The notes under the pieces: model-generated
Database searches by the model: none
What the model was told of the DNA's origin: nothing
What the model saw: only the letters and a program-made list of their open reading frames with translations
Assembly (NCBI GenBank): GCA_963663385.2
Contig: CAXXXD010000002.1
Location: forward strand, 320,001 to 384,000
Reading direction: 5' to 3'
From: Oceanispirochaeta sp.
Lineage (GTDB): Bacteria; Spirochaetota; Spirochaetia; DSM-2461
DNA length: 64,000 nt
Program-made: the position numbers and the translations under genes
Shown here: positions 1-64,000 of the stretch, one piece after another
How positions within the stretch are numbered: position 1 is the stretch's first letter
Layout: each line of letters opens with the position of its first letter

Positions 1-1132
1 AGATTCTGAATGTATAGGGCGTTCCGTACCTGTCACTCAGGAAACCGCCGGAATAAACACCGAGAATAACTCCGATATTACAGGCTGCTTCATGAAATGC
101 CATACTGCGTTCCCGGTTTGTGCTGCCGGTTGTCATATAGTATTGCCCGAGAATATAGGTAAAACTGTAGTTCATACCGTACAGAGACAGAATAACAATC
201 AGCTGCCATGGGCTCTCTGCTGTTGTCAGGAAAATCAGCAGGATAAGTGTTGCAAACTGATTCAGGGGGATTAAAAAACCTTTAAAATGCCAACCCTTCC
301 AACGGCCCCATAATGAGAATCCCACAGCTGCAAACAGCTGTCGGAAAACCAGTATGACTCCCACAAGCCCTTCGCGGAATCCCAGCGTTTCTTTCATAAA
401 CGCCGGAAAAATATAGATGATGAAACCGGTGGCAATGTAGGATGAGATAACACCAAACCATGCCGGATAGCGTAAAGGGGTCATCTCCGTTATACCGCTC
501 TCTATCTCAGAGGGGTTTTCTCCTTGGGCTTCTGCCAGTAACCGAGCTTTTTTTATCTCCTCATGCCCCTTTTTCATTTCCGGAAAAAGGTGGGAAAAAA
601 CAGGGAGGAGAATACTGATGAAGGTATAGATAACAACTGCCATAATAAGAGGGAGCGCCACGTGGACCTCTGCCAGGGCTCCTCCGATTGCAGGAGCCAG
701 AATCCCTCCGGAAGACCATGAGAAGTTATACTGCGACATGGTTCGACTTAATGATACACCTTCGAGACCCCATGAAATCCATCCCGATATACGGGGCCAG
801 AACAGGGCTGTTCCGAAACCGTATAAACAGTTGAAAACCAGTGTAATTCCCCAGACGGGAAAGAGAAGGTAGGTCGCAACGGAAGCAGCCATAATTGTTG
901 TAGAAAAACCGATAAAGTACCGTGGATGGGTATTCCTGCTCAAAGAAAAACCGATAATCCCGAGCAGATAGGACAAGGTTTGTCCGAGAGTGATAAAACC
1001 GATCATGCTGTGATCGGCATTAAAGATCCTGGTAAGGTAAAAAACCAGACCAAGACCAATCATACCGGTAGCGAGACTGAAAAAAAAAGTTGTGATCATC
1101 AGAATTTTCAAATAACTTGAGTTCCTGGTCAT
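1..1132 (-). CDS. MFS transporter (3' end runs off the window; not in the ORF track)
   Basis: Manual translation from ATG 1132: MTRNSSYLKILMITTFFFSLATGMIGLGLVFYL...LYGFGTALFWPRISGWIS...LSRTMSQYNFSWSSGGILAPAIGGAL; repeated hydrophobic helices with an MFS-like pattern. Confidence 0.8.
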   Translation of the reverse strand, partial: MTRNSSYLKILMITTFFFSLATGMIGLGLVFYLTRIFNADHSMIGFITLGQTLSYLLGIIGFSLSRNTHPRYFIGFSTTIMAASVATYLLFPVWGITLVFNCLYGFGTALFWPRISGWISWGLEGVSLSRTMSQYNFSWSSGGILAPAIGGALAEVHVALPLIMAVVIYTFISILLPVFSHLFPEMKKGHEEIKKARLLAEAQGENPSEIESGITEMTPLRYPAWFGVISSYIATGFIIYIFPAFMKETLGFREGLVGVILVFRQLFAAVGFSLWGRWKGWHFKGFLIPLNQFATLILLIFLTTAESPWQLIVILSLYGMNYSFTYILGQYYMTTGSTNRERSMAFHEAACNIGVILGVYSGGFLSDRYGTPYTFRI

Positions 1133-1241
1133 ATAATCTGAAATCTCTCTCCTTAAATCAATTTAAACAGGGGGATACTGGATTTAAGATGCTGAATCCT
1201 GTAAAAGGTGCAGGGAATGGGGCCGTAGCGGGTATAATCAC

Positions 1242-1382
1242 TCACCTTTCCATCAGTAAGGGCAGGCAGAAAGTGCTAACCTCTGTCGGTGCCTTTTCTG
1301 GGGGTTCTTCCACCAGCTTCAGGGTATCCAGATCAACCGGTCCTGCATCCGGACCGGATGTATTAAAACGAGTCTGATTCAT
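1242..1382 (-). CDS. 46-aa small ORF coupled to the ligase gene; possibly a remnant of a second ATP-grasp gene
   Basis: ATG overlaps the ligase TGA (ATGA at 1379-1382); MNQTRFNTSGPDAGPVDLDTLKLVEEPPEKAPTEVSTFCLPLLMER. Confidence 0.35.
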   Translation of the reverse strand: MNQTRFNTSGPDAGPVDLDTLKLVEEPPEKAPTEVSTFCLPLLMER

Positions 1383-2386
1383 CTGCTGCCTGCTGGTACG
1401 ATCCCCAGTCCGTTCCGTTCCAAAGCGGAATTTATAATCTGCCTGATCAAATCCTGATAGGATATTCCCGATAAACAGCACAGTATGGGCAGGTCGGAAT
1501 CAACAGGGTGAAGTCCTGCAAGAGGGTTTACTTCGATGAAATTCGGTACCCCATCGGCATCCAGGCGGAGATCTATTCTTCCTCCGTCCCTGCATCCCAG
1601 TCCTTTCCAGGCAGCCAGGGCCACATTTTCGCAGGCCTGTCCCAGATCTCCGGATATCAGCCTGTATTCCACATGGTCAAGGTAGTTTTTCTTGGTTTCA
1701 TAGGAATAGGCGGCGCCAGAGAGTTCTTTATGGAAAACCACTTCCATGGGCTGCAGAGCCCTGGCATCCTTTCCTGTTCCCAGAATCCCTACTGTGAATT
1801 CCCTTCCCGGAAGGAAGGTTTCCACCAGCACCGGTTGGCGGTAGGTCTCCAGAAGTTCCACACAGAGCGCTTCCAGATCAGAGCGTGTTTGAACCAGCGA
1901 ACGGTCGCTTATTCCCTTGCCTGTTCCTTCCGCAGCCGGTTTGACAAACAGGGGGAACGGAAGAGTCAGAATTTTCAGATCCTCCAGCGTATCTACAACC
2001 AGAAAATCCGCCGTGGGAACTTTCAGATTCTTCAGTACATGCTTGGTCATCCCTTTATGCAGAGTCAGTCCAAGGATCATGGGATCCGAGAAGGTATAGG
2101 GAATCTGGTAGGCATCCAGCAGGGCGGGGATCTGGGCTTCGCGGCTCAGGCCGAACATTCCTTCTGCAATATTAAAAACCAAATCCCAACGTTCTCCTGC
2201 TGCTATTTTTTCCACCAGAGACTCAATTCCCCCGATACGGCAGGGTTCATGGCCCAGCTCCTTTATGGCATTTTCCAGAGCTTCTATGGTTTCAGGGGCA
2301 TCCAGTTCCGCCGTCTGTTCAGGAGAGAAATTCCTGGCCAGGTATTCATCTCTCAGATTGTATGTCATGCCGATCTGTAATTTCAT
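1379..2386 (-). CDS. D-Ala-D-Ala ligase-like ATP-grasp protein
   Basis: FNIAEG...REAQIPALL, FVKPAAEGTGKGI, ETFLPGREFTVG, GRIDLRLD...FIEVNPLAGL. Confidence 0.85.
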   Translation of the reverse strand: MKLQIGMTYNLRDEYLARNFSPEQTAELDAPETIEALENAIKELGHEPCRIGGIESLVEKIAAGERWDLVFNIAEGMFGLSREAQIPALLDAYQIPYTFSDPMILGLTLHKGMTKHVLKNLKVPTADFLVVDTLEDLKILTLPFPLFVKPAAEGTGKGISDRSLVQTRSDLEALCVELLETYRQPVLVETFLPGREFTVGILGTGKDARALQPMEVVFHKELSGAAYSYETKKNYLDHVEYRLISGDLGQACENVALAAWKGLGCRDGGRIDLRLDADGVPNFIEVNPLAGLHPVDSDLPILCCLSGISYQDLIRQIINSALERNGLGIVPAGSR

Positions 2387-3756
2387 CAGTAAGAACCTCC
2401 GTCCAGGCTGTCATCGGGATAGGCATAAAGCTTTCCCTCATAATTCTTCAACACAAGAGAACCGTCGGAGGTTCCCTGTATGTAGTTGGGGCTGATCGGG
2501 ATTTTACCACCTCCGCCGGGGGCATCAATGACGTAATGGGGTACCGCATAACCCGATGTGAATCCTCTTATACCGCGGATAAGCTCAACACCTTCCTGTA
2601 CGGTAGTCCGGAAGTGGTCCGATCCGGCAATGGGGTCGCATTGGTAGAGATAATAGGGTTTTACCCTGATTTTCATGAGATTCTGAAAGAGCGACGTCAG
2701 GGTTTTTACCTGATTATTCACACCCTTCAGCAGTACGGTCTGACTTCCCAGGGGGATCCCGGCATCAGCCAGACGCCGGCAGGCTTCGGATGACTCAGGG
2801 GTAATCTCGTCGGAGTGGGTGCAGTGAATACTTATCCAGAGGGGGTGATACTTTTTCAGCACCTTAATCAAGCTGGTAGTGATTCTCTGAGGCAGTACCA
2901 TGGGGACCTTGGTTCCAATCCGGATAATCTCCACATGGGGGATTGTCCGGAGACGGCTGAGAAGATACTCCAGGCTGCTTTCGGGAAGGGTCAGGGGATC
3001 TCCTCCGGAGATAAGAACATCTCTGACCTCCGGATGGGCACTGATATAGGTCAGAGCCTTGTCCCAGTCGGATCGGCAGAAGCCGGCTCCACCGTCACCA
3101 ACCACCCTTGAACGGGTACAGTAACGGCAGTTTACGGAACAGATGTTGGTAGCCAGGAATAGAACCCTGTCCGGGTAGCGGTGAAACAGCCCGGGAGCCC
3201 GGCAGCAGCTCTCTTCTCCGAGAGGGTCTTCCGACTCTCCTTCGTTGAGACTGAACTCCTGAGGAATCGGAATAACGGTTCTGCGGAGAGGCTGTTCCGG
3301 ATTTTCCGGATCGATCAGCGAGGCGTAATAGGGGGTGACTGCCAGGGGAAGTTTTCCATCTGACAGGATTAAAGCTTTCTTTTCTTCGTCTGACAGGTTG
3401 AACAGCCGTTCTAACCCTTCCATGGTACGTATCCGGTTACTGAACTGCCAGTACCAGTTGTTCCAGTCCTGGTCGGATATTCCGGGGTAGTACCTGTTTC
3501 TGAAGACCCGGCTACGGATGCTCAGCACGGGGAAGCTGTTTTTGTTTCTGCTGACAGAACCGGATATCTGTACAGACAGGTCAGGTGCTGACTGTAAATG
3601 GGAATTTGGGGGAGGTTCCTCATCTTCAGAGCCGTTTTTTAAAATAGATGTTAAAGATTTAGGGCCAGGGTCCTCTTCAATGGAAGATTTCTCATTAACA
3701 GAAGAGGGGGAGATGCAGGCGCTAGACGCTTGCTGATGAATAATAGAAGTTATCAT
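2386..3756 (-). CDS. kamA: KamA-family radical SAM/PLP aminomutase (lysine 2,3-aminomutase type)
   Basis: CSVNCRYC (CxxxCxxC), HRYPDRVL, SGGDPL, YYLYQCD, VIDAPGGGGKIP (PLP Lys); about 85-aa low-complexity N-terminal extension. Confidence 0.9.
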   Translation of the reverse strand: MITSIIHQQASSACISPSSVNEKSSIEEDPGPKSLTSILKNGSEDEEPPPNSHLQSAPDLSVQISGSVSRNKNSFPVLSIRSRVFRNRYYPGISDQDWNNWYWQFSNRIRTMEGLERLFNLSDEEKKALILSDGKLPLAVTPYYASLIDPENPEQPLRRTVIPIPQEFSLNEGESEDPLGEESCCRAPGLFHRYPDRVLFLATNICSVNCRYCTRSRVVGDGGAGFCRSDWDKALTYISAHPEVRDVLISGGDPLTLPESSLEYLLSRLRTIPHVEIIRIGTKVPMVLPQRITTSLIKVLKKYHPLWISIHCTHSDEITPESSEACRRLADAGIPLGSQTVLLKGVNNQVKTLTSLFQNLMKIRVKPYYLYQCDPIAGSDHFRTTVQEGVELIRGIRGFTSGYAVPHYVIDAPGGGGKIPISPNYIQGTSDGSLVLKNYEGKLYAYPDDSLDGGSY

Positions 3757-4235
3757 CGTCTGCTGATCCTCATTGTCGGCTCACCTCAATGATTTCCGAC
3801 CTAGATAAGAAAGAATTCCGCAACCAGGTTGCGAAAGGATGCCTATTCGCGGTATAAACCGCAGGATCAAAAAACATCACTGTGTGAATAAATGAATTTT
3901 TTTTTATTAAAAGTCAATAGGTTCAGGACTCATATTTTTCTGTTTCAGGAAAGCTGTATTCCCAGTCGTAAAGTCTGGACCGGGGGATTCTTTTTTAAAT
4001 GTTTTATGATAAAGAAATAAAAAATATTCATAATGAAAGAAAATTATTTTGAAGATGACTGCGGGATGGTATTTTTACTGTGTAAAAACTAGGGTTTTTT
4101 TGAAAGAACAGCATATTGAAATACAGTAGTGCAGTACCCCTGAAAAGTGTTTACATTCCCTTTGGGAAGAGAACTATTACAGTTGCTTTTAGAAGGTTCT
4201 GTGCTGGACTTTACCCCCAAACCAATCCCCCCATT

Positions 4236-4259
4236 AAAAACCCGCCTGAAACAGGCGGG
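4236..4259 (-). terminator. Rho-independent terminator after the LysM gene
   Basis: CCCGCCTG-ttt-CAGGCGGG followed by TTTTT on the minus strand. Confidence 0.75.
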
Positions 4260-4282
4260 CCTTGAATATCCGGTTAGGGTAA

Positions 4283-5752
4283 TCAGTTTTCAACAGGCGG
4301 TATTACCAGCACCTGTCCGGGGTAGATCAGATCCGGATTGGGGATTTTTTTCTGGTTCCGCTTCCAGATTTTGGGCCACAGGAAGGGATCGCCGTAGATA
4401 TCGCCGAATCCAGCGATTTTCCACAGACAGTCCCGGTCTTCCGGTTTGTACTGAACCGTATAGGTCTGGCCCACCGCATTGGTCCTGTAGGCTTTTATAT
4501 AGGCTTCGGCCTGAACAAAGAGCTCCTTCGACCGGGCGTAATCCCCTTCGTTTCTGGCTTTAACGCCTTCCTGCCAGAGCTCTTTCGCCTTTTCCAGGAG
4601 CCCTTTAACACTGTTGCTGCTCTGAACCAGCTCTTCTTCCTCTTCTTCGATAATCTCAACCTCTTCCGAGAGGTCTTTGGTCAGATCGTAATTCAGAAGA
4701 TCCGATCCCTCTCCCTCGTAGCTGTCCGCTTCCACTTTAATCAGCGGGTTGCTGTTGAGGAAGTCATTCCCCGACCAGGGATCCGCTTCCAGGATATCCC
4801 CTTCTTCGGACTGTATCATCAGGGTGGAGGCATCTTCCAGTTCGCTCTGAATCTGCATCAGGAGCTGATCGGTTTCACTCTGTTTCTTTCTGGTCTGTGA
4901 CAGGTAGATAACATTCCTGGCTTTGAACTTAGCCTCTTTCAGCTGGGCCTCGCTGGCGGCCAGGTCGTACTGACGGAAACTGGTCATTCCCAGGGAGAGC
5001 ATATCGCTGGCTTCCACAAACTCCTCGCTTGCCCAGATATAAGCCTCTTCCGCCTCTGCATCGGCCAGGTATGCATTGGTGTCCCGTTCCAGGATTCCAA
5101 CCCACCGGATATTTTCAGAGAGCTGACGGTGCAGGTTTCTGGCTTTAAGAGAGGACAGGAAGTAGGCCTCTTTTGCCTCAACCAGTTTTTCCTCTTTGAT
5201 CATCTGCCTGGTGGCTTCAAACTGATCACTTACCTCCCTGTAAGCTTCGGGACTGAACTTATCGGCCTCGATCTCCTTCAGGGCGGCATCCAGCTTGGCC
5301 ATATTGGCAAGACCTTCTGCAATCAGACCCTGCTTTCCAAGTTCAAAGGCTTTATCGGCTTTTTCTATAACACCGGCCAGCAGGGCGCGGGCGCTGTCAG
5401 GATCATTTTCCGCCAGATCGGCGGCTTTATTCAAATCATTATAAGCCTGCTGCATCAGGTCCGGAGCAAAGCGGGATCCTTCTGCTTCTTCCGCTCTCTG
5501 CAGAGCCTGCCGGGCCAGGATCCATTCTTCCCTCGAAACAGGTTCCGGAGCCGGTTCTGGCTCCGGTTCCACTTCGGGCTCCGGGGCAACTTCTACCACC
5601 GTTTTCCCCTGTTCTACTTCGGGTTCAACCACCTCTTCGGGTGCGGTTTCTACCACCTGTTCCTCTTCAACGGGTTCTTCCGGTGTGGATTTACAGGACG
5701 CTGCAATAAATGCGGAAAGGATTAATAATATAAATAGTATTCTTTTGTTCAC
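4283..5752 (-). CDS. Lipoprotein with helical repeats and C-terminal LysM domain (BB0323-like architecture)
   Basis: GTG 5752 with GGAGG SD; lipobox FIAASC; acidic PE-rich linker; DCLWKIA...LWPKIW..N...NPDLIYPGQVLVIP. Confidence 0.85.
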   Translation of the reverse strand: MNKRILFILLILSAFIAASCKSTPEEPVEEEQVVETAPEEVVEPEVEQGKTVVEVAPEPEVEPEPEPAPEPVSREEWILARQALQRAEEAEGSRFAPDLMQQAYNDLNKAADLAENDPDSARALLAGVIEKADKAFELGKQGLIAEGLANMAKLDAALKEIEADKFSPEAYREVSDQFEATRQMIKEEKLVEAKEAYFLSSLKARNLHRQLSENIRWVGILERDTNAYLADAEAEEAYIWASEEFVEASDMLSLGMTSFRQYDLAASEAQLKEAKFKARNVIYLSQTRKKQSETDQLLMQIQSELEDASTLMIQSEEGDILEADPWSGNDFLNSNPLIKVEADSYEGEGSDLLNYDLTKDLSEEVEIIEEEEEELVQSSNSVKGLLEKAKELWQEGVKARNEGDYARSKELFVQAEAYIKAYRTNAVGQTYTVQYKPEDRDCLWKIAGFGDIYGDPFLWPKIWKRNQKKIPNPDLIYPGQVLVIPPVEN

Positions 5753-5974
5753 GAAGGCATTCCTCCCTGGCTCCAGTGTATCACAGGCCGCCCATCCTGA
5801 AAAGGACAGCTGATCACGGTTTAATAGTGAGACCCAACCGGATCTACCCCGTATAGTATACAACTATCAGACGGAAATTTCTTTATTTTTACAACTGCAT
5901 CCATTATAATCGTGAACTGTAGAAGACAGGTTCCGACAGTCTTTGATTAACTCTGAACAGAAGGCGGATTTTCC

Positions 5975-7321
5975 ATGACATTTGATACGGTAATAAAAAA
6001 CGGCAGGATTGTGACAGCTTCCGAATCCTATCATGCGGATATCGGAATTTCAGGAGAGACTATCGCTGCTATCGGCCTTGATCTGAAAGGGGACCGTACT
6101 ATTAATGCTGCGGGAAAACTGGTAACCCCCGGGGCTGTGGATACCCATGTTCACCTGGAGATGCCTATCGGGAAATACACTTCCACCGATGATTTTTTTA
6201 CAGGAACACGGGCCGCCGCCTACGGCGGAACAACAACATTTATCGATTTTGTTGAATCCCGCAAGGATCAGAGTTTTACTGACGCCCTGAAGGAACGGAA
6301 ACGAAAAGCTGAGGCCCGTTCTGTAATCGACTATGCCTTTCATATGACAATAGGTCCCGATGATATGGGTAAACTGGATCAGGTCCCGGCTGCTGTAAAG
6401 GCCGGCTGCCGCAGTTTCAAACTCTATATGGCCTACGGGCTGAAACTGGACGACGGGCAGATGCTGAAAGCCCTTGATGCGGTCAATCAGGCCGGGGCTC
6501 TCTCTGTGGTTCATGCGGAAAACTGGGATATTATCTGTACATTAATCGAGAAGAATATTGCCATGGGTCATGTCGAACCGCGGTGGCATCCCCGCAGCCG
6601 GCCGGCTCTGCTGGAGGGCGAAGCTGTCGGCAGGGTAATCTCCATCGCTTCCTTTCTGGATGCACCGGTTCATATCTTTCATATATCCTGTCCGGAAGCT
6701 ATCCGGAAAGTGGAAGAGGCAAAAGAGCTGGGATTCCCTGTAACGGCGGAAACCTGTCCGCAATATCTCTTTCTGACCTGGGATGTATTTGAAAAACCCG
6801 GAGCGGAGGGGGCTCTGCCGGTCTGTTCTCCCCCTATCCGGAGTCAGGATGATCAGGACGGCCTGTGGTCCTACCTGAGCGGGGGAGCCTTCGATACGGT
6901 CTCCACAGATCACTGCCCCTTCTGCCGCAGTGAGAAAGAAGCCGGGATGGGCGCTTTCAATACCATACCGGGAGGCGTTCCCTCCATAGAAATGCGTTTC
7001 CCCGCCCTTTATTCGAAGGGTGTCAGGGAGGGAATCCTGAGCGAAAATCAGTGGGTGGACCTCTGCTGCTCCACACCGGCCCGTCTGTTCGGTCTGGAAC
7101 GGAAAGGGGATATAACCGTGGGAAAGGATGCGGATCTGGTTGTTTTTGATCCGGAAAAAAAGAAGATTCTCAGTGCTGATACGCTCCATGAAAAAGCGGA
7201 CTGGACTCCATATAACGGACTTGAAGTTACAGGATGGCCGGAAGTTACCATAAGCCGGGGAGATATTCTGGTAGAAAATGACAAGTTCCTGGCAAAGCAG
7301 GGGAGAGGCTCCTATATTTAA
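5975..7321 (+). CDS. hydA: Dihydropyrimidinase / D-hydantoinase
   Basis: PGAVDTHVH, GGTTT, SFKLYMAY, HAEN, AETCPQYL, STDHCPF. Confidence 0.9.
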   Translation: MTFDTVIKNGRIVTASESYHADIGISGETIAAIGLDLKGDRTINAAGKLVTPGAVDTHVHLEMPIGKYTSTDDFFTGTRAAAYGGTTTFIDFVESRKDQSFTDALKERKRKAEARSVIDYAFHMTIGPDDMGKLDQVPAAVKAGCRSFKLYMAYGLKLDDGQMLKALDAVNQAGALSVVHAENWDIICTLIEKNIAMGHVEPRWHPRSRPALLEGEAVGRVISIASFLDAPVHIFHISCPEAIRKVEEAKELGFPVTAETCPQYLFLTWDVFEKPGAEGALPVCSPPIRSQDDQDGLWSYLSGGAFDTVSTDHCPFCRSEKEAGMGAFNTIPGGVPSIEMRFPALYSKGVREGILSENQWVDLCCSTPARLFGLERKGDITVGKDADLVVFDPEKKKILSADTLHEKADWTPYNGLEVTGWPEVTISRGDILVENDKFLAKQGRGSYI

Positions 7322-7539
7322 GGGGTGGACATTATTTTTAAGTATCTGTTAATTAGTTACCTGTCAGGAATGTGACATAAATGTAATAAACGGCAGGCCT
7401 TATGTAGAGATTCTGCCCTTTTTTGCGGCTTTTCCCGCTTACAGCCAAGGATAAGGTCTGACCGGATTGTTTTCCTCATCATCTCCAATATACCCTTATA
7501 CCAATAGAAAATACTGATTAGATAAGGGGATAGATTATT

Positions 7540-8805
7540 ATGGATGGAGAGATTCTTGGTGATAGTTTCTTTAAAAATGTCATCAGGCAGGTTGTTCATG
7601 TTTCGCGCAGCGCGTTCGGCTTGACCGAGAATGCGTCAAAACTGGCCCATAATATTAGAGAGCAGACCGGACAGGCCGGAAGAGTCCTGGATGATAACAG
7701 GGATACCCAGACAGAAATCCGCGAGATACTCGCTAAAACGGCCGGTCTGGCCGAGACCGCTTCTCAGGCCGACCAGGTTTCCCGGTTGGGGCGGGAAAAA
7801 CAGAAGGCCTATCTTCAGGAGATTGACAAGCTTTCCGATTCCATACAGCAGGGAAGTCTGTTCCTTGAAAAATTCCGTGAGAGTTCGGAGGATATAGCCC
7901 GGTTGACCCAGTTGATTATGGAGCTCTCCGGCCGGCTGGATGTACTGGCTATCAATGGAGCTATCGAAGCGGCCCGGGGAGGGGAGGCGGGACGCGGATT
8001 CAGCGTGATCGCCCGGGAAATGAAGAGACTGGCACAGGAGACAAGCGTCTCGGCAGAGGAAGTGGACAAGATTGTAAAAAAGTTTCAGAGTTCCTCCCGG
8101 GAAGTGCAGTCCCTCTTTAAAAAATCCTCAGGTTCAATAGAAAAGAGCCGTTCAGAAGCCGGCGGAATCTACGATATGTTTTTAAAAATCGAAGGCCAGA
8201 ACGATAGGGTTTCGGCGGAATCCCTGGATATCCGTACCCTGCTCGAATCCCTCTCTCTCAGGAATGAAAACAGCAATCTGTCCACCGAAAAAATCCTGGG
8301 CGCCGCGGACAATTCGGGCCGTCAGGTGGATAAGATCGGCAGGCAGTCCACAGAGCTGCATGCGGTTGTCGGGAATCTTCTGGAGGATATGGGGGAAATC
8401 CGTCTGGACTGGCATGAAAAGACGCTGGGAGCCGTCAGGGAAATCGCCGACCGTCTCCGGACCGGTCAGGGTGATTTTACCCCGGCACTGTCATACTGTT
8501 TCGAGGAGTACCCTTATATGGAGCTGCTCTATATTATGGATGAAAGAGGGACTCAGGTCGAACCCAATCTGATTCATCCTGAATTTATAGAGCAGATTGC
8601 TGCCGGAGGGAAAGGGGCGGACAGGCGTTTCAAGGACTACTTTAAAGAACTGGCCGACGGAAAGGATTTCTATATTTCCGGGATCTATGTTTCTACGGCT
8701 GTCAACCACCTCTGCATAACCATTTCTGTTCCTTTCTACCGGGACGGCCGGAAGTATATCCTGGCTGCCGATATGAATCTGGAAAGTTTCGTTATGCAGG
8801 AATAG
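7540..8805 (+). CDS. Soluble methyl-accepting chemotaxis protein with C-terminal Cache/PDC-like domain
   Basis: LAINGAIEAARGGEAGRGFSVIAREMKRLA; no TM segment; C-terminal ELLYIMD..G.Q...DYF...YISGIYVS...CITISVP...ILAAD. Confidence 0.85.
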   Translation: MDGEILGDSFFKNVIRQVVHVSRSAFGLTENASKLAHNIREQTGQAGRVLDDNRDTQTEIREILAKTAGLAETASQADQVSRLGREKQKAYLQEIDKLSDSIQQGSLFLEKFRESSEDIARLTQLIMELSGRLDVLAINGAIEAARGGEAGRGFSVIAREMKRLAQETSVSAEEVDKIVKKFQSSSREVQSLFKKSSGSIEKSRSEAGGIYDMFLKIEGQNDRVSAESLDIRTLLESLSLRNENSNLSTEKILGAADNSGRQVDKIGRQSTELHAVVGNLLEDMGEIRLDWHEKTLGAVREIADRLRTGQGDFTPALSYCFEEYPYMELLYIMDERGTQVEPNLIHPEFIEQIAAGGKGADRRFKDYFKELADGKDFYISGIYVSTAVNHLCITISVPFYRDGRKYILAADMNLESFVMQE

Positions 8806-8827
8806 GTGGAAGCAGCTGTATCGGACT

Positions 8828-10048
8828 CTAGATTGATTTCAGGGTTTTGAAATCCCATTCCGCTTTAACGGAAACGGATTTTCCTGTGTAGCCTGTCAGG
8901 ATCAGTTCCCCTTCCCCGCAGTCCACAGACCTGATGCCAAGATCCAGTGCGTCTCCTTCGTATCCCTGAAAGAGGGTTCCGTAGTAGTTGGTCCGGGTTT
9001 GACCGGCCGGGAGGATCAGGTGGGTGGGATTCCCCATGAGAGTCGGGTTTTTTACGGCTTCAGCCAGACCGTTGGCAAAATATCCTGTGGCATTCTCCGC
9101 GCCCAGGCAGAAGGTCTGGTCCGACTGCCCGTCCTGAACCGCCCAGGGCTGGTAGTCCCGCCCGCCGTAATTCAGCCACAGATCGTAGAAGTAGAGGGGA
9201 ATCTCCTCTTCGGAGACCGCAGAGGGTCCGGTAAAGAACGAGAGGTAGATCAGTTTCTGACAGGGATTCACGATGCTGCTCCATCCCAGTTCGCAGCGGG
9301 AGGGTACGGCCCCGCAGATAAAATCCGTATAACCCGACGGACCTTCCACCAGACGCATATCTTTACTGCCTCCCCGGCGCAGGGGCATCTGTTCCAGGCT
9401 TTCCGAGCGGCCTTCGAATGCCAGCTCCCCTGTAGGATCGAACTCTCCCCCTTCGGGCGGGACCGCATACTGTTCCGCATTGTTGTCGATCAGACAGCCG
9501 CTTTCCAGAAAGGGGGCTCCGCATGTATTGTGCCAGCCGCAGTTGTAGGGCTCTTCCCTGCTGCCCGTATTACGGATTTCCAGCTTTGCGTAGTGGACAT
9601 TTTCTCCTTTCAGCAGCAAATCGGTTTTTTTATAGGCGAAGGGGTGTTCTCCCCGGGGGAGGGTGCTGGAGAGTGCAATCCCTCTGTTCTCCTCCAGGCA
9701 GACAGGGGTGTCCTGAGTCCATTTCTGACGGGCGGTGAATCCATGGGGCGGCAGTTCATAGCTGTCCATCCTGTGATCGGGGCCGAAGTTGGGGACACAG
9801 GGGAAGCTGCCCGCAATATCGTATAACAGGGGAACTTTCCAGAAAGGCTCATGACGGGATGCGTCCCAGGATTCGCCGCTGTTGGCTCTGAACCAGGGCT
9901 GCCAGTGAGCGTTAACCCAGGCGTCTCCCTTTCTCGTACTGAGTTCCGGTATCATCCCTTTATCCGCATCGATCAGAACTCTTATATTTTCCTGTTCCAG
10001 CAGTACAGCCTCCCTGTTGCCGGCTTCCCGTATGTTTGATCCTTTCAT
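8828..10048 (-). CDS. Aldose-epimerase/galactose-mutarotase-like fold protein
   Basis: Start ATG 10048 with AGGAG SD; FPCVPNFG...PPHGF and NCGWHNTCGAPFL motifs. Confidence 0.6.
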   Translation of the reverse strand: MKGSNIREAGNREAVLLEQENIRVLIDADKGMIPELSTRKGDAWVNAHWQPWFRANSGESWDASRHEPFWKVPLLYDIAGSFPCVPNFGPDHRMDSYELPPHGFTARQKWTQDTPVCLEENRGIALSSTLPRGEHPFAYKKTDLLLKGENVHYAKLEIRNTGSREEPYNCGWHNTCGAPFLESGCLIDNNAEQYAVPPEGGEFDPTGELAFEGRSESLEQMPLRRGGSKDMRLVEGPSGYTDFICGAVPSRCELGWSSIVNPCQKLIYLSFFTGPSAVSEEEIPLYFYDLWLNYGGRDYQPWAVQDGQSDQTFCLGAENATGYFANGLAEAVKNPTLMGNPTHLILPAGQTRTNYYGTLFQGYEGDALDLGIRSVDCGEGELILTGYTGKSVSVKAEWDFKTLKSI

Positions 10049-10074
10049 TCGTTTGCTCCTTGTTCTGTTACATA

Positions 10075-11085
10075 TTAAAGAGGGAGATCCAGGCATATTT
10101 CTGTTCTACAGTCCCTATTGCCTGTTTCACCCTGTTTTTCCAGTAAATTCAGCATTAATAAAGCGGCTTCTCTTCCCATTTCATAATGGGGCTGGGGGAT
10201 AGAGGCCATCCCGCTGGTATACCCTCTGGGATCGCTCCCGAAACGGATGATGCGGTACTCCCTGTTCAGGGTATACCCGTGCATCTGAAGTATTTCGTTT
10301 ACCCTGAGAGCCAGTCCGGCGGTTGTTACAAAAATCCCAAGGGGGTTCTGTTGTCCGGGAGACAGACGGGAGAGATGCAGTTTCAGGGCGTCAACCAGAT
10401 CGCTGCTCCCGGGATTCTGGTTCTTCAGCAGGATTCTTTCCGCTCCCGGCAGAATCTCACTGAATCCGGAAAGCCTTGAGCTGATGGATGAAGCGCTCAA
10501 GTCAAGGGATACCGCAAGAAAATCGGAACAGCCCACATTCTGCAGAAACCGGGCGGCGTACACTCCTCCAGCGCGGTCGTTCTGAACCACATAGGGGCCA
10601 TCCCAGTCCGGGGGCTTTCTATCTATCATTACCAGATTGGAATAGCTTCTGTTGAAACTGTTCAGGTGGGAACGGTCTTCCTCCTCGCCATTATAATGAC
10701 AGGTCGGAACAAGGAGTATGCCGTCTGATCCGCGGTAAAGCAGTTCCTCCAGATTCTTCTGCTCCTGGGACAGCTTGAAACGGCTTGTCATCAGGATCAT
10801 GGAGTAGTCTCTGGGGGCCAGTATATCTTCTATTCCCCGGACCATCTTCACCATAAACTCCTCAAAAATATCCGGAAATATTATTCCAACGGTTTTTGTC
10901 ACATTCCTGTTGAGAGCCTGGGCAAAATAGTTTGGTTTGTAATTTTCTTCTTCTACCAGGTTGAGGATCTTTTCCTGTGTTTTCCGGCTGATGCGGTATT
11001 TGTCGCCGTTTCCTTTAAGCACAAGGGATACGGTTGTCCGGGAAATCCCCAGAGAGTCGGCCAGTTCCTGCATGGTTTTTTTCAT
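10075..11085 (-). CDS. LacI-family transcriptional regulator
   Basis: TMQELADSLGISRTTVSLVLKG HTH, YKPNYFAQAL hinge, periplasmic-binding-protein-like C-terminus. Confidence 0.93.
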   Translation of the reverse strand: MKKTMQELADSLGISRTTVSLVLKGNGDKYRISRKTQEKILNLVEEENYKPNYFAQALNRNVTKTVGIIFPDIFEEFMVKMVRGIEDILAPRDYSMILMTSRFKLSQEQKNLEELLYRGSDGILLVPTCHYNGEEEDRSHLNSFNRSYSNLVMIDRKPPDWDGPYVVQNDRAGGVYAARFLQNVGCSDFLAVSLDLSASSISSRLSGFSEILPGAERILLKNQNPGSSDLVDALKLHLSRLSPGQQNPLGIFVTTAGLALRVNEILQMHGYTLNREYRIIRFGSDPRGYTSGMASIPQPHYEMGREAALLMLNLLEKQGETGNRDCRTEICLDLPL

Positions 11086-11226
11086 GTCCCTATAATTTAC
11101 ATCTAGCCCGTTTCAATTGCAACAGGGAAAAGCTAACATGCGCAAGCATGATGAATTAATTTGATTTTTATGAAATTGCGCATTACAATCATTTTTAATG
11201 AAACCAATCAATGATGTTTTTACTAA

Positions 11227-11248
11227 AAAGCTAACATAGGTTAGCTTT
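11227..11248. promoter_or_regulatory. Probable LacI operator
   Basis: Perfect palindrome AAAGCTAAC-ATAG-GTTAGCTTT upstream of 11272; partial second copy AAAGCTAACAT at 11129-11139. Confidence 0.65.
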
Positions 11249-11271
11249 GAGGGGATTAGTGAGGTGGAAGT

Positions 11272-11958
11272 ATGAAACGGAGTGAAATCAATCAGATTAT
11301 GGCGTATTCCAGGGACTTAATGGATCAGTACAGCTGGTCGCTTCCGGAATGGGCCCGGTGGAAAAAAGAGGACTGGCTGAAAAGAAGAGGGGAGTGCAGG
11401 CGGATTTTCCGTCATAACCTGGGCTGGGATATTACGGATTTCGGGTCCGGGGATTTCCTGAAGCGGGGGCTTTTCCTCTTTACCCTGAGAAACGGTCTGC
11501 CCGGGGGAGAGGGGAAGAGTTACGCCGAGAAGATTATGGTTGTCCGGGAAGAGCAGGAGACGCCTCTCCATTTCCACTGGAACAAGATGGAGGACATTAT
11601 CAACCGCGGGGGAGGAACCCTTCTTTTTAACCTGTATAAAGCAGACCCGGAGGAGGAGTTGTCCGGAGAGGATCTTGAAATCCTGATAGATGACTGTTCC
11701 TGCAGGGTAAAGGCGGGGGAGCAGATTGCTCTGAAACCGGGACAGAGCTTAACTCTGGAACCTTTTGTCTACCACCGTTTTTACGGCGCAGCCGGAGACG
11801 GCCCTGTTCTGGTGGGAGAAGTAAGCAAGGTGAACGATGATTCGGCAGATAATCGTTTTTATGAATCTGTCGGACGCTTTCCCGAAATAGAGGAGGATGA
11901 AGACCCTCTGCACTACCTCTGCTGTGACTATAAACGCCTGCAGGAGGAACTTTCATGA
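11272..11958 (+). CDS. D-lyxose/D-mannose family sugar isomerase
   Basis: MKRSEIN, LGWDITDFG, YAEKIM, TPLHFHWNKMEDIINRGGG, GEVSKVNDD. Confidence 0.9.
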   Translation: MKRSEINQIMAYSRDLMDQYSWSLPEWARWKKEDWLKRRGECRRIFRHNLGWDITDFGSGDFLKRGLFLFTLRNGLPGGEGKSYAEKIMVVREEQETPLHFHWNKMEDIINRGGGTLLFNLYKADPEEELSGEDLEILIDDCSCRVKAGEQIALKPGQSLTLEPFVYHRFYGAAGDGPVLVGEVSKVNDDSADNRFYESVGRFPEIEEDEDPLHYLCCDYKRLQEELS

Positions 11959-13169
11959 AAAAGAGAATCGCCGGAACAGGCTGCTGCCTGCTGGACTACC
12001 TTTATACGGATATCGATTTTTCTGCTCAGCCCTTTCAGTCGTTTCTTTCAAAAAAGGGCGGGGACGGAGGCCTTGTACCGGGGCAGCTGGTGTTCGCATC
12101 GGGGCTGGCCGGTTTTTCCGGAATGTCCGAAGAGGAGTGTCTGAAGCAGCTTACAGGCGGTTTCCCTCCTGATGCTGTCAACCTGGGCGGACCGGGTGTT
12201 GTGGCTATGGTCCATGCTTCCCAGGTACTTGCTCCGGAGGGGTGGGATATTACCTTTTCCGGGGTATTCGGCGATGATGCCGCTTCGGAGGAGATGAGGC
12301 GTTTTGTTGCTTCCTATCCGGTCAGTTTACAGGAAAAAACTCTCCCCGGGACCTGTGTCCCCTCTACCACCGTTCTGTCTGATCCCCGCTACAATAGCGG
12401 GGCAGGGGAACGGACATTTATCAATCGCCTGGGTGTGGCCGACTCTTTTGAACCATTTCTTCTGGAGGACGACTTCTTTGACGCCCCCCTGTTCCTGTGG
12501 GGCGGTACGGGACTGGTTCCCCCTCTTCACAGGAATCTGACCTCCCTTGTTAAACGGAGTAAGGCAGCAGGCGGGGTGAATGTGGTGGGGACCGTATACG
12601 ATTTTCTGAATGAGTCCCTGGATCCCGAAGGCCCCTGGCCTCTGGGTGATCCGGCAGAACCGGCCTACCCCTGGATTGACCTTTTAATCTGTGATCAGGA
12701 GGAGGCCGTCCGGCTTTCAGGCAGAAAAAGTCTGGAGGATGCCGTAACGTTCCTGAAAGAATCAGGCTGCAGGGCCTTTATCATTACCCGGGGGGCAGAT
12801 CCGCTCTACCTTTATACGAAGGACGGGATCTTCAGGGAACAGGCAGGGCTTTCCCTGCCCGTAAGCCCGTATGTTAATAAAGATTTGCATGCTAACCCGG
12901 GTAAGCGTGGTGACACCACAGGATGCGGGGATAATTTTGTGGGCGGGGTTATGGTTTCCCTGGCCCGGCAGCTGGATCAGGCTGAAGCAGGTGAAGGAGG
13001 CTTACTGAATCTTCTAGAAGCAGCGGTAGAAGGAGTCTGCAGCGGCGGACTGGCCCTCTATCGAAAAGGGGGCTGCCGGGTAGAAAACAGTGCGGGTGAA
13101 ACAAAACTGCTGCTGGAACCGATCCGCAGGGATTACTACGAAAATACCCTTCCGGGGGTGCTGAAATGA
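11955..13169 (+). CDS. PfkB-family carbohydrate kinase
   Basis: NLGGPG, GERTF, ITRGA, DTTGCGDNFVGG; ATGA overlap with the upstream gene. Confidence 0.85.
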   Translation: MKKRIAGTGCCLLDYLYTDIDFSAQPFQSFLSKKGGDGGLVPGQLVFASGLAGFSGMSEEECLKQLTGGFPPDAVNLGGPGVVAMVHASQVLAPEGWDITFSGVFGDDAASEEMRRFVASYPVSLQEKTLPGTCVPSTTVLSDPRYNSGAGERTFINRLGVADSFEPFLLEDDFFDAPLFLWGGTGLVPPLHRNLTSLVKRSKAAGGVNVVGTVYDFLNESLDPEGPWPLGDPAEPAYPWIDLLICDQEEAVRLSGRKSLEDAVTFLKESGCRAFIITRGADPLYLYTKDGIFREQAGLSLPVSPYVNKDLHANPGKRGDTTGCGDNFVGGVMVSLARQLDQAEAGEGGLLNLLEAAVEGVCSGGLALYRKGGCRVENSAGETKLLLEPIRRDYYENTLPGVLK

Positions 13170-14344
13170 AAAAAGCGCTGATTTTCGGCGGAGGGAATAT
13201 AGGCCGTTCCTTTCTGACCCCCGTTCTGCAGGAGGCATCCTATCATGTTACCATTGCCGATATTAATGAGTCTTTGGTAAGCGCACTCCGGAAGGAGGGC
13301 AGGTATCCTCTGGTTATACGGTCCCGGGAGGGGGAGGTCAGGAAGATCATCAGCGGGTTTGACTGCCTGACTCTTAAGGATGAAGCCCTTCTGATGAAAA
13401 AAATGCTGGAAGCGGACCTTGTGGTAAGCTCTGTCGGAATGGCCGGAATCCGGGGCGTCTGTTCCCTTCTGGCCCGGATCCTGCCGGAGAGAAACCGGGC
13501 CGGTGTCAAACCCCTCGACCTGATCCTGGCTGAAAACATCCGCAACGGAGCGGAGTTCTGCCGGGCCGAACTGAAAGGGCTGCTTCCCCCCGGATATCCC
13601 ATGAATAATCAACTGGGGCTGGTAGAAACAAGTATAGGGAAAATGGTTCCCCTTCTGACTGAACAGGACCGTGAGGAAGACCCTCTCCGGCTTTTTGCGG
13701 AACCCTATAATAACCTGATCCTTCATGGAGAGGCCTTTCTCTGTGAGCCGCCCCGTAGCAGCAGTATAAGCCTGGTGTCTCCCATTGCACCCTGGGTCGA
13801 CCGCAAACTGTTTATCCATAATCTGGGGCATGCGGCCTGCGCCTATCTCGGGAGGGTAAAATACCCCGGTCTGACTCTGATCTGGGAGGTTCTGGAAGAT
13901 GAGGCCCTGAGGAATCAGGTCCGTGGCGCCATGCGGGAGGGGGCTGCCGCTCTTCTGGCGGAGTATCCCGGTATCTTTACCGAGGAGAGCCTTAATGAGC
14001 ATATCGGTGATCTGATCTCCCGGTTCAGGAACCGGGCTCTGGGGGATTCGGTTCGGAGGGTCGGCCGGGATCTCAGGCGGAAACTGGGACGGGATGACCG
14101 GGTTGTGGGGGCCATGCGTCTGGCTGTTTCTCACGGGCTCGGGATTGGCCACCTGCTTGATGTTTACCGGGCAGCCCTGCAATTCGGACTGGACCAGCAG
14201 GCTGATCCGCTGGACAGGGAGTTATCCCTACAGACCGGGCGTTTCAGTGCGGCAGAATTATTCTGCCGGTTCAGCCTGGCAGATGATACGTTTCCGGACA
14301 GGCTGAACAGTATCATACTGGCGGGGCTGCAGGAGGAGGACTGA
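13166..14344 (+). CDS. mtlD: Mannitol-1-phosphate 5-dehydrogenase-like protein
   Basis: FGGGNIGRSFL, LAEN, RKLFIHNLGHA, RFRNRALGDSVRRVGRDLRRKLGRDDRVV. Confidence 0.8.
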   Translation: MKKALIFGGGNIGRSFLTPVLQEASYHVTIADINESLVSALRKEGRYPLVIRSREGEVRKIISGFDCLTLKDEALLMKKMLEADLVVSSVGMAGIRGVCSLLARILPERNRAGVKPLDLILAENIRNGAEFCRAELKGLLPPGYPMNNQLGLVETSIGKMVPLLTEQDREEDPLRLFAEPYNNLILHGEAFLCEPPRSSSISLVSPIAPWVDRKLFIHNLGHAACAYLGRVKYPGLTLIWEVLEDEALRNQVRGAMREGAAALLAEYPGIFTEESLNEHIGDLISRFRNRALGDSVRRVGRDLRRKLGRDDRVVGAMRLAVSHGLGIGHLLDVYRAALQFGLDQQADPLDRELSLQTGRFSAAELFCRFSLADDTFPDRLNSIILAGLQEED

Positions 14345-14348
14345 GAAA

Positions 14349-15320
14349 TCAGGTTCCCTTGTAGGACGCCTTATAGATACGGTCCATTACCGCGGCTCCC
14401 AGACCTTCCGGCGGAACTTCCTCGGTATAGATCCGGTCTGTTCCGGGATCTGCATCCAGACGGTGAAGGGCTGTAAACAGATTTGCCGCCGCTTCTACGG
14501 GATTCCCCTCGGGAGACAGTATTTCTACTGCGGTAAAACCTTCCGTATCGGTTTTTTTCCGGAACAGCAGGGCTGCTGCGCCCCTCCTGTCCGGCACTTC
14601 ACTGATGGAATCCACAATATAAAGGGGTTTCCGGGGAGAGTAATGCATCTCCAGCTGCCCCGGAGCGGTAGGGGATACGGTTGTCCGGTTAAAGACTTCC
14701 ACTTCCCCAATGGCATCCTGCAGTTTTTCCAGGGAAAGTCCTCCCGGTCTCAGAACCAGGGGGATCTCTTTTGTCATATCCAGAACGGTCGATTCCACAC
14801 CTACCCGGCAGGCTCCTCCGTCTATAATCATATCGATTTTGTCTCCCAGGGTTTCTTCCACATGCTCCGCTGTGGTAGGGCTGAGGTAACCGAAGGGATT
14901 GGCGCTTGGCGCGGCGACGGCTCCGGTCGATTCTCTGATGAGCGAGAGGGCTGTCGCATGATCGGGCATCCTGACAGCCATAGTGGGTAGTCCGGACGTA
15001 ATCAGATCGGGGATAATTTCTCTTTTGGGAACAATTATGGTTAGAGATCCCGGCCAGAGCCGTTCTATTACCTCGTATACCCTCGGATTTCTGATATCCG
15101 CCAGGCGGTCAAGGGTTTCCAAATCCGCAATATGGGTAATCAGAGGATCAAAACTCGGTCTCTGTTTGGCATCGAATATTTTGGCTACAGAAGACGGATC
15201 AAGGGCATTTCCCCCCAGTCCGTAAACTGTTTCGGTCGGGAAGGCGACCAGGCCGCCCTCTTTGATAATCCGGGCGCCTCTGCTTATGTTTTCTACTGTG
15301 CTTTTAACAATCATCTGCAC
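14349..15320 (-). CDS. sua5: L-threonylcarbamoyladenylate synthase (Sua5/TsaC2)
   Basis: VAFPTETVYGLG, KQRPSFDPLITH, AAPSAN, GVESTV, APGQLEMHYSP. Confidence 0.95.
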   Translation of the reverse strand: MQMIVKSTVENISRGARIIKEGGLVAFPTETVYGLGGNALDPSSVAKIFDAKQRPSFDPLITHIADLETLDRLADIRNPRVYEVIERLWPGSLTIIVPKREIIPDLITSGLPTMAVRMPDHATALSLIRESTGAVAAPSANPFGYLSPTTAEHVEETLGDKIDMIIDGGACRVGVESTVLDMTKEIPLVLRPGGLSLEKLQDAIGEVEVFNRTTVSPTAPGQLEMHYSPRKPLYIVDSISEVPDRRGAAALLFRKKTDTEGFTAVEILSPEGNPVEAAANLFTALHRLDADPGTDRIYTEEVPPEGLGAAVMDRIYKASYKGT

Positions 15321-15373
15321 ATCTTATAGCAGATTTTCCGGAATTGGCCAATGTTTGTAATACCGTATGCAGC

Positions 15374-15715
15374 CTATTTTTTCATTGACGATGAGCAGAC
15401 TGTCCTGTTGATTCCGGATATCAGATCTCTGTCTTTTTCGATACGGCTCCGGTCTGTCAGGGATTCCTCCATTTTATTGATCATCCGGCGGGCCTTCTCA
15501 TCAGACAAATCGTATTCGATCCATCGCCCGTCTTTTTTCCGGTTGATCAGTCCTGCATTTTTGAGAATCTTCAGGTGGTTTGAAAGGGTTCCCCCGGCAA
15601 TTTCAAGGACTTCCAGCAGTTCACAGACGCAGAGGGGGCGGTTTTTCAGCATCATGACGATGCGGAAGCGGTTTGTGTCGCTCAGGGCTTTTAATTGGCT
15701 GATAAGATTCTGCAT
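15374..15715 (-). CDS. ArsR/SmtB transcriptional regulator
   Basis: KALSDTNRFRI, LCVCEL, SNHLKILKNAGLI..RKDGRWIEY. Confidence 0.92.
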   Translation of the reverse strand: MQNLISQLKALSDTNRFRIVMMLKNRPLCVCELLEVLEIAGGTLSNHLKILKNAGLINRKKDGRWIEYDLSDEKARRMINKMEESLTDRSRIEKDRDLISGINRTVCSSSMKK

Positions 15716-15763
15716 CTTATAAAAATAACAGAAAAGGGTTGATAGATCAATTATTTTTATTTA

Positions 15764-15785
15764 TATTTAGCTAAATGACTAAATA
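15764..15785. promoter_or_regulatory. Probable ArsR operator
   Basis: TATTTAG-N8-CTAAATA inverted repeat with an internal ATTTAGCTAAAT palindrome, between the divergent arsR and permease genes. Confidence 0.5.
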
Positions 15786-15800
15786 ATTAAAGGATTGGAT

Positions 15801-16769
15801 ATGCTTGAAATATTCACACTACTGGCTGATCGGATCGTATATTCACTGGCGGGACTGGAACAGGGCACCAGGCCGGCTGAGTCCCTCCACTTTTTTATAG
15901 AAGATGTCACAAAAATCTATTTTCTTCTTCTGATTATGATCTACCTGATTGCCCTGCTGAGGGCCGGTGTCGATACGGAGCGTATCAGACACTACCTGAT
16001 GGGGAAACATCGGGGCATCGGGTACCTTCTGGCTTCGGTATTCGGTGCTGTGACCCCTTTCTGTTCCTGTTCCAGCATTCCCCTGTTTCTGGGATTCACC
16101 TCTGCCCGTATCCCTCTGGGGATAACCATGGCTTTTCTTATTACCTCTCCCATGATTAATGAAGTGGCTATCGTGCTCCTTGGGTCCATTCTGGGGATCC
16201 GTTTTATGGTTCTGTATATTATTACCGGAATGACCGCCGGAATCCTGGGCGGTTTTTTTATTGATGCCATCAGGGCGGAACGCTATCTTTCCGAAATCGG
16301 ACAGCAGGCTGCCCGTATGGCTGTTTCCGATGATTATGAAAAGAGGCGTTTAACCCTGAGGGATCGCCATGAATTTGCCCGGGACGAACTGAAGGAGATC
16401 TTTTCCCGCGTCTGGAAGTGGGTCCTTATCGGAGTCGGTCTGGGGGCGGCCCTGCATGGCTTTGTCCCCGAAGGGTTCATAACCGACAGTCTGGGAGACG
16501 GTCAGTGGTGGAGCGTCCCGGCTGCGGTTGTTCTGGGAATCCCCCTCTATGCCAATGCCAGCGGAATTATCCCTGTTGCCGAATCCCTGCTGGCCAAAGG
16601 GCTCCCGGTGGGAACCACAATGGCTTTTATGATGAGCGTTGTCGCCGCCAGTTTTCCCGAGTTTATGATGCTGAAGCAGGTTATGAAACCCAGGCTTCTG
16701 GTTATATTCTTCTTGCTGCTTCTCTTCTTTTTTACAACCGCCGGGTGGATTTTCAACCTGATTTACTGA
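15801..16769 (+). CDS. ArsP/DUF318-family permease
   Basis: TPFCSCSSIPLF, AFLITSPMINE, GIPLYAN; divergent from ArsR; start could instead be TTG 15795. Confidence 0.88.
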   Translation: MLEIFTLLADRIVYSLAGLEQGTRPAESLHFFIEDVTKIYFLLLIMIYLIALLRAGVDTERIRHYLMGKHRGIGYLLASVFGAVTPFCSCSSIPLFLGFTSARIPLGITMAFLITSPMINEVAIVLLGSILGIRFMVLYIITGMTAGILGGFFIDAIRAERYLSEIGQQAARMAVSDDYEKRRLTLRDRHEFARDELKEIFSRVWKWVLIGVGLGAALHGFVPEGFITDSLGDGQWWSVPAAVVLGIPLYANASGIIPVAESLLAKGLPVGTTMAFMMSVVAASFPEFMMLKQVMKPRLLVIFFLLLLFFFTTAGWIFNLIY

Positions 16770-18095
16770 TCAGCTGTACTTGTCCTGTTCCTTTCCATCC
16801 CAGAAAATCCGTATGGTGCCGGTGGATTCGGAAATAACCACCGATACCACCGGAGCAACCAGGGTAATCCCTCTGGCTGCGGCGTGTCTGGCTCCCAGAC
16901 CGGGGGGCAGGGCAGCCGTATTGGGAGGAACGGACAGGTAGGTCCCCACCGAGTGGATCTGACCGTCATTGCCGATAATAAAAGCGCCGTCGATTTTGGA
17001 GAATTCCTTGATGGTTTCACTGAGGCTGGGGTCCAGAATACTCCTGTTCCGGTGAGACATTCCCCCGAAGGGGTTTATTATCAGCTGTTTGCAGTAGGGC
17101 TCCACTTTTCTGTATTCACCGACAACAAATATTGTCCCCACCGGCTTACCTTCCCTGCCCTGACGGGCCAGTTCGGAAGCCAGATAAATAACGCGGCTCA
17201 GGATCTCCAGGTTAATCTTGTGGGGTATCCGGTAGCTCAATATGCGGCTTTCATTGTAAAGGTCCCAGGGGATGGATGTCAGAGAGATATTATGGGGCAT
17301 ATCATTGTGTTCGAATCCGGATATGCAGATAAGAATTTCTCCCTCCCGCAGCCTTTCCCGGGTCCAGAGCTCCCGGAGGACATCTTTTTCATGGTTTAAA
17401 TTCCCTTCTATCAGAAATACTTCATCAATCCGGGTTCCGACAGAGCTCAGCTGCTCCTCCATCTCCTTCAGGTTGGTAACCAGAGACAGGCGGTTGGATT
17501 TTAATTCCTTAAGCAGCTTGATTACCCGGGAGGGGATATTGGAAAAAAGCAGCACCTTTGATCTGGTGGAACTCTCCAGCAGACCCGCAATCTGCCGGAC
17601 AAGAGCGTGGGTCATCCTCTCCTTTTCCTGGGGGATATTCCTCTGCCTGAATTTCCCGGCGTCCTCAAGTATCCGGATAATCCCTTCGGGTGTATCGGCG
17701 CAGGCCAGTTTCTCCTGTATTCCCGGGACCTGCATAATGGCAGCCATTTCTGCAAGGTTCTTCAGATGATCATCCTCATGACAGACAAGAAGAACGACAA
17801 TATGTACTATCTCCCCCGATGAATCCCACTCCACACCCGTCCGGGAGTAACCGGCGCAGATAACTGGCTCCATTTCTGTCTGAATTTTGGCATGGGGAAA
17901 AGCAAGACCTTTTTCGGCAACCGTTGTGGCCGCCCTCTCCCTTTCCAGGCATTCCTCCAGAATGGAATTTTTCATTTCCTGAGAGGCGGAGGGCAGGCAG
18001 CTTTCTACCATCTCTCCAAGAACCTGCTCCTTATCCTCCGACTGAATTAATACAGCGCTCATTTTTGTGATCATGGGATCCTCCACTGTCTTCAC
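16770..18095 (-). CDS. PTS EIIA(Ntr/Fru)-fused diadenylate cyclase
   Basis: N-terminal ERERAATT..KGLAFPHAK (phospho-His); C-terminal QGREGKPVGTIFVVG, KEFSKIDGAF, GLGARHAAA, VISESTG. Confidence 0.88.
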   Translation of the reverse strand: MKTVEDPMITKMSAVLIQSEDKEQVLGEMVESCLPSASQEMKNSILEECLERERAATTVAEKGLAFPHAKIQTEMEPVICAGYSRTGVEWDSSGEIVHIVVLLVCHEDDHLKNLAEMAAIMQVPGIQEKLACADTPEGIIRILEDAGKFRQRNIPQEKERMTHALVRQIAGLLESSTRSKVLLFSNIPSRVIKLLKELKSNRLSLVTNLKEMEEQLSSVGTRIDEVFLIEGNLNHEKDVLRELWTRERLREGEILICISGFEHNDMPHNISLTSIPWDLYNESRILSYRIPHKINLEILSRVIYLASELARQGREGKPVGTIFVVGEYRKVEPYCKQLIINPFGGMSHRNRSILDPSLSETIKEFSKIDGAFIIGNDGQIHSVGTYLSVPPNTAALPPGLGARHAAARGITLVAPVVSVVISESTGTIRIFWDGKEQDKYS

Positions 18096-18163
18096 TGAAT
18101 TATAGTACTATTCTGCAGGACTTTCTTAAAAGCATATAAATGTTATAAATCCCTGTGGAAAGC

Positions 18164-18197
18164 TTCCTGTACAGCTATAAAAGTAGCTGTACAGGAA
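18164..18197. repeat. Perfect 14-bp inverted repeat in a divergent promoter region
   Basis: TTCCTGTACAGCTA-taaaag-TAGCTGTACAGGAA. Confidence 0.8.
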
Positions 18198-18260
18198 AAA
18201 GGGTGATTCAACTTTTTTTCTATGAGCCCCTATCCTATACTCTAAATCAGGAGAAGATCT

Positions 18261-19528
18261 ATGATCCCTTCAGTAAACCCTTTAGTTTTGAATTTAAAAG
18301 AATCGGCCACTCTGTTAATCAATAATCAGATTAAAGAGATGCGGAGTAAAGGGAAGGTGGTCTCTCATTTCGGCTTCGGCCAGGCGGCGTTTCCCGTACC
18401 CGGTCTGCTGGTTGATGCCCTCCGGGAGCATGCCGGGGAAAACTCCTACCTGCCGACGCAGGGACTCCTGGAGCTGCGGGAAGCCTTCTGTGGATTCCTG
18501 GACAGGGAATTCTCTCTGAAATATTCCCCCGGCGATATTTTTATCGGCCCCGGGAGCAAGGAACTGATTTTTCAGGTAAGTTATATGGTTGAAGGGGTAC
18601 TGCTGGTACCGGCCCCAGCTGGGTGAGCTACGGTCCCCAGGCGACCATCCGGGGTAAAAAACTCGTACCCATAGAAACGCAGCGGGAGAACGGGTACAAA
18701 CTGAAGCCCCGCGAACTGGACCAGGCCTGTCATACCCTGGTGCAGGAACAGAAACTCCTGATTCTGAATAATCCCAATAACCCTACAGACTGTGTGTATT
18801 CTGAAGAGGAACTGCGGGAGCTGGCAGATATCTGCAGGGCCTATAATGTGGTGGTTATTTCCGATGAAATCTATGCCATGATTGATTTTACCGGAAAAGG
18901 GCATACCAGCATTGCCTCGTATTATCCCGAGGGAACGATTATCTCGACCGGTCTTTCCAAGTCTTTTGCGGCGGGAGGATATCGGTTGGGAGTTATGGTC
19001 ATCCCCGATTCCCTGGGGGTTCTCAAGGGCGCTCTCAAATCCATAATAAGTGAAACATTCAGCGCTGTGAGCGCTCCCATACAGTATGCCGCCAGGGAAG
19101 CGTACAGCCGTTTTGATGAAATCCGGGATGAAATCAGACTGAATACGGAAATCTATCAGTATGCCAGCCGTTATCTTTGGAAACGGTTTCTGGATATGGA
19201 TCTTAACTGCCCCAAACCCCAGGGAGCCTTCTATCTGTTCCCCGACTTTGACAATTTCCGGGAAAAGCTCAGGAAGAAAGGAATCTTAACCGGGATCCAG
19301 CTCTCTAAGGAACTCCTTCAGAAGATCGGAGTAGCTTTTCTGCCCGGATCGGATTTCTATTTTCCCGCAACTAATCTGGGGGTCCGGGTCGCCTCGGTGG
19401 ACTTTGACGGGGTTTCAGTCCGGAAGAGCTGGCCTGAAGGGCCTGTTTCGGAGGAGAAAACAGGAGAACTGTTTCCCAGTCTGGTAAACGGCTGTAATTG
19501 TCTGGAGCAGTATTTGGAGGAGCTGTAA
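18261..19528 (+). pseudogene. Class I/II PLP aminotransferase, frameshifted at about 18613-18616
   Basis: ORFs 18261-18626 and 18623-19528 join to ...VPAPSWVSYGPQA if one C is added to GGCCCCAGC; SDEIY and GLSKSFAAGGYRLG present. Confidence 0.8.
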
Positions 19529-19581
19529 TTATTTATTAACGGATTACTACTTTGCGGATTGAAGGCGGCCTATATTCTACA

Positions 19582-19613
19582 GGACATTAAACCACCGTAT
19601 TTCTCTCGAGAAA
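19582..19613 (+). repeat. Left copy of a 32-bp direct repeat (att-like)
   Basis: GGACATTAAACCACCGTATTTCTCTCGAGAAA; 31/32 identical to 27135-27166. Confidence 0.9.
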
Positions 19614-19665
19614 AACGAAGAAAATACTTAAGACCGTTGTTTATATGGCTACTGATAAATAAAGG

Positions 19666-19701
19666 AAAAACCAGGAGGAACCATGAGTCGCGCTCCTCCT
19701 G
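19666..19701 (-). terminator. Terminator of the leftward islet operon
   Basis: CAGGAGGA...TCCTCCTG stem followed by GTTTTT on the minus strand. Confidence 0.6.
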
Positions 19702-19721
19702 TGAGGTCATGACTTGTCGTT

Positions 19722-20609
19722 TTAAAAGTAATCCGATATCTTATGCATTGCAGCTTCAATCGTTTTCTTCTCTGAATCGGTGAGAGTGCCGAAGGGTTTG
19801 CGGCAGTCGCCTATACTTAGCCCCAAAACGCTTAAACAGTACTTGGCGGCCGGAAAAACATTGATACTGACCAGAGTTTCGATAAACTCATTCAGTTTGT
19901 TCTGTAAAACCTGTGCTTGAGAAATTTCATTCTTATCAAAAGAGTCTTTGATTTCTCTGAGGAGTTTAGAGCAAATATTTACTGTGGTTCCAATGGTCGA
20001 TGAAGCGCCGGCATTCAGACTGTACAACCAAATTTCATCGAATCCATTAAATATCGTCTTTTTGGGAAAAGCCTGTTGGATCCGCTCCAGTTCAAAGAGA
20101 TTCATTGACGTATGCTTGATTCCAATAATCTTCTCATCTTCCAGGATACTGTTCCCCTTGGAAAATGATATTCCGGTAAACTGAGGAATATTGTAAACAA
20201 TAACGCCCAAATCAACCGAATCAATCACATCTCTATAGTACTGAAAGATTTCTTCCTGTTTATACTTGTAGTAAATCGGTGGAATCAGAGAAACCGCAGA
20301 TGCTCCATGTACTTCTGCATGTTTAGACAGAGCCACAGCCTCTCTTGTGCTTAACGAACCTGTATGAACAATAAAAGGAATATTACCGCCTGCTTCTTCT
20401 GCAACAATCTCCACTATCTTCATCCGTTCCTCTTTTTCCAGAAGAAGAGCCTCTCCCGATGATCCACAGCAGTAGATCCCTTCTACCCCATGATCCATCT
20501 CAAATCGAATTAACTCTCGCAGTTTATTTTCATCGAGCTCTCCTCCTGCTGTAGCAGGGGTAAAAAGGGCTGAATAGATCCCATCGTTTTTGATCGGCAG
20601 GCCTACCAT
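19722..20609 (-). CDS. DHDPS/N-acetylneuraminate-lyase family aldolase
   Basis: GSSGE, YNIPQFTG, GIKHTS (Schiff-base Lys); probable start ATG 20609. Confidence 0.85.
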   Translation of the reverse strand: MVGLPIKNDGIYSALFTPATAGGELDENKLRELIRFEMDHGVEGIYCCGSSGEALLLEKEERMKIVEIVAEEAGGNIPFIVHTGSLSTREAVALSKHAEVHGASAVSLIPPIYYKYKQEEIFQYYRDVIDSVDLGVIVYNIPQFTGISFSKGNSILEDEKIIGIKHTSMNLFELERIQQAFPKKTIFNGFDEIWLYSLNAGASSTIGTTVNICSKLLREIKDSFDKNEISQAQVLQNKLNEFIETLVSINVFPAAKYCLSVLGLSIGDCRKPFGTLTDSEKKTIEAAMHKISDYF

Positions 20610-21433
20610 GCGGTCCATCCTCCATCCATGATCAAATTGGAACCGGTCATGTATTTGGATGCATCAGATGCTAAAAAGATTATGGCACCGTTGTACTCAT
20701 CAGCTTGAGCCATACGACCGATAGGCATTCTGTTACAGTAGTTTTTCTGAAACTCTGGGTCTTGGGTTTCTCTCCAGACACCTGAAGGAGTAAATGTATT
20801 CACACGAATACCCTTCTTGCCCCAATAGGTTGCACAGTAACGGGTCAGATTATAAATTCCTGACTTTGCGGCAGAGTATGCAACAGGTTTTATGAAGGGA
20901 ATGCCTGTTTTTTCGGCCTTGTAAGCATAGATATCCTGAATGGGGCTTACTATACCGTAAATAGAACCGATATTAATGATTGATCCGGGTTTTCCGGCTT
21001 TTACCATACGGGCTCCAACGGCCTGGGTCATCAGAAATGTTCCTGTCAGGTTTGTTTCCACTACCTCCCGGAACACATCTTCAGGGAACTCTTCAAAAGG
21101 ACCGGAGACTTCGGGGGGGGCACTGGGCTGAGTATCAATGCCGGCATTGTTCACTAGAACATCGGGAACTCCCCATGTGTTCTCCAGATCATCCAGAAAG
21201 TTATTAATAGAGTCTTTCTTGGTGATGTCGACGGCATAACATTTGACATTTCCGCTGTTTAGAATTGTTTTCCCCAATATTTTTTCAGCTTTTTCGGTAT
21301 TGGCCGAACGTGAGAGAACAGCGACGTTAGCCCCCCTTTTCTGGAATTCCTTTACGAACTCCGCTCCGATCTGTCCAAGACCACCGGTAATCACAACAAT
21401 TTTTCCTGATACATCAAACAATTCATCTTTCAT
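20603..21433 (-). CDS. SDR-family oxidoreductase
   Basis: TGGLGQIG, VNNAG, GSIYG, YSAAK, NLIMDGGW. Confidence 0.92.
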   Translation of the reverse strand: MKDELFDVSGKIVVITGGLGQIGAEFVKEFQKRGANVAVLSRSANTEKAEKILGKTILNSGNVKCYAVDITKKDSINNFLDDLENTWGVPDVLVNNAGIDTQPSAPPEVSGPFEEFPEDVFREVVETNLTGTFLMTQAVGARMVKAGKPGSIINIGSIYGIVSPIQDIYAYKAEKTGIPFIKPVAYSAAKSGIYNLTRYCATYWGKKGIRVNTFTPSGVWRETQDPEFQKNYCNRMPIGRMAQADEYNGAIIFLASDASKYMTGSNLIMDGGWTAW

Positions 21434-21453
21434 AGTTATTAATCCCAATTATT

Positions 21454-22569
21454 TTATTCAGTAACACTTGCAAAAAGTGTCAAACTATCATAGTTCAAAT
21501 CGACTCCGAGCCCCGGACGGTCAGGAATATTCATAACACCGTTAACAGGAGTGGGTGCGTTCGTAAATGTTGTCTCCACCAGTTCGTTAAACATAAATAA
21601 ACTCTCTAGTATGACTCCATTGGAGAAGGCGGAAAGTAAATGCATATGAATAAAATCGAAACCATGGGGAGCGTAGGCAATATTGTATGCCTGTGCAAAG
21701 GAGACCATCTTGCGGCCTTCGGTAAAACCGCCGCACCGGGTGATGTCCGATTGGAGATAGTCTATACATCCGTTTGCGATAAGATCCCTGGCACCGTACC
21801 GGGTGTATTCGTGTTCACCCGATCCGCAGGGGAGAATCCCTGCAGCCCTGAACCGTGCCAATCCCGGAAGGTCATCCGCAAAAACGGGTTCTTCAAAGAA
21901 AACAATGTTACAGTCTCTCAGCTTATACGCCAGCCTCAGGGCAACCGCAGAAGTGAAAGCATTGTTAGCATCCAGCATAATTCCCATGTCCGGTCCGATG
22001 GCTTCACTAAGCGCCAGAATTCGCCGGGCATCTTCATTCGGATTCTTCCCGCCGTCTACACCGATTTTGACTTTAATGGTTTTGAAGCCGGCCTCTTTCA
22101 TTACCTTGGCCTCGGCAATCAGCTGATCAATGGTATAGGAAGTCCAGCCGCCGGTAGCATAGCAGTCGATCTGAGTCCGTCTTCCCCCCAGAAGTTTGTA
22201 AAGAGGCAGTTCGAACATCTTTCCCTTGATATCCCATAGTGCAATGTCCAGTGCACTGTAAGCACAGAATGCCAGCCCCTTGCGTCCAACACCTCTCATA
22301 TAGGCAAAAATATCGTCATAGATTGCTTCGGTTTCCAGGGGCGACCGGCCGATCAGTTTCGGTCCGATGGAAGAACGGATGAACTCACAGATAGCTTCTC
22401 CCCCTACCTCATGGTAGGTGAGTCCATAGCCATGGATTCCGTCATCGGTAGTGATATCCACTACAACATACCCGATGGTTTCCACCTTTCTCGTGGCATC
22501 GGAGAAATCGCCCTTGGCTTTTGTTTCGATCAGATACGTATCAATTTTTATAACTTTTGAATCGTGCAT
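21454..22569 (-). CDS. Mandelate-racemase-subgroup enolase (sugar-acid dehydratase)
   Basis: ALDIALWDIKGK, KVKIG (KxK), MLDAN, FEEP, GEHE, APH, RPGLG. Confidence 0.9.
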   Translation of the reverse strand: MHDSKVIKIDTYLIETKAKGDFSDATRKVETIGYVVVDITTDDGIHGYGLTYHEVGGEAICEFIRSSIGPKLIGRSPLETEAIYDDIFAYMRGVGRKGLAFCAYSALDIALWDIKGKMFELPLYKLLGGRRTQIDCYATGGWTSYTIDQLIAEAKVMKEAGFKTIKVKIGVDGGKNPNEDARRILALSEAIGPDMGIMLDANNAFTSAVALRLAYKLRDCNIVFFEEPVFADDLPGLARFRAAGILPCGSGEHEYTRYGARDLIANGCIDYLQSDITRCGGFTEGRKMVSFAQAYNIAYAPHGFDFIHMHLLSAFSNGVILESLFMFNELVETTFTNAPTPVNGVMNIPDRPGLGVDLNYDSLTLFASVTE

Positions 22570-22600
22570 GTTTTAACCTCTTTTATTCAGAAAATGATAA

Positions 22601-23434
22601 TTACCCTTTTACAGCTCCGGCTGTCATACCGGCAACCAGATGCTTTTGGGCAAAAAAGAACATAATACAGACCGGTATAATCGTAACGATCCCTCCCGCG
22701 GTCAGAAGATCCCACTGAACCCCCAGCTGTCCGATAAGATTTTTCAGAGCTATGGGAATGGTTCGGGTGGAAACATTGGTAAACATCATGGCAAACGTGT
22801 ACTCATTCCATGAGTTCATAAAAATATAGATTCCTGTGGCCATCAGACAGGGGGTCAAAATGGGAAGAATAATCTTTATAAAAGCCAACCCTCTGTTACA
22901 GCCGTCTATCAGAGCGGCTTCTTCCAGGGATATCGGCAGATCATTGATGAATCCGTTTAAAAGCCATACAGAAAAAGGAATCGTAAAAGTCGTGTATGAA
23001 AAAACAAGCGAGGCATGAGTGTAGAGGAGCCCCAGCTTTCTCATAATGGCGTATAGCGGTATTAGCAACAGCACGGTTGGAAACATGTTATTACTGAGAA
23101 ACATGAGCATTAAGGCTTTTCTACCGGCAAATCTGTACCTTGAGAAAGCATATGCAGCCAGTGTAGACACGGTCAGAGAGACAATTGAAGTCAACATAGC
23201 TACAATAAAACTGTTTTTCATGGCAGAAAAAAAGTTGACCGTTGTTGTAAACAACTTTGTATAAGATTCGAACGTTATCACTTTGGGCCAGTAGGTTGTG
23301 GCACCGTACAGTTCGTTTTCCGTTTTGATGGATGTCACAAATGTCCAGTAAAAGGGGAATACAAGAAAGAGCAAGATTATGATTAAAGGCAGAACGAATA
23401 AGAATACCTGCTTGATATCTAATTTGTTTTTCAT
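22601..23434 (-). CDS. Carbohydrate ABC transporter permease (MalG-like)
   Basis: LEEAALIDG EAA motif, SWNEY, GMTAGAVKG. Confidence 0.92.
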   Translation of the reverse strand: MKNKLDIKQVFLFVLPLIIILLFLVFPFYWTFVTSIKTENELYGATTYWPKVITFESYTKLFTTTVNFFSAMKNSFIVAMLTSIVSLTVSTLAAYAFSRYRFAGRKALMLMFLSNNMFPTVLLLIPLYAIMRKLGLLYTHASLVFSYTTFTIPFSVWLLNGFINDLPISLEEAALIDGCNRGLAFIKIILPILTPCLMATGIYIFMNSWNEYTFAMMFTNVSTRTIPIALKNLIGQLGVQWDLLTAGGIVTIIPVCIMFFFAQKHLVAGMTAGAVKG

Positions 23435-24306
23435 TTTGCATCCTTGAAAGTGGCTGAAAGATAAGGAATGGCAACCAGAGAAAGAAGAATGGCCAGAAAA
23501 ATAGCCATAGAAGAAGAATAGCCAAGATTCAAAGCATTTCCTTTATTATATACATAGACACTTAAGGTCTGTGTTGAATAAGCAGGTCCTCCCTGAGTCA
23601 TATTGAATATGACGTCCACCGAGTTGGCAACCCAGATAATTCTTAATAACAGAGTGACAAAAAGAGTATTTTTGATTGAAGGAATTGTCACATAAAACAG
23701 ACGTTGAATGGGGTTCACTCCATCCATTGCGGCTGCTTCATACAATTCATTCGGAACAACCTGCAGTGCCGCCAGCAGCATCAGAGCAAAGAAAGGAATT
23801 CCCTGCCAGATAATGGCAACAATAACACAAGGTAGAGAACTGGATGTCAGCGAAAGAAAGGGAATGTTTTCTTCAATAATATGGAGTTTCATCAGGATAT
23901 CGTTCAATACCCCGAAGTTTCCATCATAAATCCATCGCCACATTAAGCCGATTAAAACACCAGGAGTAACCCAGGGGATCATACTGACAGCTCTGATCAC
24001 GCCGCGCCCTGTAAAATGATGATTCAGCAGAACAGCCAAAAGAAAACCGAAAACGAATTGAAAACCCACTCCGAAGAATACCCAGAGTAATGTTCTCCAG
24101 AGAGCGCCCCAGAAGAGGGGGTCTTTAAACATATTGATATAGTTCATCAGCCCAATGAATCCGATTTCCTGGGGCCGCCTGAGGTCATAGCTCTGAAAGC
24201 TCATTATAATTGCATTCAGAATGGGAATAAAAACCACGCCAGCGATGATCAGAACAGCAGGAGCAACTAATACATAAGGCCATATATTTTTATTTGTGTT
24301 TTCCAC
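23431..24306 (-). CDS. Carbohydrate ABC transporter permease (MalF-like)
   Basis: FIGLMNY, LYEAAAMDG, TQGGP. Confidence 0.92.
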   Translation of the reverse strand: MENTNKNIWPYVLVAPAVLIIAGVVFIPILNAIIMSFQSYDLRRPQEIGFIGLMNYINMFKDPLFWGALWRTLLWVFFGVGFQFVFGFLLAVLLNHHFTGRGVIRAVSMIPWVTPGVLIGLMWRWIYDGNFGVLNDILMKLHIIEENIPFLSLTSSSLPCVIVAIIWQGIPFFALMLLAALQVVPNELYEAAAMDGVNPIQRLFYVTIPSIKNTLFVTLLLRIIWVANSVDVIFNMTQGGPAYSTQTLSVYVYNKGNALNLGYSSSMAIFLAILLSLVAIPYLSATFKDAK

Positions 24307-24327
24307 ATATGACTCCTAAAGAGTTTG

Positions 24328-24355
24328 AAAAGGAGCGGTCTACACGGACCGCTCC
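24328..24355 (-). terminator. Intra-operon hairpin after the SBP gene
   Basis: GGAGCGGTC...GACCGCTCC followed by TTTT on the minus strand. Confidence 0.6.
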
Positions 24356-24380
24356 GGTTGTTATTACAATTTTAAATAAG

Positions 24381-25634
24381 TTATCTGTAAAGTCCTTTAT
24401 CCAGAGTATCCATACACTCTGTAGCACTGATCCTTCCAGACAATGCCTGAGCAACAGTATTCGGCCAGATAACAGAGATCCACTCTGTCGTTGTATCAAG
24501 AATAGGCAGAATCCCGGCATAACCTTGACTGTCGATAGAAGCTTTCATAAAACGATTGTCTTGAAAGAATGCGCTTTGGGATACCGTTTTGCTGACTGGT
24601 ACATTTCCTGTTCCTTCGCACCACATTTTCTGCCCTTCTCCTGCAGCCAGATAGGAAATCCATTCAAATGCAGCATCTTTATTTTTACTGGTTTTGAAAA
24701 TAACTGTTTCAGTATCACCCATAGAGGTCCACTGACCGTCTCCTTTGGGAAAAGGGAAGGCTGAAACATCTTCACCCAGGGCGTCAATCATACCTTTCGA
24801 AGAGCCTGTATGGTGAATGGTCATGGCTGTAATACCAGATTTGAAGTTTGTAATGATCTCACTGAAACCGTCGTTAGGAGCTGTTGGAGGAACATAGCCG
24901 TTATTATAGATATCCATAAAATCCTGCATACCTTTTACAGATTCAGTACTTTTCAGGTTTTCAAAGCTTCCGCCCCTTCCGCTAATGAAACTCCCCCAGG
25001 GTTCCTGACCACCTTTTGCTCCTCTCATACCATAACCGTACACATCGGTTTTACCGTCACCATCGACGTCCATGGTACATCTTTTAACGGCTTCCAGAAA
25101 ATCATTGTATGTTGCAGGAACACTAATCCCTGCTTTTTCAAAAATAGAAGGTCTGTAATATACATAGAGAACCTGAATATTCCAGGGCATGACATAAATG
25201 TTCTCTGAATTCCCAGCCTTTTTCATGATATTGTAAATATTGTTGTCAATATCATCTTTTTTTGACCATTTGTTGATGTAAGGTGTCAGATCTTCCAGAA
25301 GATCATTGTTGGCAAACAGGGGTGTGGATGTTAGTTTCCAGGTTGCACAGTCAATATCCCCTCCACCCATCATGGTATTAAAAAGGTTTTCTGAATATGC
25401 ACCTCCGTCCCAGGGAACCTCTTCCCCGACTACCAGGATCCCTTTACCATTTTCGGCATTAAACTTTTCAATTATATCCTGCATTAGTTGTGAATAATCA
25501 GTGTTATCAGCCCAGTACCTGAACGTTATTATTGTTTTACCGGAATCCTCGCTCTTTTCCTGTTGTCCCCCAGAAAAAAGAACAGAAACAATCGATATGA
25601 GCAGGATGCTCAAAACCAAAATTTTTCTTTTCAT
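24381..25634 (-). CDS. Sugar ABC transporter substrate-binding protein
   Basis: Signal peptide ending FSGGQQE; YYRPSIFEKAG; DVDGDGKTDVYG; KDAAFEWISYL. Confidence 0.92.
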   Translation of the reverse strand: MKRKILVLSILLISIVSVLFSGGQQEKSEDSGKTIITFRYWADNTDYSQLMQDIIEKFNAENGKGILVVGEEVPWDGGAYSENLFNTMMGGGDIDCATWKLTSTPLFANNDLLEDLTPYINKWSKKDDIDNNIYNIMKKAGNSENIYVMPWNIQVLYVYYRPSIFEKAGISVPATYNDFLEAVKRCTMDVDGDGKTDVYGYGMRGAKGGQEPWGSFISGRGGSFENLKSTESVKGMQDFMDIYNNGYVPPTAPNDGFSEIITNFKSGITAMTIHHTGSSKGMIDALGEDVSAFPFPKGDGQWTSMGDTETVIFKTSKNKDAAFEWISYLAAGEGQKMWCEGTGNVPVSKTVSQSAFFQDNRFMKASIDSQGYAGILPILDTTTEWISVIWPNTVAQALSGRISATECMDTLDKGLYR

Positions 25635-25663
25635 AAATATCCTCCTATAAATTGCATGACAGC

Positions 25664-25680
25664 AGATTGTCGGACAATCT
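25664..25680. promoter_or_regulatory. FadR/GntR-type operator
   Basis: Perfect palindrome AGATTGTC-G-GACAATCT; the core TTGTCGGACAA recurs at 25841-25851. Confidence 0.7.
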
Positions 25681-25806
25681 TGTTATTACTATGATAACAT
25701 GTAAGATAGATCTGTCAATATATTTTGATATAATTACATAATATATTATTATGCAAATATTTAATTAAAAACTCTACTGGAGGTGCGGAATATTGTCAGG
25801 AAAATC

Positions 25807-25851
25807 TTGACGACTATAATGATTAGTGTTAAGATAATTTTTGTCGGACAA
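25807..25851 (+). promoter_or_regulatory. Sigma70-like promoter plus operator of the islet regulator
   Basis: TTGACG-N17-TAAGAT followed by TTGTCGGACAA. Confidence 0.6.
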
Positions 25852-25852
25852 T

Positions 25853-26575
25853 ATGATGAAATCAGTAAAAAGAGTGTCAGTTACAAAACAAATTGCAGAG
25901 TCTATAAAGGAATCGATCATTAGCGGTCAGTTCACAGTGGGAGAGAAGCTTCCAGCTGAAAACAAACTCTGCGAACTTCTTAAAGTCAGTCGTTCTTCCA
26001 TAAGAGAGGCCATGCAGGCCCTTCAGGTAGAAGGATATGTAGAACTGATTCCAGGTCGTGGAGCTTTCGTTCGAGATAACAATTCTCACGATTATGATAC
26101 AGTTAGAAAGTGGTTTATTGATTCGGTTCCGACACTTGAGGATTATACAGAAGTCAGAGAAGCCATTGAACCTCTTGCCATTAGAATGGCCATACAAAGA
26201 GGAACTGAAGAAGAACTGGAAAACCTTATTCAGATTCATAAAGAATTTATCGAAGCAGAAAAAGTGAAGAATGTAAGCCTTATGGCTAAACTGGATGAGA
26301 AGTTCCATACTCAGATTGTGTTAATGTCCCATAACTCTCTTTTAAATAAGATCAATACTCTTCTGGCCTCCGAGTTGAAAAAGTACCGGGTTATGTCTAT
26401 CTCTGTAAAAGAGCACTCGGACAATACCATCCGGGAACATGAACTGATCTGTGAAAGTATCAAAAACCGTGATGCCCGGCTGGCAACCTCGGCTATGCTG
26501 AAACATCTGGATATGACCCTATCGGATATGAACAAAGTTATTCATGGACAGCAGAAAGAAGACTATTCTCAGTAA
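25853..26575 (+). CDS. FadR/GntR-family regulator (FCD domain)
   Basis: GEKLPAENKLCELLKVSRSSIREAMQAL, GRGAFV, LDEKFH, EHELI. Confidence 0.93.
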   Translation: MMKSVKRVSVTKQIAESIKESIISGQFTVGEKLPAENKLCELLKVSRSSIREAMQALQVEGYVELIPGRGAFVRDNNSHDYDTVRKWFIDSVPTLEDYTEVREAIEPLAIRMAIQRGTEEELENLIQIHKEFIEAEKVKNVSLMAKLDEKFHTQIVLMSHNSLLNKINTLLASELKKYRVMSISVKEHSDNTIREHELICESIKNRDARLATSAMLKHLDMTLSDMNKVIHGQQKEDYSQ

Positions 26576-26606
26576 CTAATCTCATAACAATAAGGAATCT
26601 CTTTTT

Positions 26607-26999
26607 ATGAAGATCAATAAAGTGGATCATATGACTATAGTTGTAAAGAATTTAGAAGACACTAAAAGGTTTTATGGAGAACTTTTAGGGTTTGAATTTC
26701 TTGAAGCGGTAAAACTGGGAGATCACATCTGCCACTACTTTAAAATTCCCGGCGGACAGAAACTGGAACTGACAGAATACCTCTATCATACCGATGACGC
26801 TTCTTTTCAGCCAAATGAAAGGGGAATTGTCCGGCATCTCGCTTTCGAAGTTGATGATGTAAAGGGACTTGAAAAAATACTGGAAGATGCAGGATATAAG
26901 TTCCACTGTCCCGTCGGTCATACTCCCGAACTGGGTGTAAACAATGGTCTGGTTCATGATCCCAACGGGGTGGAGCTGGAATTTGTTGAGTATGTGTAA
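26607..26999 (+). CDS. VOC/glyoxalase-family protein
   Basis: VDHMTIVVKNLE..KRFYGELLGF, HLAFEVDD, DPNGVELEF. Confidence 0.9.
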   Translation: MKINKVDHMTIVVKNLEDTKRFYGELLGFEFLEAVKLGDHICHYFKIPGGQKLELTEYLYHTDDASFQPNERGIVRHLAFEVDDVKGLEKILEDAGYKFHCPVGHTPELGVNNGLVHDPNGVELEFVEYV

Positions 27000-27134
27000 A
27001 TGTGAAGAGGCATCCGGCTATCGGAACAACGACCAATCTTTTCTATGAAAAATGCAGAGAGCTTCGATGGAATTCTAAGTAGAGTGCTATGAGCTAGTCT
27101 CAGATGATTCAGACGGATACTGATATATCCTTTC

Positions 27135-27166
27135 GGACATTAAACCACCGTATTTCCCTCGAGAAA
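27135..27166 (+). repeat. Right copy of the 32-bp direct repeat; encodes the last 8 codons and stop of the GntR-LacI gene
   Basis: GGACATTAAACCACCGTATTTCCCTCGAGAAA. Confidence 0.9.
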
Positions 27167-28219
27167 GCTGGTTGGAACGATGCAGTTTTCCGGAGGATCT
27201 TTCGGTCCGTTCTTTATTATATTTATAAGAATGTCAACGCTGCGCCGGGCCAGGGATTCGAAATCCTGAGCAACCGTTGTCAGCTGCCATCTGGTGTCCG
27301 AAAGGTATTTCAGGTTATCGAATCCTACGAGCGAAAGGTCATGGGGAACTTCTATGCCCATAGATCCTGCGGCATTCAGAAGTCTGAAAGCAATCAGGTC
27401 GTTTACACAGAAGATGGCGGTAACTTTCTGTTTCAGAAGTTTTTTAAGAGTATGCCGGGCATCCTTTTCAGTCAGTACGGACTGCTCCTCCTCCCTTTCG
27501 GACGAAAAGCTTGTCACTACCAGCTCGGGATCCAGCGGAATCATGTTCCCTGTCAGGGCACGGCAGTATCCCTGATAGCGCTGACTGACCGCGTCGGAGT
27601 CCATCGCTCCCACAAAACCAATCTTTCTATGGGCTTTATCAACCAGAAACTGGACTGCCTCCAGTGCTCCCCGGAAGTTATCAGACTGCACAACAGGCAG
27701 GTTCAGCTCCTGGAGGTTCCTGTCCAGCAGAACCATCGGAAATCCGTCAATACTCATCCTGCTGAGGGTGTCCACATTCCTGTTATTTATAGGATAGATA
27801 ATAGCGCCTGCTACCTGATGCTGAGATATCTCGTCAAGAATGTGTTTTTCTCTCCGTGACGACTGTTCCGAGTAGTGAACACTGCATAAATACCCCTGTT
27901 CCCGGCAGCAGCGGAAGATATGATGAGTATACTGCTGCCCTCCGGAAAAGAAATCTATTTTGTGCGGCAGGAGAAGGGAAAGAATTTTCGAATCCCCGGG
28001 AGACTTCCTTCTGGGTTTCACAAAGGAGCCTTTTCCTTTCTGACGGTAGATGATGCCCCTGTGTTCCAGCTCTTTCAAGGCTCTGGTTACGGTGATGCGG
28101 GATGTATTGAACTCCTCCATCAGTTTCGCTTCAGAAGGAAGTTTTTCATCATCCTTGTACAGGTCTTTTTGAATCTGTTCCTGAAGACTGTTAATGATTA
28201 TCTGATAGGTCGGCAACAT
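27140..28219 (-). CDS. GntR-HTH / LacI-sensor hybrid regulator (AraR-type)
   Basis: KLPSEAKLMEEFNTSRITVTRAL...QKGKGSFV plus VVQSDNFRG, FCVNDLIA, VPHDLSLVGFD. Confidence 0.92.
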   Translation of the reverse strand: MLPTYQIIINSLQEQIQKDLYKDDEKLPSEAKLMEEFNTSRITVTRALKELEHRGIIYRQKGKGSFVKPRRKSPGDSKILSLLLPHKIDFFSGGQQYTHHIFRCCREQGYLCSVHYSEQSSRREKHILDEISQHQVAGAIIYPINNRNVDTLSRMSIDGFPMVLLDRNLQELNLPVVQSDNFRGALEAVQFLVDKAHRKIGFVGAMDSDAVSQRYQGYCRALTGNMIPLDPELVVTSFSSEREEEQSVLTEKDARHTLKKLLKQKVTAIFCVNDLIAFRLLNAAGSMGIEVPHDLSLVGFDNLKYLSDTRWQLTTVAQDFESLARRSVDILINIIKNGPKDPPENCIVPTSFLEGNTVV

Positions 28220-28331
28220 TATCGGCTCCTGTAATTTTTTACCATATCTTTTTCAGCTTGACAAGCTAAGTCCATAGGTTTTGTTTTAACATGATATATT
28301 AAGTATTCAATGTTATAATTGTTTATTTTTT

Positions 28332-28349
28332 AACTTGACATGTCAAGTT
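28332..28349. promoter_or_regulatory. Probable GntR-type operator overlapping the -35 box
   Basis: Perfect 18-bp palindrome AACTTGACATGTCAAGTT containing TTGACA; related AGCTTGACAAGCT at 28255-28267. Confidence 0.7.
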
Positions 28350-28398
28350 TGAGAGGTTTATTGTAAATAAAATGATTAAACCCAAATTGGAGGAAAGT

Positions 28399-29637
28399 AT
28401 GAAACGGATAGTATTATCCATCGTTCTAATGACTCTCGCAGCATTCGGCATTCTTTATGCGGGAGGTCAGGCAGAAGAAGCCGGTCCGACAAAACTCGTC
28501 GTATCTTCTCGTTTATATTCTCAACCGGGAGAGCAGCAGTTTCTGATCGATGAGATTTTTCCTGAATTCGAAGAGAAGTACAACTGTATTGTCATGTTTG
28601 AAATCCTTGAGGATGATCCCCTTCTCAAGAGGGCCCGTTTCCAGAAGGAATCCGGAAGGGTGAATACGGATGTCGTTATCGCTCATGCCGGTCGGATGGC
28701 AGAATGGATGGATGGCGGTTTTGTAACACCTCTTCCTGCTGATCAATGGAACGACCGGACATTCTCCAAAGCTTTTCAGGAAAGCACATCCAAAGGTGGT
28801 AAAACATATTTCGCTCCTGTCGGCGGTGATGTATATCTGATGCTTGCCAACAAAAAAGCTTTACCCTATCTTCCCGAAGGGGCTGATGTTCAGGATCTCA
28901 GCTGGGATGAGTATGTCCAGTGGGCAGTTAATATAGCGGACGGGGAAGGCGAAGGAAAAGCCGCCGTCACAGGTGTTCCCATGAAATCCCTGATTTATAT
29001 GTATGGCGGTATGTTTCTCTCCTTTGGAGGAGAATTCCCTGTTATCAACTCTGCGGGTGCCGTAAAGGGCTGGGAGCTGTTATCCAAAATGCAGAATGCC
29101 TATACTCCGACAGTCAATACATATGACAATGTTTCCTCCCCCATGAAAACAGGAGAAGCCTGGCTGACAGTCGCCCATATGGTCCGCTGCGGGGAAGCCT
29201 ACCGGTCCAACCCTTCCGCCTATGTTCTGGCTCCGGCTCCCCGGGGACCGGAAGGTATCGGTTCCATCGCCGGAACCAGCGGTTTCGCCGTAGTAGACGG
29301 GGCTCCCAATGCAGAACTGGCCATGAAATTCGTTGAATATATGACAGAACCCGGAATGGCTGTAAAAATCGCCCGCGGCACAGGCGGATTCATTCCCCCA
29401 ATCGATGAAGCCATAGATCAGCTCGGTGATTCTCTGGAAGATGAAATTATCGCCAAGGGTATCTATGTTCTGAAAAACGGCGTTGTCTCCGGTGTCCCCG
29501 GAGGAGATTATACATCCTGGGGTGCTGTAAAACAGGTTTACGATGACGCTTTTCAGGAGCTGATCCTGAACAGAGGCGCTGTGGACAAGGCTTATCTGGA
29601 TGAGGCTCAGGCAAAACTGGAAGCCTTGAAAAAATAA
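28399..29637 (+). CDS. Sugar ABC transporter substrate-binding protein
   Basis: GGAGG SD; signal peptide ...LYAGGQAE; SBP-family C-terminal ELAMKFVEYM. Confidence 0.9.
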   Translation: MKRIVLSIVLMTLAAFGILYAGGQAEEAGPTKLVVSSRLYSQPGEQQFLIDEIFPEFEEKYNCIVMFEILEDDPLLKRARFQKESGRVNTDVVIAHAGRMAEWMDGGFVTPLPADQWNDRTFSKAFQESTSKGGKTYFAPVGGDVYLMLANKKALPYLPEGADVQDLSWDEYVQWAVNIADGEGEGKAAVTGVPMKSLIYMYGGMFLSFGGEFPVINSAGAVKGWELLSKMQNAYTPTVNTYDNVSSPMKTGEAWLTVAHMVRCGEAYRSNPSAYVLAPAPRGPEGIGSIAGTSGFAVVDGAPNAELAMKFVEYMTEPGMAVKIARGTGGFIPPIDEAIDQLGDSLEDEIIAKGIYVLKNGVVSGVPGGDYTSWGAVKQVYDDAFQELILNRGAVDKAYLDEAQAKLEALKK

Positions 29638-29648
29638 TTTCAATATTG

Positions 29649-29681
29649 ACAGCCGGAAAGATATTCCGGCTGTAGTTTTTT
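29649..29681 (+). terminator. Hairpin/terminator after the SBP gene
   Basis: ACAGCCGGAA-agata-TTCCGGCTGT then TTTTTT. Confidence 0.65.
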
Positions 29682-29695
29682 ACTCGGAGGCTTAA

Positions 29696-30613
29696 ATGAC
29701 CAATCCTTTCCGCTCTCTTGACAGGGAGCAGAAAAAACAAATTGTTCCCTACCTGCTGATTGCTCCGGTTATCCTTTATTATGCCGTTTTCTGGCTTTTC
29801 CCGGTTCTGCAGGCGATCTTGGGTAGTTTCCTTACCGGTTCCCGGGCTTCGGGCGGTCACTTTACCCTGGCTAATTATATAAGCCTGTTCAGGGATCCTG
29901 TTTTCTACCAGGCTCTGTTTAATACGGCGTTTATTGTTCTGATCAGTGTATCCCTTGAATTCCTGCTGTCCTTCGGTCTGGCCCTTCTGATTAATATGAA
30001 ATTCAAAGGTTCCGGTCTGTTTCTCTTTATCGCCCTGATCCCCATGGCTTTGCCTGCTGTTGCCGTCGGTGCAATCTGGAATAGCGGATTGGCGACCTAT
30101 GGCTGGATGAATTCCTTTCTGATACGGCTGGGCTTTATTGATGCCGCCGACAAATTCATTTTTCTGGGAGGGAACAACTTTCAGAGAATGCTGCTGATTA
30201 TCCTGGTGGATGCCTGGCAGGTTATTCCCTTTATGATGGTTATTCTCCTCTCGGGGATGCAGAGCCTGAAACCGGAACTGTTCGAAGCCGGCTATGTCTT
30301 TGGAGGGAACCGCTTACAGGTATTGAGAAAAATCACGATTCCTCTGTTAAAACCGACTATTACGACCGCCATGATTCTCAGAATTATTGCGGCCATTCAG
30401 ATATGGCTGATAATTGTTATGCTATTCGGATTCAACCGCCTTCCTGTCCTGCTGGAGCAGATTGTTCTTAATGTGGACCTGTATGCCGCAGAAGAGTTCT
30501 TCCGAAAAGGTATGGCTCTTTCTGTTATTGTATCCCTGATTGTTTCAGGTATCTCATTTCTGTATCTTAAAGTTTCAGGCGCTTTTGATGAGCCTGCCGG
30601 AAAAGGAGTTTAG
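29696..30613 (+). CDS. Carbohydrate ABC permease
   Basis: FTLANY, LFEAGYVFG EAA-like motif, multiple TM helices. Confidence 0.9.
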   Translation: MTNPFRSLDREQKKQIVPYLLIAPVILYYAVFWLFPVLQAILGSFLTGSRASGGHFTLANYISLFRDPVFYQALFNTAFIVLISVSLEFLLSFGLALLINMKFKGSGLFLFIALIPMALPAVAVGAIWNSGLATYGWMNSFLIRLGFIDAADKFIFLGGNNFQRMLLIILVDAWQVIPFMMVILLSGMQSLKPELFEAGYVFGGNRLQVLRKITIPLLKPTITTAMILRIIAAIQIWLIIVMLFGFNRLPVLLEQIVLNVDLYAAEEFFRKGMALSVIVSLIVSGISFLYLKVSGAFDEPAGKGV

Positions 30614-30615
30614 CA

Positions 30616-31704
30616 ATGGGAAACAATCTGAAGAGAACCGTTTTCCGGTCTGCCAAAACAACAACTCTGTATATCATTGTAAGCGGCGTGGCCATGGTTC
30701 TGATTTTTCCGATGTTCTTTCTGTTCACCTTTTCCCTGATGTCGGATTATGAAAGTTATTCCGAGTGGCCCAAGCCCCTGATACCCTCCCGTTCCGTTGA
30801 TTTTCAGCTGTCCCCGTCGGCAGAGCAGGATGCCTACGCTCTGGCAATCTGGAATTTTTCCGAGGAGGCTTTTATGCCTTTCGGCCCGGAATCCACAGAC
30901 AGGGATCCGGCCTCCCTGAGGAAGCTTTCAAATTTTCTCCGGAATTACGCCAACTGTACCATAACCGGAGAGGATATCCTGGCCCTGATGGATGAAACGG
31001 ATCAGACGGGAACCGCTTTCTTTACTCTGAAAAAGAATCTGTTCAGCAACTACTCGCGCTTTTTCAGCCTGTATTCCGGTGCGGCAAGCTCCGTGATAGC
31101 CAGTTTAAGCACTGCTTTTCTGACAATCCTTCTAAGCCTTTCCATAGGCGGAATGGCTGGTTATGCCTTTGCCCGCTACGTATTCAAGGGCAAGAACATT
31201 TTAAAGCTGAGCGTGCTTTTTGTCCGTATGTTTCCTCCGGTAGCGGTAGCCCTTCCCATGGTCATTATCCTGGGGAAGATGGGGCTTTATGACAGACCTG
31301 CAGGATTAAGTCTTATATATTCGGTAAACCAGATATCCCTGAGCATCTGGATTACCGCCAGTATCTTTATGGGGATCCCCGAGTCCCTGGAGGAAGCGGC
31401 ATTGATCTTCGGGACTTCCCGAATCGGAGCATTTTTCAGGATAACCCTTCCCCTGGCGGTTCCGGGACTGGCGGCCTGCGCCATGTATTCCTTTATCTAT
31501 TCCTGGAATGAAGTGATCAATGCCCTGATCCTGACTCAGTTCAATCCGACTCTTCCGGTTGTCGTATACAGATCTCTGTTGGGAGCCAATGCCCAGGTTC
31601 ATTTAATTGCCGCGGGTTCCGTGACACAGGCCCTGCCGGCCATCATTTTCACCCTGTTCATCCGGAAGTATATTCTCCAGATGTGGGGTGGAGTCAAAGT
31701 CTGA
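30616..31704 (+). CDS. Carbohydrate ABC permease with a long extramembrane loop
   Basis: LEEAALIFG, SWNE; about 90-aa insertion after TM1. Confidence 0.9.
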   Translation: MGNNLKRTVFRSAKTTTLYIIVSGVAMVLIFPMFFLFTFSLMSDYESYSEWPKPLIPSRSVDFQLSPSAEQDAYALAIWNFSEEAFMPFGPESTDRDPASLRKLSNFLRNYANCTITGEDILALMDETDQTGTAFFTLKKNLFSNYSRFFSLYSGAASSVIASLSTAFLTILLSLSIGGMAGYAFARYVFKGKNILKLSVLFVRMFPPVAVALPMVIILGKMGLYDRPAGLSLIYSVNQISLSIWITASIFMGIPESLEEAALIFGTSRIGAFFRITLPLAVPGLAACAMYSFIYSWNEVINALILTQFNPTLPVVVYRSLLGANAQVHLIAAGSVTQALPAIIFTLFIRKYILQMWGGVKV

Positions 31705-31719
31705 GAATGAGAGGAAACA

Positions 31720-32808
31720 ATGGCAGTTCTTGAATTAAACGATATAGCAAAAAAATATAACAGAAAGGTCTGGGGGGTCCGGAAGATGGATCTGGAAGTG
31801 GAGGATAAGGAGTTTATCGTATTCCTCGGACCTTCAGGCTGCGGGAAAACGACATGTATGAGGATGATAGCCGGTCTTGAAGAAACAACACGCGGTTCCA
31901 TTGTCCTGGATGGACGGGATATTACGGATCTGGCCCCGAGGGATAGGAATATCTCCATGGTATTTCAGAATTACGCTATCTGGCCTCACATGAACGTATT
32001 CGATAATATCGCTTTTTCCCTGAAACTGAAGGGGGAGGCAAAAGAGAATATTAAAAAGACCGTTGAAGAGGTTGCCCGGATGGTCAAGATTGATCAGCTT
32101 CTGGACCGGTTCCCCGGTCAGATGTCCGGCGGTCAGCAGCAGCGTGTAGCACTGGCCAGGGCCCTGGCCGTCAAGCCAAAGCTTTTTCTCATGGATGAAC
32201 CATTATCCAATCTGGATGCCAAATTAAGAGTTGTTATGAGAACCGAATTGAAGGCTATACACCAGAGAACCGGTGCAACCAGTATTTTCGTTACCCACGA
32301 CCAGTCTGAAGCCATGAGTATGGCAGACCGGATTGTAATAATGAAAGACGGGGAGATAATACAGGTAGGCACCCCCGAGGATGTTTATTTCAGAAGCGCG
32401 GACATGTTTGTCGCCGGATTTATAGGGACTCCTCCAACGAACTTTTTCCCTGTATCCCTTAACAGAACAGAGGATAAGCCCGCCCTTGGTCATCCTCATT
32501 TCATTCTCCCCATGGAAAAGGATGTTTTTGCATCTCTGACGGAGGGAGGCCGGGAGGAATTGATTCTCGGAGTGCGTCCGGAGGATTTTATCATGGTTTC
32601 CCGGGACGAGAGCATTCTTGATGCGGAAGTCCTGGTGACAGAGCCCCAGGGTTCCCATCAGATACTTGCTGTGGAAATAGAGAATCAGATAGTCAAAATT
32701 GTTCTTTCATCGGATATAAAACTGAAGCCGGGAGATCCCGTCCATTTCCGTTTTGATGAAAAGCGCCTTCACTTCTTCGATAAAGACACAGAGAAGCGGA
32801 TTATATGA
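31720..32808 (+). CDS. ABC ATPase (MalK/UgpC family)
   Basis: GPSGCGKTT, MSGGQQQRVAL, MDEPLSNLDAKLR, VTHDQ. Confidence 0.96.
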   Translation: MAVLELNDIAKKYNRKVWGVRKMDLEVEDKEFIVFLGPSGCGKTTCMRMIAGLEETTRGSIVLDGRDITDLAPRDRNISMVFQNYAIWPHMNVFDNIAFSLKLKGEAKENIKKTVEEVARMVKIDQLLDRFPGQMSGGQQQRVALARALAVKPKLFLMDEPLSNLDAKLRVVMRTELKAIHQRTGATSIFVTHDQSEAMSMADRIVIMKDGEIIQVGTPEDVYFRSADMFVAGFIGTPPTNFFPVSLNRTEDKPALGHPHFILPMEKDVFASLTEGGREELILGVRPEDFIMVSRDESILDAEVLVTEPQGSHQILAVEIENQIVKIVLSSDIKLKPGDPVHFRFDEKRLHFFDKDTEKRII

Positions 32809-34817
32809 ATCTGAACTTAACAGAAGAGCTCTATTCTCTCTTTCCTGATCCGAAATGGGCAACCCTTGTAAAAAAGGCGGCTCTCTACCAGGATAAACGG
32901 GATGATGCCGGTCATGCAGCCACAGTTGCTTACTGGGCTTCGGTTCTGCTGGACCTTCCCGGGTACAAGGCAGACAGGGAAACGGTCCTGGTTGCGGCTT
33001 TACTGCATGATGTGGGCTGGAGTTGTGTTAAACAGGAGGACCTGCTTACGCTCTTCCGGGGCTTAGCCGATCCGGAAGAACGGGAACTGCGGCTTCTGCA
33101 TGAAAAGGAAGGGGCCGAACTGGCTTCTTCCCTTATGGAAGAGGCCGGGTACGGGGCCTCCTTTATCCGGGCAGTCGCAGAACTGGTAGGAGGCCACGAT
33201 ACGCGAAAGGGTTATCTGTCTCCTGAAGACGGTCTGCTTCGCGATGCGGACAGCCTCTGGATGGTTACAGAGGAGGGCTTTCAGGCAGATCTGCGGCGGC
33301 GGGATCTCAGCCCTGAGAAATGGGCGTCCCGGCTGCGGAAAAGGTTTCTCCAGAGGGGGGCTTTCTATACGGAGGAAGCCCGGATATGGGGACTCCGCCG
33401 GTTGTCCCGGTTGGAAAAGGGGCGCCGGATAGGGCCTCCCGGAGTTATAGAAAAATCCCGGGTTCTCATCTGCCATTACCGGGTAGGCTGGACGGATGGG
33501 GTCTCGCTGGAAATAGAAAAACGTCAGAGTATTCTGGAGGAAATGGGGTTTCAGGTTTCCCTTCTGGCCGGTCCCGGAAGCCGGGGGGCGGATTACACAA
33601 TCCCCGATCTGGATTTTGATACCCCCGAGGCCCGTAAAATAAGCAGGAATGCTTTTGGCGGTTTAAAAGATTTTTCCAGCGAAGCAGAGCTTATCGAAGT
33701 TATTAATTGCCTGTCCGATAAAATCGAGGATGAACTGAGCAGGATTATGGATGATCTGGATCCGGATTTTATTCTGCTTCACAATATCTTCTCTCATGGA
33801 CGGCATATTGCCGCCGCCAGGGCTTTCTGTCGCTGTCTGGTTCGGTATAAGCGACCGTCTCTGGCAACTCATCATGACTTTTTCTGGGAGAGGGATGATT
33901 TCAGAAATCCTTCAGGACCGATGGTTGAGGGGTTTCTTGACCAGTATGTTCCACCCGTCATTCCGGGTATGAAGCATGCCGTAATAAACTCTCTGGCGGC
34001 CCGGAAGCTGTTAAACCGGTCGGGGATAGATGCTCTGATATTTCCGGATACCCTGGACTTTACTCTTACCCGCTGGAAAAAAGATGAATACAACAGCCAT
34101 CTGCTTGAGGATTTCGGTCTGAGAGCCGATGATATCTTTATCCTTCAGGCTACCCGAATCGTCCGGCGGAAAGGGATCGAACTGATTCCTCCTCTGATTG
34201 CCCTGCTGAACAGGGATAAGTATCTGAATCAGCTGCGGGGGAAAACCCTTTACAACGGGAAGCAGGTTACCGGGAAATCCCGTTTTGTCTTTCTGATTGC
34301 CGGTTATGCGGAAAAAGAGGCGGAGGACTATCGGGATGAACTGGAAGATCTGATGGTCCGGAAAGCAGTGCCCTACAGGTTCCTGCGATCTCAGATCGCT
34401 TCTGAAAGGAGCGAGAGGGAAGGGTGTAAAACCTACTCCCTTTTTGATACGTATCCTTATGCCGATCTTGTTTCCTATCCGAGTATATACGAAGGGTGGG
34501 GGAATCAATTTATTGAGGCCGTTTTTGCAGAAAAACCTGTTATTGTGCATGAATACCCGGTTTTTCTGTCGGATATTAAACCCAAGGGGTATCAGATAAT
34601 CTCTCTCGGCAGCGACGCGCAACCCGGTGCTGATAATCTGTATACCCTTGATGATGAGCTGATGGACAGGACCTGTCAGGCTATTGTGAACTGGCTCCTT
34701 TCTCCGGAAACAGCTGAAAAACTGGAACGGAACTTTCAGCTGGCGGAAAAGAATAACTCTTATGACTATTTGAGATCCCTCATGAAGCAGAGTATGGAAC
34801 ACTATGAAGATTATTGA
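32805..34817 (+). CDS. HD-domain / GT4-like glycosyltransferase (MggS-like) fusion
   Basis: About aa 1-200: H...LLHDVGW...HE.EGA...HD...DAD. About aa 215-670: HYRVGWTDGVSLEIEK, HHDFFWER, LQATRIVRRKGIE, YPSIYEGWGNQFIEA. Confidence 0.8.
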   Translation: MNLNLTEELYSLFPDPKWATLVKKAALYQDKRDDAGHAATVAYWASVLLDLPGYKADRETVLVAALLHDVGWSCVKQEDLLTLFRGLADPEERELRLLHEKEGAELASSLMEEAGYGASFIRAVAELVGGHDTRKGYLSPEDGLLRDADSLWMVTEEGFQADLRRRDLSPEKWASRLRKRFLQRGAFYTEEARIWGLRRLSRLEKGRRIGPPGVIEKSRVLICHYRVGWTDGVSLEIEKRQSILEEMGFQVSLLAGPGSRGADYTIPDLDFDTPEARKISRNAFGGLKDFSSEAELIEVINCLSDKIEDELSRIMDDLDPDFILLHNIFSHGRHIAAARAFCRCLVRYKRPSLATHHDFFWERDDFRNPSGPMVEGFLDQYVPPVIPGMKHAVINSLAARKLLNRSGIDALIFPDTLDFTLTRWKKDEYNSHLLEDFGLRADDIFILQATRIVRRKGIELIPPLIALLNRDKYLNQLRGKTLYNGKQVTGKSRFVFLIAGYAEKEAEDYRDELEDLMVRKAVPYRFLRSQIASERSEREGCKTYSLFDTYPYADLVSYPSIYEGWGNQFIEAVFAEKPVIVHEYPVFLSDIKPKGYQIISLGSDAQPGADNLYTLDDELMDRTCQAIVNWLLSPETAEKLERNFQLAEKNNSYDYLRSLMKQSMEHYEDY

Positions 34818-36153
34818 TTCCGGGGATTGCGTGGTTAGTCTGGAATCATCCGGTTCGATTTCTGAAGTCTCCACCAGGGAAGAAGAGAAATCGATTGCGG
34901 TCCGCCATACCGGAAGCGGCTGGATTGACCTGAATATTGAAGGACGGGGATATTGTGTCTGGCCGAACAGGGAGGGCGAGGGATTTCATTTTAACCGGGT
35001 GTATCCGGTTCTGGCGGAAAATCATTGTCTACAGACCGGATTAAGCCTCTCCTGGCCTGCGACGGCATCGTCCCAATCGGTTGCCCTCTTTCCCTCAAAA
35101 GGTCCCGGTATTCTCTTTCGTTTTACAGATGATACAGAGGGGGCTCACCGGAAAATCCGCATAAAAGCCTCTTCCCAGGATCAGGTCAGCATCCGGTTTT
35201 CGGGCCGATCGGGAAACTGTTCCGTCTCTTCCCTGGATGAGAGGTGGGGAAAAAGCCGGGGGAAAATCATTCCGGTCAGATACCAGTTTCAGGCGGGATT
35301 GATTGGGCCGTCCGGTGAGTGCGGAATCCCCGGTTCCGGAGGGTTCTCCTATCTCCCCGAACTGGGTGATCTGATCCTTGCCTGTCACGGTCCATTCAGT
35401 AAGGAACCGATCCTTCACCTTTTCGGTTATGCGAAGGGGCATGATACAGGGTACCCCGATTATACTCCCTCCGAATCCCTTGGCGGAGCGGTGGCTTTAA
35501 AACGGGCTATAGAGAAGCTTCATACCCTGGGATTTCTGGTGTCCTGTTATCTGAATGCCAGAATTGTCGAAACGGAAATGCTCCGTGTATTTCCACATCT
35601 GGAAGAGGGCCTCTGTTATGACCTGTCCGGAAAGCCGGTTATGGAATGTTATTTCGGAAGGGACTTTTATGTGATGAATCCGAATTTTTCTCCCTGGCTG
35701 GCGGAACTGGAAAAACAGGCCTTGGGACTTAAGATACTGGGAGCAGATATAATCCAGTTGGACCAGGTAGCCGGACGAGCAGCTACAGTGCCTCCGGGCG
35801 ATCCATGGGGAAAAGGATATGCGACCCTGATTGACTCTCTTCGAAAAAAGGGATTGAAGGTCTGGATTCAGGGGGTCTCCGACTATTATCATTCAGATTA
35901 TTTTGAGATGACATGGCGTGATTTAAATATACTGCCGGACGGGACAATCCGGGGGGGGAACCCCTTTGGCAAGACAGACCTGACACTGCTTAAAACGATG
36001 AAAGGGAATCATGATTATCTGGTGCCCCGCTCAAAAATCGAGTCAGTGAGAGATCCCGATCTTTCGGTTATTCTGGATGTTATGGGGGACAAGGGCGGTC
36101 TGCCTCTTGTGAACCGGGATTATCTTAATGATTTGGAAAGATTATCGCTATGA
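34804..36153 (+). CDS. Putative TIM-barrel glycoside hydrolase (DUF6259-like)
   Basis: GHDTGYPDY.P...LGG...LK.AI..LH..G..V..YLNAR; GADIIQLDQVAG. Confidence 0.5.
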   Translation: MKIIDSGDCVVSLESSGSISEVSTREEEKSIAVRHTGSGWIDLNIEGRGYCVWPNREGEGFHFNRVYPVLAENHCLQTGLSLSWPATASSQSVALFPSKGPGILFRFTDDTEGAHRKIRIKASSQDQVSIRFSGRSGNCSVSSLDERWGKSRGKIIPVRYQFQAGLIGPSGECGIPGSGGFSYLPELGDLILACHGPFSKEPILHLFGYAKGHDTGYPDYTPSESLGGAVALKRAIEKLHTLGFLVSCYLNARIVETEMLRVFPHLEEGLCYDLSGKPVMECYFGRDFYVMNPNFSPWLAELEKQALGLKILGADIIQLDQVAGRAATVPPGDPWGKGYATLIDSLRKKGLKVWIQGVSDYYHSDYFEMTWRDLNILPDGTIRGGNPFGKTDLTLLKTMKGNHDYLVPRSKIESVRDPDLSVILDVMGDKGGLPLVNRDYLNDLERLSL

Positions 36154-36239
36154 TACCAGGACTGGATAAAAAGTGCCCCGAAGCCGTCATATTTGTTGGG
36201 ATGGGATAGAGCGGCCCCGGGGCAGAGAATCACATACAA

Positions 36240-36770
36240 CTACTCCGTTAGGAGGTTTTTATTCATTCCTACAAAGGTATCCACGATAATTGTCGCCGCT
36301 TCATCCACCAGCTTTGTCTGGTCTTCCTCTGACAGGGAATCAGGGGTAACCACTATCTTGAAGAGGGGAGAAGTCTGTTTCAGGGGGCCTTCCTTGAAAG
36401 AGAGGCTCTTGTCCACTTCGGCGTATTCGGCCAGGTTGATATGCTCCAGCTTAAGGGATTCGGGAACATCCGTCCTGTATCCTATACTGGTGTATTCCAG
36501 CTCTCTTTCGCCGAACTTGAGGGGCCCGACTGAAAGCAGGGAGCCTGAATAGGTCAAAAACAAGGCGCCTCTTTCATCTGTAGGATCAAAGATTCCTACT
36601 TCATCCATTCCGAGTTCGATCATTTTGTTTTCGAACACCTCTTTTTTCAGCAGCCAGCTGTCCTGCAGTTTCCGGGCTTTATCTTCTCCCGGTTCCAGGC
36701 CGAACTTATCCGCTACTTCATTCAGGTGTTTTACTATTGATTCGGGTACGCTTTGAATAACTGTATTCAT
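36240..36770 (-). CDS. Hypothetical protein
   Basis: Natural-looking ORF from ATG 36770 (MNTVIQSVPESIVKHL) with an AAGGAG SD. Confidence 0.65.
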   Translation of the reverse strand: MNTVIQSVPESIVKHLNEVADKFGLEPGEDKARKLQDSWLLKKEVFENKMIELGMDEVGIFDPTDERGALFLTYSGSLLSVGPLKFGERELEYTSIGYRTDVPESLKLEHINLAEYAEVDKSLSFKEGPLKQTSPLFKIVVTPDSLSEEDQTKLVDEAATIIVDTFVGMNKNLLTE

Positions 36771-36870
36771 CCGTTTTCTCCTTGCTTTCAGTTTATGTAT
36801 CCAATATGCCCCGAAAAAGGGAGCCTGACGATGTGCCGTTTGGTATAATGGTGTATGATTTTTTTTTGAA

Positions 36871-37443
36871 ATGGGGTATTTTATTAGTATGCCCTGGTTT
36901 CTTGAAGGAAAATTAAAAGACAACTCGCCCTGGTATATCCCTGTAAACGGCAGCGGATTTACGATCGGGCGGAGCAGCAGCAGCCAGCTGATCCTGAACG
37001 CCGCATCTGTTTCCCGTCTGCACAGTATTATTGTATTTCACCATAATGAACCCTATATACAGGATGGAGGCAGCCGGAACGGGACTTTTGTTAACGGCTG
37101 CCGGATCTCAGGGGAGACTCACCTGAAGGAAGGGGATATCCTCAGCTTCGGTAAAGTGGACTTTATCCTGAAACACCCCGAGGATGAGGAGGATGAATCG
37201 GAAAAGACCATTATCGATGAAGGTTCTGACAGAAAGAGGAAATTTACGGAGATCTTCAATATTTCCGACAGGGAGGAGGAGGTCCTCTTCCTCCTGACAA
37301 AAGGACTCAGCATCAAAGGAATTGGAGAGAAACTGTTTATCTCCCCGGGTACTGTGAAGAACCATGTTTTAAAGATATATGCAAAAACAGGGGCCCATAC
37401 CCGGATTGAACTCTCCACCCTGTATCAGGAATACACCGGCTGA
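36871..37443 (+). CDS. FHA domain - LuxR HTH fusion regulator
   Basis: TIGR...VSRLHS...DGGSRNGTFVNG (FHA); ISDREEEVL..LTKGLSIKGIGEKLFISPGTVKNHVLKIYAK (LuxR); start may be 36889. Confidence 0.88.
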   Translation: MGYFISMPWFLEGKLKDNSPWYIPVNGSGFTIGRSSSSQLILNAASVSRLHSIIVFHHNEPYIQDGGSRNGTFVNGCRISGETHLKEGDILSFGKVDFILKHPEDEEDESEKTIIDEGSDRKRKFTEIFNISDREEEVLFLLTKGLSIKGIGEKLFISPGTVKNHVLKIYAKTGAHTRIELSTLYQEYTG

Positions 37444-37519
37444 TCCCTGTTTCCCCCTGAAACCGGGTGCGGGCCTTTACAGGATAAGCCCGGGGACCCG
37501 CAGTCTGAAGAATCCGCTT

Positions 37520-39808
37520 TCAGGAAACCGGGATGGCAATCCTCCGGGGAACAGAATCTACAGAATACTCCTTCCCGTAATGTTCAATGGTCAAACCTTC
37601 TCCTACCAGAACCGTGTATTCCGTTTCTCCGGGCACCACTTTAACAGACAGCAGAGATGACCCGCAGTGAATCCGGAAGGAGTAGGAGTGCCAGGCTTCC
37701 GGCAGAAGGGGGGAGAACCTTATCATGCCGTCCCAGTGCCGCATCCTGGCAAATCCGTAGGTTAAGCCAATCCAGGACCCTGCCATATTGGCGGCGTGAA
37801 CACCGTCTTTGACATTCCCGTGGAAATCATCCAGATCAGTCCGGGCGGTTTTAACATAGTAATCATAACTTTCTTTCAGTCTTCCGATTTCACTGGCCAT
37901 GCATCCGTATATACAGGGCGAGAGGGATGAATCGTGGGTTGTTATCTTTTCATAATACTCATAATCCCGTATCTTCTGCTCCATTGAGAAACTTCCGCTT
38001 AAAAGAAACTGGGCCAGCACGACATCCGGCTGTTTACAGACCTGATAGCGGTAGAGTACCAGCGGGTGGTAGTGCATCAGGAGGGGGAAACGGGAGCGGG
38101 GCGTGTTTTCAATGTCCCATACAGGTTTCTGCAGAAAACGGTCGTCCTGGGGAGTAATCCCCTTCCGCTCATCATAGGGGAGGTAGATCCGGGAGTAGAT
38201 ATCATCCCAGAGGGTCAACTCGTTTTCTTCTACTTCCAGCCTGTTCAGAGTGTTATTCAGAGTAATACGGGAGGGATCACTGTCAGCCAGTTTTCCAAAA
38301 TCATTCAGGATATCCGCGAAAAACCCCAGCTGGTCCTTAATCATCCGGTTTGTATAGAAGTTGTTGTCAACCAGGGCTGTGTATTCGTCTGGACCCGTTA
38401 CATTCTGAATAGCATAGTGCTCCTCATCCGTATCGAATACGGCCATATCGGCCCACAGGCGGTTGGTTTCTACAAGGAGTTCCAGTCCCTGATTCAGAAG
38501 AAACTCCCTGTCTCCTGTCCCTTCCCAGTATACTTTTACCGCATGGGCCACATCGCTGCTGATGTGGTACTGTGCCGTTCCGGCCGGAAAATAGGAGGAG
38601 CATTCGGGGCCGCTGATAGTTCTCCAGGGGAACAGGGCCCCCCTGGCGTGACCCATCTCCTTAGCCCTGTTTTTCGCCGTATCCAGAATCCCGTATCTGT
38701 ACTCAAGGAGTTTGCGGGCGACTGCCGGGTTGGTAAAGGTAAAAAAGGGGATCATATAGATTTCCGTGTCCCAGAAATAGTGACCTTCGTAACCCTCTCC
38801 GGTCATCCCTTTGGCAGCTATATTGGTCCTGCCGTCTTTTCCTACCGACTGGAGAAGATGGAACATATTGAATCGGATCCCCTGCTGCATCTTTTCATCG
38901 CCGTCGATACAGATATCCATGTTTTTCCAGGCATCGGACCACCAGTCACTGTGTTCCTGTTTCAGGGTTTCATAGGACTTCTTCAGCAGGGAATCCAGCT
39001 CTTCGGGACGTGCCGTGTCATCTCTGCGGTACCAGATGTATTTGTATAGAGTCAGGGATTCTCCTGCTTCCAGTTCAGTTTCCCAGGTCAACCCCGAAAA
39101 GTCCCCATCATCCAGAGCCGTCTCCTGCAGTTTTTCCGTACTCTCGAGTTTATGGCTTATAAGGCTGCTGAAGTCTAAACCGGAATGCCGTATTTTACCC
39201 TTCAGGCTGATTGTATTCCCTTTTCTGCTGGTAATCAGTTCTGTAAGAGGATTACCGGAAAACTCGACGCCTATCCTGGGATCATCTTCTTTGCTGAGGT
39301 TCCGGGATTTCAGGTCGTATCCCGAGGCGAGCTTGATCCGGCAGTTTTTATCTGCAGTTATTTTAAAGCGCATGCAGCAAAGATTTTCCCGTACTGATGA
39401 TACAAAACGTTCCGATTCAATCCGGATACTCTTTCCCCCAGACATCCGGCATTCTGCTTTCCGGTATAACAGGGCTGTTTTCATATCCAGAATCCTTTCG
39501 AATTCTGAAGGAGCGTTTTTCTGAAGAGAGAACGCCTGTCCGTCGATTTCAATCATCAGCTTCTTGGGATTGGGTAGATTCACCATGGCCTGACTTGCAG
39601 AGGGGTACCCGGGGAACGTTTCACCATAGCTGAGGGGGTAGGTTTCATAAAACCCGTTCAGGTAGAAACCGTCATGTCCGGAATCTACTCCGCCCTCTTC
39701 AAAACTGCCCCTTACTCCCATATAGCCGTTGCTTAAAGAGAAGAGTGTTTCATATTTCGGGTATTGTGTTATATCCCATCTGTTTTCCTGAATCTGCCAG
39801 GTATTCAT
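37520..39808 (-). CDS. GH65 disaccharide phosphorylase (maltose/kojibiose/trehalose type)
   Basis: ETLFSLSNGYMGVRG, AKGMTGEGYEGHYFWDTE, VTGPDEY, KQPDVV, THDSSLS. Confidence 0.93.
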   Translation of the reverse strand: MNTWQIQENRWDITQYPKYETLFSLSNGYMGVRGSFEEGGVDSGHDGFYLNGFYETYPLSYGETFPGYPSASQAMVNLPNPKKLMIEIDGQAFSLQKNAPSEFERILDMKTALLYRKAECRMSGGKSIRIESERFVSSVRENLCCMRFKITADKNCRIKLASGYDLKSRNLSKEDDPRIGVEFSGNPLTELITSRKGNTISLKGKIRHSGLDFSSLISHKLESTEKLQETALDDGDFSGLTWETELEAGESLTLYKYIWYRRDDTARPEELDSLLKKSYETLKQEHSDWWSDAWKNMDICIDGDEKMQQGIRFNMFHLLQSVGKDGRTNIAAKGMTGEGYEGHYFWDTEIYMIPFFTFTNPAVARKLLEYRYGILDTAKNRAKEMGHARGALFPWRTISGPECSSYFPAGTAQYHISSDVAHAVKVYWEGTGDREFLLNQGLELLVETNRLWADMAVFDTDEEHYAIQNVTGPDEYTALVDNNFYTNRMIKDQLGFFADILNDFGKLADSDPSRITLNNTLNRLEVEENELTLWDDIYSRIYLPYDERKGITPQDDRFLQKPVWDIENTPRSRFPLLMHYHPLVLYRYQVCKQPDVVLAQFLLSGSFSMEQKIRDYEYYEKITTHDSSLSPCIYGCMASEIGRLKESYDYYVKTARTDLDDFHGNVKDGVHAANMAGSWIGLTYGFARMRHWDGMIRFSPLLPEAWHSYSFRIHCGSSLLSVKVVPGETEYTVLVGEGLTIEHYGKEYSVDSVPRRIAIPVS

Positions 39809-39962
39809 AATCGTCTCCATTATCTTATATAAAATCATTATCCGGATTATTTAAGGCAGGAGGATTATCAGGGGTATACCTATTTATAGCTACAGACCAG
39901 GTGAATAGTCAAGTTTGATTCCTTCCATTATTGACTTTTCATATGTCTGGTGATATGTTTGC

Positions 39963-39980
39963 TTTGCACACGGTTGCAAA
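39963..39980. promoter_or_regulatory. LacI-type operator upstream of GH65
   Basis: TTTGCACACGGTTGCAAA, a palindrome with central CG. Confidence 0.5.
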
Positions 39981-40089
39981 AAAATGGGTTTGTTTAAAAT
40001 GCAGAGGGTATCAGGGGTGATATTCTGTCTTTTTCAATAAGTCCGGAGACTCTTCCCGCAGAGGCGAATAAGGCCTATACTTGGTTCTC

Positions 40090-41478
40090 ATGAATAATCC
40101 GAAGCCCTTCTCGGTAATCCTGAAAAAAGTCTTTTTCCTCGGCTTTCCTCTATTGTTCGGGCAGTTGACACACTACTTTCACCAGATAGCCGACTCGGCC
40201 ATGATGGGGCATTTCGGCAGCGGCAGCAACGAACTGGCCGCCATCGGTATTGCCGGACTTTTCGCCTGGATTCTCAATACTTTCCTATGGCCCCTCTCTT
40301 CAGGTGTGCAGGCGATTACCGCCCGACGCTATGGAAAGCAGGATCATGGTATAGATACCCACCGCCATTTTACAGGGGAAGCTCTGGACAACGGGATTGT
40401 GATTACCCTGTATGCGGCTCTGCTCGCTACGATTCTGAGTTTTCTGGCCCGGCCGATACTGTCCTTTCTGATTGAAACGGAAGAGATCCTTGAGTTGGCT
40501 CTGCAGTATATCCGCATCATCCGTTTTTCCCTGATCCCCACGGGACTGTACTTTGTTATGCAGGGATTTTTCGGGGCTGTCAATCAGACAAAATATGTTA
40601 TGTATTCGGGTGTTCTCAGTAATCTGGTGAATATCCTGCTGAACTGGATTTTTATTTTTGGAAAGTTCGGGCTGCCGGCTCTGGGGATACGGGGGGCCGC
40701 CCTGGGAACAGCTTTCTCCTTTCTGATATCTTTTCTTTTTCTGCTGATTATTATGCTGAAGCGGCACTATATCCGGCAGTACAGGTTATTTCATTTTGAC
40801 CGGCTTCAGGCTGCCATACAAAAGGATCTTCTAAAGGTCGCTCTTCCTCCGGGAATACAGAATGTGATTGCCCTGACTATTTTTATGGTTTACCAGGCGA
40901 TTATCGAAAATTACTCTACCGTTTACCTGGCGGCCACTCACAGCATCTTTGCCTACTTCCGCCTGAACAAGACTCTCATAAGCGGATTTGCCCGTTCCGC
41001 CGGCATTCTGGCGGGGAATGCCCTGGGAAGGCAGGATAAGGAGGAGGCTCAGAGCCTGATAACAGCGGCCGGCTGCATATCCGCCCTGGTAGCCGTTTCG
41101 GTTTGTATCTTTTCCTTCTTCGGGCGGGATTTTGTAGCAGGGATGTTTACCAGTTCACCGGAGACAAGTATTGTTATTGCTCAGGCCCTCCTCTTCTTCA
41201 TGCCCTTCTATTTTATAGAAGCTCTGGGGTATGCCTTTGAAATGGTGTTTATTCCCAACGGATACGGAAAGTGGGTTCTTATAAGCGAGACCTCAACCAA
41301 TCTTCTTTTTATTCTGGGGATGACCCTGGTAATGAGTACTCTCTTTCCCGGGCAGATCCGTCTGGCCTGGCTCAGCTTCGGCTGCTATCAGGTAGGACAT
41401 GCAGGCTTGATGATAACGGGGTATTTCCGGAAAAAATGGCTTCTTGTGAAGGTGGATTCGGCCGACTCCATTGCATAG
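40090..41478 (+). CDS. MATE-family efflux transporter
   Basis: ADSAMMGH..ELAAIG, NILLNWIFIFGKFGLPALGIRGAALGT. Confidence 0.92.
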   Translation: MNNPKPFSVILKKVFFLGFPLLFGQLTHYFHQIADSAMMGHFGSGSNELAAIGIAGLFAWILNTFLWPLSSGVQAITARRYGKQDHGIDTHRHFTGEALDNGIVITLYAALLATILSFLARPILSFLIETEEILELALQYIRIIRFSLIPTGLYFVMQGFFGAVNQTKYVMYSGVLSNLVNILLNWIFIFGKFGLPALGIRGAALGTAFSFLISFLFLLIIMLKRHYIRQYRLFHFDRLQAAIQKDLLKVALPPGIQNVIALTIFMVYQAIIENYSTVYLAATHSIFAYFRLNKTLISGFARSAGILAGNALGRQDKEEAQSLITAAGCISALVAVSVCIFSFFGRDFVAGMFTSSPETSIVIAQALLFFMPFYFIEALGYAFEMVFIPNGYGKWVLISETSTNLLFILGMTLVMSTLFPGQIRLAWLSFGCYQVGHAGLMITGYFRKKWLLVKVDSADSIA

Positions 41479-41505
41479 GGGGCGAATTCCCGGTAGGGTA
41501 AAACC

Positions 41506-42249
41506 ATGTCAGAATTAGTATACGAAGTCAATCAGTTTAACGGGGCCATTATAGATGCGGGATCCCTGCCTGAGGAGGCAGCCGATTTTAAGGAGCTTTT
41601 GGGCAATACAATCAATAAGTTGAAAAAAGAGGAACGGAACACCCTCTGGATTAATATGCCTATTGAAAAAGCCGCCTATGTTCCCATTGCGGTTGATGCG
41701 GGATTTCAGTATCATCATGCGGATGCCGAAAACGTGGAGATGGTTTTAAAGCTCCATCCGGGCGCCTTTATCCCCGCCTATGCCACCCATTATATCGGAG
41801 CGGGCGGCGTTATTCTGGATGAACAGAACCGTATACTTGTTATTCAGGAACGTTTTCATACACGGAAGCATTACAAGCTCCCCGGCGGCGCTCTTGATCC
41901 GGGAGAACACATCTCCGACGCTGTTGTACGGGAAGTGTATGAGGAGACCGGGATCAGAACCGAGTTTCAGTACCTCAGCTGTTTCCGCCACTGGCACGGT
42001 TACCGTTACGGTAAATCGGATATCTACTTTGTCTGCCGGCTGAAGCCTCTCACATTTGAACTGAAACTGGATCCTCAGGAGATTTCCGCCGGTGTCTGGA
42101 TGCCCGTTGAGGAGTACCTGAATCATCCCGATACGCACCCCTTCAACCGGAAAATCGTCCGGACCGTACTGACAGGGAAGGGCTTGTCCCGGGAAGATAT
42201 CCCCGGTTACGGGTCCGATGAAACCCACGAAATGATGTTTGTGATGTAA
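41506..42249 (+). CDS. Nudix hydrolase (NUDT6-like)
   Basis: Nudix box GGALDPGEHISDAVVREVYEETGI; N-terminal LWI...GFQYHHA domain. Confidence 0.9.
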   Translation: MSELVYEVNQFNGAIIDAGSLPEEAADFKELLGNTINKLKKEERNTLWINMPIEKAAYVPIAVDAGFQYHHADAENVEMVLKLHPGAFIPAYATHYIGAGGVILDEQNRILVIQERFHTRKHYKLPGGALDPGEHISDAVVREVYEETGIRTEFQYLSCFRHWHGYRYGKSDIYFVCRLKPLTFELKLDPQEISAGVWMPVEEYLNHPDTHPFNRKIVRTVLTGKGLSREDIPGYGSDETHEMMFVM

Positions 42250-42340
42250 GGAGTCCAGTCATTGCAGCTGAGCTGTATTATCTGGCGCTTTATTTCTAAT
42301 TGTTGACGGAAAGGAAGAATTGGTTCTATCCTTGTGAGGT

Positions 42341-43534
42341 ATGGCAAGGACAACGGCAACACTTATTAACCATCAGAATAAAATCACTATCCTTAACCTG
42401 ATTCGGCAGCAGGGAACCATCTCCCGGGCCAGACTGGCCAGGATCAGCGGGATGAGTGCTCCTACGGTAACCAGAATTGTAGACAGCCTGATACACTCTG
42501 AGCGGCTGGTCCGGGAGGCGGGGGAAGGAAACTCCAGCGGGGGACGCCGTCCCAACCTTGTGACATTTAATGGTGAAGAGCATTTCGTTATCGGTATAGA
42601 TCTTTCTCCGCGTTTTATTACAGCTGTCCTGACAGATTTGAACAGTCGGGTTCTTGTCTCAGAACGTCAGGCAACAAATCCCGATGATGGTTTTGAGACG
42701 ATTATAAAGAGAGTGGCTGAACTCATCCGCAAGCTTATAGGAGTATCCGGCCTGGACGAAGAGAAGATTATCGGTGTGGGAATGGGGATTGCCGGTTTTA
42801 TCAATGTCCATGAAAACATTGTTCTTACTTCTCCAAACTTCGGATGGGAGCGTGTTCATCCTGATGAAGAGCTGAAAAAATATTTGGGTTATCCAATTGT
42901 CTATGATAACCTGACCAGGGTTATGGCCCTGGGAGAACTCCATTACGGAGCAGGGGAACGGTTTGATAATTTTATCTGTCTCAAACTGGGAATGGGCCTG
43001 GGATCCGGTGTTATTCTGGACCGTAAACCGTTTTTCGGAGCCCATGGATACGGCAGTGAAGCGGGGCATACCATCATTCAGGCTGATAGTCTCTACCGCT
43101 GTAAATGCGGCAATAACGGTTGTTTTGAAGCCCTGGTTTCGGGGCAGTACATTCTGAAAAAAATCGAGACTCTGATCACATCTGATGAACTTGCAGAGCT
43201 GAATGACAGTATTGATCCGCTCGAAGCTGCCATTGACATGATTGCTTCAGACCCCGGGCGCTTCTCTCTCCTTCTGGGTGAGCTGACGGAAAACCTCTCC
43301 CTGGGTATAACCAACCTGATTCACTCCTATGATCCGGAAGCTATCGTGCTGGGTGGAGTAATCGCCGAACTGGGAGAACTGCTTATGGCTCCGGTAAGGG
43401 AGCGGGTTCGTAATCTGGTTGTACCTCACTTTCAAACGGAATGCGAAATTCTAAAAGTGTCGGCTGGTGAGCAATCTGTTGCCATGGGGGCTGTTGCGTT
43501 AATGCTGGAGCAGGTTCTCAATCTGAATATTTGA
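42341..43534 (+). CDS. ROK-family transcriptional regulator
   Basis: ISRARLARISGMSAPTVTRIV HTH, SSGGRRP, EAGH...CKCGNNGCFE. Confidence 0.93.
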   Translation: MARTTATLINHQNKITILNLIRQQGTISRARLARISGMSAPTVTRIVDSLIHSERLVREAGEGNSSGGRRPNLVTFNGEEHFVIGIDLSPRFITAVLTDLNSRVLVSERQATNPDDGFETIIKRVAELIRKLIGVSGLDEEKIIGVGMGIAGFINVHENIVLTSPNFGWERVHPDEELKKYLGYPIVYDNLTRVMALGELHYGAGERFDNFICLKLGMGLGSGVILDRKPFFGAHGYGSEAGHTIIQADSLYRCKCGNNGCFEALVSGQYILKKIETLITSDELAELNDSIDPLEAAIDMIASDPGRFSLLLGELTENLSLGITNLIHSYDPEAIVLGGVIAELGELLMAPVRERVRNLVVPHFQTECEILKVSAGEQSVAMGAVALMLEQVLNLNI

Positions 43535-43671
43535 TGCAATAGTGATCTTAGTTTATCTTCCTATGTAAACAGGTAAAAGATATTTTACAAAACTATCTTT
43601 CAAACTGTTAAAAAGTATGTTGACAGTTCAAAAAAAGCGGCATACTATTACACATATCTAAAAGGATTATT

Positions 43672-45120
43672 ATGAAGATGAATCAGAACAGTATACTTTT
43701 TATATCCATGGATCAGCTGTCCCTTCATGCGCTGAGCTGCTACAGCTCCTACCTGTGCGAAACCCCGGCAATCGATTCATTGGCGGATGACGGCGTGCGC
43801 TTTACAAAGTGTTATACTCCCTGCGCTCTCTGCACCCCGGCCAGAGCCAGTATCCTTTCCGGACTTTACCCCCATAATCATGGGGCCCTTCATAATTCGG
43901 GGATCATGATTCCCCTGGATGAGAACGAGATCGGCGGAAGACTGGAGCTTTTTCCGGAAGTTCTCAGAGGGAAAGGCTATAATCTGGGGTACCAGGGGAA
44001 ATGGCATGCGGGTGTTGCTCCGACAGCAAATGATGCGGGATTTGAGGGGTTCGGTCCGGCAGATTACGGGCATTACAAGGAATCTGCCAACTATGCGCCC
44101 TACCTGAAAAAGAACGGTTTGGAGCCTGTTGAAGAGGTTATAGAGTTTTATGCCCAATCGGAAGATAACTGGATGGACTCCTCCGGTTTTACACGGGGGG
44201 ATATAAGGGCAACAGGCAGCTACTTTCTGACAGAAGAGACGATCCGGCAGTTGGAAGAGCTTACCGGTCAGGAAAGACCTTTTTTTCACTGGCTCAGCTT
44301 CTGGGGCCCTCATGCACCCTACTGGCCCCATGAGAAGTTTCTGGACTACTTCCCTCCGGAGAAGGTTCGGAAATGGGCCTCTTTTGAGGAGTCCTGGGAG
44401 AAAAAGCCCCTTGCTTACCGCCGCTTCCGGGAATCTGTGATGCCCCGGGCCACCAGGGCAGACTGGGAGGAGTGGAGCCGGATTATATCCCGCTACTACG
44501 CTCAGACCCGTATGATCGATGATCAGATTGGCCGGCTGTTTACAAGGTTGAAAGAGATGGGTATCTATGACGAATTGACCATTGTGTTTACGGCTGATCA
44601 TGGGGATTCTCTCGGTATTCACGGAGGTATTTTTGATAAGGGTCCCATGGCTTTTGAACAGATTTACAATATCCCCCTTATTATCAAACTTCCCGGTGGA
44701 AAAAGGGCTGGGGAAACAATCGACTCCTATGTTTCTCTACTGGACCTGGCCCCTACTTTCTGTTCAATTGCAGAAGGTTGTATGAAGGGAAGCGATGGGA
44801 AATCCCTCCTTTCATTACTGAATGGCTCAACAGACGAATTACGGGATGACTTCCTGGCAGAATTTCACGGGCACCGATTCCCTGTGGGGCAGAGAATCGT
44901 CTGGTGGAAGGACTATAAATACGTATTGAACTTTGCCGACAGGGATGAGATGTACCATGTGAAGGATGACCCTGAGGAAATGAATAATCTTATCGATGAT
45001 GAGAGTGTTCCCGAAATCCGGCAGGAGCTCCGAACAAGGATGCTGAGAAATCTCGAAGAGTCAGGGGATAATCTTCATCCCCAGGCTTACCGGCTTCTCA
45101 GTCACCCGGAGGTGGTGTAA
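43672..45120 (+). CDS. Cys-type (formylglycine) sulfatase, cytoplasmic
   Basis: ILFISMDQ, CTPARASILSG, GKWH, FTADHGD; no signal peptide. Confidence 0.93.
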   Translation: MKMNQNSILFISMDQLSLHALSCYSSYLCETPAIDSLADDGVRFTKCYTPCALCTPARASILSGLYPHNHGALHNSGIMIPLDENEIGGRLELFPEVLRGKGYNLGYQGKWHAGVAPTANDAGFEGFGPADYGHYKESANYAPYLKKNGLEPVEEVIEFYAQSEDNWMDSSGFTRGDIRATGSYFLTEETIRQLEELTGQERPFFHWLSFWGPHAPYWPHEKFLDYFPPEKVRKWASFEESWEKKPLAYRRFRESVMPRATRADWEEWSRIISRYYAQTRMIDDQIGRLFTRLKEMGIYDELTIVFTADHGDSLGIHGGIFDKGPMAFEQIYNIPLIIKLPGGKRAGETIDSYVSLLDLAPTFCSIAEGCMKGSDGKSLLSLLNGSTDELRDDFLAEFHGHRFPVGQRIVWWKDYKYVLNFADRDEMYHVKDDPEEMNNLIDDESVPEIRQELRTRMLRNLEESGDNLHPQAYRLLSHPEVV

Positions 45121-45122
45121 GC

Positions 45123-45476
45123 ATGGCTATATACTGCCGGATGATCCGGGTTAAACCGGAGAATAGAGAAGAGTACGTCCGTTTGCATCAGAATCCCAGA
45201 CAGGAAGTACGGGATGTCATGATTGCCAGCGGCATAACCAGACATGCCATTTTTAACAAGGAAAATCTTCTGGTCTCCGTATTTGAGTATGAGGGATCGG
45301 ATTTCGAAGCTGATATGAAAGCTGTTGGTGATCATCCGGCTACAAAGGTATGGTGGGAGATAATAAACCCTATGCAGGAGCCCATGGAAAACAGGTCTCC
45401 CGGCGAATGGTGGACCATGTTTGAGCCGGTAACGGCATACGGTTGGGAAATATCAGAAACAGGCGGTAATAAATGA
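45123..45476 (+). CDS. L-rhamnose mutarotase-family protein
   Basis: EEYVRLH, FEYEGSDFEADM, WWEIINPMQEP...EWW. Confidence 0.85.
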   Translation: MAIYCRMIRVKPENREEYVRLHQNPRQEVRDVMIASGITRHAIFNKENLLVSVFEYEGSDFEADMKAVGDHPATKVWWEIINPMQEPMENRSPGEWWTMFEPVTAYGWEISETGGNK

Positions 45477-46312
45477 TTAAAACAATCCACAGGAAAACAG
45501 CTAAACTGCAGGCATATATCATACTGATTATCAGTGCTGTTCTGGTCCTTTTTCCCGTGATATGGATGATCTCGGTCTCAATCAGGCCCAATAATCAGGT
45601 TTTCGAGTTCCCTGCCAGGTTTATTCCAGGAACATTTACGGGAGAAGCGTATATTAACGTTCTTACCAACAGCCGCTACCTGAACTACTTTCTGAACAGT
45701 TATATAATCGGCTGTGTTGTAACTGTTATTTCGACTGTCATCGGTATTATGGCCGGTTACGGACTCTCCCGTTATCAGTTCCATGGCCGTAAGGTATTCA
45801 GTATGTTTGTTGTGGCTACGCAAACCGTACCGAAGGTGGCTTTGCTGATCCCGTTTTTTATCATGATGACCAGGCTGCATCTCTACAATACACGATTCGG
45901 ACTGATTCTGACTTATACCTCATTTGCTCTGCCCTATGCGGTGGTGATGATGCAGGGGTATTTCAATTCAGTTTCTACAGAACTGGATGAAGCGGCTCTG
46001 ATAGACGGGCTTCACCGCTTCAGAATCCTCTGGCAGGTTATTGTGCCTGTTACAATTCCGGCCATCATTTCCACAATGATCTATACTTTTATCCTTTCCT
46101 GGAACGAGTTTATTTTTGTGATGACTCTGATTCAGGATGATGCCCTCAGAACCATCCCTGTCGGGATTGCCATGATGAAAGGAGAGACAACCTATCAGTG
46201 GAATATGATGATGGCCATGTCCCTTGTCGGTACACTGCCAGTTCTGATTTTCTATCTGATAGGGCAGAAGTATTTTATATCCGGACTTTCTGAAGGTTCT
46301 GTCAAAGGATAG
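45473..46312 (+). CDS. Carbohydrate ABC permease (MalG-like)
   Basis: LDEAALIDG, SWNEF, GLSEGSVKG. Confidence 0.92.
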   Translation: MIKTIHRKTAKLQAYIILIISAVLVLFPVIWMISVSIRPNNQVFEFPARFIPGTFTGEAYINVLTNSRYLNYFLNSYIIGCVVTVISTVIGIMAGYGLSRYQFHGRKVFSMFVVATQTVPKVALLIPFFIMMTRLHLYNTRFGLILTYTSFALPYAVVMMQGYFNSVSTELDEAALIDGLHRFRILWQVIVPVTIPAIISTMIYTFILSWNEFIFVMTLIQDDALRTIPVGIAMMKGETTYQWNMMMAMSLVGTLPVLIFYLIGQKYFISGLSEGSVKG

Positions 46313-46424
46313 GACCAGGCATTTGCAGGATGGCGGCAGCAGCATTCATTGCTGTCCGGGCCGATCTTATCGGCATTTAACTGGAACCAGGCAAAGTGGA
46401 ATTTGCTAAAAAAGGAGAGGCAAT

Positions 46425-47699
46425 ATGAAAAAAATTATTTTTATTCTGTTCTCGATTATGCTGGCGGGAGCTCCCGTTGTGGCAGGGGGACAAAGTGAAA
46501 GCGGCGCGGAGAGTGGACCGGTAACCATTGAGTTTCTGCAGTGGTGGGGTACCGAAGGGGATGTAGGACCTTCTCTTGAAGGTCTGGTGGCTGATTTTGA
46601 AAAGGAAAATCCCGATATCAAAGTCAAACTGGTCTCCCTGCCTTTCGGGGACACCCAGAAGCTGATTGTGGCAAACCATGCCGCCGGTATCATTGCTGAT
46701 GTGGTGGGACTGAACCCTCCCTGGACAAGAGAGTTTGTCGATATGGGCATTCTGGAGCCATTGGATGATTATATGGCCAATGATCCGGTGTTCAACAGGG
46801 AGGATTACTTTCCCGCTTCCATGGCTCCAATAAAGGGCAAGACCTACCTTGCCCCCTATAACACCCTCAGTTTCTTCCTCTATTACAATAAGGATCTGTT
46901 TGCTGCAGCAGGACTTGATGCACCGGAGAATTGGGCTGAAATTGTCAGCGCTGCCAAAGCCGCAACCGATGTGAACGCCAATAAATACGGATTTACACTG
47001 TCCCTGAGTGAAGGCGGGGCGTCCAATGGTTCCATCTTGTCTCTCTATCCTCTCCTTTATGCCGCTAACGGCCGGACTCTGGTGGATGGAAAATACTCCT
47101 GCCAGACTGATGAAATGAAGGCAGCCATGGAGCTGATCAGTGAATTGAGTCAGGACGGGTCAATTGTTCCCGGCGAAACTGTTAAAAATGGCGCCATGAT
47201 GATAGAGGAATTTTCCCTGGGAAATATTGCCATGATGATTCAGAATGATGCTCATGTGGCGACTCTTGCTGTAAAAAATCCCGATCTGAACTATGGCATT
47301 ATTCCAATTCCGACTATCGACGGAAGCGGAAGCCCTGAACTCAGGCATCATGGCTGGGATCTGGGACTTACGTCAAAAGGCAAAAACAAGGATGCGGCCT
47401 GGAAGTTTATCTCCTTCCTGCTCAGAAAGGACAATATGGTCCGCGCAGGAATCGAAATGAAGAAAACACCCTCAATGTACGGTCTGACCCCACCTGCAAA
47501 TGCTTCGGAACCGGAAAAACTGGCTCTTCAGTATCTTTCTGAATACAATTTAGTGGAAGAACTGATGAAGATGCCTTCGGCCGGAGCCTGCTGGTCTGAG
47601 CTGACTAAGGCAGGTGTCAAGGTCCTTTCCGGTTTTTCCACTACAGAAGATGCTCTGGCCGAGTGTCAGAAAGAGTGGGACAGAATACTGGGACAGTAA
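46425..47699 (+). CDS. Sugar ABC substrate-binding protein
   Basis: Signal peptide ..VAGGQSE; FEKENPDIKV, LYYNKDLF, KDAAWKFISFL. Confidence 0.93.
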   Translation: MKKIIFILFSIMLAGAPVVAGGQSESGAESGPVTIEFLQWWGTEGDVGPSLEGLVADFEKENPDIKVKLVSLPFGDTQKLIVANHAAGIIADVVGLNPPWTREFVDMGILEPLDDYMANDPVFNREDYFPASMAPIKGKTYLAPYNTLSFFLYYNKDLFAAAGLDAPENWAEIVSAAKAATDVNANKYGFTLSLSEGGASNGSILSLYPLLYAANGRTLVDGKYSCQTDEMKAAMELISELSQDGSIVPGETVKNGAMMIEEFSLGNIAMMIQNDAHVATLAVKNPDLNYGIIPIPTIDGSGSPELRHHGWDLGLTSKGKNKDAAWKFISFLLRKDNMVRAGIEMKKTPSMYGLTPPANASEPEKLALQYLSEYNLVEELMKMPSAGACWSELTKAGVKVLSGFSTTEDALAECQKEWDRILGQ

Positions 47700-47779
47700 A
47701 TATATATAAGTAAAAATAAAAAAAACGAATGGCTGGTGAAATATTTTCATCAGCCATTCTATCAGGGGAAAGGTACGGG

Positions 47780-48670
47780 ATGACAGATTTATATAAGCAG
47801 AAAAAAATATTGAAAAACAACCTGGAGGCTTTTACTTTTACAGGGCCCGCAGCAATTGTACTTTTTATGGTAATGGCTCTTCCAATCGTCATGGTTGTGT
47901 ATTACAGTTTTTTCCAGAATATGATAATGGACAACACACCGTTTTCCGGATTGCGGAACTACTCGTATTTTCTGTCGGATCCCGATATCCTTAAAATGGT
48001 CCGTTTTACCATACTTTTTACTGTGGGTAGTGTTTGCTCCCATCTTGTAATCGGTTTGTTTCTGGCTACCAAACTTAATGCGGACATCAACTCCATCGCT
48101 CTGGGAATTCTGCGGGCGATCTTTATTCTTCCCTGGATATTTACGGCAGCTGTTGTTGCGGTGGGCTGGCAGTTGGTACTTCTGCCTCAGGGAATACTGA
48201 ATTCTGTTCTCAGTTCCATTGCGGGAGAGCGGATTCTTGTGGATTACCTGGGAAAACCGCTGACTGCCATGCTTACCCTGATTGCCGTGAACGCCTGGAG
48301 GGGGTATCCCTTCTGTATGACCAGTTTTCTGGCCGGACTGCAGAGTATCCCCGGAGCGCTGTACGAAGCGGCTTCCATTGACGGTGCAAACAGAACTCAG
48401 CAGTTTTTCAGGATTACCCTGCCTCAGTTGATGCCTGTCATTCTGAGTGTTGTGTTACTGGATTCCATCTGGACCCTGAACCTCTTTCCCCTGATCTGGC
48501 TTTTGACAGGAGGCGGTCCCCTGAATTCAACGGATACCATTGCAACCTTTACCTACCGCTATGCCTTTGTGGATTACCAGTTCGGTTTTGCTTCAGCCGC
48601 TGTAACGGTAGGACTGGTCGTTACCATGATATTTACCTATTTCTATGTAAAAAGGCAGAAGGCTGTATAA
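47780..48670 (+). CDS. Carbohydrate ABC permease (MalF-like)
   Basis: FSGLRNY, LYEAASIDGA, LTGGGP; preceded by a hairpin at 47727-47759. Confidence 0.92.
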   Translation: MTDLYKQKKILKNNLEAFTFTGPAAIVLFMVMALPIVMVVYYSFFQNMIMDNTPFSGLRNYSYFLSDPDILKMVRFTILFTVGSVCSHLVIGLFLATKLNADINSIALGILRAIFILPWIFTAAVVAVGWQLVLLPQGILNSVLSSIAGERILVDYLGKPLTAMLTLIAVNAWRGYPFCMTSFLAGLQSIPGALYEAASIDGANRTQQFFRITLPQLMPVILSVVLLDSIWTLNLFPLIWLLTGGGPLNSTDTIATFTYRYAFVDYQFGFASAAVTVGLVVTMIFTYFYVKRQKAV

Positions 48671-48736
48671 AAGTTCTATTTAATGAAGAGCCCCGATTCT
48701 TATCAGGTAAAAGTCGGGTTCTTTTTTTCTATTCTT

Positions 48737-49363
48737 CTACCGAATCTGCTCCATGGTCATCATAAGGAATCCGGAAAAAGCCGCATTGCCTGGAGAAAGC
48801 GACGGATCCACATGGCCTTTCATTCCGTTGATAATATCCCTGTAACGCCTGTAAAAATCATAGCTGGGCTGCGGCCTGTAAACCAGATTTTCAATCTCAA
48901 ATACGGAAATAACGTTTTTTACCGTAGTCGGTTTAATAAAAACGTCCCTGTCCGGACGAAGGTAGGCGGGGATAACTGTCATAAGAGTCCATTTGGCCAG
49001 TTTCCCCATTCTGAGAATACCCAGAAACTGATTGAATCCTTTTTCTTCATCCATGTAGAGCATTTCATGAAGCCCGTTTATCATCTGTTCCAGTTCATTG
49101 CTGTTAAGGGAGCGCGTATAATCCCGGAATCTGGGCTTTTCGAAAACCGAAACCATGGAGGAGGCGCTGACGAATTTCGTCAGGTTTTCGCTGAGTTCCC
49201 CGGTGCGGGAAAAGCTGTCTTCAGAAAACTGTTCCGCCGCCCGGGGGATCAGTTTGTCCATCCTGTGCTTTTTTCCGATGGCAACCATTTCCGGATCGGC
49301 AAACCCGCCGGGGTATCGATGGAAAAATGCGGCCTCTGCCGCTTTAAGTTTTTCAATGTTCAT
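48737..49363 (-). CDS. Conserved hypothetical protein
   Basis: MNIEKLKAAEAAFFHRYPGGF.DPEM...; GGAGAGG SD; natural composition. Confidence 0.7.
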   Translation of the reverse strand: MNIEKLKAAEAAFFHRYPGGFADPEMVAIGKKHRMDKLIPRAAEQFSEDSFSRTGELSENLTKFVSASSMVSVFEKPRFRDYTRSLNSNELEQMINGLHEMLYMDEEKGFNQFLGILRMGKLAKWTLMTVIPAYLRPDRDVFIKPTTVKNVISVFEIENLVYRPQPSYDFYRRYRDIINGMKGHVDPSLSPGNAAFSGFLMMTMEQIR

Positions 49364-49452
49364 AGTCAGCGCCTCTCCTGCCGGCAGTATAGAGACCGGT
49401 AAGAGATCAGTATACTGCCCATTCAGGAAAAATGTCTATTTACGATTGCGTT

Positions 49453-50946
49453 TCACCACTCCAGCCTGATAAGTTCCTCCAGCTGCTGCCAGGGAGCGGA
49501 TTCTTCCGGAGTCAGATGAATCCCCGGTGTGCTCCTGCCCCGGTTGATCACGTCAAGGCAGAGATCTTTCAGCTCCCGGCATTTTACCGGGTTGGATGCG
49601 TAGAGGTTGGTCGTCTCATAGGGATCAAGTGAGAGATCGTAGAGCTGCACGGGACCGTCTTTTTCGCTCTCATCGATCCGGTTGCCCCCTGAACCGGCAT
49701 GGAGCAGCATCTTCCACTGCCCCTTTCTGACTGCCCACTTGCCTTCACAGGAGTGATGCACGGCGAAATCCCTGTAATCCGGAGCGTCCTGTTCATAAAG
49801 GAGAGGGGTCATATCATAGCTGTCCTCTCCCTGATCTTCCGGGTAGGTCAGGCCGGCGGCGGCAGCAGCGGTGGCGAAGAAATCGGCCAGTTCCACAAAT
49901 CGGTCGCACCGAACCCCCTCCGGTATGGTGCCGGGACGGCTGACAATGTAGGGAACCCGGTGTCCCCCCTCCCAGTTATCCCGTTTCATGCCCCGGAATT
50001 TCCAGGTGCTGTCATGACCGAATTTCTCCCGGTAGGCGGCGGTCAGTGTTTCAGGGCCGTTATCGCTGGAGAAGAAGATCAGCGTCTCCTCCCTGATGCC
50101 CAGCTCATCTACGGTCCTGACAATATCTCCCAGCACCTGGTCTATTTCCATCACGAAATCCCCGTAGATTCCGCAGCCGCTTTTTCCCAGAAACTCTTTA
50201 TTGGGCACAATGGGAGTATGGGGGCCGTTCACCGGAAGATAGAGGAAAAACGGATTTCCGGCGACGGTCTGTTCCTTAATAAAGTCAATGGATTTTTTCT
50301 TCAGGGCGGGCAGAACATCCTCATGCCTCCAGCCTTTGGCGCATATGCCTTCCCGGGCCCGGAGTTCCAGAGAGGGGCCGGCGGGGCTCACTGAATCGGG
50401 GATAACCGTAGCCTTGTCGTTTTCGATAAACACATAGGGGCTCATGTCCAGGCTGGCGGAGAGACCGAAAAAATAATCGAATCCCGCATCCACCGGACCG
50501 TTTTTAACGGGTTGGGAAAAATCCACCATTTCGTTCAGATCCCTTTCAACCGTTCCGTCCAGTTCCTGGACAAAGGCGGATCCCTTTGATTCCGGTTTTA
50601 AAGTCCAGTCCATACCTATATGCCACTTCCCGATACAGGCCGAACGATAGCCTCCCTCCTTCAGAAGAGAGGGAACCGTCGTCCGGTCCGGTTTAATCAG
50701 CGAGGGGCTGTATCCGCCGTTAACCCCCTGTTTCATGGGGGTCCGCCAGCAGTAACGGCCTGTCATAAGCGTGTACCGGCTGGGGGTGCAGACCGCCGAT
50801 CCGGCATGGGCATCGGTAAAGCTCATACCCCGTCCCGCCAGGGCGTCAATATGGGGCGTACTGATCCGCGAGTCGGGATTGAGACAGCTCACATCCCCCC
50901 AGCCCAGATCATCGCAGAACATAAAAATAATATTGGGTTTACTCAT
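49453..50946 (-). CDS. Arylsulfatase A-like Cys-type sulfatase
   Basis: KPNIIFMFCDDLGWGD, CTPSRYTLMTGRY, GKWH, SSDNG, EGGHRVP; start ATG 50946 with AGGAG SD. Confidence 0.94.
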   Translation of the reverse strand: MSKPNIIFMFCDDLGWGDVSCLNPDSRISTPHIDALAGRGMSFTDAHAGSAVCTPSRYTLMTGRYCWRTPMKQGVNGGYSPSLIKPDRTTVPSLLKEGGYRSACIGKWHIGMDWTLKPESKGSAFVQELDGTVERDLNEMVDFSQPVKNGPVDAGFDYFFGLSASLDMSPYVFIENDKATVIPDSVSPAGPSLELRAREGICAKGWRHEDVLPALKKKSIDFIKEQTVAGNPFFLYLPVNGPHTPIVPNKEFLGKSGCGIYGDFVMEIDQVLGDIVRTVDELGIREETLIFFSSDNGPETLTAAYREKFGHDSTWKFRGMKRDNWEGGHRVPYIVSRPGTIPEGVRCDRFVELADFFATAAAAAGLTYPEDQGEDSYDMTPLLYEQDAPDYRDFAVHHSCEGKWAVRKGQWKMLLHAGSGGNRIDESEKDGPVQLYDLSLDPYETTNLYASNPVKCRELKDLCLDVINRGRSTPGIHLTPEESAPWQQLEELIRLEW

Positions 50947-51067
50947 AACAATTATCTCCTGACATGGTTTCTGTTTACCTGAAACAGTGGTCATGTAGAT
51001 AAATTATAACATGACCTGGGGAAACCAGGTATTGTATCCTTTCACCATTGGTGGTATATTTTCACCA

Positions 51068-51814
51068 ATGAAATTTCAGGATTGTCCCGAAATCCTCTCT
51101 TTAAGCGGTTCTTTCAAGGAGGGAAAAGATGAGTATTATCATCGGCTGGACTTTTGTTCCCTGATTATGCTGGACGGTTTCTGCCGTTTTGAATCGGAGG
51201 ACTATGTACGGGATATCATTCCCGGCGATATCCTTATTGTCCCCGCCGGACAGTCCCGGATCTACCGTCATCCCCGCTCCCTGAAATGCCGTCACGGCCA
51301 TTTTACTACTGTCAGGCCGCCGGAAAGGATTCTTTTCCACAGAAGCGGGGCGGCTTTCCGGTCCTTTGCCGCCGAATTCGACCGGATAAATCTGATGGAG
51401 CGCAGAAACCGGGGGAGAGCCACCGCCCGTTTCTGGGAACTGCTTCATCGGATCGAAGATCGCACTCCGGGGGAGGGTGCTGAGAGAAACACTGTCCATC
51501 CCGCATTGGCGGAAGCTGTTCGCCATTTGGAGTTCAATTTTCACCGGCCCGTTGATATGGAGGAGTTGGCCAGCATCTGCGGAATCTCCCATAATCAGCT
51601 TATCCGGCTGTTCCGCCGGGAGATGGGCACAACCATCATCGGTTATCTATCCGAAAAACGCCTCTCCCATGCCTACGAGCTGCTGACACAGACCGGACTC
51701 CCGGTTAAGGAAATCCGTTTCAAATGCGGCTACCGGGACAGTCAGTATTTCAACAAGGCCGTACGCCGCCGCTTCGGTCTTTCTCCCACCGCACTGAGAG
51801 TCTCTGTTCTGTAA
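51068..51814 (+). CDS. AraC-family regulator
   Basis: ELASICGISHNQLIRLFRREMG...KEIRFKCGYRDSQYFNKAVRRRFGLSPTALR. Confidence 0.92.
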   Translation: MKFQDCPEILSLSGSFKEGKDEYYHRLDFCSLIMLDGFCRFESEDYVRDIIPGDILIVPAGQSRIYRHPRSLKCRHGHFTTVRPPERILFHRSGAAFRSFAAEFDRINLMERRNRGRATARFWELLHRIEDRTPGEGAERNTVHPALAEAVRHLEFNFHRPVDMEELASICGISHNQLIRLFRREMGTTIIGYLSEKRLSHAYELLTQTGLPVKEIRFKCGYRDSQYFNKAVRRRFGLSPTALRVSVL

Positions 51815-51971
51815 TCCCGCAGCATGCTCATTGAGGGGAGGAATAGGTATATTCCCGAAATAAATGCGATCAGATGTTTAATAGGCCTTGAAATATGAAA
51901 GAACATGAACTAATTTTTATAATATCGTGGTGTTTATTATATGACCAATGGTATTTCTCAAGGAGAGATGT

Positions 51972-52229
51972 ATGGATTGTGAATGTCTACCGACCTGTCC
52001 TTTCTTTAATGACAAGATGGCAACAAAGCCTTCTTTGGCCAGTCTTATGAAAAAGCAGTACTGCAAAGGGGATTTTAACAGTTGTGCCAGGCATCAGGTT
52101 TTTCTTGCTCTTGGCAAAGAGTCTGTTCCCAAAGACCTCTTCCCCAATCAGGCTGAGAAAGCCCGGGAAATTATTCATACGAAGAATAGTGCTCAGGTTC
52201 CGAATTACCCTGCTTCTTTTCCGCATTAA
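51972..52229 (+). CDS. Small Cys-rich protein (possibly metal-binding)
   Basis: AAGGAG SD; CECLPTCPFFND...YCKGDFNSCAR...VPKDLFPNQ. Confidence 0.7.
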   Translation: MDCECLPTCPFFNDKMATKPSLASLMKKQYCKGDFNSCARHQVFLALGKESVPKDLFPNQAEKAREIIHTKNSAQVPNYPASFPH

Positions 52230-54324
52230 CAAATATGGTATGAGTCCGGGCGGAGCGGCTGGGAAGGGTCGGTTCTGTAGAGCTTAGTATATTTACAGAG
52301 CCTCCTCTGTCTATCATGCGGCCTTTCCTGTTCTGTAAATGCGGCCAGAGTCCTTCGTTGAGGGACACACAGCCGGGTATTATGTCATCACAGATTTTAA
52401 CCGGCAGTTCCAGGACTCCTTCGGGGCTTTTCAGGCAGATTGTATCTTCCGGTCCTATCTGCCTTGCTTCCGCATCCTTCGGATTCATCCAGACTTTTAA
52501 GTCCTCCTCTTTTCTGAATCCCCCGATATTTCCGAACTGGGAGTGTATACCCTGAAGAGGGTGGGGCGTTATCAGGTAGAGAGGATAAAGGGGATCTTCC
52601 GGGTGGATGGACCGGTTATGGGGGTGGGCTTTATACCCCAGATCCTCCCAGGATTCGGGAGCAATCTCCACCTTCCCCGACGGCGTCTGCAGAGGGTGCT
52701 TCCGCGGGTCCCGGATAAAATCCGAAAAGGCGTTCCGTTCCCGGGCCTCTCCCATATAAATCCCGCTTTTTTTAAACTCCTGCTTATCCGGGATATCAGA
52801 TTGATCCAGTAGAAAATCCAGCCACTCTTTTTCCGATCTGTTCTGTGTGAATTCTGTCCCGTATCCCAATCGCCGGGAGAGCTCTGAAAATATTTGATAA
52901 TCCGTAAGAACCCCTCCGGGAGGCTCTACCGCTTTGGCCGAGTAGAGGAGGAAATTCCCCGCCGGTTTGACCACATCGTTACGCTCCAGGAAGGAGGCAA
53001 CCGGAAAAACAATATCGCAGAGGCCCATGGTGGGGGTTAGAAAGAAGTCATGGCCGATGATCAGTTCCAGTTTCTGAAAGGCCCGGATATTCTTCTGTAT
53101 ATCACTGCCCTGAACCAGAAAATTGCTGCCGGTAATATAGGCCCCTCTAATGGGAGGAATCCCCTTCTGTCCCGACAGGATCACATCAGGCCATTCATAA
53201 ACCGGAAACCCCGGATCAGAATGAGCCGGGACGGGCAGGGAGGGGCAGTAGGGCTGGGGCATTTTACCCCAGAACATCCCGCCCGAGGAGCCGCCTTTTA
53301 TCCCGATATTTCCTGTGGCAAGCTGAAGCGCTGCGGGCATCCTGGTCGCTTCTTCTCCGCCGACGGCCCGTTGGAGAGAGAGCCCGGGAAGAAGGGCCAG
53401 GGGTTTGATCCTGCCCGTCATGTCCGCCAGCTTTTCAATATCTTCCACAGGAACACCGCAGAGGGGAGACGCCCATTCCGGGTTTTTGGGAATCCCGTCC
53501 TCTTTTCCCATAATATACGATTTTAATGCGGGGAAGCCATGGCTGTATTTTTCTATAAACTCATGGTCCTGAAGATCATTTCGAATAAGGTAGTAGAGGA
53601 TGGCTTCCATCAGGGCCGTGTCCCCTCCCGGTTTGATGGGAATCCACCAGGTTCCGAGGGATTTTACAGTTCTTGTGCGGCGCGGATCGATCACAATAAT
53701 GGGAACTCCCCGCTTTTTTGCTTCCATAAGACGGGGGGGCATTTCACAGCCGAAGCGGGTATCAATGGCATTGTATCCCCAGAGGATAATCATTTTGGAG
53801 TGGGCCAGATTCCCCGCATCCATACCGGTCTGTTTTGTGCCGAATACATGGGGCAGGGCAAAGGAGGCTGCGCCGCTGCTGTAGCTGCTCAGATTTCTGG
53901 TTGCTCCGCCCCACTGGGTAAGGAAGCGGGCGGTCTGGGTGGCATTATTATGAAAAACACCACGGCAGGCACCGCCGCTGGAAAGGTCCAGCAGGGATGT
54001 ACATCCCTGTTTCTCTTTGAAATCGGCAAGGCGGGACGCCGCCAGATCCAGAGCTTCCTCCCAGGAGGTTTCTCTGAAATACTGCCGGGCTTCCTCTGCC
54101 GAAGTCAGGACCCGCGGGGCGCCTTCCCTGCGGATAAGCGGTTTTTTCAGACGGTCCGGATGATAGTCCATCAGGTGGGCATGAAAGCCTTTACTGCACC
54201 CCTTCATATAGGGGGTCCCCGCCGGGTTATTGCTGATCCGGATAATCCGGCCCTTATCTACATGCGCCAGGAGAGGGCACCCTCCGCCGCAGTCTTTATT
54301 ACAGGAAACAGGAATAGTCTGCAT
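52171..54324 (-). CDS. Molybdopterin (bis-MGD) oxidoreductase, DmsA/BisC-like, no Tat signal
   Basis: CNKDCGGGC...C (Fe-S), DRLKKPL, SYSSGA, IDPRRT, TPSGKVEI, HSQF, MNPKDAEARQI. Confidence 0.9.
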   Translation of the reverse strand: MQTIPVSCNKDCGGGCPLLAHVDKGRIIRISNNPAGTPYMKGCSKGFHAHLMDYHPDRLKKPLIRREGAPRVLTSAEEARQYFRETSWEEALDLAASRLADFKEKQGCTSLLDLSSGGACRGVFHNNATQTARFLTQWGGATRNLSSYSSGAASFALPHVFGTKQTGMDAGNLAHSKMIILWGYNAIDTRFGCEMPPRLMEAKKRGVPIIVIDPRRTRTVKSLGTWWIPIKPGGDTALMEAILYYLIRNDLQDHEFIEKYSHGFPALKSYIMGKEDGIPKNPEWASPLCGVPVEDIEKLADMTGRIKPLALLPGLSLQRAVGGEEATRMPAALQLATGNIGIKGGSSGGMFWGKMPQPYCPSLPVPAHSDPGFPVYEWPDVILSGQKGIPPIRGAYITGSNFLVQGSDIQKNIRAFQKLELIIGHDFFLTPTMGLCDIVFPVASFLERNDVVKPAGNFLLYSAKAVEPPGGVLTDYQIFSELSRRLGYGTEFTQNRSEKEWLDFLLDQSDIPDKQEFKKSGIYMGEARERNAFSDFIRDPRKHPLQTPSGKVEIAPESWEDLGYKAHPHNRSIHPEDPLYPLYLITPHPLQGIHSQFGNIGGFRKEEDLKVWMNPKDAEARQIGPEDTICLKSPEGVLELPVKICDDIIPGCVSLNEGLWPHLQNRKGRMIDRGGSVNILSSTEPTLPSRSARTHTIFVNAEKKQGNSEPEHYSSYE

Positions 54325-54343
54325 GGAGGCAGTTTACCCCTAT

Positions 54344-55264
54344 TTAACTGATTTTGGCCAGTTCCACAGCTGTTTCGGCAGCCACTCTGGCGTTATTGAA
54401 TACAAGCTTGATATTGGATGCCAGGCTGTCGCCTCCCGTCAGTTCCGCTACTTTGGCCAGCAGAAACGGGGTGGACTCTTTGCCTTTTATCCCCTTTTCA
54501 GTCATTTCTGCAAGGGCTTTTTCTATGGCCCGGTTTATAACCGTATCGTCCATGGCATCTTTTTCGGGGATCGGATTGGCAATGACAACCCCGCCGCTGA
54601 GCTGCATATCCCATTTAGCCTTCAGGGCTTTTGCCAGATCTTCAGGACTGTCTATACGATAGTCCACATTGAAACCGCTCTTTCTGGTGTAGAAGGAGGG
54701 CATCTCCTCTGTACCGTATCCCACAACGGGAACACCGTTTGTTTCAAGGTATTCGAGGGTCAGTCCTATATCCAGGATGGATTTGGCTCCCGCGCAGAAT
54801 ACGGCTACATCTGTGCCGGCCAGTTCCTGCAGATCCGCGGAAATATCGAATGTTTCCTGGGCGCCTCTATGCACTCCCCCGATTCCCCCTGTGGCAAATA
54901 CTTTAATACCGGCCATAGCGGCTATAATCATGGTGGATGCAACGGTTGTCGCCCCGTCTGCTCCGGATGATACGATAAAAGGGATATCCCTCCGGCTGAC
55001 CTTTGCTACACCCTGTCCGGCTTTGCCGAGATAGTCCAGTTCTTCCGGTAGCAGGCCTGCTTTTAACCGGCCTTTCAGAATAGCAATAGTAGCCGGTACG
55101 GCCCCGTTTTTTCTTATGATGCTTTCTACTTCTTTGGCCGTTTCCACATTCTGGGGGTAGGGCATCCCATGGGATATTATGGTAGATTCAAGAGCCACAA
55201 CGGGCTTTCCTTCTTTAAGGGCTTTTTTTACTTCCGGTGCAATGTCCAGGTATGTGTTGTTCAT
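54344..55264 (-). CDS. psuG: Pseudouridine-5'-phosphate glycosidase
   Basis: [56 protein letters not shown]. Confidence 0.96.
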
Positions 55265-56362
55265 TCAGTTATTCTCCTTGATATATTGGTCTATTTTCTG
55301 AGCCGAAATATTCGGATTGATGGTGTCTTCATGAATCATTGTCAGAGCTGAGCATCCCAGGGCAAAGCGGATGGCGTCTACCGTCGGATACTCTTCCATC
55401 CAGGTATAGGCCAGACCCGCCATAAACGCATCTCCAGCCCCTGTGGCATTGACAGGATTTCCCGGCAGAGGCAGGTTGGGCATCCGGATCTCCTCTGTTT
55501 CGCTCCTGTAAAATACTCCTTCCTCTCCCAGACTGATTATAACTCGTTTAATTCCTGCGGTTATCAGTTTTTCAGCTGCTCTTTTCAAATCAGTATTACT
55601 CTTTATCCGGATCCCCGAGAGTATTTCAGCTTCCAGTCTGTTAGGCTTTATGGTATGAATCCGGGAAAGGGAACTATTGAGGCGGGGCGCTTTGGCAGCA
55701 GAAACACAGTCTGCAAAGATAGGAATATCCCTATGATTATCTGTTATCCAGTACAGTAGCTCTTCCGGGAGGTTGGCATCCAGAATTATCAGTGCCGCAT
55801 TTTTTAAAAGCCTTTCCCTGGATTGTATATAGTCGGTATCGAAGCGGTTTATTATATCCATATGATTAATGGCAACCGCCATATCTCCATCCCCGTCCAA
55901 TATGGAAAGGTAGGTGGAACTGCTTGCTTCCGGGATCCGTTTGATATGGTTCATATCCACACCGGCCGCTTCGCTGGTTTCAAGAATCTCCCTGGCGTAA
56001 AGGTCTCCTCCCAGAAGGGTAAGGAGCTTGACGTCTCCTCCCAGGCGGGCCAGGTTTTCCGCAATATTTCTGCCGACTCCCCCGCAGGAGAGCTTTACTG
56101 TTCCGGGGTTGGAGTCTTTCAGAACCAGCGGAGCAGCGGGAAAGCCCTGTATATCCATATTGGCTCCGCCGATGGTTACGGCGTAATTCTTCTCTTTCAG
56201 AATATAGCCTTTCCCTTTTATATACCCCTTGTCCGTCAGGTTCATAATATGACCGGCAACAGACGAGCGGGTAATCCCCAGTCTGTGAGCCAGTTCCTTC
56301 TGGGAGATCAGAGGATTTGTGCTTAGAATCTTTAATATTTCCTGTTCTCTGTTTGTTGCCAT
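55265..56362 (-). CDS. psuK: Pseudouridine kinase (PfkB) with N-terminal wHTH
   Basis: ISQKELAHRLGITRSSVAGHIMNL; GGVGRNIAENLARLG; NATGAGDAFMAG; adjacent to psuG. Confidence 0.9.
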   Translation of the reverse strand: MATNREQEILKILSTNPLISQKELAHRLGITRSSVAGHIMNLTDKGYIKGKGYILKEKNYAVTIGGANMDIQGFPAAPLVLKDSNPGTVKLSCGGVGRNIAENLARLGGDVKLLTLLGGDLYAREILETSEAAGVDMNHIKRIPEASSSTYLSILDGDGDMAVAINHMDIINRFDTDYIQSRERLLKNAALIILDANLPEELLYWITDNHRDIPIFADCVSAAKAPRLNSSLSRIHTIKPNRLEAEILSGIRIKSNTDLKRAAEKLITAGIKRVIISLGEEGVFYRSETEEIRMPNLPLPGNPVNATGAGDAFMAGLAYTWMEEYPTVDAIRFALGCSALTMIHEDTINPNISAQKIDQYIKENN

Positions 56363-56374
56363 TTTATCAGCTTT

Positions 56375-56390
56375 GCAAACATATGTTTGC
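56375..56390. promoter_or_regulatory. Candidate operator of HTH-PsuK
   Basis: Perfect palindrome GCAAACATATGTTTGC, 12 bp upstream of the psuK start. Confidence 0.55.
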
Positions 56391-56498
56391 TGTGTGGAAT
56401 TATGTTTATCAGTTTAGCGAAGGATGTCTCGGGCATCAAGTGAGGAAATTGTTTTTTTTGAGAAAAATCCTGAACCTTAATCTAGTATAATATGAAGT

Positions 56499-57014
56499 AT
56501 GGAACAGAAAGATAAAATCTATGAACCCCTACTGGATATTGAGAATGTTCTGCCTATTCTGAGTCGAATTTCTTTATTTGGCGGGTTGGATGACAGGGAG
56601 CTGGGGCTTCTTTTCCGAAATCTTGAAAAAGTCCGTTACCGGAAGGGGGAAGTTATTTTTCAACAGGGGCAGCAGGCCCGTTACATTTATATCGTCCGGA
56701 GCGGTCGGGTTAAATTGTATGTTGAAGAAAAACAGACAGCTCTGGAACTGTATGAACTGGGTGTCGGGATGAGCTTTGGAGAAACCTCGCTTATAGGGAT
56801 TCAGCCTCAATCGGCCAATACCATTGCAATCGAAGATACGGAGCTGATTGTTATATCCGGCCATTCCCTTAATCAGATGTATAAAAGCGATGTGAGTCTT
56901 TTTTCAAAAATTGTGCTGAATATTGCCCGGGAAAGCTGCCGGCGTTTAATCAAAACCGATGATATCCTTCTCCATTATGTCTTGAAAGAGAAGGAGGAGG
57001 GAGTGGTAAACTGA
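56499..57014 (+). CDS. Stand-alone cyclic-nucleotide-binding domain protein
   Basis: GEVIFQQG..ARYIYIVRSGRV, FGETSL...SANTIAIED; no Crp HTH. Confidence 0.85.
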   Translation: MEQKDKIYEPLLDIENVLPILSRISLFGGLDDRELGLLFRNLEKVRYRKGEVIFQQGQQARYIYIVRSGRVKLYVEEKQTALELYELGVGMSFGETSLIGIQPQSANTIAIEDTELIVISGHSLNQMYKSDVSLFSKIVLNIARESCRRLIKTDDILLHYVLKEKEEGVVN

Positions 57015-57027
57015 TTGCTGATTTTTC

Positions 57028-57954
57028 TTACCACAACAGAAAGAGAACAGGAAGGCCTATCAGAAAAAACACGGTGGATACCGTAATGGCATGGGCAACA
57101 AACTCCGAATCAAGACCAAACATATCGCTTACAACTATAGGCATGATTCCCAGAGGGGCCAGGGAGTTGATAACCAGAACTTTTGAGGATATTTCATCGT
57201 AAACAGGCAGTTTTATCATGAACACGGTTACCCCCGTCCACAGTATTGCCCGGACTATCAGGTAAGGGAGCAGAGACAGGGTCGATTTGAAAGCATCTCT
57301 CAGGGAAATCGAGAGACCCAGGCAATAGAGTGTCAGAGGAATTCCCATACTTCCGAAGCTCTCTGTAAAATCTGCCAGCCAGTCGGGTATCACCGTCTCC
57401 GTAATACCGAGAATCAGACCGACAGCTATCATGCCGAGAACGGGTATAAGGTTACAGGCTATCTCTTTTTTATCAAGATCATGAGTTTTATGCAGGCCGA
57501 ATACAAATAATGTGGCAAAGGCATATGCCATCAGAAACGGCCAGTAGAATGCCGAATAGAAGATCCCTCTCTGCAGACCGGCCGGTCCGATCATGATGTC
57601 ATGAAGCTTCCAGCAGATATGTCCGATATTTCCGGCATAGATCATCAGGAGCAGCTCTGCCCTGTACCGGGCGAACCAGGGATGCCCTCCCGCCAGTTTC
57701 AGCAGCCCCCAGGATATAGACCAGATGATCCCCATAAAGAAAAAAAGGCTAAAGGAGAGAGGGATAAACTGTCCTGCCGTTGACAGGTCAATGAGTCTGA
57801 GTGAATTGAATACCATAAACGGGATGGCGACCCTGGTGGCAAAGCGCTGAATCACCGGTCTGTGTCCCGGATGCACAAAATTGCCGTTACGGCTGAGAAT
57901 CCCCAGAATGACGGGAAGGAATATTCCTGTAAAAGCATTTAAAAGCAGCTGCAC
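57028..57954 (-). CDS. AEC (auxin efflux carrier)-family transporter
   Basis: About 10 TM; VAIPFMVF, GNIGH, IPLTLYCLG, AP.GIMP. Confidence 0.75.
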   Translation of the reverse strand: MQLLLNAFTGIFLPVILGILSRNGNFVHPGHRPVIQRFATRVAIPFMVFNSLRLIDLSTAGQFIPLSFSLFFFMGIIWSISWGLLKLAGGHPWFARYRAELLLMIYAGNIGHICWKLHDIMIGPAGLQRGIFYSAFYWPFLMAYAFATLFVFGLHKTHDLDKKEIACNLIPVLGMIAVGLILGITETVIPDWLADFTESFGSMGIPLTLYCLGLSISLRDAFKSTLSLLPYLIVRAILWTGVTVFMIKLPVYDEISSKVLVINSLAPLGIMPIVVSDMFGLDSEFVAHAITVSTVFFLIGLPVLFLLW

Positions 57955-58100
57955 TACCGCTCATTCAACAGGTATACGGCCTGACAGTCAAGAGAGGGCT
58001 GTTCATCTATTGAAAAAGTAAATTTGTAATTTATCCATACGTTTACTATTCTTTAGATAAATAATGAATAGTTATTATATTAATTGAAAGAGAAGGGCAG

Positions 58101-60950
58101 ATGAATAGTCATAATAATAGGATGTTTAATTCCTGGAAGATTATTACAATTTGTATTGTTACTGCTTTTATTCCTCTTTATACTCTGATTCTAAACTCAG
58201 CACTTGGAATAACCGACCAATATAATCGTTTCATGGAGAAGTATTATACAACTCTGACAGAGAAAGCCTGTTTTGAAGTTTCCCGTATTATATACAGGGG
58301 GAGCTACTCTCTTGAACTGTTTTCAGAAAATCCTGTAGTACGAAATCCTCATTCCTCCCTGTCCGGGTTGAAAGACGAAATCATCCGGTTTCAGAAAAGA
58401 TGCCCTGTTTTGCAGAATCTCTACTGTCTTGATTCCCGGGGGAATCTGCAGGCCGCTTTATCGGGTTCTCTACCGGAAATCTGGAGAGAGATGGAGTGGT
58501 TCCGGGAAGGTGTAAGCGGTATTGCCGGCGTTTTTAATACCGGGGATTCTGCCCGGAATACTCATCTTGTTGTGACCCAGCCTGTCCTGAATGACGATAA
58601 TGAGGTAAGCAGGGTTCTTATTGGAGTTCTGGGGAATAAGCCTATCAGTGCCATCTCGGAAAAATACCGGAATGATTCCGCTGTTTATCTTCTTTTGAGT
58701 CAGGAAGCCGGCTACCTTTTCCTGTCCGGTTCCGATGAAGAACTTCCTCTGCCTGATAGTCATAGAAGCCTCCTGATGGACCGTAATGAACAGGAACCGA
58801 AAATAACCGTTTTTCTAAAGGACAGTAAGAAATATCATGCTATCTCATCTGTCATCCTGTTCAGAAACAGGAATCAGGATCCTTTGACTCTCAGTTTGAT
58901 AATGCCGGAAAAAGCATATTATGGTGTTCTATACAGAAATCGTCTCCTTTTTATCATTTTTCTTCCTTTATCAGTTCTGCCTCTTATAGCTTTTCAGCTC
59001 CTTTCGGGCAGAAAACTGAAAAAGCGTCTGGATAATATCGGACTGGCTGTTGAATACCTGGCTTCGGGAGAGTGCTGCGAATGTATTACCGATGAAGGGG
59101 ATGATAAGATTACGGATCTCCTGGATAAGGTACATCAGGCCTACAAACTGCTGGCGCAGGCAAGAAATGAACGCCGGGAGGCACTGGATTCGCTGACCGA
59201 AGCCAATCAATACCTGTCAGAAAGCAATCAGAGATTCCAGTTAGCAGTCGAAGGGGCTAACGATGCCATATGGGATTGGGATATTGAAAAAGATGAACTG
59301 TATATTTCCCGGCGTTGGAGCAGTCTTCTCGGAATAGATGGTAATTTCGAAGCTACCGGGATAGAGGACTGGTATAACTGTATTATCCCGGAAGACAGGG
59401 CGCGTGTCCGGCAGGTTCTGCAGGATCACCTTAATGGGGAAACACCGCTTTTCAATGCAGAATACAGGATTATGAATAAGAAGACCGGCATGCGCTGGAT
59501 TCTCAGCCGGGGGCTGGCCTCGAAAAGTGAGGATAACAGGGATGTCCGCATGTCCGGTTCCCACTCGGATATTACAGTAGGGCGGCAGCTGCAGGAAAAG
59601 CTGCATTTCAATGCCTTTCACGATGATCTGACCCATTTGCCCAACCGGATGAAACTGAAAGACCGTATTGAGGAGTCCATACTGCGGAAGCAGCGGGACG
59701 ATAGTTATCAGTTCGCCCTGCTATACCTTGATTATGATGGTTTCAAACATATCAATGATTCTTTTGGACACGGTGTCGGAGATCACCTACTGATTTCCAT
59801 AGCCGAAAGGCTGACCCATTGTGTCCGTCCCCTGGATCTGATATCCCGCTTCGGAGGGGATGAATTTGTTATCCTGCTGGACGGTGTCGGCGGAAGAGTA
59901 AATGTTCAGACTATCCTCGAGAGGATGATGGCAGAAATGAGAAGGCCTTTCGAGATTGATGGGCATACCCTTTTTATTACCGTCAGTATTGGTGTGGCCG
60001 GACTGGAAGGGGAAGACCAGAACTCTCCCGATGAGATTATCCAGAAAGCAGATATAGCCATGTACAGAGCCAAGAATGAAGGGAAGGCACAGGTCATCTA
60101 TTATGAATCCTCCATGGGTTCCTTCGAAAAGCGCCGGTGGTTTCTTGAGAATGAGATGCACAAGGCGTTGGGGACCCACTGTATGCAGGTTCATTACCAG
60201 CCTGTTGTTTCTGCCAATGCAGGATTCATATACGGAATGGAAGCCCTTATCCGGTGGAATCATCTGGATCAGGGATATGTATCACCGGCAGAGTTCATAC
60301 CTATTGCAGAGGAATCCGGATTTATCAATCAGATTACCCGGTGGCTGCTTTTTCAGGTGTGTCAGCAGGCTGTTCTGCTGAATTATAAAAACGACTATCA
60401 GGATCCTATACGAATTGCCATGAATGTTTCGTCACGGGACTTTCTTACAGCTGAAGGTCTGGATACCATTATTCATGACGGTTTGCAGAATACGGGCTGC
60501 CAGCCCGAGTGGATCGCTGTGGAAGTAACCGAAGGAACCCTGATTAAGGATTTTGATATTGTGTCCCGGCAGCTGAAGCAGATTTCCGAAATGGGGATTC
60601 TGATCGAACTGGATGATTTCGGAACAGGTTATTCATCCCTTTCCTACCTTAACCGATTCCCTCTGGCCATTCTGAAGGTTGACCGGTCTTTCATTATAAC
60701 CATGGAAGAATCCGAGTCCAGCAGGAAGCTTGTCAGGACTATTATCCATATGGCAAAAGACCTTGGCATGCGGACAATCGCCGAAGGGGTTGAGATGGAA
60801 TCGCAGCGGAAGCTGCTGGAAGATATGGGCTGTGATTTTATTCAGGGGTATCTTATCGCTAAACCGCTTTCGGATCTGGAGGTGTCCGGTTTTCTGTCCA
60901 GCTGGTTCTGGGAACGGTCAAGTCAGTCCCGGAATATTCAGTTCGGATAA
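58101..60950 (+). CDS. Membrane sensor Cache-HAMP-PAS-GGDEF-EAL protein
   Basis: 2 TM; ANDAIWDWD PAS; RPLDLISRFGGDEF (RxxD I-site); EALIRW, DDFGTGYSSL, AEGVE, QGY. Confidence 0.93.
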   Translation: MNSHNNRMFNSWKIITICIVTAFIPLYTLILNSALGITDQYNRFMEKYYTTLTEKACFEVSRIIYRGSYSLELFSENPVVRNPHSSLSGLKDEIIRFQKRCPVLQNLYCLDSRGNLQAALSGSLPEIWREMEWFREGVSGIAGVFNTGDSARNTHLVVTQPVLNDDNEVSRVLIGVLGNKPISAISEKYRNDSAVYLLLSQEAGYLFLSGSDEELPLPDSHRSLLMDRNEQEPKITVFLKDSKKYHAISSVILFRNRNQDPLTLSLIMPEKAYYGVLYRNRLLFIIFLPLSVLPLIAFQLLSGRKLKKRLDNIGLAVEYLASGECCECITDEGDDKITDLLDKVHQAYKLLAQARNERREALDSLTEANQYLSESNQRFQLAVEGANDAIWDWDIEKDELYISRRWSSLLGIDGNFEATGIEDWYNCIIPEDRARVRQVLQDHLNGETPLFNAEYRIMNKKTGMRWILSRGLASKSEDNRDVRMSGSHSDITVGRQLQEKLHFNAFHDDLTHLPNRMKLKDRIEESILRKQRDDSYQFALLYLDYDGFKHINDSFGHGVGDHLLISIAERLTHCVRPLDLISRFGGDEFVILLDGVGGRVNVQTILERMMAEMRRPFEIDGHTLFITVSIGVAGLEGEDQNSPDEIIQKADIAMYRAKNEGKAQVIYYESSMGSFEKRRWFLENEMHKALGTHCMQVHYQPVVSANAGFIYGMEALIRWNHLDQGYVSPAEFIPIAEESGFINQITRWLLFQVCQQAVLLNYKNDYQDPIRIAMNVSSRDFLTAEGLDTIIHDGLQNTGCQPEWIAVEVTEGTLIKDFDIVSRQLKQISEMGILIELDDFGTGYSSLSYLNRFPLAILKVDRSFIITMEESESSRKLVRTIIHMAKDLGMRTIAEGVEMESQRKLLEDMGCDFIQGYLIAKPLSDLEVSGFLSSWFWERSSQSRNIQFG

Positions 60951-60964
60951 ACTTTAGAATTAAT

Positions 60965-61010
60965 TTGACATATGCTCATATGGGAGGTAAGATTAACTTG
61001 TCTGATAAGT
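60965..61010 (+). promoter_or_regulatory. Sigma70-like promoter plus FadR-type operator
   Basis: TTGACA-N17-TAAGAT followed by the near-palindrome ACTTGTCTGATAAGT. Confidence 0.6.
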
Positions 61011-61047
61011 AGACATCATAAGAGTAGATGATTAAAGGTGTGATTGA

Positions 61048-61740
61048 ATGAAGCCGTTGAAGACAGTTAGATTATCCGATCAGGTTATTGAAGCTTTGAA
61101 AGAGGTCATTGCCAGGGACGGGTTCGGCCCCGGAGATAAATTCTATTCGGAGAATGAACTGACCGGTAAACTGGGGGTCAGCCGTTCCTCAATCCGGGAA
61201 GCTGTTCGTATTCTGGAAGTCACAGGAATTGTCACTGTGAAACACGGTAAAGGTATCTTTATTGCCGATCCTGTCAGGAAAGAACTGGAAGCATTTAAAG
61301 AGTGGCTGAAAACAAATGAAACATCCATATTCGAACATTTTGAAGTCCGTCTGATGATTGACCCCAAGGCGGCGGGAGTTGCTGCGGCCAAAGCAGATGA
61401 TGATGACATAAGGGAAATGGAGAAAGCCTGCTGTGATTTTAATGCGCAGTTCAATGACCATAATACTCCTGCCATGATCAAGTGTGACGAGGAATTTCAT
61501 CTGGCTATGGCCAGGTCGACAAAGAACCGAACCCTCTACTATCTGATGAAAACCATGACAAGTTCCCTTCCCGAAGGATGGATTACCAGTTTGCACATCC
61601 CCGGGCGTTCAGAAAAAACAATAGAAGAACATAAGGCCATCCTTAAGGCCATTCAGGAAAGGGATTCAAGTGCTGCAGAGAAGGCTATGAAAAGCCATCT
61701 GAATAATGCACTGGCTGATATAAGAGCTTCACTGGAGTAA
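61048..61740 (+). CDS. FadR/GntR-family regulator
   Basis: SENELTGKLGVSRSSIREAVRIL, HGKGIF, DEEFH, EHKAIL. Confidence 0.93.
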   Translation: MKPLKTVRLSDQVIEALKEVIARDGFGPGDKFYSENELTGKLGVSRSSIREAVRILEVTGIVTVKHGKGIFIADPVRKELEAFKEWLKTNETSIFEHFEVRLMIDPKAAGVAAAKADDDDIREMEKACCDFNAQFNDHNTPAMIKCDEEFHLAMARSTKNRTLYYLMKTMTSSLPEGWITSLHIPGRSEKTIEEHKAILKAIQERDSSAAEKAMKSHLNNALADIRASLE

Positions 61741-61812
61741 TCCGGTCTGGATAGAACAACATTGCTGTATTTCAAATTATAACGCATGCGGTTATGCGAA
61801 AATGGAGAAGTT

Positions 61813-62643
61813 ATGCCTTTACAAATAACAACATTAATCGAAAACACGATGGGAGAGCATCTGGCTCTGATAAACGAACATGGAATCTCTTTCTATATTG
61901 AAAAAGACGGTCATAAACTGCTGTTTGATACAGGGCAGTCTGAAAACTTTCTTCATAATGCCGGAGAAATGCGGATTGATCTTTCCGACCTGGAATATGT
62001 TGTATTAAGCCATGGACATTATGATCATTCGGGTGGATTGAAGTATCTGACAGAGGTAGCAAAGGGTTTCACCCTGTCTATGGGGAAGGGCTTTTTTGAT
62101 GAGAAGTACGCCTTCAGAAACAATTCCTATGAGTTTCTGGGGAATAATTTTGATGAAACCTTTCTGAAGGATAAAAACATTCCCTACCAGTTTGTAACAG
62201 AAGATATAAAAGAGATCCTGCCCGGAGTTTATGTGGTAACCCGTTTTCCCCGGGTTCACACAAAAGAGGTAATCAACCCCCGTTTCATGATAAGGAAGGA
62301 GGGGCGGTTTGAACAGGATTCCTTTGAAGATGAGGTTCTGATTGCGATCGACACCCCGAAGGGCGTTGTTGTCATCCTCGGCTGTTCCCATCCCGGGATG
62401 CGGAACATGATTGATGCCGTCCGGACCCGGCTGAACAAACCTGTATATGCCGTTCTGGGGGGAACCCATCTGGTAGAAGCTGATAATGAAAATCTGGACC
62501 TATCCATAGATTTCCTTGGAAATGATGAATTGAAAATCGTCGGTGTATCACACTGTACAGGTAAGGAGGCAATGTCAAGATTAAGCGCCTGTAATGACCG
62601 TTACTATCACAGTCGTACAGGCAGCTCTCTGTTTATTGATTAG
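61813..62643 (+). CDS. MBL-fold metallo-hydrolase (COG1237-like)
   Basis: EHGISF, LFDTG, SHGHYDHSGG, GCSHPG, GGTHL, HCTG. Confidence 0.88.
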   Translation: MPLQITTLIENTMGEHLALINEHGISFYIEKDGHKLLFDTGQSENFLHNAGEMRIDLSDLEYVVLSHGHYDHSGGLKYLTEVAKGFTLSMGKGFFDEKYAFRNNSYEFLGNNFDETFLKDKNIPYQFVTEDIKEILPGVYVVTRFPRVHTKEVINPRFMIRKEGRFEQDSFEDEVLIAIDTPKGVVVILGCSHPGMRNMIDAVRTRLNKPVYAVLGGTHLVEADNENLDLSIDFLGNDELKIVGVSHCTGKEAMSRLSACNDRYYHSRTGSSLFID

Positions 62644-62707
62644 GTATTTCGGGCTGTGAATCTTAAAACAGCTCAGAGGTTTTTAGAGTATTCCAGGAGG
62701 TTAGAAG

Positions 62708-63784
62708 ATGTTTACTCGTAAAAAAATGTTGGTTGCTATAGTCTTGATGGCTGCTGCGGCAGTTTTCATGTCTTGCCAGAAAAGTGAAGTTGCCACAGCA
62801 GGAGGGGAAAGTGTTATTACCGCTGATGATCCCATTATCTGGAAATCATCCGGTCATGGTCCTGCTACGGACTTTTCCCAGATCTATCATGATAAGTGCT
62901 GTGAAGCCATCACCAAGGCCAGCGGCGGACGGCTGGTTGTAAAACCCTTTGTGGGCGGATCCATTGTTCCCGCCTATAAAGAGCTGGATGCCATCAACGA
63001 AGGTGTTCTCCAGATGGGCTATTCCTGTCCCATGTACAATCTGGATAAATGGCCTGCTGCAGGCTTGATCAGTTCCCGGCCCGGCGGACTCCCCGGAGAG
63101 GCTCTTAGAACCTGGTTCAACTACGGCGGCGGTGCTGATCTGATGAATAAAATGATGGAAGGCTACGATGTTATGACCTTCCCCGGCGCTCTGTCTCCTC
63201 TGCCGGAAGAGGTTTTCTTCCATTCCAAAGTCAAGCTGGAATCCCTGGATGATCTGCAGGGTCTGAAAGCCCGCTGTATGGGTGACGGAGGTGAAATCCT
63301 GAAAAGAATGGGTGCTGCCACTGTTATTATCCCCGGAGGCGAATGCTACGAAGCCATGCAGAGAGGAACAATTGATGCATTTGAATACTCTACAGTTGCG
63401 ACCAACTGGAATATGCACTTTAACGAAGTTGCTCCCTATATGTACCTGTCTCCCACACGTGCGCCCAGTGATCCCCAGGTGTTCTTTGTTAATAAAACAG
63501 CCTTCAATGAACTGCCCGAGGATCTGCAGGAAATTGTTAAAGCCCAAATTGACCGATGGTCCCAGGCTCAGCATGAGTACCTTGTTTATGAGTCTGTTAA
63601 TGCCGTAGACAAATTCAAGACAGTCGGAACGGAAGTTTACAAAGTGCCCAAGGACATAGAGGATGCCCTGGTAGCTGAAGCGGCTGCTTTTTATGAAGAG
63701 AAATCGGCTAAGGAAAAACCCATCTTTGGCGAGATCTATCAGTCTATGAAAACTTACGGCGAAGCATATAACGCTCTTCATTAA
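62708..63784 (+). CDS. dctP: TRAP substrate-binding protein DctP (TakP-like, lipoprotein)
   Basis: Lipobox FMSC; ASGGRL, DLQGLKAR, GECYEAMQRGTIDAFE. Confidence 0.9.
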   Translation: MFTRKKMLVAIVLMAAAAVFMSCQKSEVATAGGESVITADDPIIWKSSGHGPATDFSQIYHDKCCEAITKASGGRLVVKPFVGGSIVPAYKELDAINEGVLQMGYSCPMYNLDKWPAAGLISSRPGGLPGEALRTWFNYGGGADLMNKMMEGYDVMTFPGALSPLPEEVFFHSKVKLESLDDLQGLKARCMGDGGEILKRMGAATVIIPGGECYEAMQRGTIDAFEYSTVATNWNMHFNEVAPYMYLSPTRAPSDPQVFFVNKTAFNELPEDLQEIVKAQIDRWSQAQHEYLVYESVNAVDKFKTVGTEVYKVPKDIEDALVAEAAAFYEEKSAKEKPIFGEIYQSMKTYGEAYNALH

Positions 63785-63804
63785 TATCGGATAAGGAGTT
63801 GAGC

Positions 63805-64000
63805 ATGGCCATTTTACAAAAAGTGCTGAAGATAATTGATTGGCTCTGTGAAAAAGCTGGAGCTGTGGGGAAATGGTTTGCTTTTCTCCTTGTATTAGTA
63901 GGCTCCTATGATGCTATTTCCAGACATTTTTTTAATGCCCCCACCATCTGGGCATACGATACCCTTTGTATCTCGGGTGGTGTGGTCTATATGCTGGGAG
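63805..64000 (+). CDS. dctQ: TRAP small permease DctQ (partial)
   Basis: AAGGAG SD; MAILQKVLKIIDWLCEKAG...YDAISRHFFNAPTIWAYD... Confidence 0.85.
   Translation, partial: MAILQKVLKIIDWLCEKAGAVGKWFAFLLVLVGSYDAISRHFFNAPTIWAYDTLCISGGVVYMLG

Follow-up and report, generated by a model that had tools for sequence, protein, structure and literature searches.

Islands at the 3' ends of genes and integrase-less derivatives of islands are known, e14 in icd and the CIMEs among them. Integrase-borne islands at the 3' ends of protein-coding genes likewise duplicate the gene end, leave the gene intact and have a precise empty site, as does the islet studied here, but they contain an integrase or its vestige; the islet has none, and shows neither a fixed link between cargo and target nor a fixed repeat length. 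The reference for another type of event, insertion with long target duplication, is reportedly Nobusato et al. 2000, and the origin of long target duplications in recombinase-free inserts has been a question since 2000.

In the accessible part of Furuta, Abe and Kobayashi 2010 (PMC2853133), which also mentions IS1630, the process is tied to a property of restriction-modification systems, and part of the cycle proposed by these authors is called experimentally unshown. Inserts were selected, according to the same text, that are shorter than 20 kb, have a genome-unique direct repeat longer than 30 bp, are lacking in a relative (an empty site) and carry no mobility gene. The islet has a period of 7,553 bp, a repeat identical at 31/32 positions (just over the threshold), empty sites in X6, X8 and X9 (contigs from other samples) and no mobility gene. 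As far as that text goes, the two share a repeat that spans the stop codon and a repeat length that varies between cases, but the cargo there is restriction-modification genes, whereas here it is a catabolic module; in addition, this one genome holds eight candidate cases, and a candidate for the parent allele without repeats is seen. None of the eight islet genes is a restriction, modification or nuclease gene, so we regard the locus as a variant with the same workings as insertion with long target duplication and not as a restriction-modification case.

Single-crossover insertion-duplication is the second described process that resembles this locus. In E. coli, target duplications were present in 56 of 60 clones, measured 109-950 bp in the 14 that were sequenced, and were explained by a single crossover with donor DNA that had recircularised (PMC3240628, accessible part). 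The islet shares with these products, as described there, one-sided homology, the lack of an integrase and a target-gene duplication of variable length, but the E. coli work used a laboratory plasmid substrate in conjugation, whereas the islet is known from sequence and has a shorter repeat (32-43 bp). Homology-facilitated illegitimate recombination, as presented in the accessible parts of PMC3240628 and PMC5361080, combines a homologous anchor at one side with a microhomology of 3-10 bp at the other, for which a 5-base word is the candidate here; it normally deletes recipient DNA, whereas the present site has lost nothing and gained a second copy of 32 bases. The transformation-made tandem duplications between IS copies in PMC3784515 are, from the part of that paper available, a different product. 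In the literature, for the most part that outside subscription journals, we found no description of the pattern in this genus or around catabolic cargo, and the supplements of PMC2853133 may hold cases without restriction-modification genes.

The islet, its repeat and its target gene

The window, which is the whole stretch of 64,000 nucleotides analysed, contains a 7.5-kb module of eight genes with a predicted role in the uptake and breakdown of a sugar acid (Table 1). All eight fall in catabolic, transport or regulator families of Pfam, and in itself the islet is an ordinary accessory sugar-acid module. The best PDB matches of the aldolase are NanA proteins, and it scores 282.9 bits with NF003164 (cut-off 281) and 230.5 with TIGR00683 (cut-off 382). 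The enolase, whose top NCBIfam model is TalGalacDh (212 against a cut-off of 500), is likely an acid-sugar dehydratase by its family placement. None of the 25 NCBIfam families shown for the short-chain dehydrogenase reached its cut-off. From these families we tentatively sketch a route, with somewhat less than an even chance of being correct, in which the binding protein and two permeases, served by an ATPase from elsewhere, would import the substrate, the short-chain dehydrogenase would oxidize it, the enolase would dehydrate it and the NanA-like aldolase would release pyruvate and an aldehyde, with no kinase involved. The initial annotation had described a self-contained set of regulator, ABC transporter and enzymes; the regulator, permeases and enzymes are present, but an ATPase gene is not, and the islet is therefore not fully self-contained. 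The window contains no tRNA or tmRNA gene, and no Rfam family matched between 18000 and 29000.

Table 1. Features of the islet and its surroundings, in window coordinates
Feature	Coordinates	Strand	Domains and remarks
Class I/II aminotransferase, left flank	18261..19528	+	frameshifted near 18612-18626 in this strain
Left copy of direct repeat	19582..19613	.	non-coding relic of regulator 3' end; substitution at 19604
AGAAA word	19609..19613	.	end of left copy; identical to 27162-27166
Likely operon terminator	19672..19701	-	8-bp hairpin then T run, by eye
DHDPS/N-acetylneuraminate-lyase-family aldolase, 298 aa	19722..20618	-	PF00701
Short-chain dehydrogenase	20603..21448	-	PF13561/PF00106; start likely 21433
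Mandelate-racemase-subgroup enolase, 371 aa	21454..22569	-	PF13378/PF02746, PDB matches
Sugar ABC permease, 277 aa	22601..23434	-	PF00528
Sugar ABC permease, 291 aa	23431..24306	-	PF00528
Sugar-binding protein, 417 aa	24381..25634	-	PF01547/PF13416
GntR/FadR-type regulator, 244 aa	25841..26575	+	PF00392+PF07729; divergent from operon
VOC/glyoxalase-fold protein, 130 aa	26607..26999	+	PF00903
Right copy of direct repeat	27135..27166	.	last 8 codons, stop and 5 downstream bases of regulator
Target gene, GntR-HTH + LacI-type sugar-binding regulator, 359 aa	27140..28219	-	PF00392+PF13377; intact

The suggestion that the islet is AT-richer than its surroundings stands for GC content (42.2%), which is below that of both 7.5-kb flanks (52.1% and 48.8%) and of the genome (46.5%), and which lies only at the 10th percentile among 7.5-kb segments of the genome. 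In tetranucleotide distance, the islet is at the 89th percentile and the left flank at the 88th, so that the islet is no odder than its neighbour. The best composition change points fall at 19450, near the left copy, and at 28600, 1.4 kb past the right copy.

The direct repeat is present at both of the positions first proposed for it, with T19604 versus C27157 as the sole mismatch, and a looser leftward extension from 19571 and 27124 is identical at 38 of 43 positions. The translations given earlier were also correct: the right copy reads FLEGNTVV* and the left copy, whose frame is closed, reads FLERNTVV*. A search of both strands of the 5.31-Mb genome, with up to seven mismatches allowed, returned these two copies of the 32-mer only; the objection that the repeat might be a dispersed one therefore fails, and chance is no explanation for it. 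A 20-base part of the repeat has no match in metagenome_contigs or viral_contigs, so those two sets yielded no phage or element with this site.

The target regulator belongs to the ABC/glycosyltransferase cluster on its right, a linkage that is kept in relatives. The initial annotation considered Arg the usual residue at the variable position and the left copy the original gene end. Gly occupies this position in seven of the eight orthologues with an intact C-terminus, and both empty alleles described below match the right copy beyond the 22 letters shared with either side and so have the Gly letter; judging from these alignments, we take Gly, not Arg, to be the ancestral residue. The search for the regulator in metagenome_contigs gave 131 pattern matches, none of them confirmed. 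Among nine relatives with an orthologue of the regulator, the downstream gene is visible in seven and is the aminotransferase in none, and at the six congener aminotransferase loci examined the neighbours differ from those in the window. The pairing of aminotransferase and regulator appears from these comparisons to be specific to this species group. The aminotransferase itself is a single open reading frame of 422-450 aa in six congeners, and the X6 and X8 contigs have one extra base in the region of its frameshift.

Empty and occupied alleles

A single-copy empty site, with the aminotransferase convergent on the regulator, had been predicted and was found. In an X6 contig (2179 nt, study P3; 9+13 differing letters) and in an X8 contig (963 nt, study P4; 36+23 differing letters), 19581 is joined to 27135, with 22 letters at the joint that fit either side, and X9, whose sample is identical to that of X8, shows the same empty joint again. 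The empty alleles follow the left flank of the window up to 19581. The strain-variable insertion is real, an empty allele with one repeat copy exists in two other studies, and the proposed insertion at the 3' end of a protein-coding gene is upheld by these single-copy sites. The closest relative, X6 (about 99% identical here), is empty.

The sister population in X8 carries the islet beside the same regulator, on a contig of 7838 nt that covers 19877-27713 with 436 differing letters (94.4% identity), a divergence that resembles that of its flank (184 differing letters in 3152). A left-edge contig from X8 (598 bases, depth 2) matches 19470-19515, continues with 274 non-matching letters and then matches 19609-19742; no piece of it covers 19571-19608, and the match restarts at five letters equal to 27162-27166. 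On this one depth-2 contig, from one run, the sister population appears to have the islet at this site without the left copy. Positions 19743-19876 are uncovered in X8, across which we infer the link between the left-edge contig and the islet contig, and the repeat-less occupied allele was not seen in X9. The 5-base word is a common one, with three occurrences within the regulator gene, and the X8 allele could equally descend from the type seen in the window; the five letters would then only mark the end point of a deletion. With a divergence of about 5.6%, the X8 population can at best stand in for a donor. Of 13 sequencing runs, seven (X2, X6-X9, X11 and X12) were compared with the window. 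X11 and X12 have no match at the left junction, which is no proof of absence, and X7 has short matching pieces only. No circle joint is among the 15 joints listed of 35, which does not show its absence.

Related cassettes and sibling repeats

The same cassette is found at other sites, without such repeats, in two of ten congeners (G003 and G002); homology to the copy in G003 starts at 19666 and ends at the stop of the VOC gene. Among the five largest repeat families per region, no such repeat lies beside the cassette in G003, G002 or four other spirochaete contigs. A single attachment sequence used across hosts does not fit the unrelated sites, without this repeat, that the cassette has in G003 and G002.

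The genome contains 14 pairs of unique repeats on the same strand, with lengths of 28-2000 bp and a spacing of 2-80 kb. One copy contains a stop codon and the other is intergenic in four of them, compared with a null mean of 0.22 (P=0.0002, 5000 placements; the test is post hoc and uses simple ORF calls). By our reading, recombinase-free cargo lies between the two copies in eight of the 14 pairs, whose repeats measure 43, 71, 92, 96, 144, 208, 926 and 1817 bp. Apart from the islet, these are the seven sibling loci C1:140819, C1:372300, C2:514001, C2:689117, C3:128845, C4:418246 and C4:1077009. The remaining six (C1:22240, C1:24713, C1:73693, C1:205141, C2:236678 and C3:740067) were not counted as insertion-duplications, being paralogue pieces, similar terminators, IS-rich low-GC regions or ambiguous. 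The inner ends of the pairs share nothing beyond chance, with a best alignment of at most 10.5 against a 99th-percentile null of 10 (325 comparisons among the 13 pairs of an earlier list without the 926- and 1817-bp cases). In the 1817-bp pair, identity is 96-100% in the middle and 73-93% at the ends, as a crossover between diverged alleles would leave it, and the left copy of the 208-bp pair contains the tail of its islet's own last gene. Empty sites of the siblings are represented by gene adjacency in other species only, with no precise joints.

Repeat length varies freely, as single-crossover insertion-duplication expects, from 43 to 1817 bp in this genome (G000) and at a single gene, that of an E1 dehydrogenase, where the duplicated piece measures 71 bp in G000, 117 bp in G004 and 544 bp in G003 (99.8% identical). 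The cargo at this gene differs between the three genomes, and that bracketed by the 544-bp duplication has 36-45% GC. A bracketing repeat is present in two of nine congener stretches at the E1 locus, in none of nine at a gatZ-like locus and in none of seven at a permease locus; the C3:128845 region has too little congener match to judge. The spread of 43-1817 bp fits recombination and not attachment sites, and it is likely that several similar blocks in this genome also entered by ordinary recombination. The scar surrounds purely catabolic cargo eight times, so an insert need not carry restriction genes to acquire it. Repeats of this kind should not be taken for attachment sites of decayed mobile elements.

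Origin of the duplication

General recombination, not an integrase, is the likely source of the 32-base duplication. We give about an even chance to a specific course of events, in which DNA of a repeat-less carrier closed at a microhomology and entered an empty chromosome by a single crossover. The module would first have landed, without repeats, a few bases past the regulator stop in some lineage. The two ends of a piece of carrier DNA would then have been joined at a microhomology of 5 bases that occurs both to the left of the module and 24 bases ahead of the regulator stop, with AGAAA as the candidate word, yielding a 7,553-bp circle that holds the last 32 bases of the regulator. One RecA-type crossover within the shared 22-32 bases would have placed the circle in the empty chromosome, with a second copy of the gene end as the result. 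A long homologous anchor in the regulator, combined with a microhomology join on the sister chromosome, would be an equivalent route. The left copy, being non-coding, would have acquired its one substitution afterwards, and its T is most simply such a later change. At present the islet may be lost by recombination between the repeats and may spread from strain to strain via crossovers in its flanks, with no movement of its own. The genome encodes ComEC and DprA, both of which are widespread and no proof of competence. The minimum for a RecA crossover is about 23-27 bp in E. coli; 32 bases are short for such an event and below the 109-950 bp of the E. coli experiment. With the empty allele and the candidate repeat-less parent allele both in public data, the circle-and-crossover model is testable.

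Alternatively, the insertion may have occurred in one step with a true target duplication: foreign linear DNA was captured as a chromosome break was repaired, or sister chromosomes were joined illegitimately and unequally, with copying of 32-43 host bases in either case, the X8 allele arising later through replacement of the left copy; taken together, we consider these two variants doubtful. They dispense with a short-homology crossover, they match insertion with long target duplication in anatomy (double-strand breakage is suggested for that process in the accessible part of PMC2853133), and the near-identity of the 544-bp duplication in G003 is expected if both copies are host-derived. However, they leave the diverged ends of the 1817-bp pair and the gene tail in the 208-bp pair unexplained, demand an extra event for the X8 allele, and find no nuclease in the cargo and no match to Ku in the genome.

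The initial annotation proposed that a site-specific element entered the 3' end of the regulator and either lost its recombinase afterwards or relies on one supplied in trans, which we now regard as quite unlikely. The geometry does resemble attL and attR, with a precise empty site, a target gene left whole and a 32-bp identity block within the usual range, and integrase vestiges are absent from 6% of att-delimited islands according to the accessible part of a preprint (10.64898/2026.01.13.699239). However, the islet holds no recombinase remnant and has no room for one (92% coding; largest gaps 206, 135 and 108 bp). Genome-wide, PF00589 has nine matches, the nearest 1.18 Mb from the islet, and PF00239, PF07508 and IS1634 (NF033559) have none; PF02534, considered in relation to transfer, has one marginal partial match. 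The tyrosine recombinases of the host comprise a pair flanking dprA (XerC/D-like by context), a 408-aa enzyme and those of a primase/ParA element in three copies, whose ends are unlike the 32-base repeat. Inverted repeats around either copy have only 5-6 bases, though real attachment cores can be equally weak. Among the five largest repeat families per region, the cassette lacks such a repeat in G003, G002 and the four other spirochaete contigs, each of the seven sibling loci would require its own lost integrase, and sibling repeats of 544, 926 and 1817 bp are not attachment cores.

A long residence of the cassette at this site, with the left copy as the relic of a collapsed tandem duplication and the empty alleles as deletions between the repeats, is very unlikely. 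Such recombination would yield exactly the observed joint, and the islet is present here in a 5.6%-diverged population while the closest relative, X6, is empty. However, the empty allele occurs in two lineages with spacers that differ from the window's at several places, which indicates that it is itself old; the GC content of the islet is below that of both flanks, the cassette lies elsewhere in congeners, and at least two rearrangements per locus would be required, at many loci. An IS1634/IS1549-type transposase acting on a non-autonomous unit, of the kind that generates long target repeats of variable length, and an assembly artefact are largely refuted and retain almost no chance, given the lack of NF033559 matches, of terminal inverted repeats and of shared ends, a single X2 contig (possibly the window's source) that spans the whole stretch with 0 differences, and the independent presence of the islet-regulator junction in X8.

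A broader extension of the circle-and-crossover model is a long shot, namely that this recombinase-free process is the main route by which these spirochaetes gain catabolic modules, with microhomology-closed DNA of relatives crossing into gene ends and the size set by a DNA carrier. If true, the locus would keep both parents and the joint of one event, and insertion with long target duplication would be explained without a restriction enzyme. Terminase_6N and Phage_capsid have no matches in the genome, which argues against a carrier, and operon size alone could explain the range of insertion periods. These periods are 6.6-9.2 kb in six of the eight cases, close to the 7.5 kb of DNA carried by the Brachyspira gene transfer agent, and it is this proximity that suggests a carrier of set size.

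Occupied and empty alleles of the islet

Contigs from public sequencing runs contain the target site with and without the islet, the eight-gene block of about 7.5 kb at the end of the GntR-LacI regulator gene. The right flank is present in 13 public runs, and contigs of seven were compared with the window. In contigs of runs X6 (2179 nt, study P3, ~99% identical here) and X8 (963 nt, study P4, ~94%), position 19581 is joined to 27135 and the islet is missing; the joint skips 7553 bases, and 22 letters fit either side. Run X9, from the same sample as X8, has the same empty allele. The empty site with one repeat copy that the initial annotation proposed to look for is present in these contigs, and the insertion is confirmed. 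Run X2 matches the whole stretch without a difference and is possibly the window's own source.

The direct repeat of 32 bases first noted at both islet ends is confirmed, with a single mismatch (T19604/C27157), and widens loosely to 38 of 43 bases. The right copy comprises, as originally read, the last eight codons and stop of the 359-aa regulator, plus 5 bases beyond; the left copy is non-coding. The repeat is not dispersed: with up to 7 mismatches allowed on either strand, the 5.31-Mb genome contains only these two copies. The left copy had been taken as the original gene end on the ground that Arg is the usual residue. Since no more than 22 letters can be shared at the joint, both empty alleles carry the C of the right copy (Gly), and Gly is found in 7/8 regulator orthologues with an intact C-terminus; the Arg argument therefore fails.

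The islet is present in X8 as well, in a 7838-nt contig that spans 19877-27713 at 94.4%; there too, then, it lies next to the regulator. Another X8 contig (598 nt, depth 2) follows the aminotransferase as far as 19515, runs through 274 other letters, then resumes at 19609 and continues into the left edge of the islet; its first five matching letters there are the same as 27162-27166, within the regulator. No part of it aligned to 19571-19608, and the same comparison did find the 43-base repeat in other contigs. This one depth-2 contig suggests that X8 may hold a third, occupied allele without the left copy, which was not shown in X9.

The islet, 92% coding, encodes a NanA/DHDPS-family aldolase, an SDR, a mandelate-racemase-type enolase, two permeases, a sugar-binding protein, a FadR-type regulator and a VOC protein, and none of the eight is an ATPase, kinase, nuclease or recombinase. 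The description of a self-contained regulator/ABC/enzyme set therefore holds except for the missing ATPase. Among the cargo proteins the aldolase alone reached a curated cut-off, narrowly. We infer a kinase-free sugar-acid pathway with pyruvate as its end product. The islet is AT-richer than its surroundings, as noted at first (GC 42.2%; flanks, 52.1% and 48.8%), but only at the 10th percentile genome-wide and with a weak tetranucleotide signal; of the expected boundary shifts, only the left change point lies near a repeat copy.

All eight genes occur in the same order in two of ten congeners, G003 (83% nucleotide identity over 19666-26999) and G002 (58-88% protein identity), neither of which has a close regulator orthologue, and the neighbouring genes differ. 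Between six and eight of the genes are present in each of four other spirochaete contigs. No long near-identical repeat brackets the cassette in any of seven regions, among the five largest repeat families per region. Given the other neighbours and these missing repeats, cargo and target are not a fixed pair.

A genome-wide series of repeat-bounded inserts

A scan of the window's own genome for same-strand repeats (28-2000 bp, 2-80 kb apart) gave 167 pairs, 14 of them unique in the genome. Four unique pairs have a stop codon in one copy and an intergenic second copy (null mean 0.22, P=0.0002; a post hoc test on simple ORF calls), and eight, by inspection, bracket recombinase-free cargo (see table). 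Seven of these inserts carry regulator, transporter and catabolic genes and one carries signalling genes; in five of the eight, the cargo has a lower GC than either flank. Comparison of the inner ends revealed nothing in common.

Repeat-bounded inserts and other features. Bare coordinates are window positions; G000, the window's genome, with contigs C1, C2 and so on; G003, a congener; L091-L125, stretches of these genomes.
Feature	Repeat (bp)	Period (bp)	Position
Window islet	43	7553	19582-19613 and 27135-27166 (32-mer)
E1 dehydrogenase gene, G000	71	14827	
Insert	92	6583	
Insert	96	8105	
Whole tRNA-Leu(CAG) gene and terminator	144	33482	G000:C1:372300-405924
Repeat that takes in the end of this insert's own last gene	208	9154	
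recQ-like gene	926	7478	L123:3118-11521 (G000:C2:689117-697520)
KDPG aldolase and PfkB kinase genes	1817	7764	L124:3010-12588 (G000:C4:1077009-1086587)
E1 dehydrogenase gene, G003	544		L091:4218-4761 and L092 (G003:C6:31217-31760 and about 49296-49839)
Two-recombinase element			L125:2400-11700 (G000:C4); ends of C2 and C3
Second dprA-like gene			G000:C2:1333187-1333799
Aminotransferase			18261-19528(+)
EIIA-DisA fusion			16770-18095(-)
HD-glycosyltransferase fusion			32805-34817(+)
CRISPR-like array			G000:C1:340200-344800

The 1817-bp repeat spans two complete genes; its copies are near-identical in the middle and 73-93% identical at the ends, and they enclose a 36%-GC TRAP transporter cluster. 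In G003 the end and terminator of the E1 dehydrogenase gene are duplicated at 99.8%, enclosing an 18-kb run of low-GC catabolic genes, the freshest of the cases seen; none of 15 scanned cargo proteins matched mobility families. The same gene has a 117-bp relic in congener G004 and a 71-bp repeat in G000, and seven of nine congener stretches showed no bracketing repeat at this locus. At the permease and gatZ-like loci, congeners lack the cargoes.

The tRNA-Leu(CAG) copies enclose sugar-use clusters over 33.5 kb; the contig has no integrase. The 926-bp pair is a duplicated 5' part of its gene; about 3 kb of its cargo, including a diguanylate cyclase-Enzyme I fusion, is 98% identical to congener G008, which points to an interspecies transfer in the recent past. 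Another 3.3 kb has a 97% identical second copy some 12 kb away.

The islet fits 'insertion with long target duplication' as defined in a survey (PMC2853133), but the cargo described there is restriction-modification, which the islet lacks. A literature search of incomplete coverage found no paper on cases with catabolic cargo. The value lies in the series and in the candidate parent alleles; these bear on a process that still lacks an explanation.

Origin of the repeats

We give about even odds to a donor circle closed at microhomology, followed by a single crossover. A 5-base word would allow closure of a 7,553-bp circle that includes the last 32 bases of the regulator, and this circle, from a candidate repeat-less carrier, would enter the empty allele. 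In E. coli given donor DNA with one-sided homology, target duplications arose in 56/60 clones (109-950 bp in 14 sequenced) and were ascribed to recircularisation and a single crossover (PMC3240628). The genome encodes ComEC and DprA, which are widespread and do not by themselves establish natural competence. A second dprA-like gene was matched in two pieces and is possibly frameshifted. Repeats at gene ends need no targeting: the insertions to survive are those in which the gene stays whole, an argument also made in PMC2853133.

One-step capture with a true target duplication is a distinctly less probable route. The site-specific element of the initial annotation is unlikely. An integrase keeps its target, and more or less its identity block, constant. 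Here the targets, the cargo and the repeat lengths (up to 1.8 kb) all differ, a spread of the kind that general recombination predicts. Nor was an integrase lost or supplied in trans borne out: the nearest of nine PF00589 matches genome-wide is 1.18 Mb from the islet, and tblastn with 11 ORFs from host recombinase and IS loci found no recombinase or IS remnant within it. Serine recombinase families and IS1634 had no matches in the genome. Of the nine, two lie around dprA, one is a 408-aa enzyme, and the rest belong to a two-recombinase element present in three copies, whose ends are unlike the 32-mer. A collapsed tandem duplication is very improbable.

The two-recombinase element (~9 kb, copies 99.5-99.9% identical) encodes two tyrosine recombinases, a DnaG-type primase, ParA and an HTH gene, and looks active; ORFs beside it have an Rhs-like motif.

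Neighbouring genes

The aminotransferase on the left flank is frameshifted in the window strain and X2; contigs of X6 and X8 have one extra base near 18612, and the gene is one ORF in six congeners. It is likely a recent pseudogene. Nearby, a PTS EIIA domain is fused to a DisA-type diadenylate cyclase domain. In another gene of the window an HD domain is fused to a mannosylglucosylglycerate-synthase-like glycosyltransferase. The protein is ~670 aa long in two congeners; in five relatives at greater distance it is ~460 aa and lacks the additional N-terminal region. Contig C1 also holds a CRISPR-like array with 32-base repeats.
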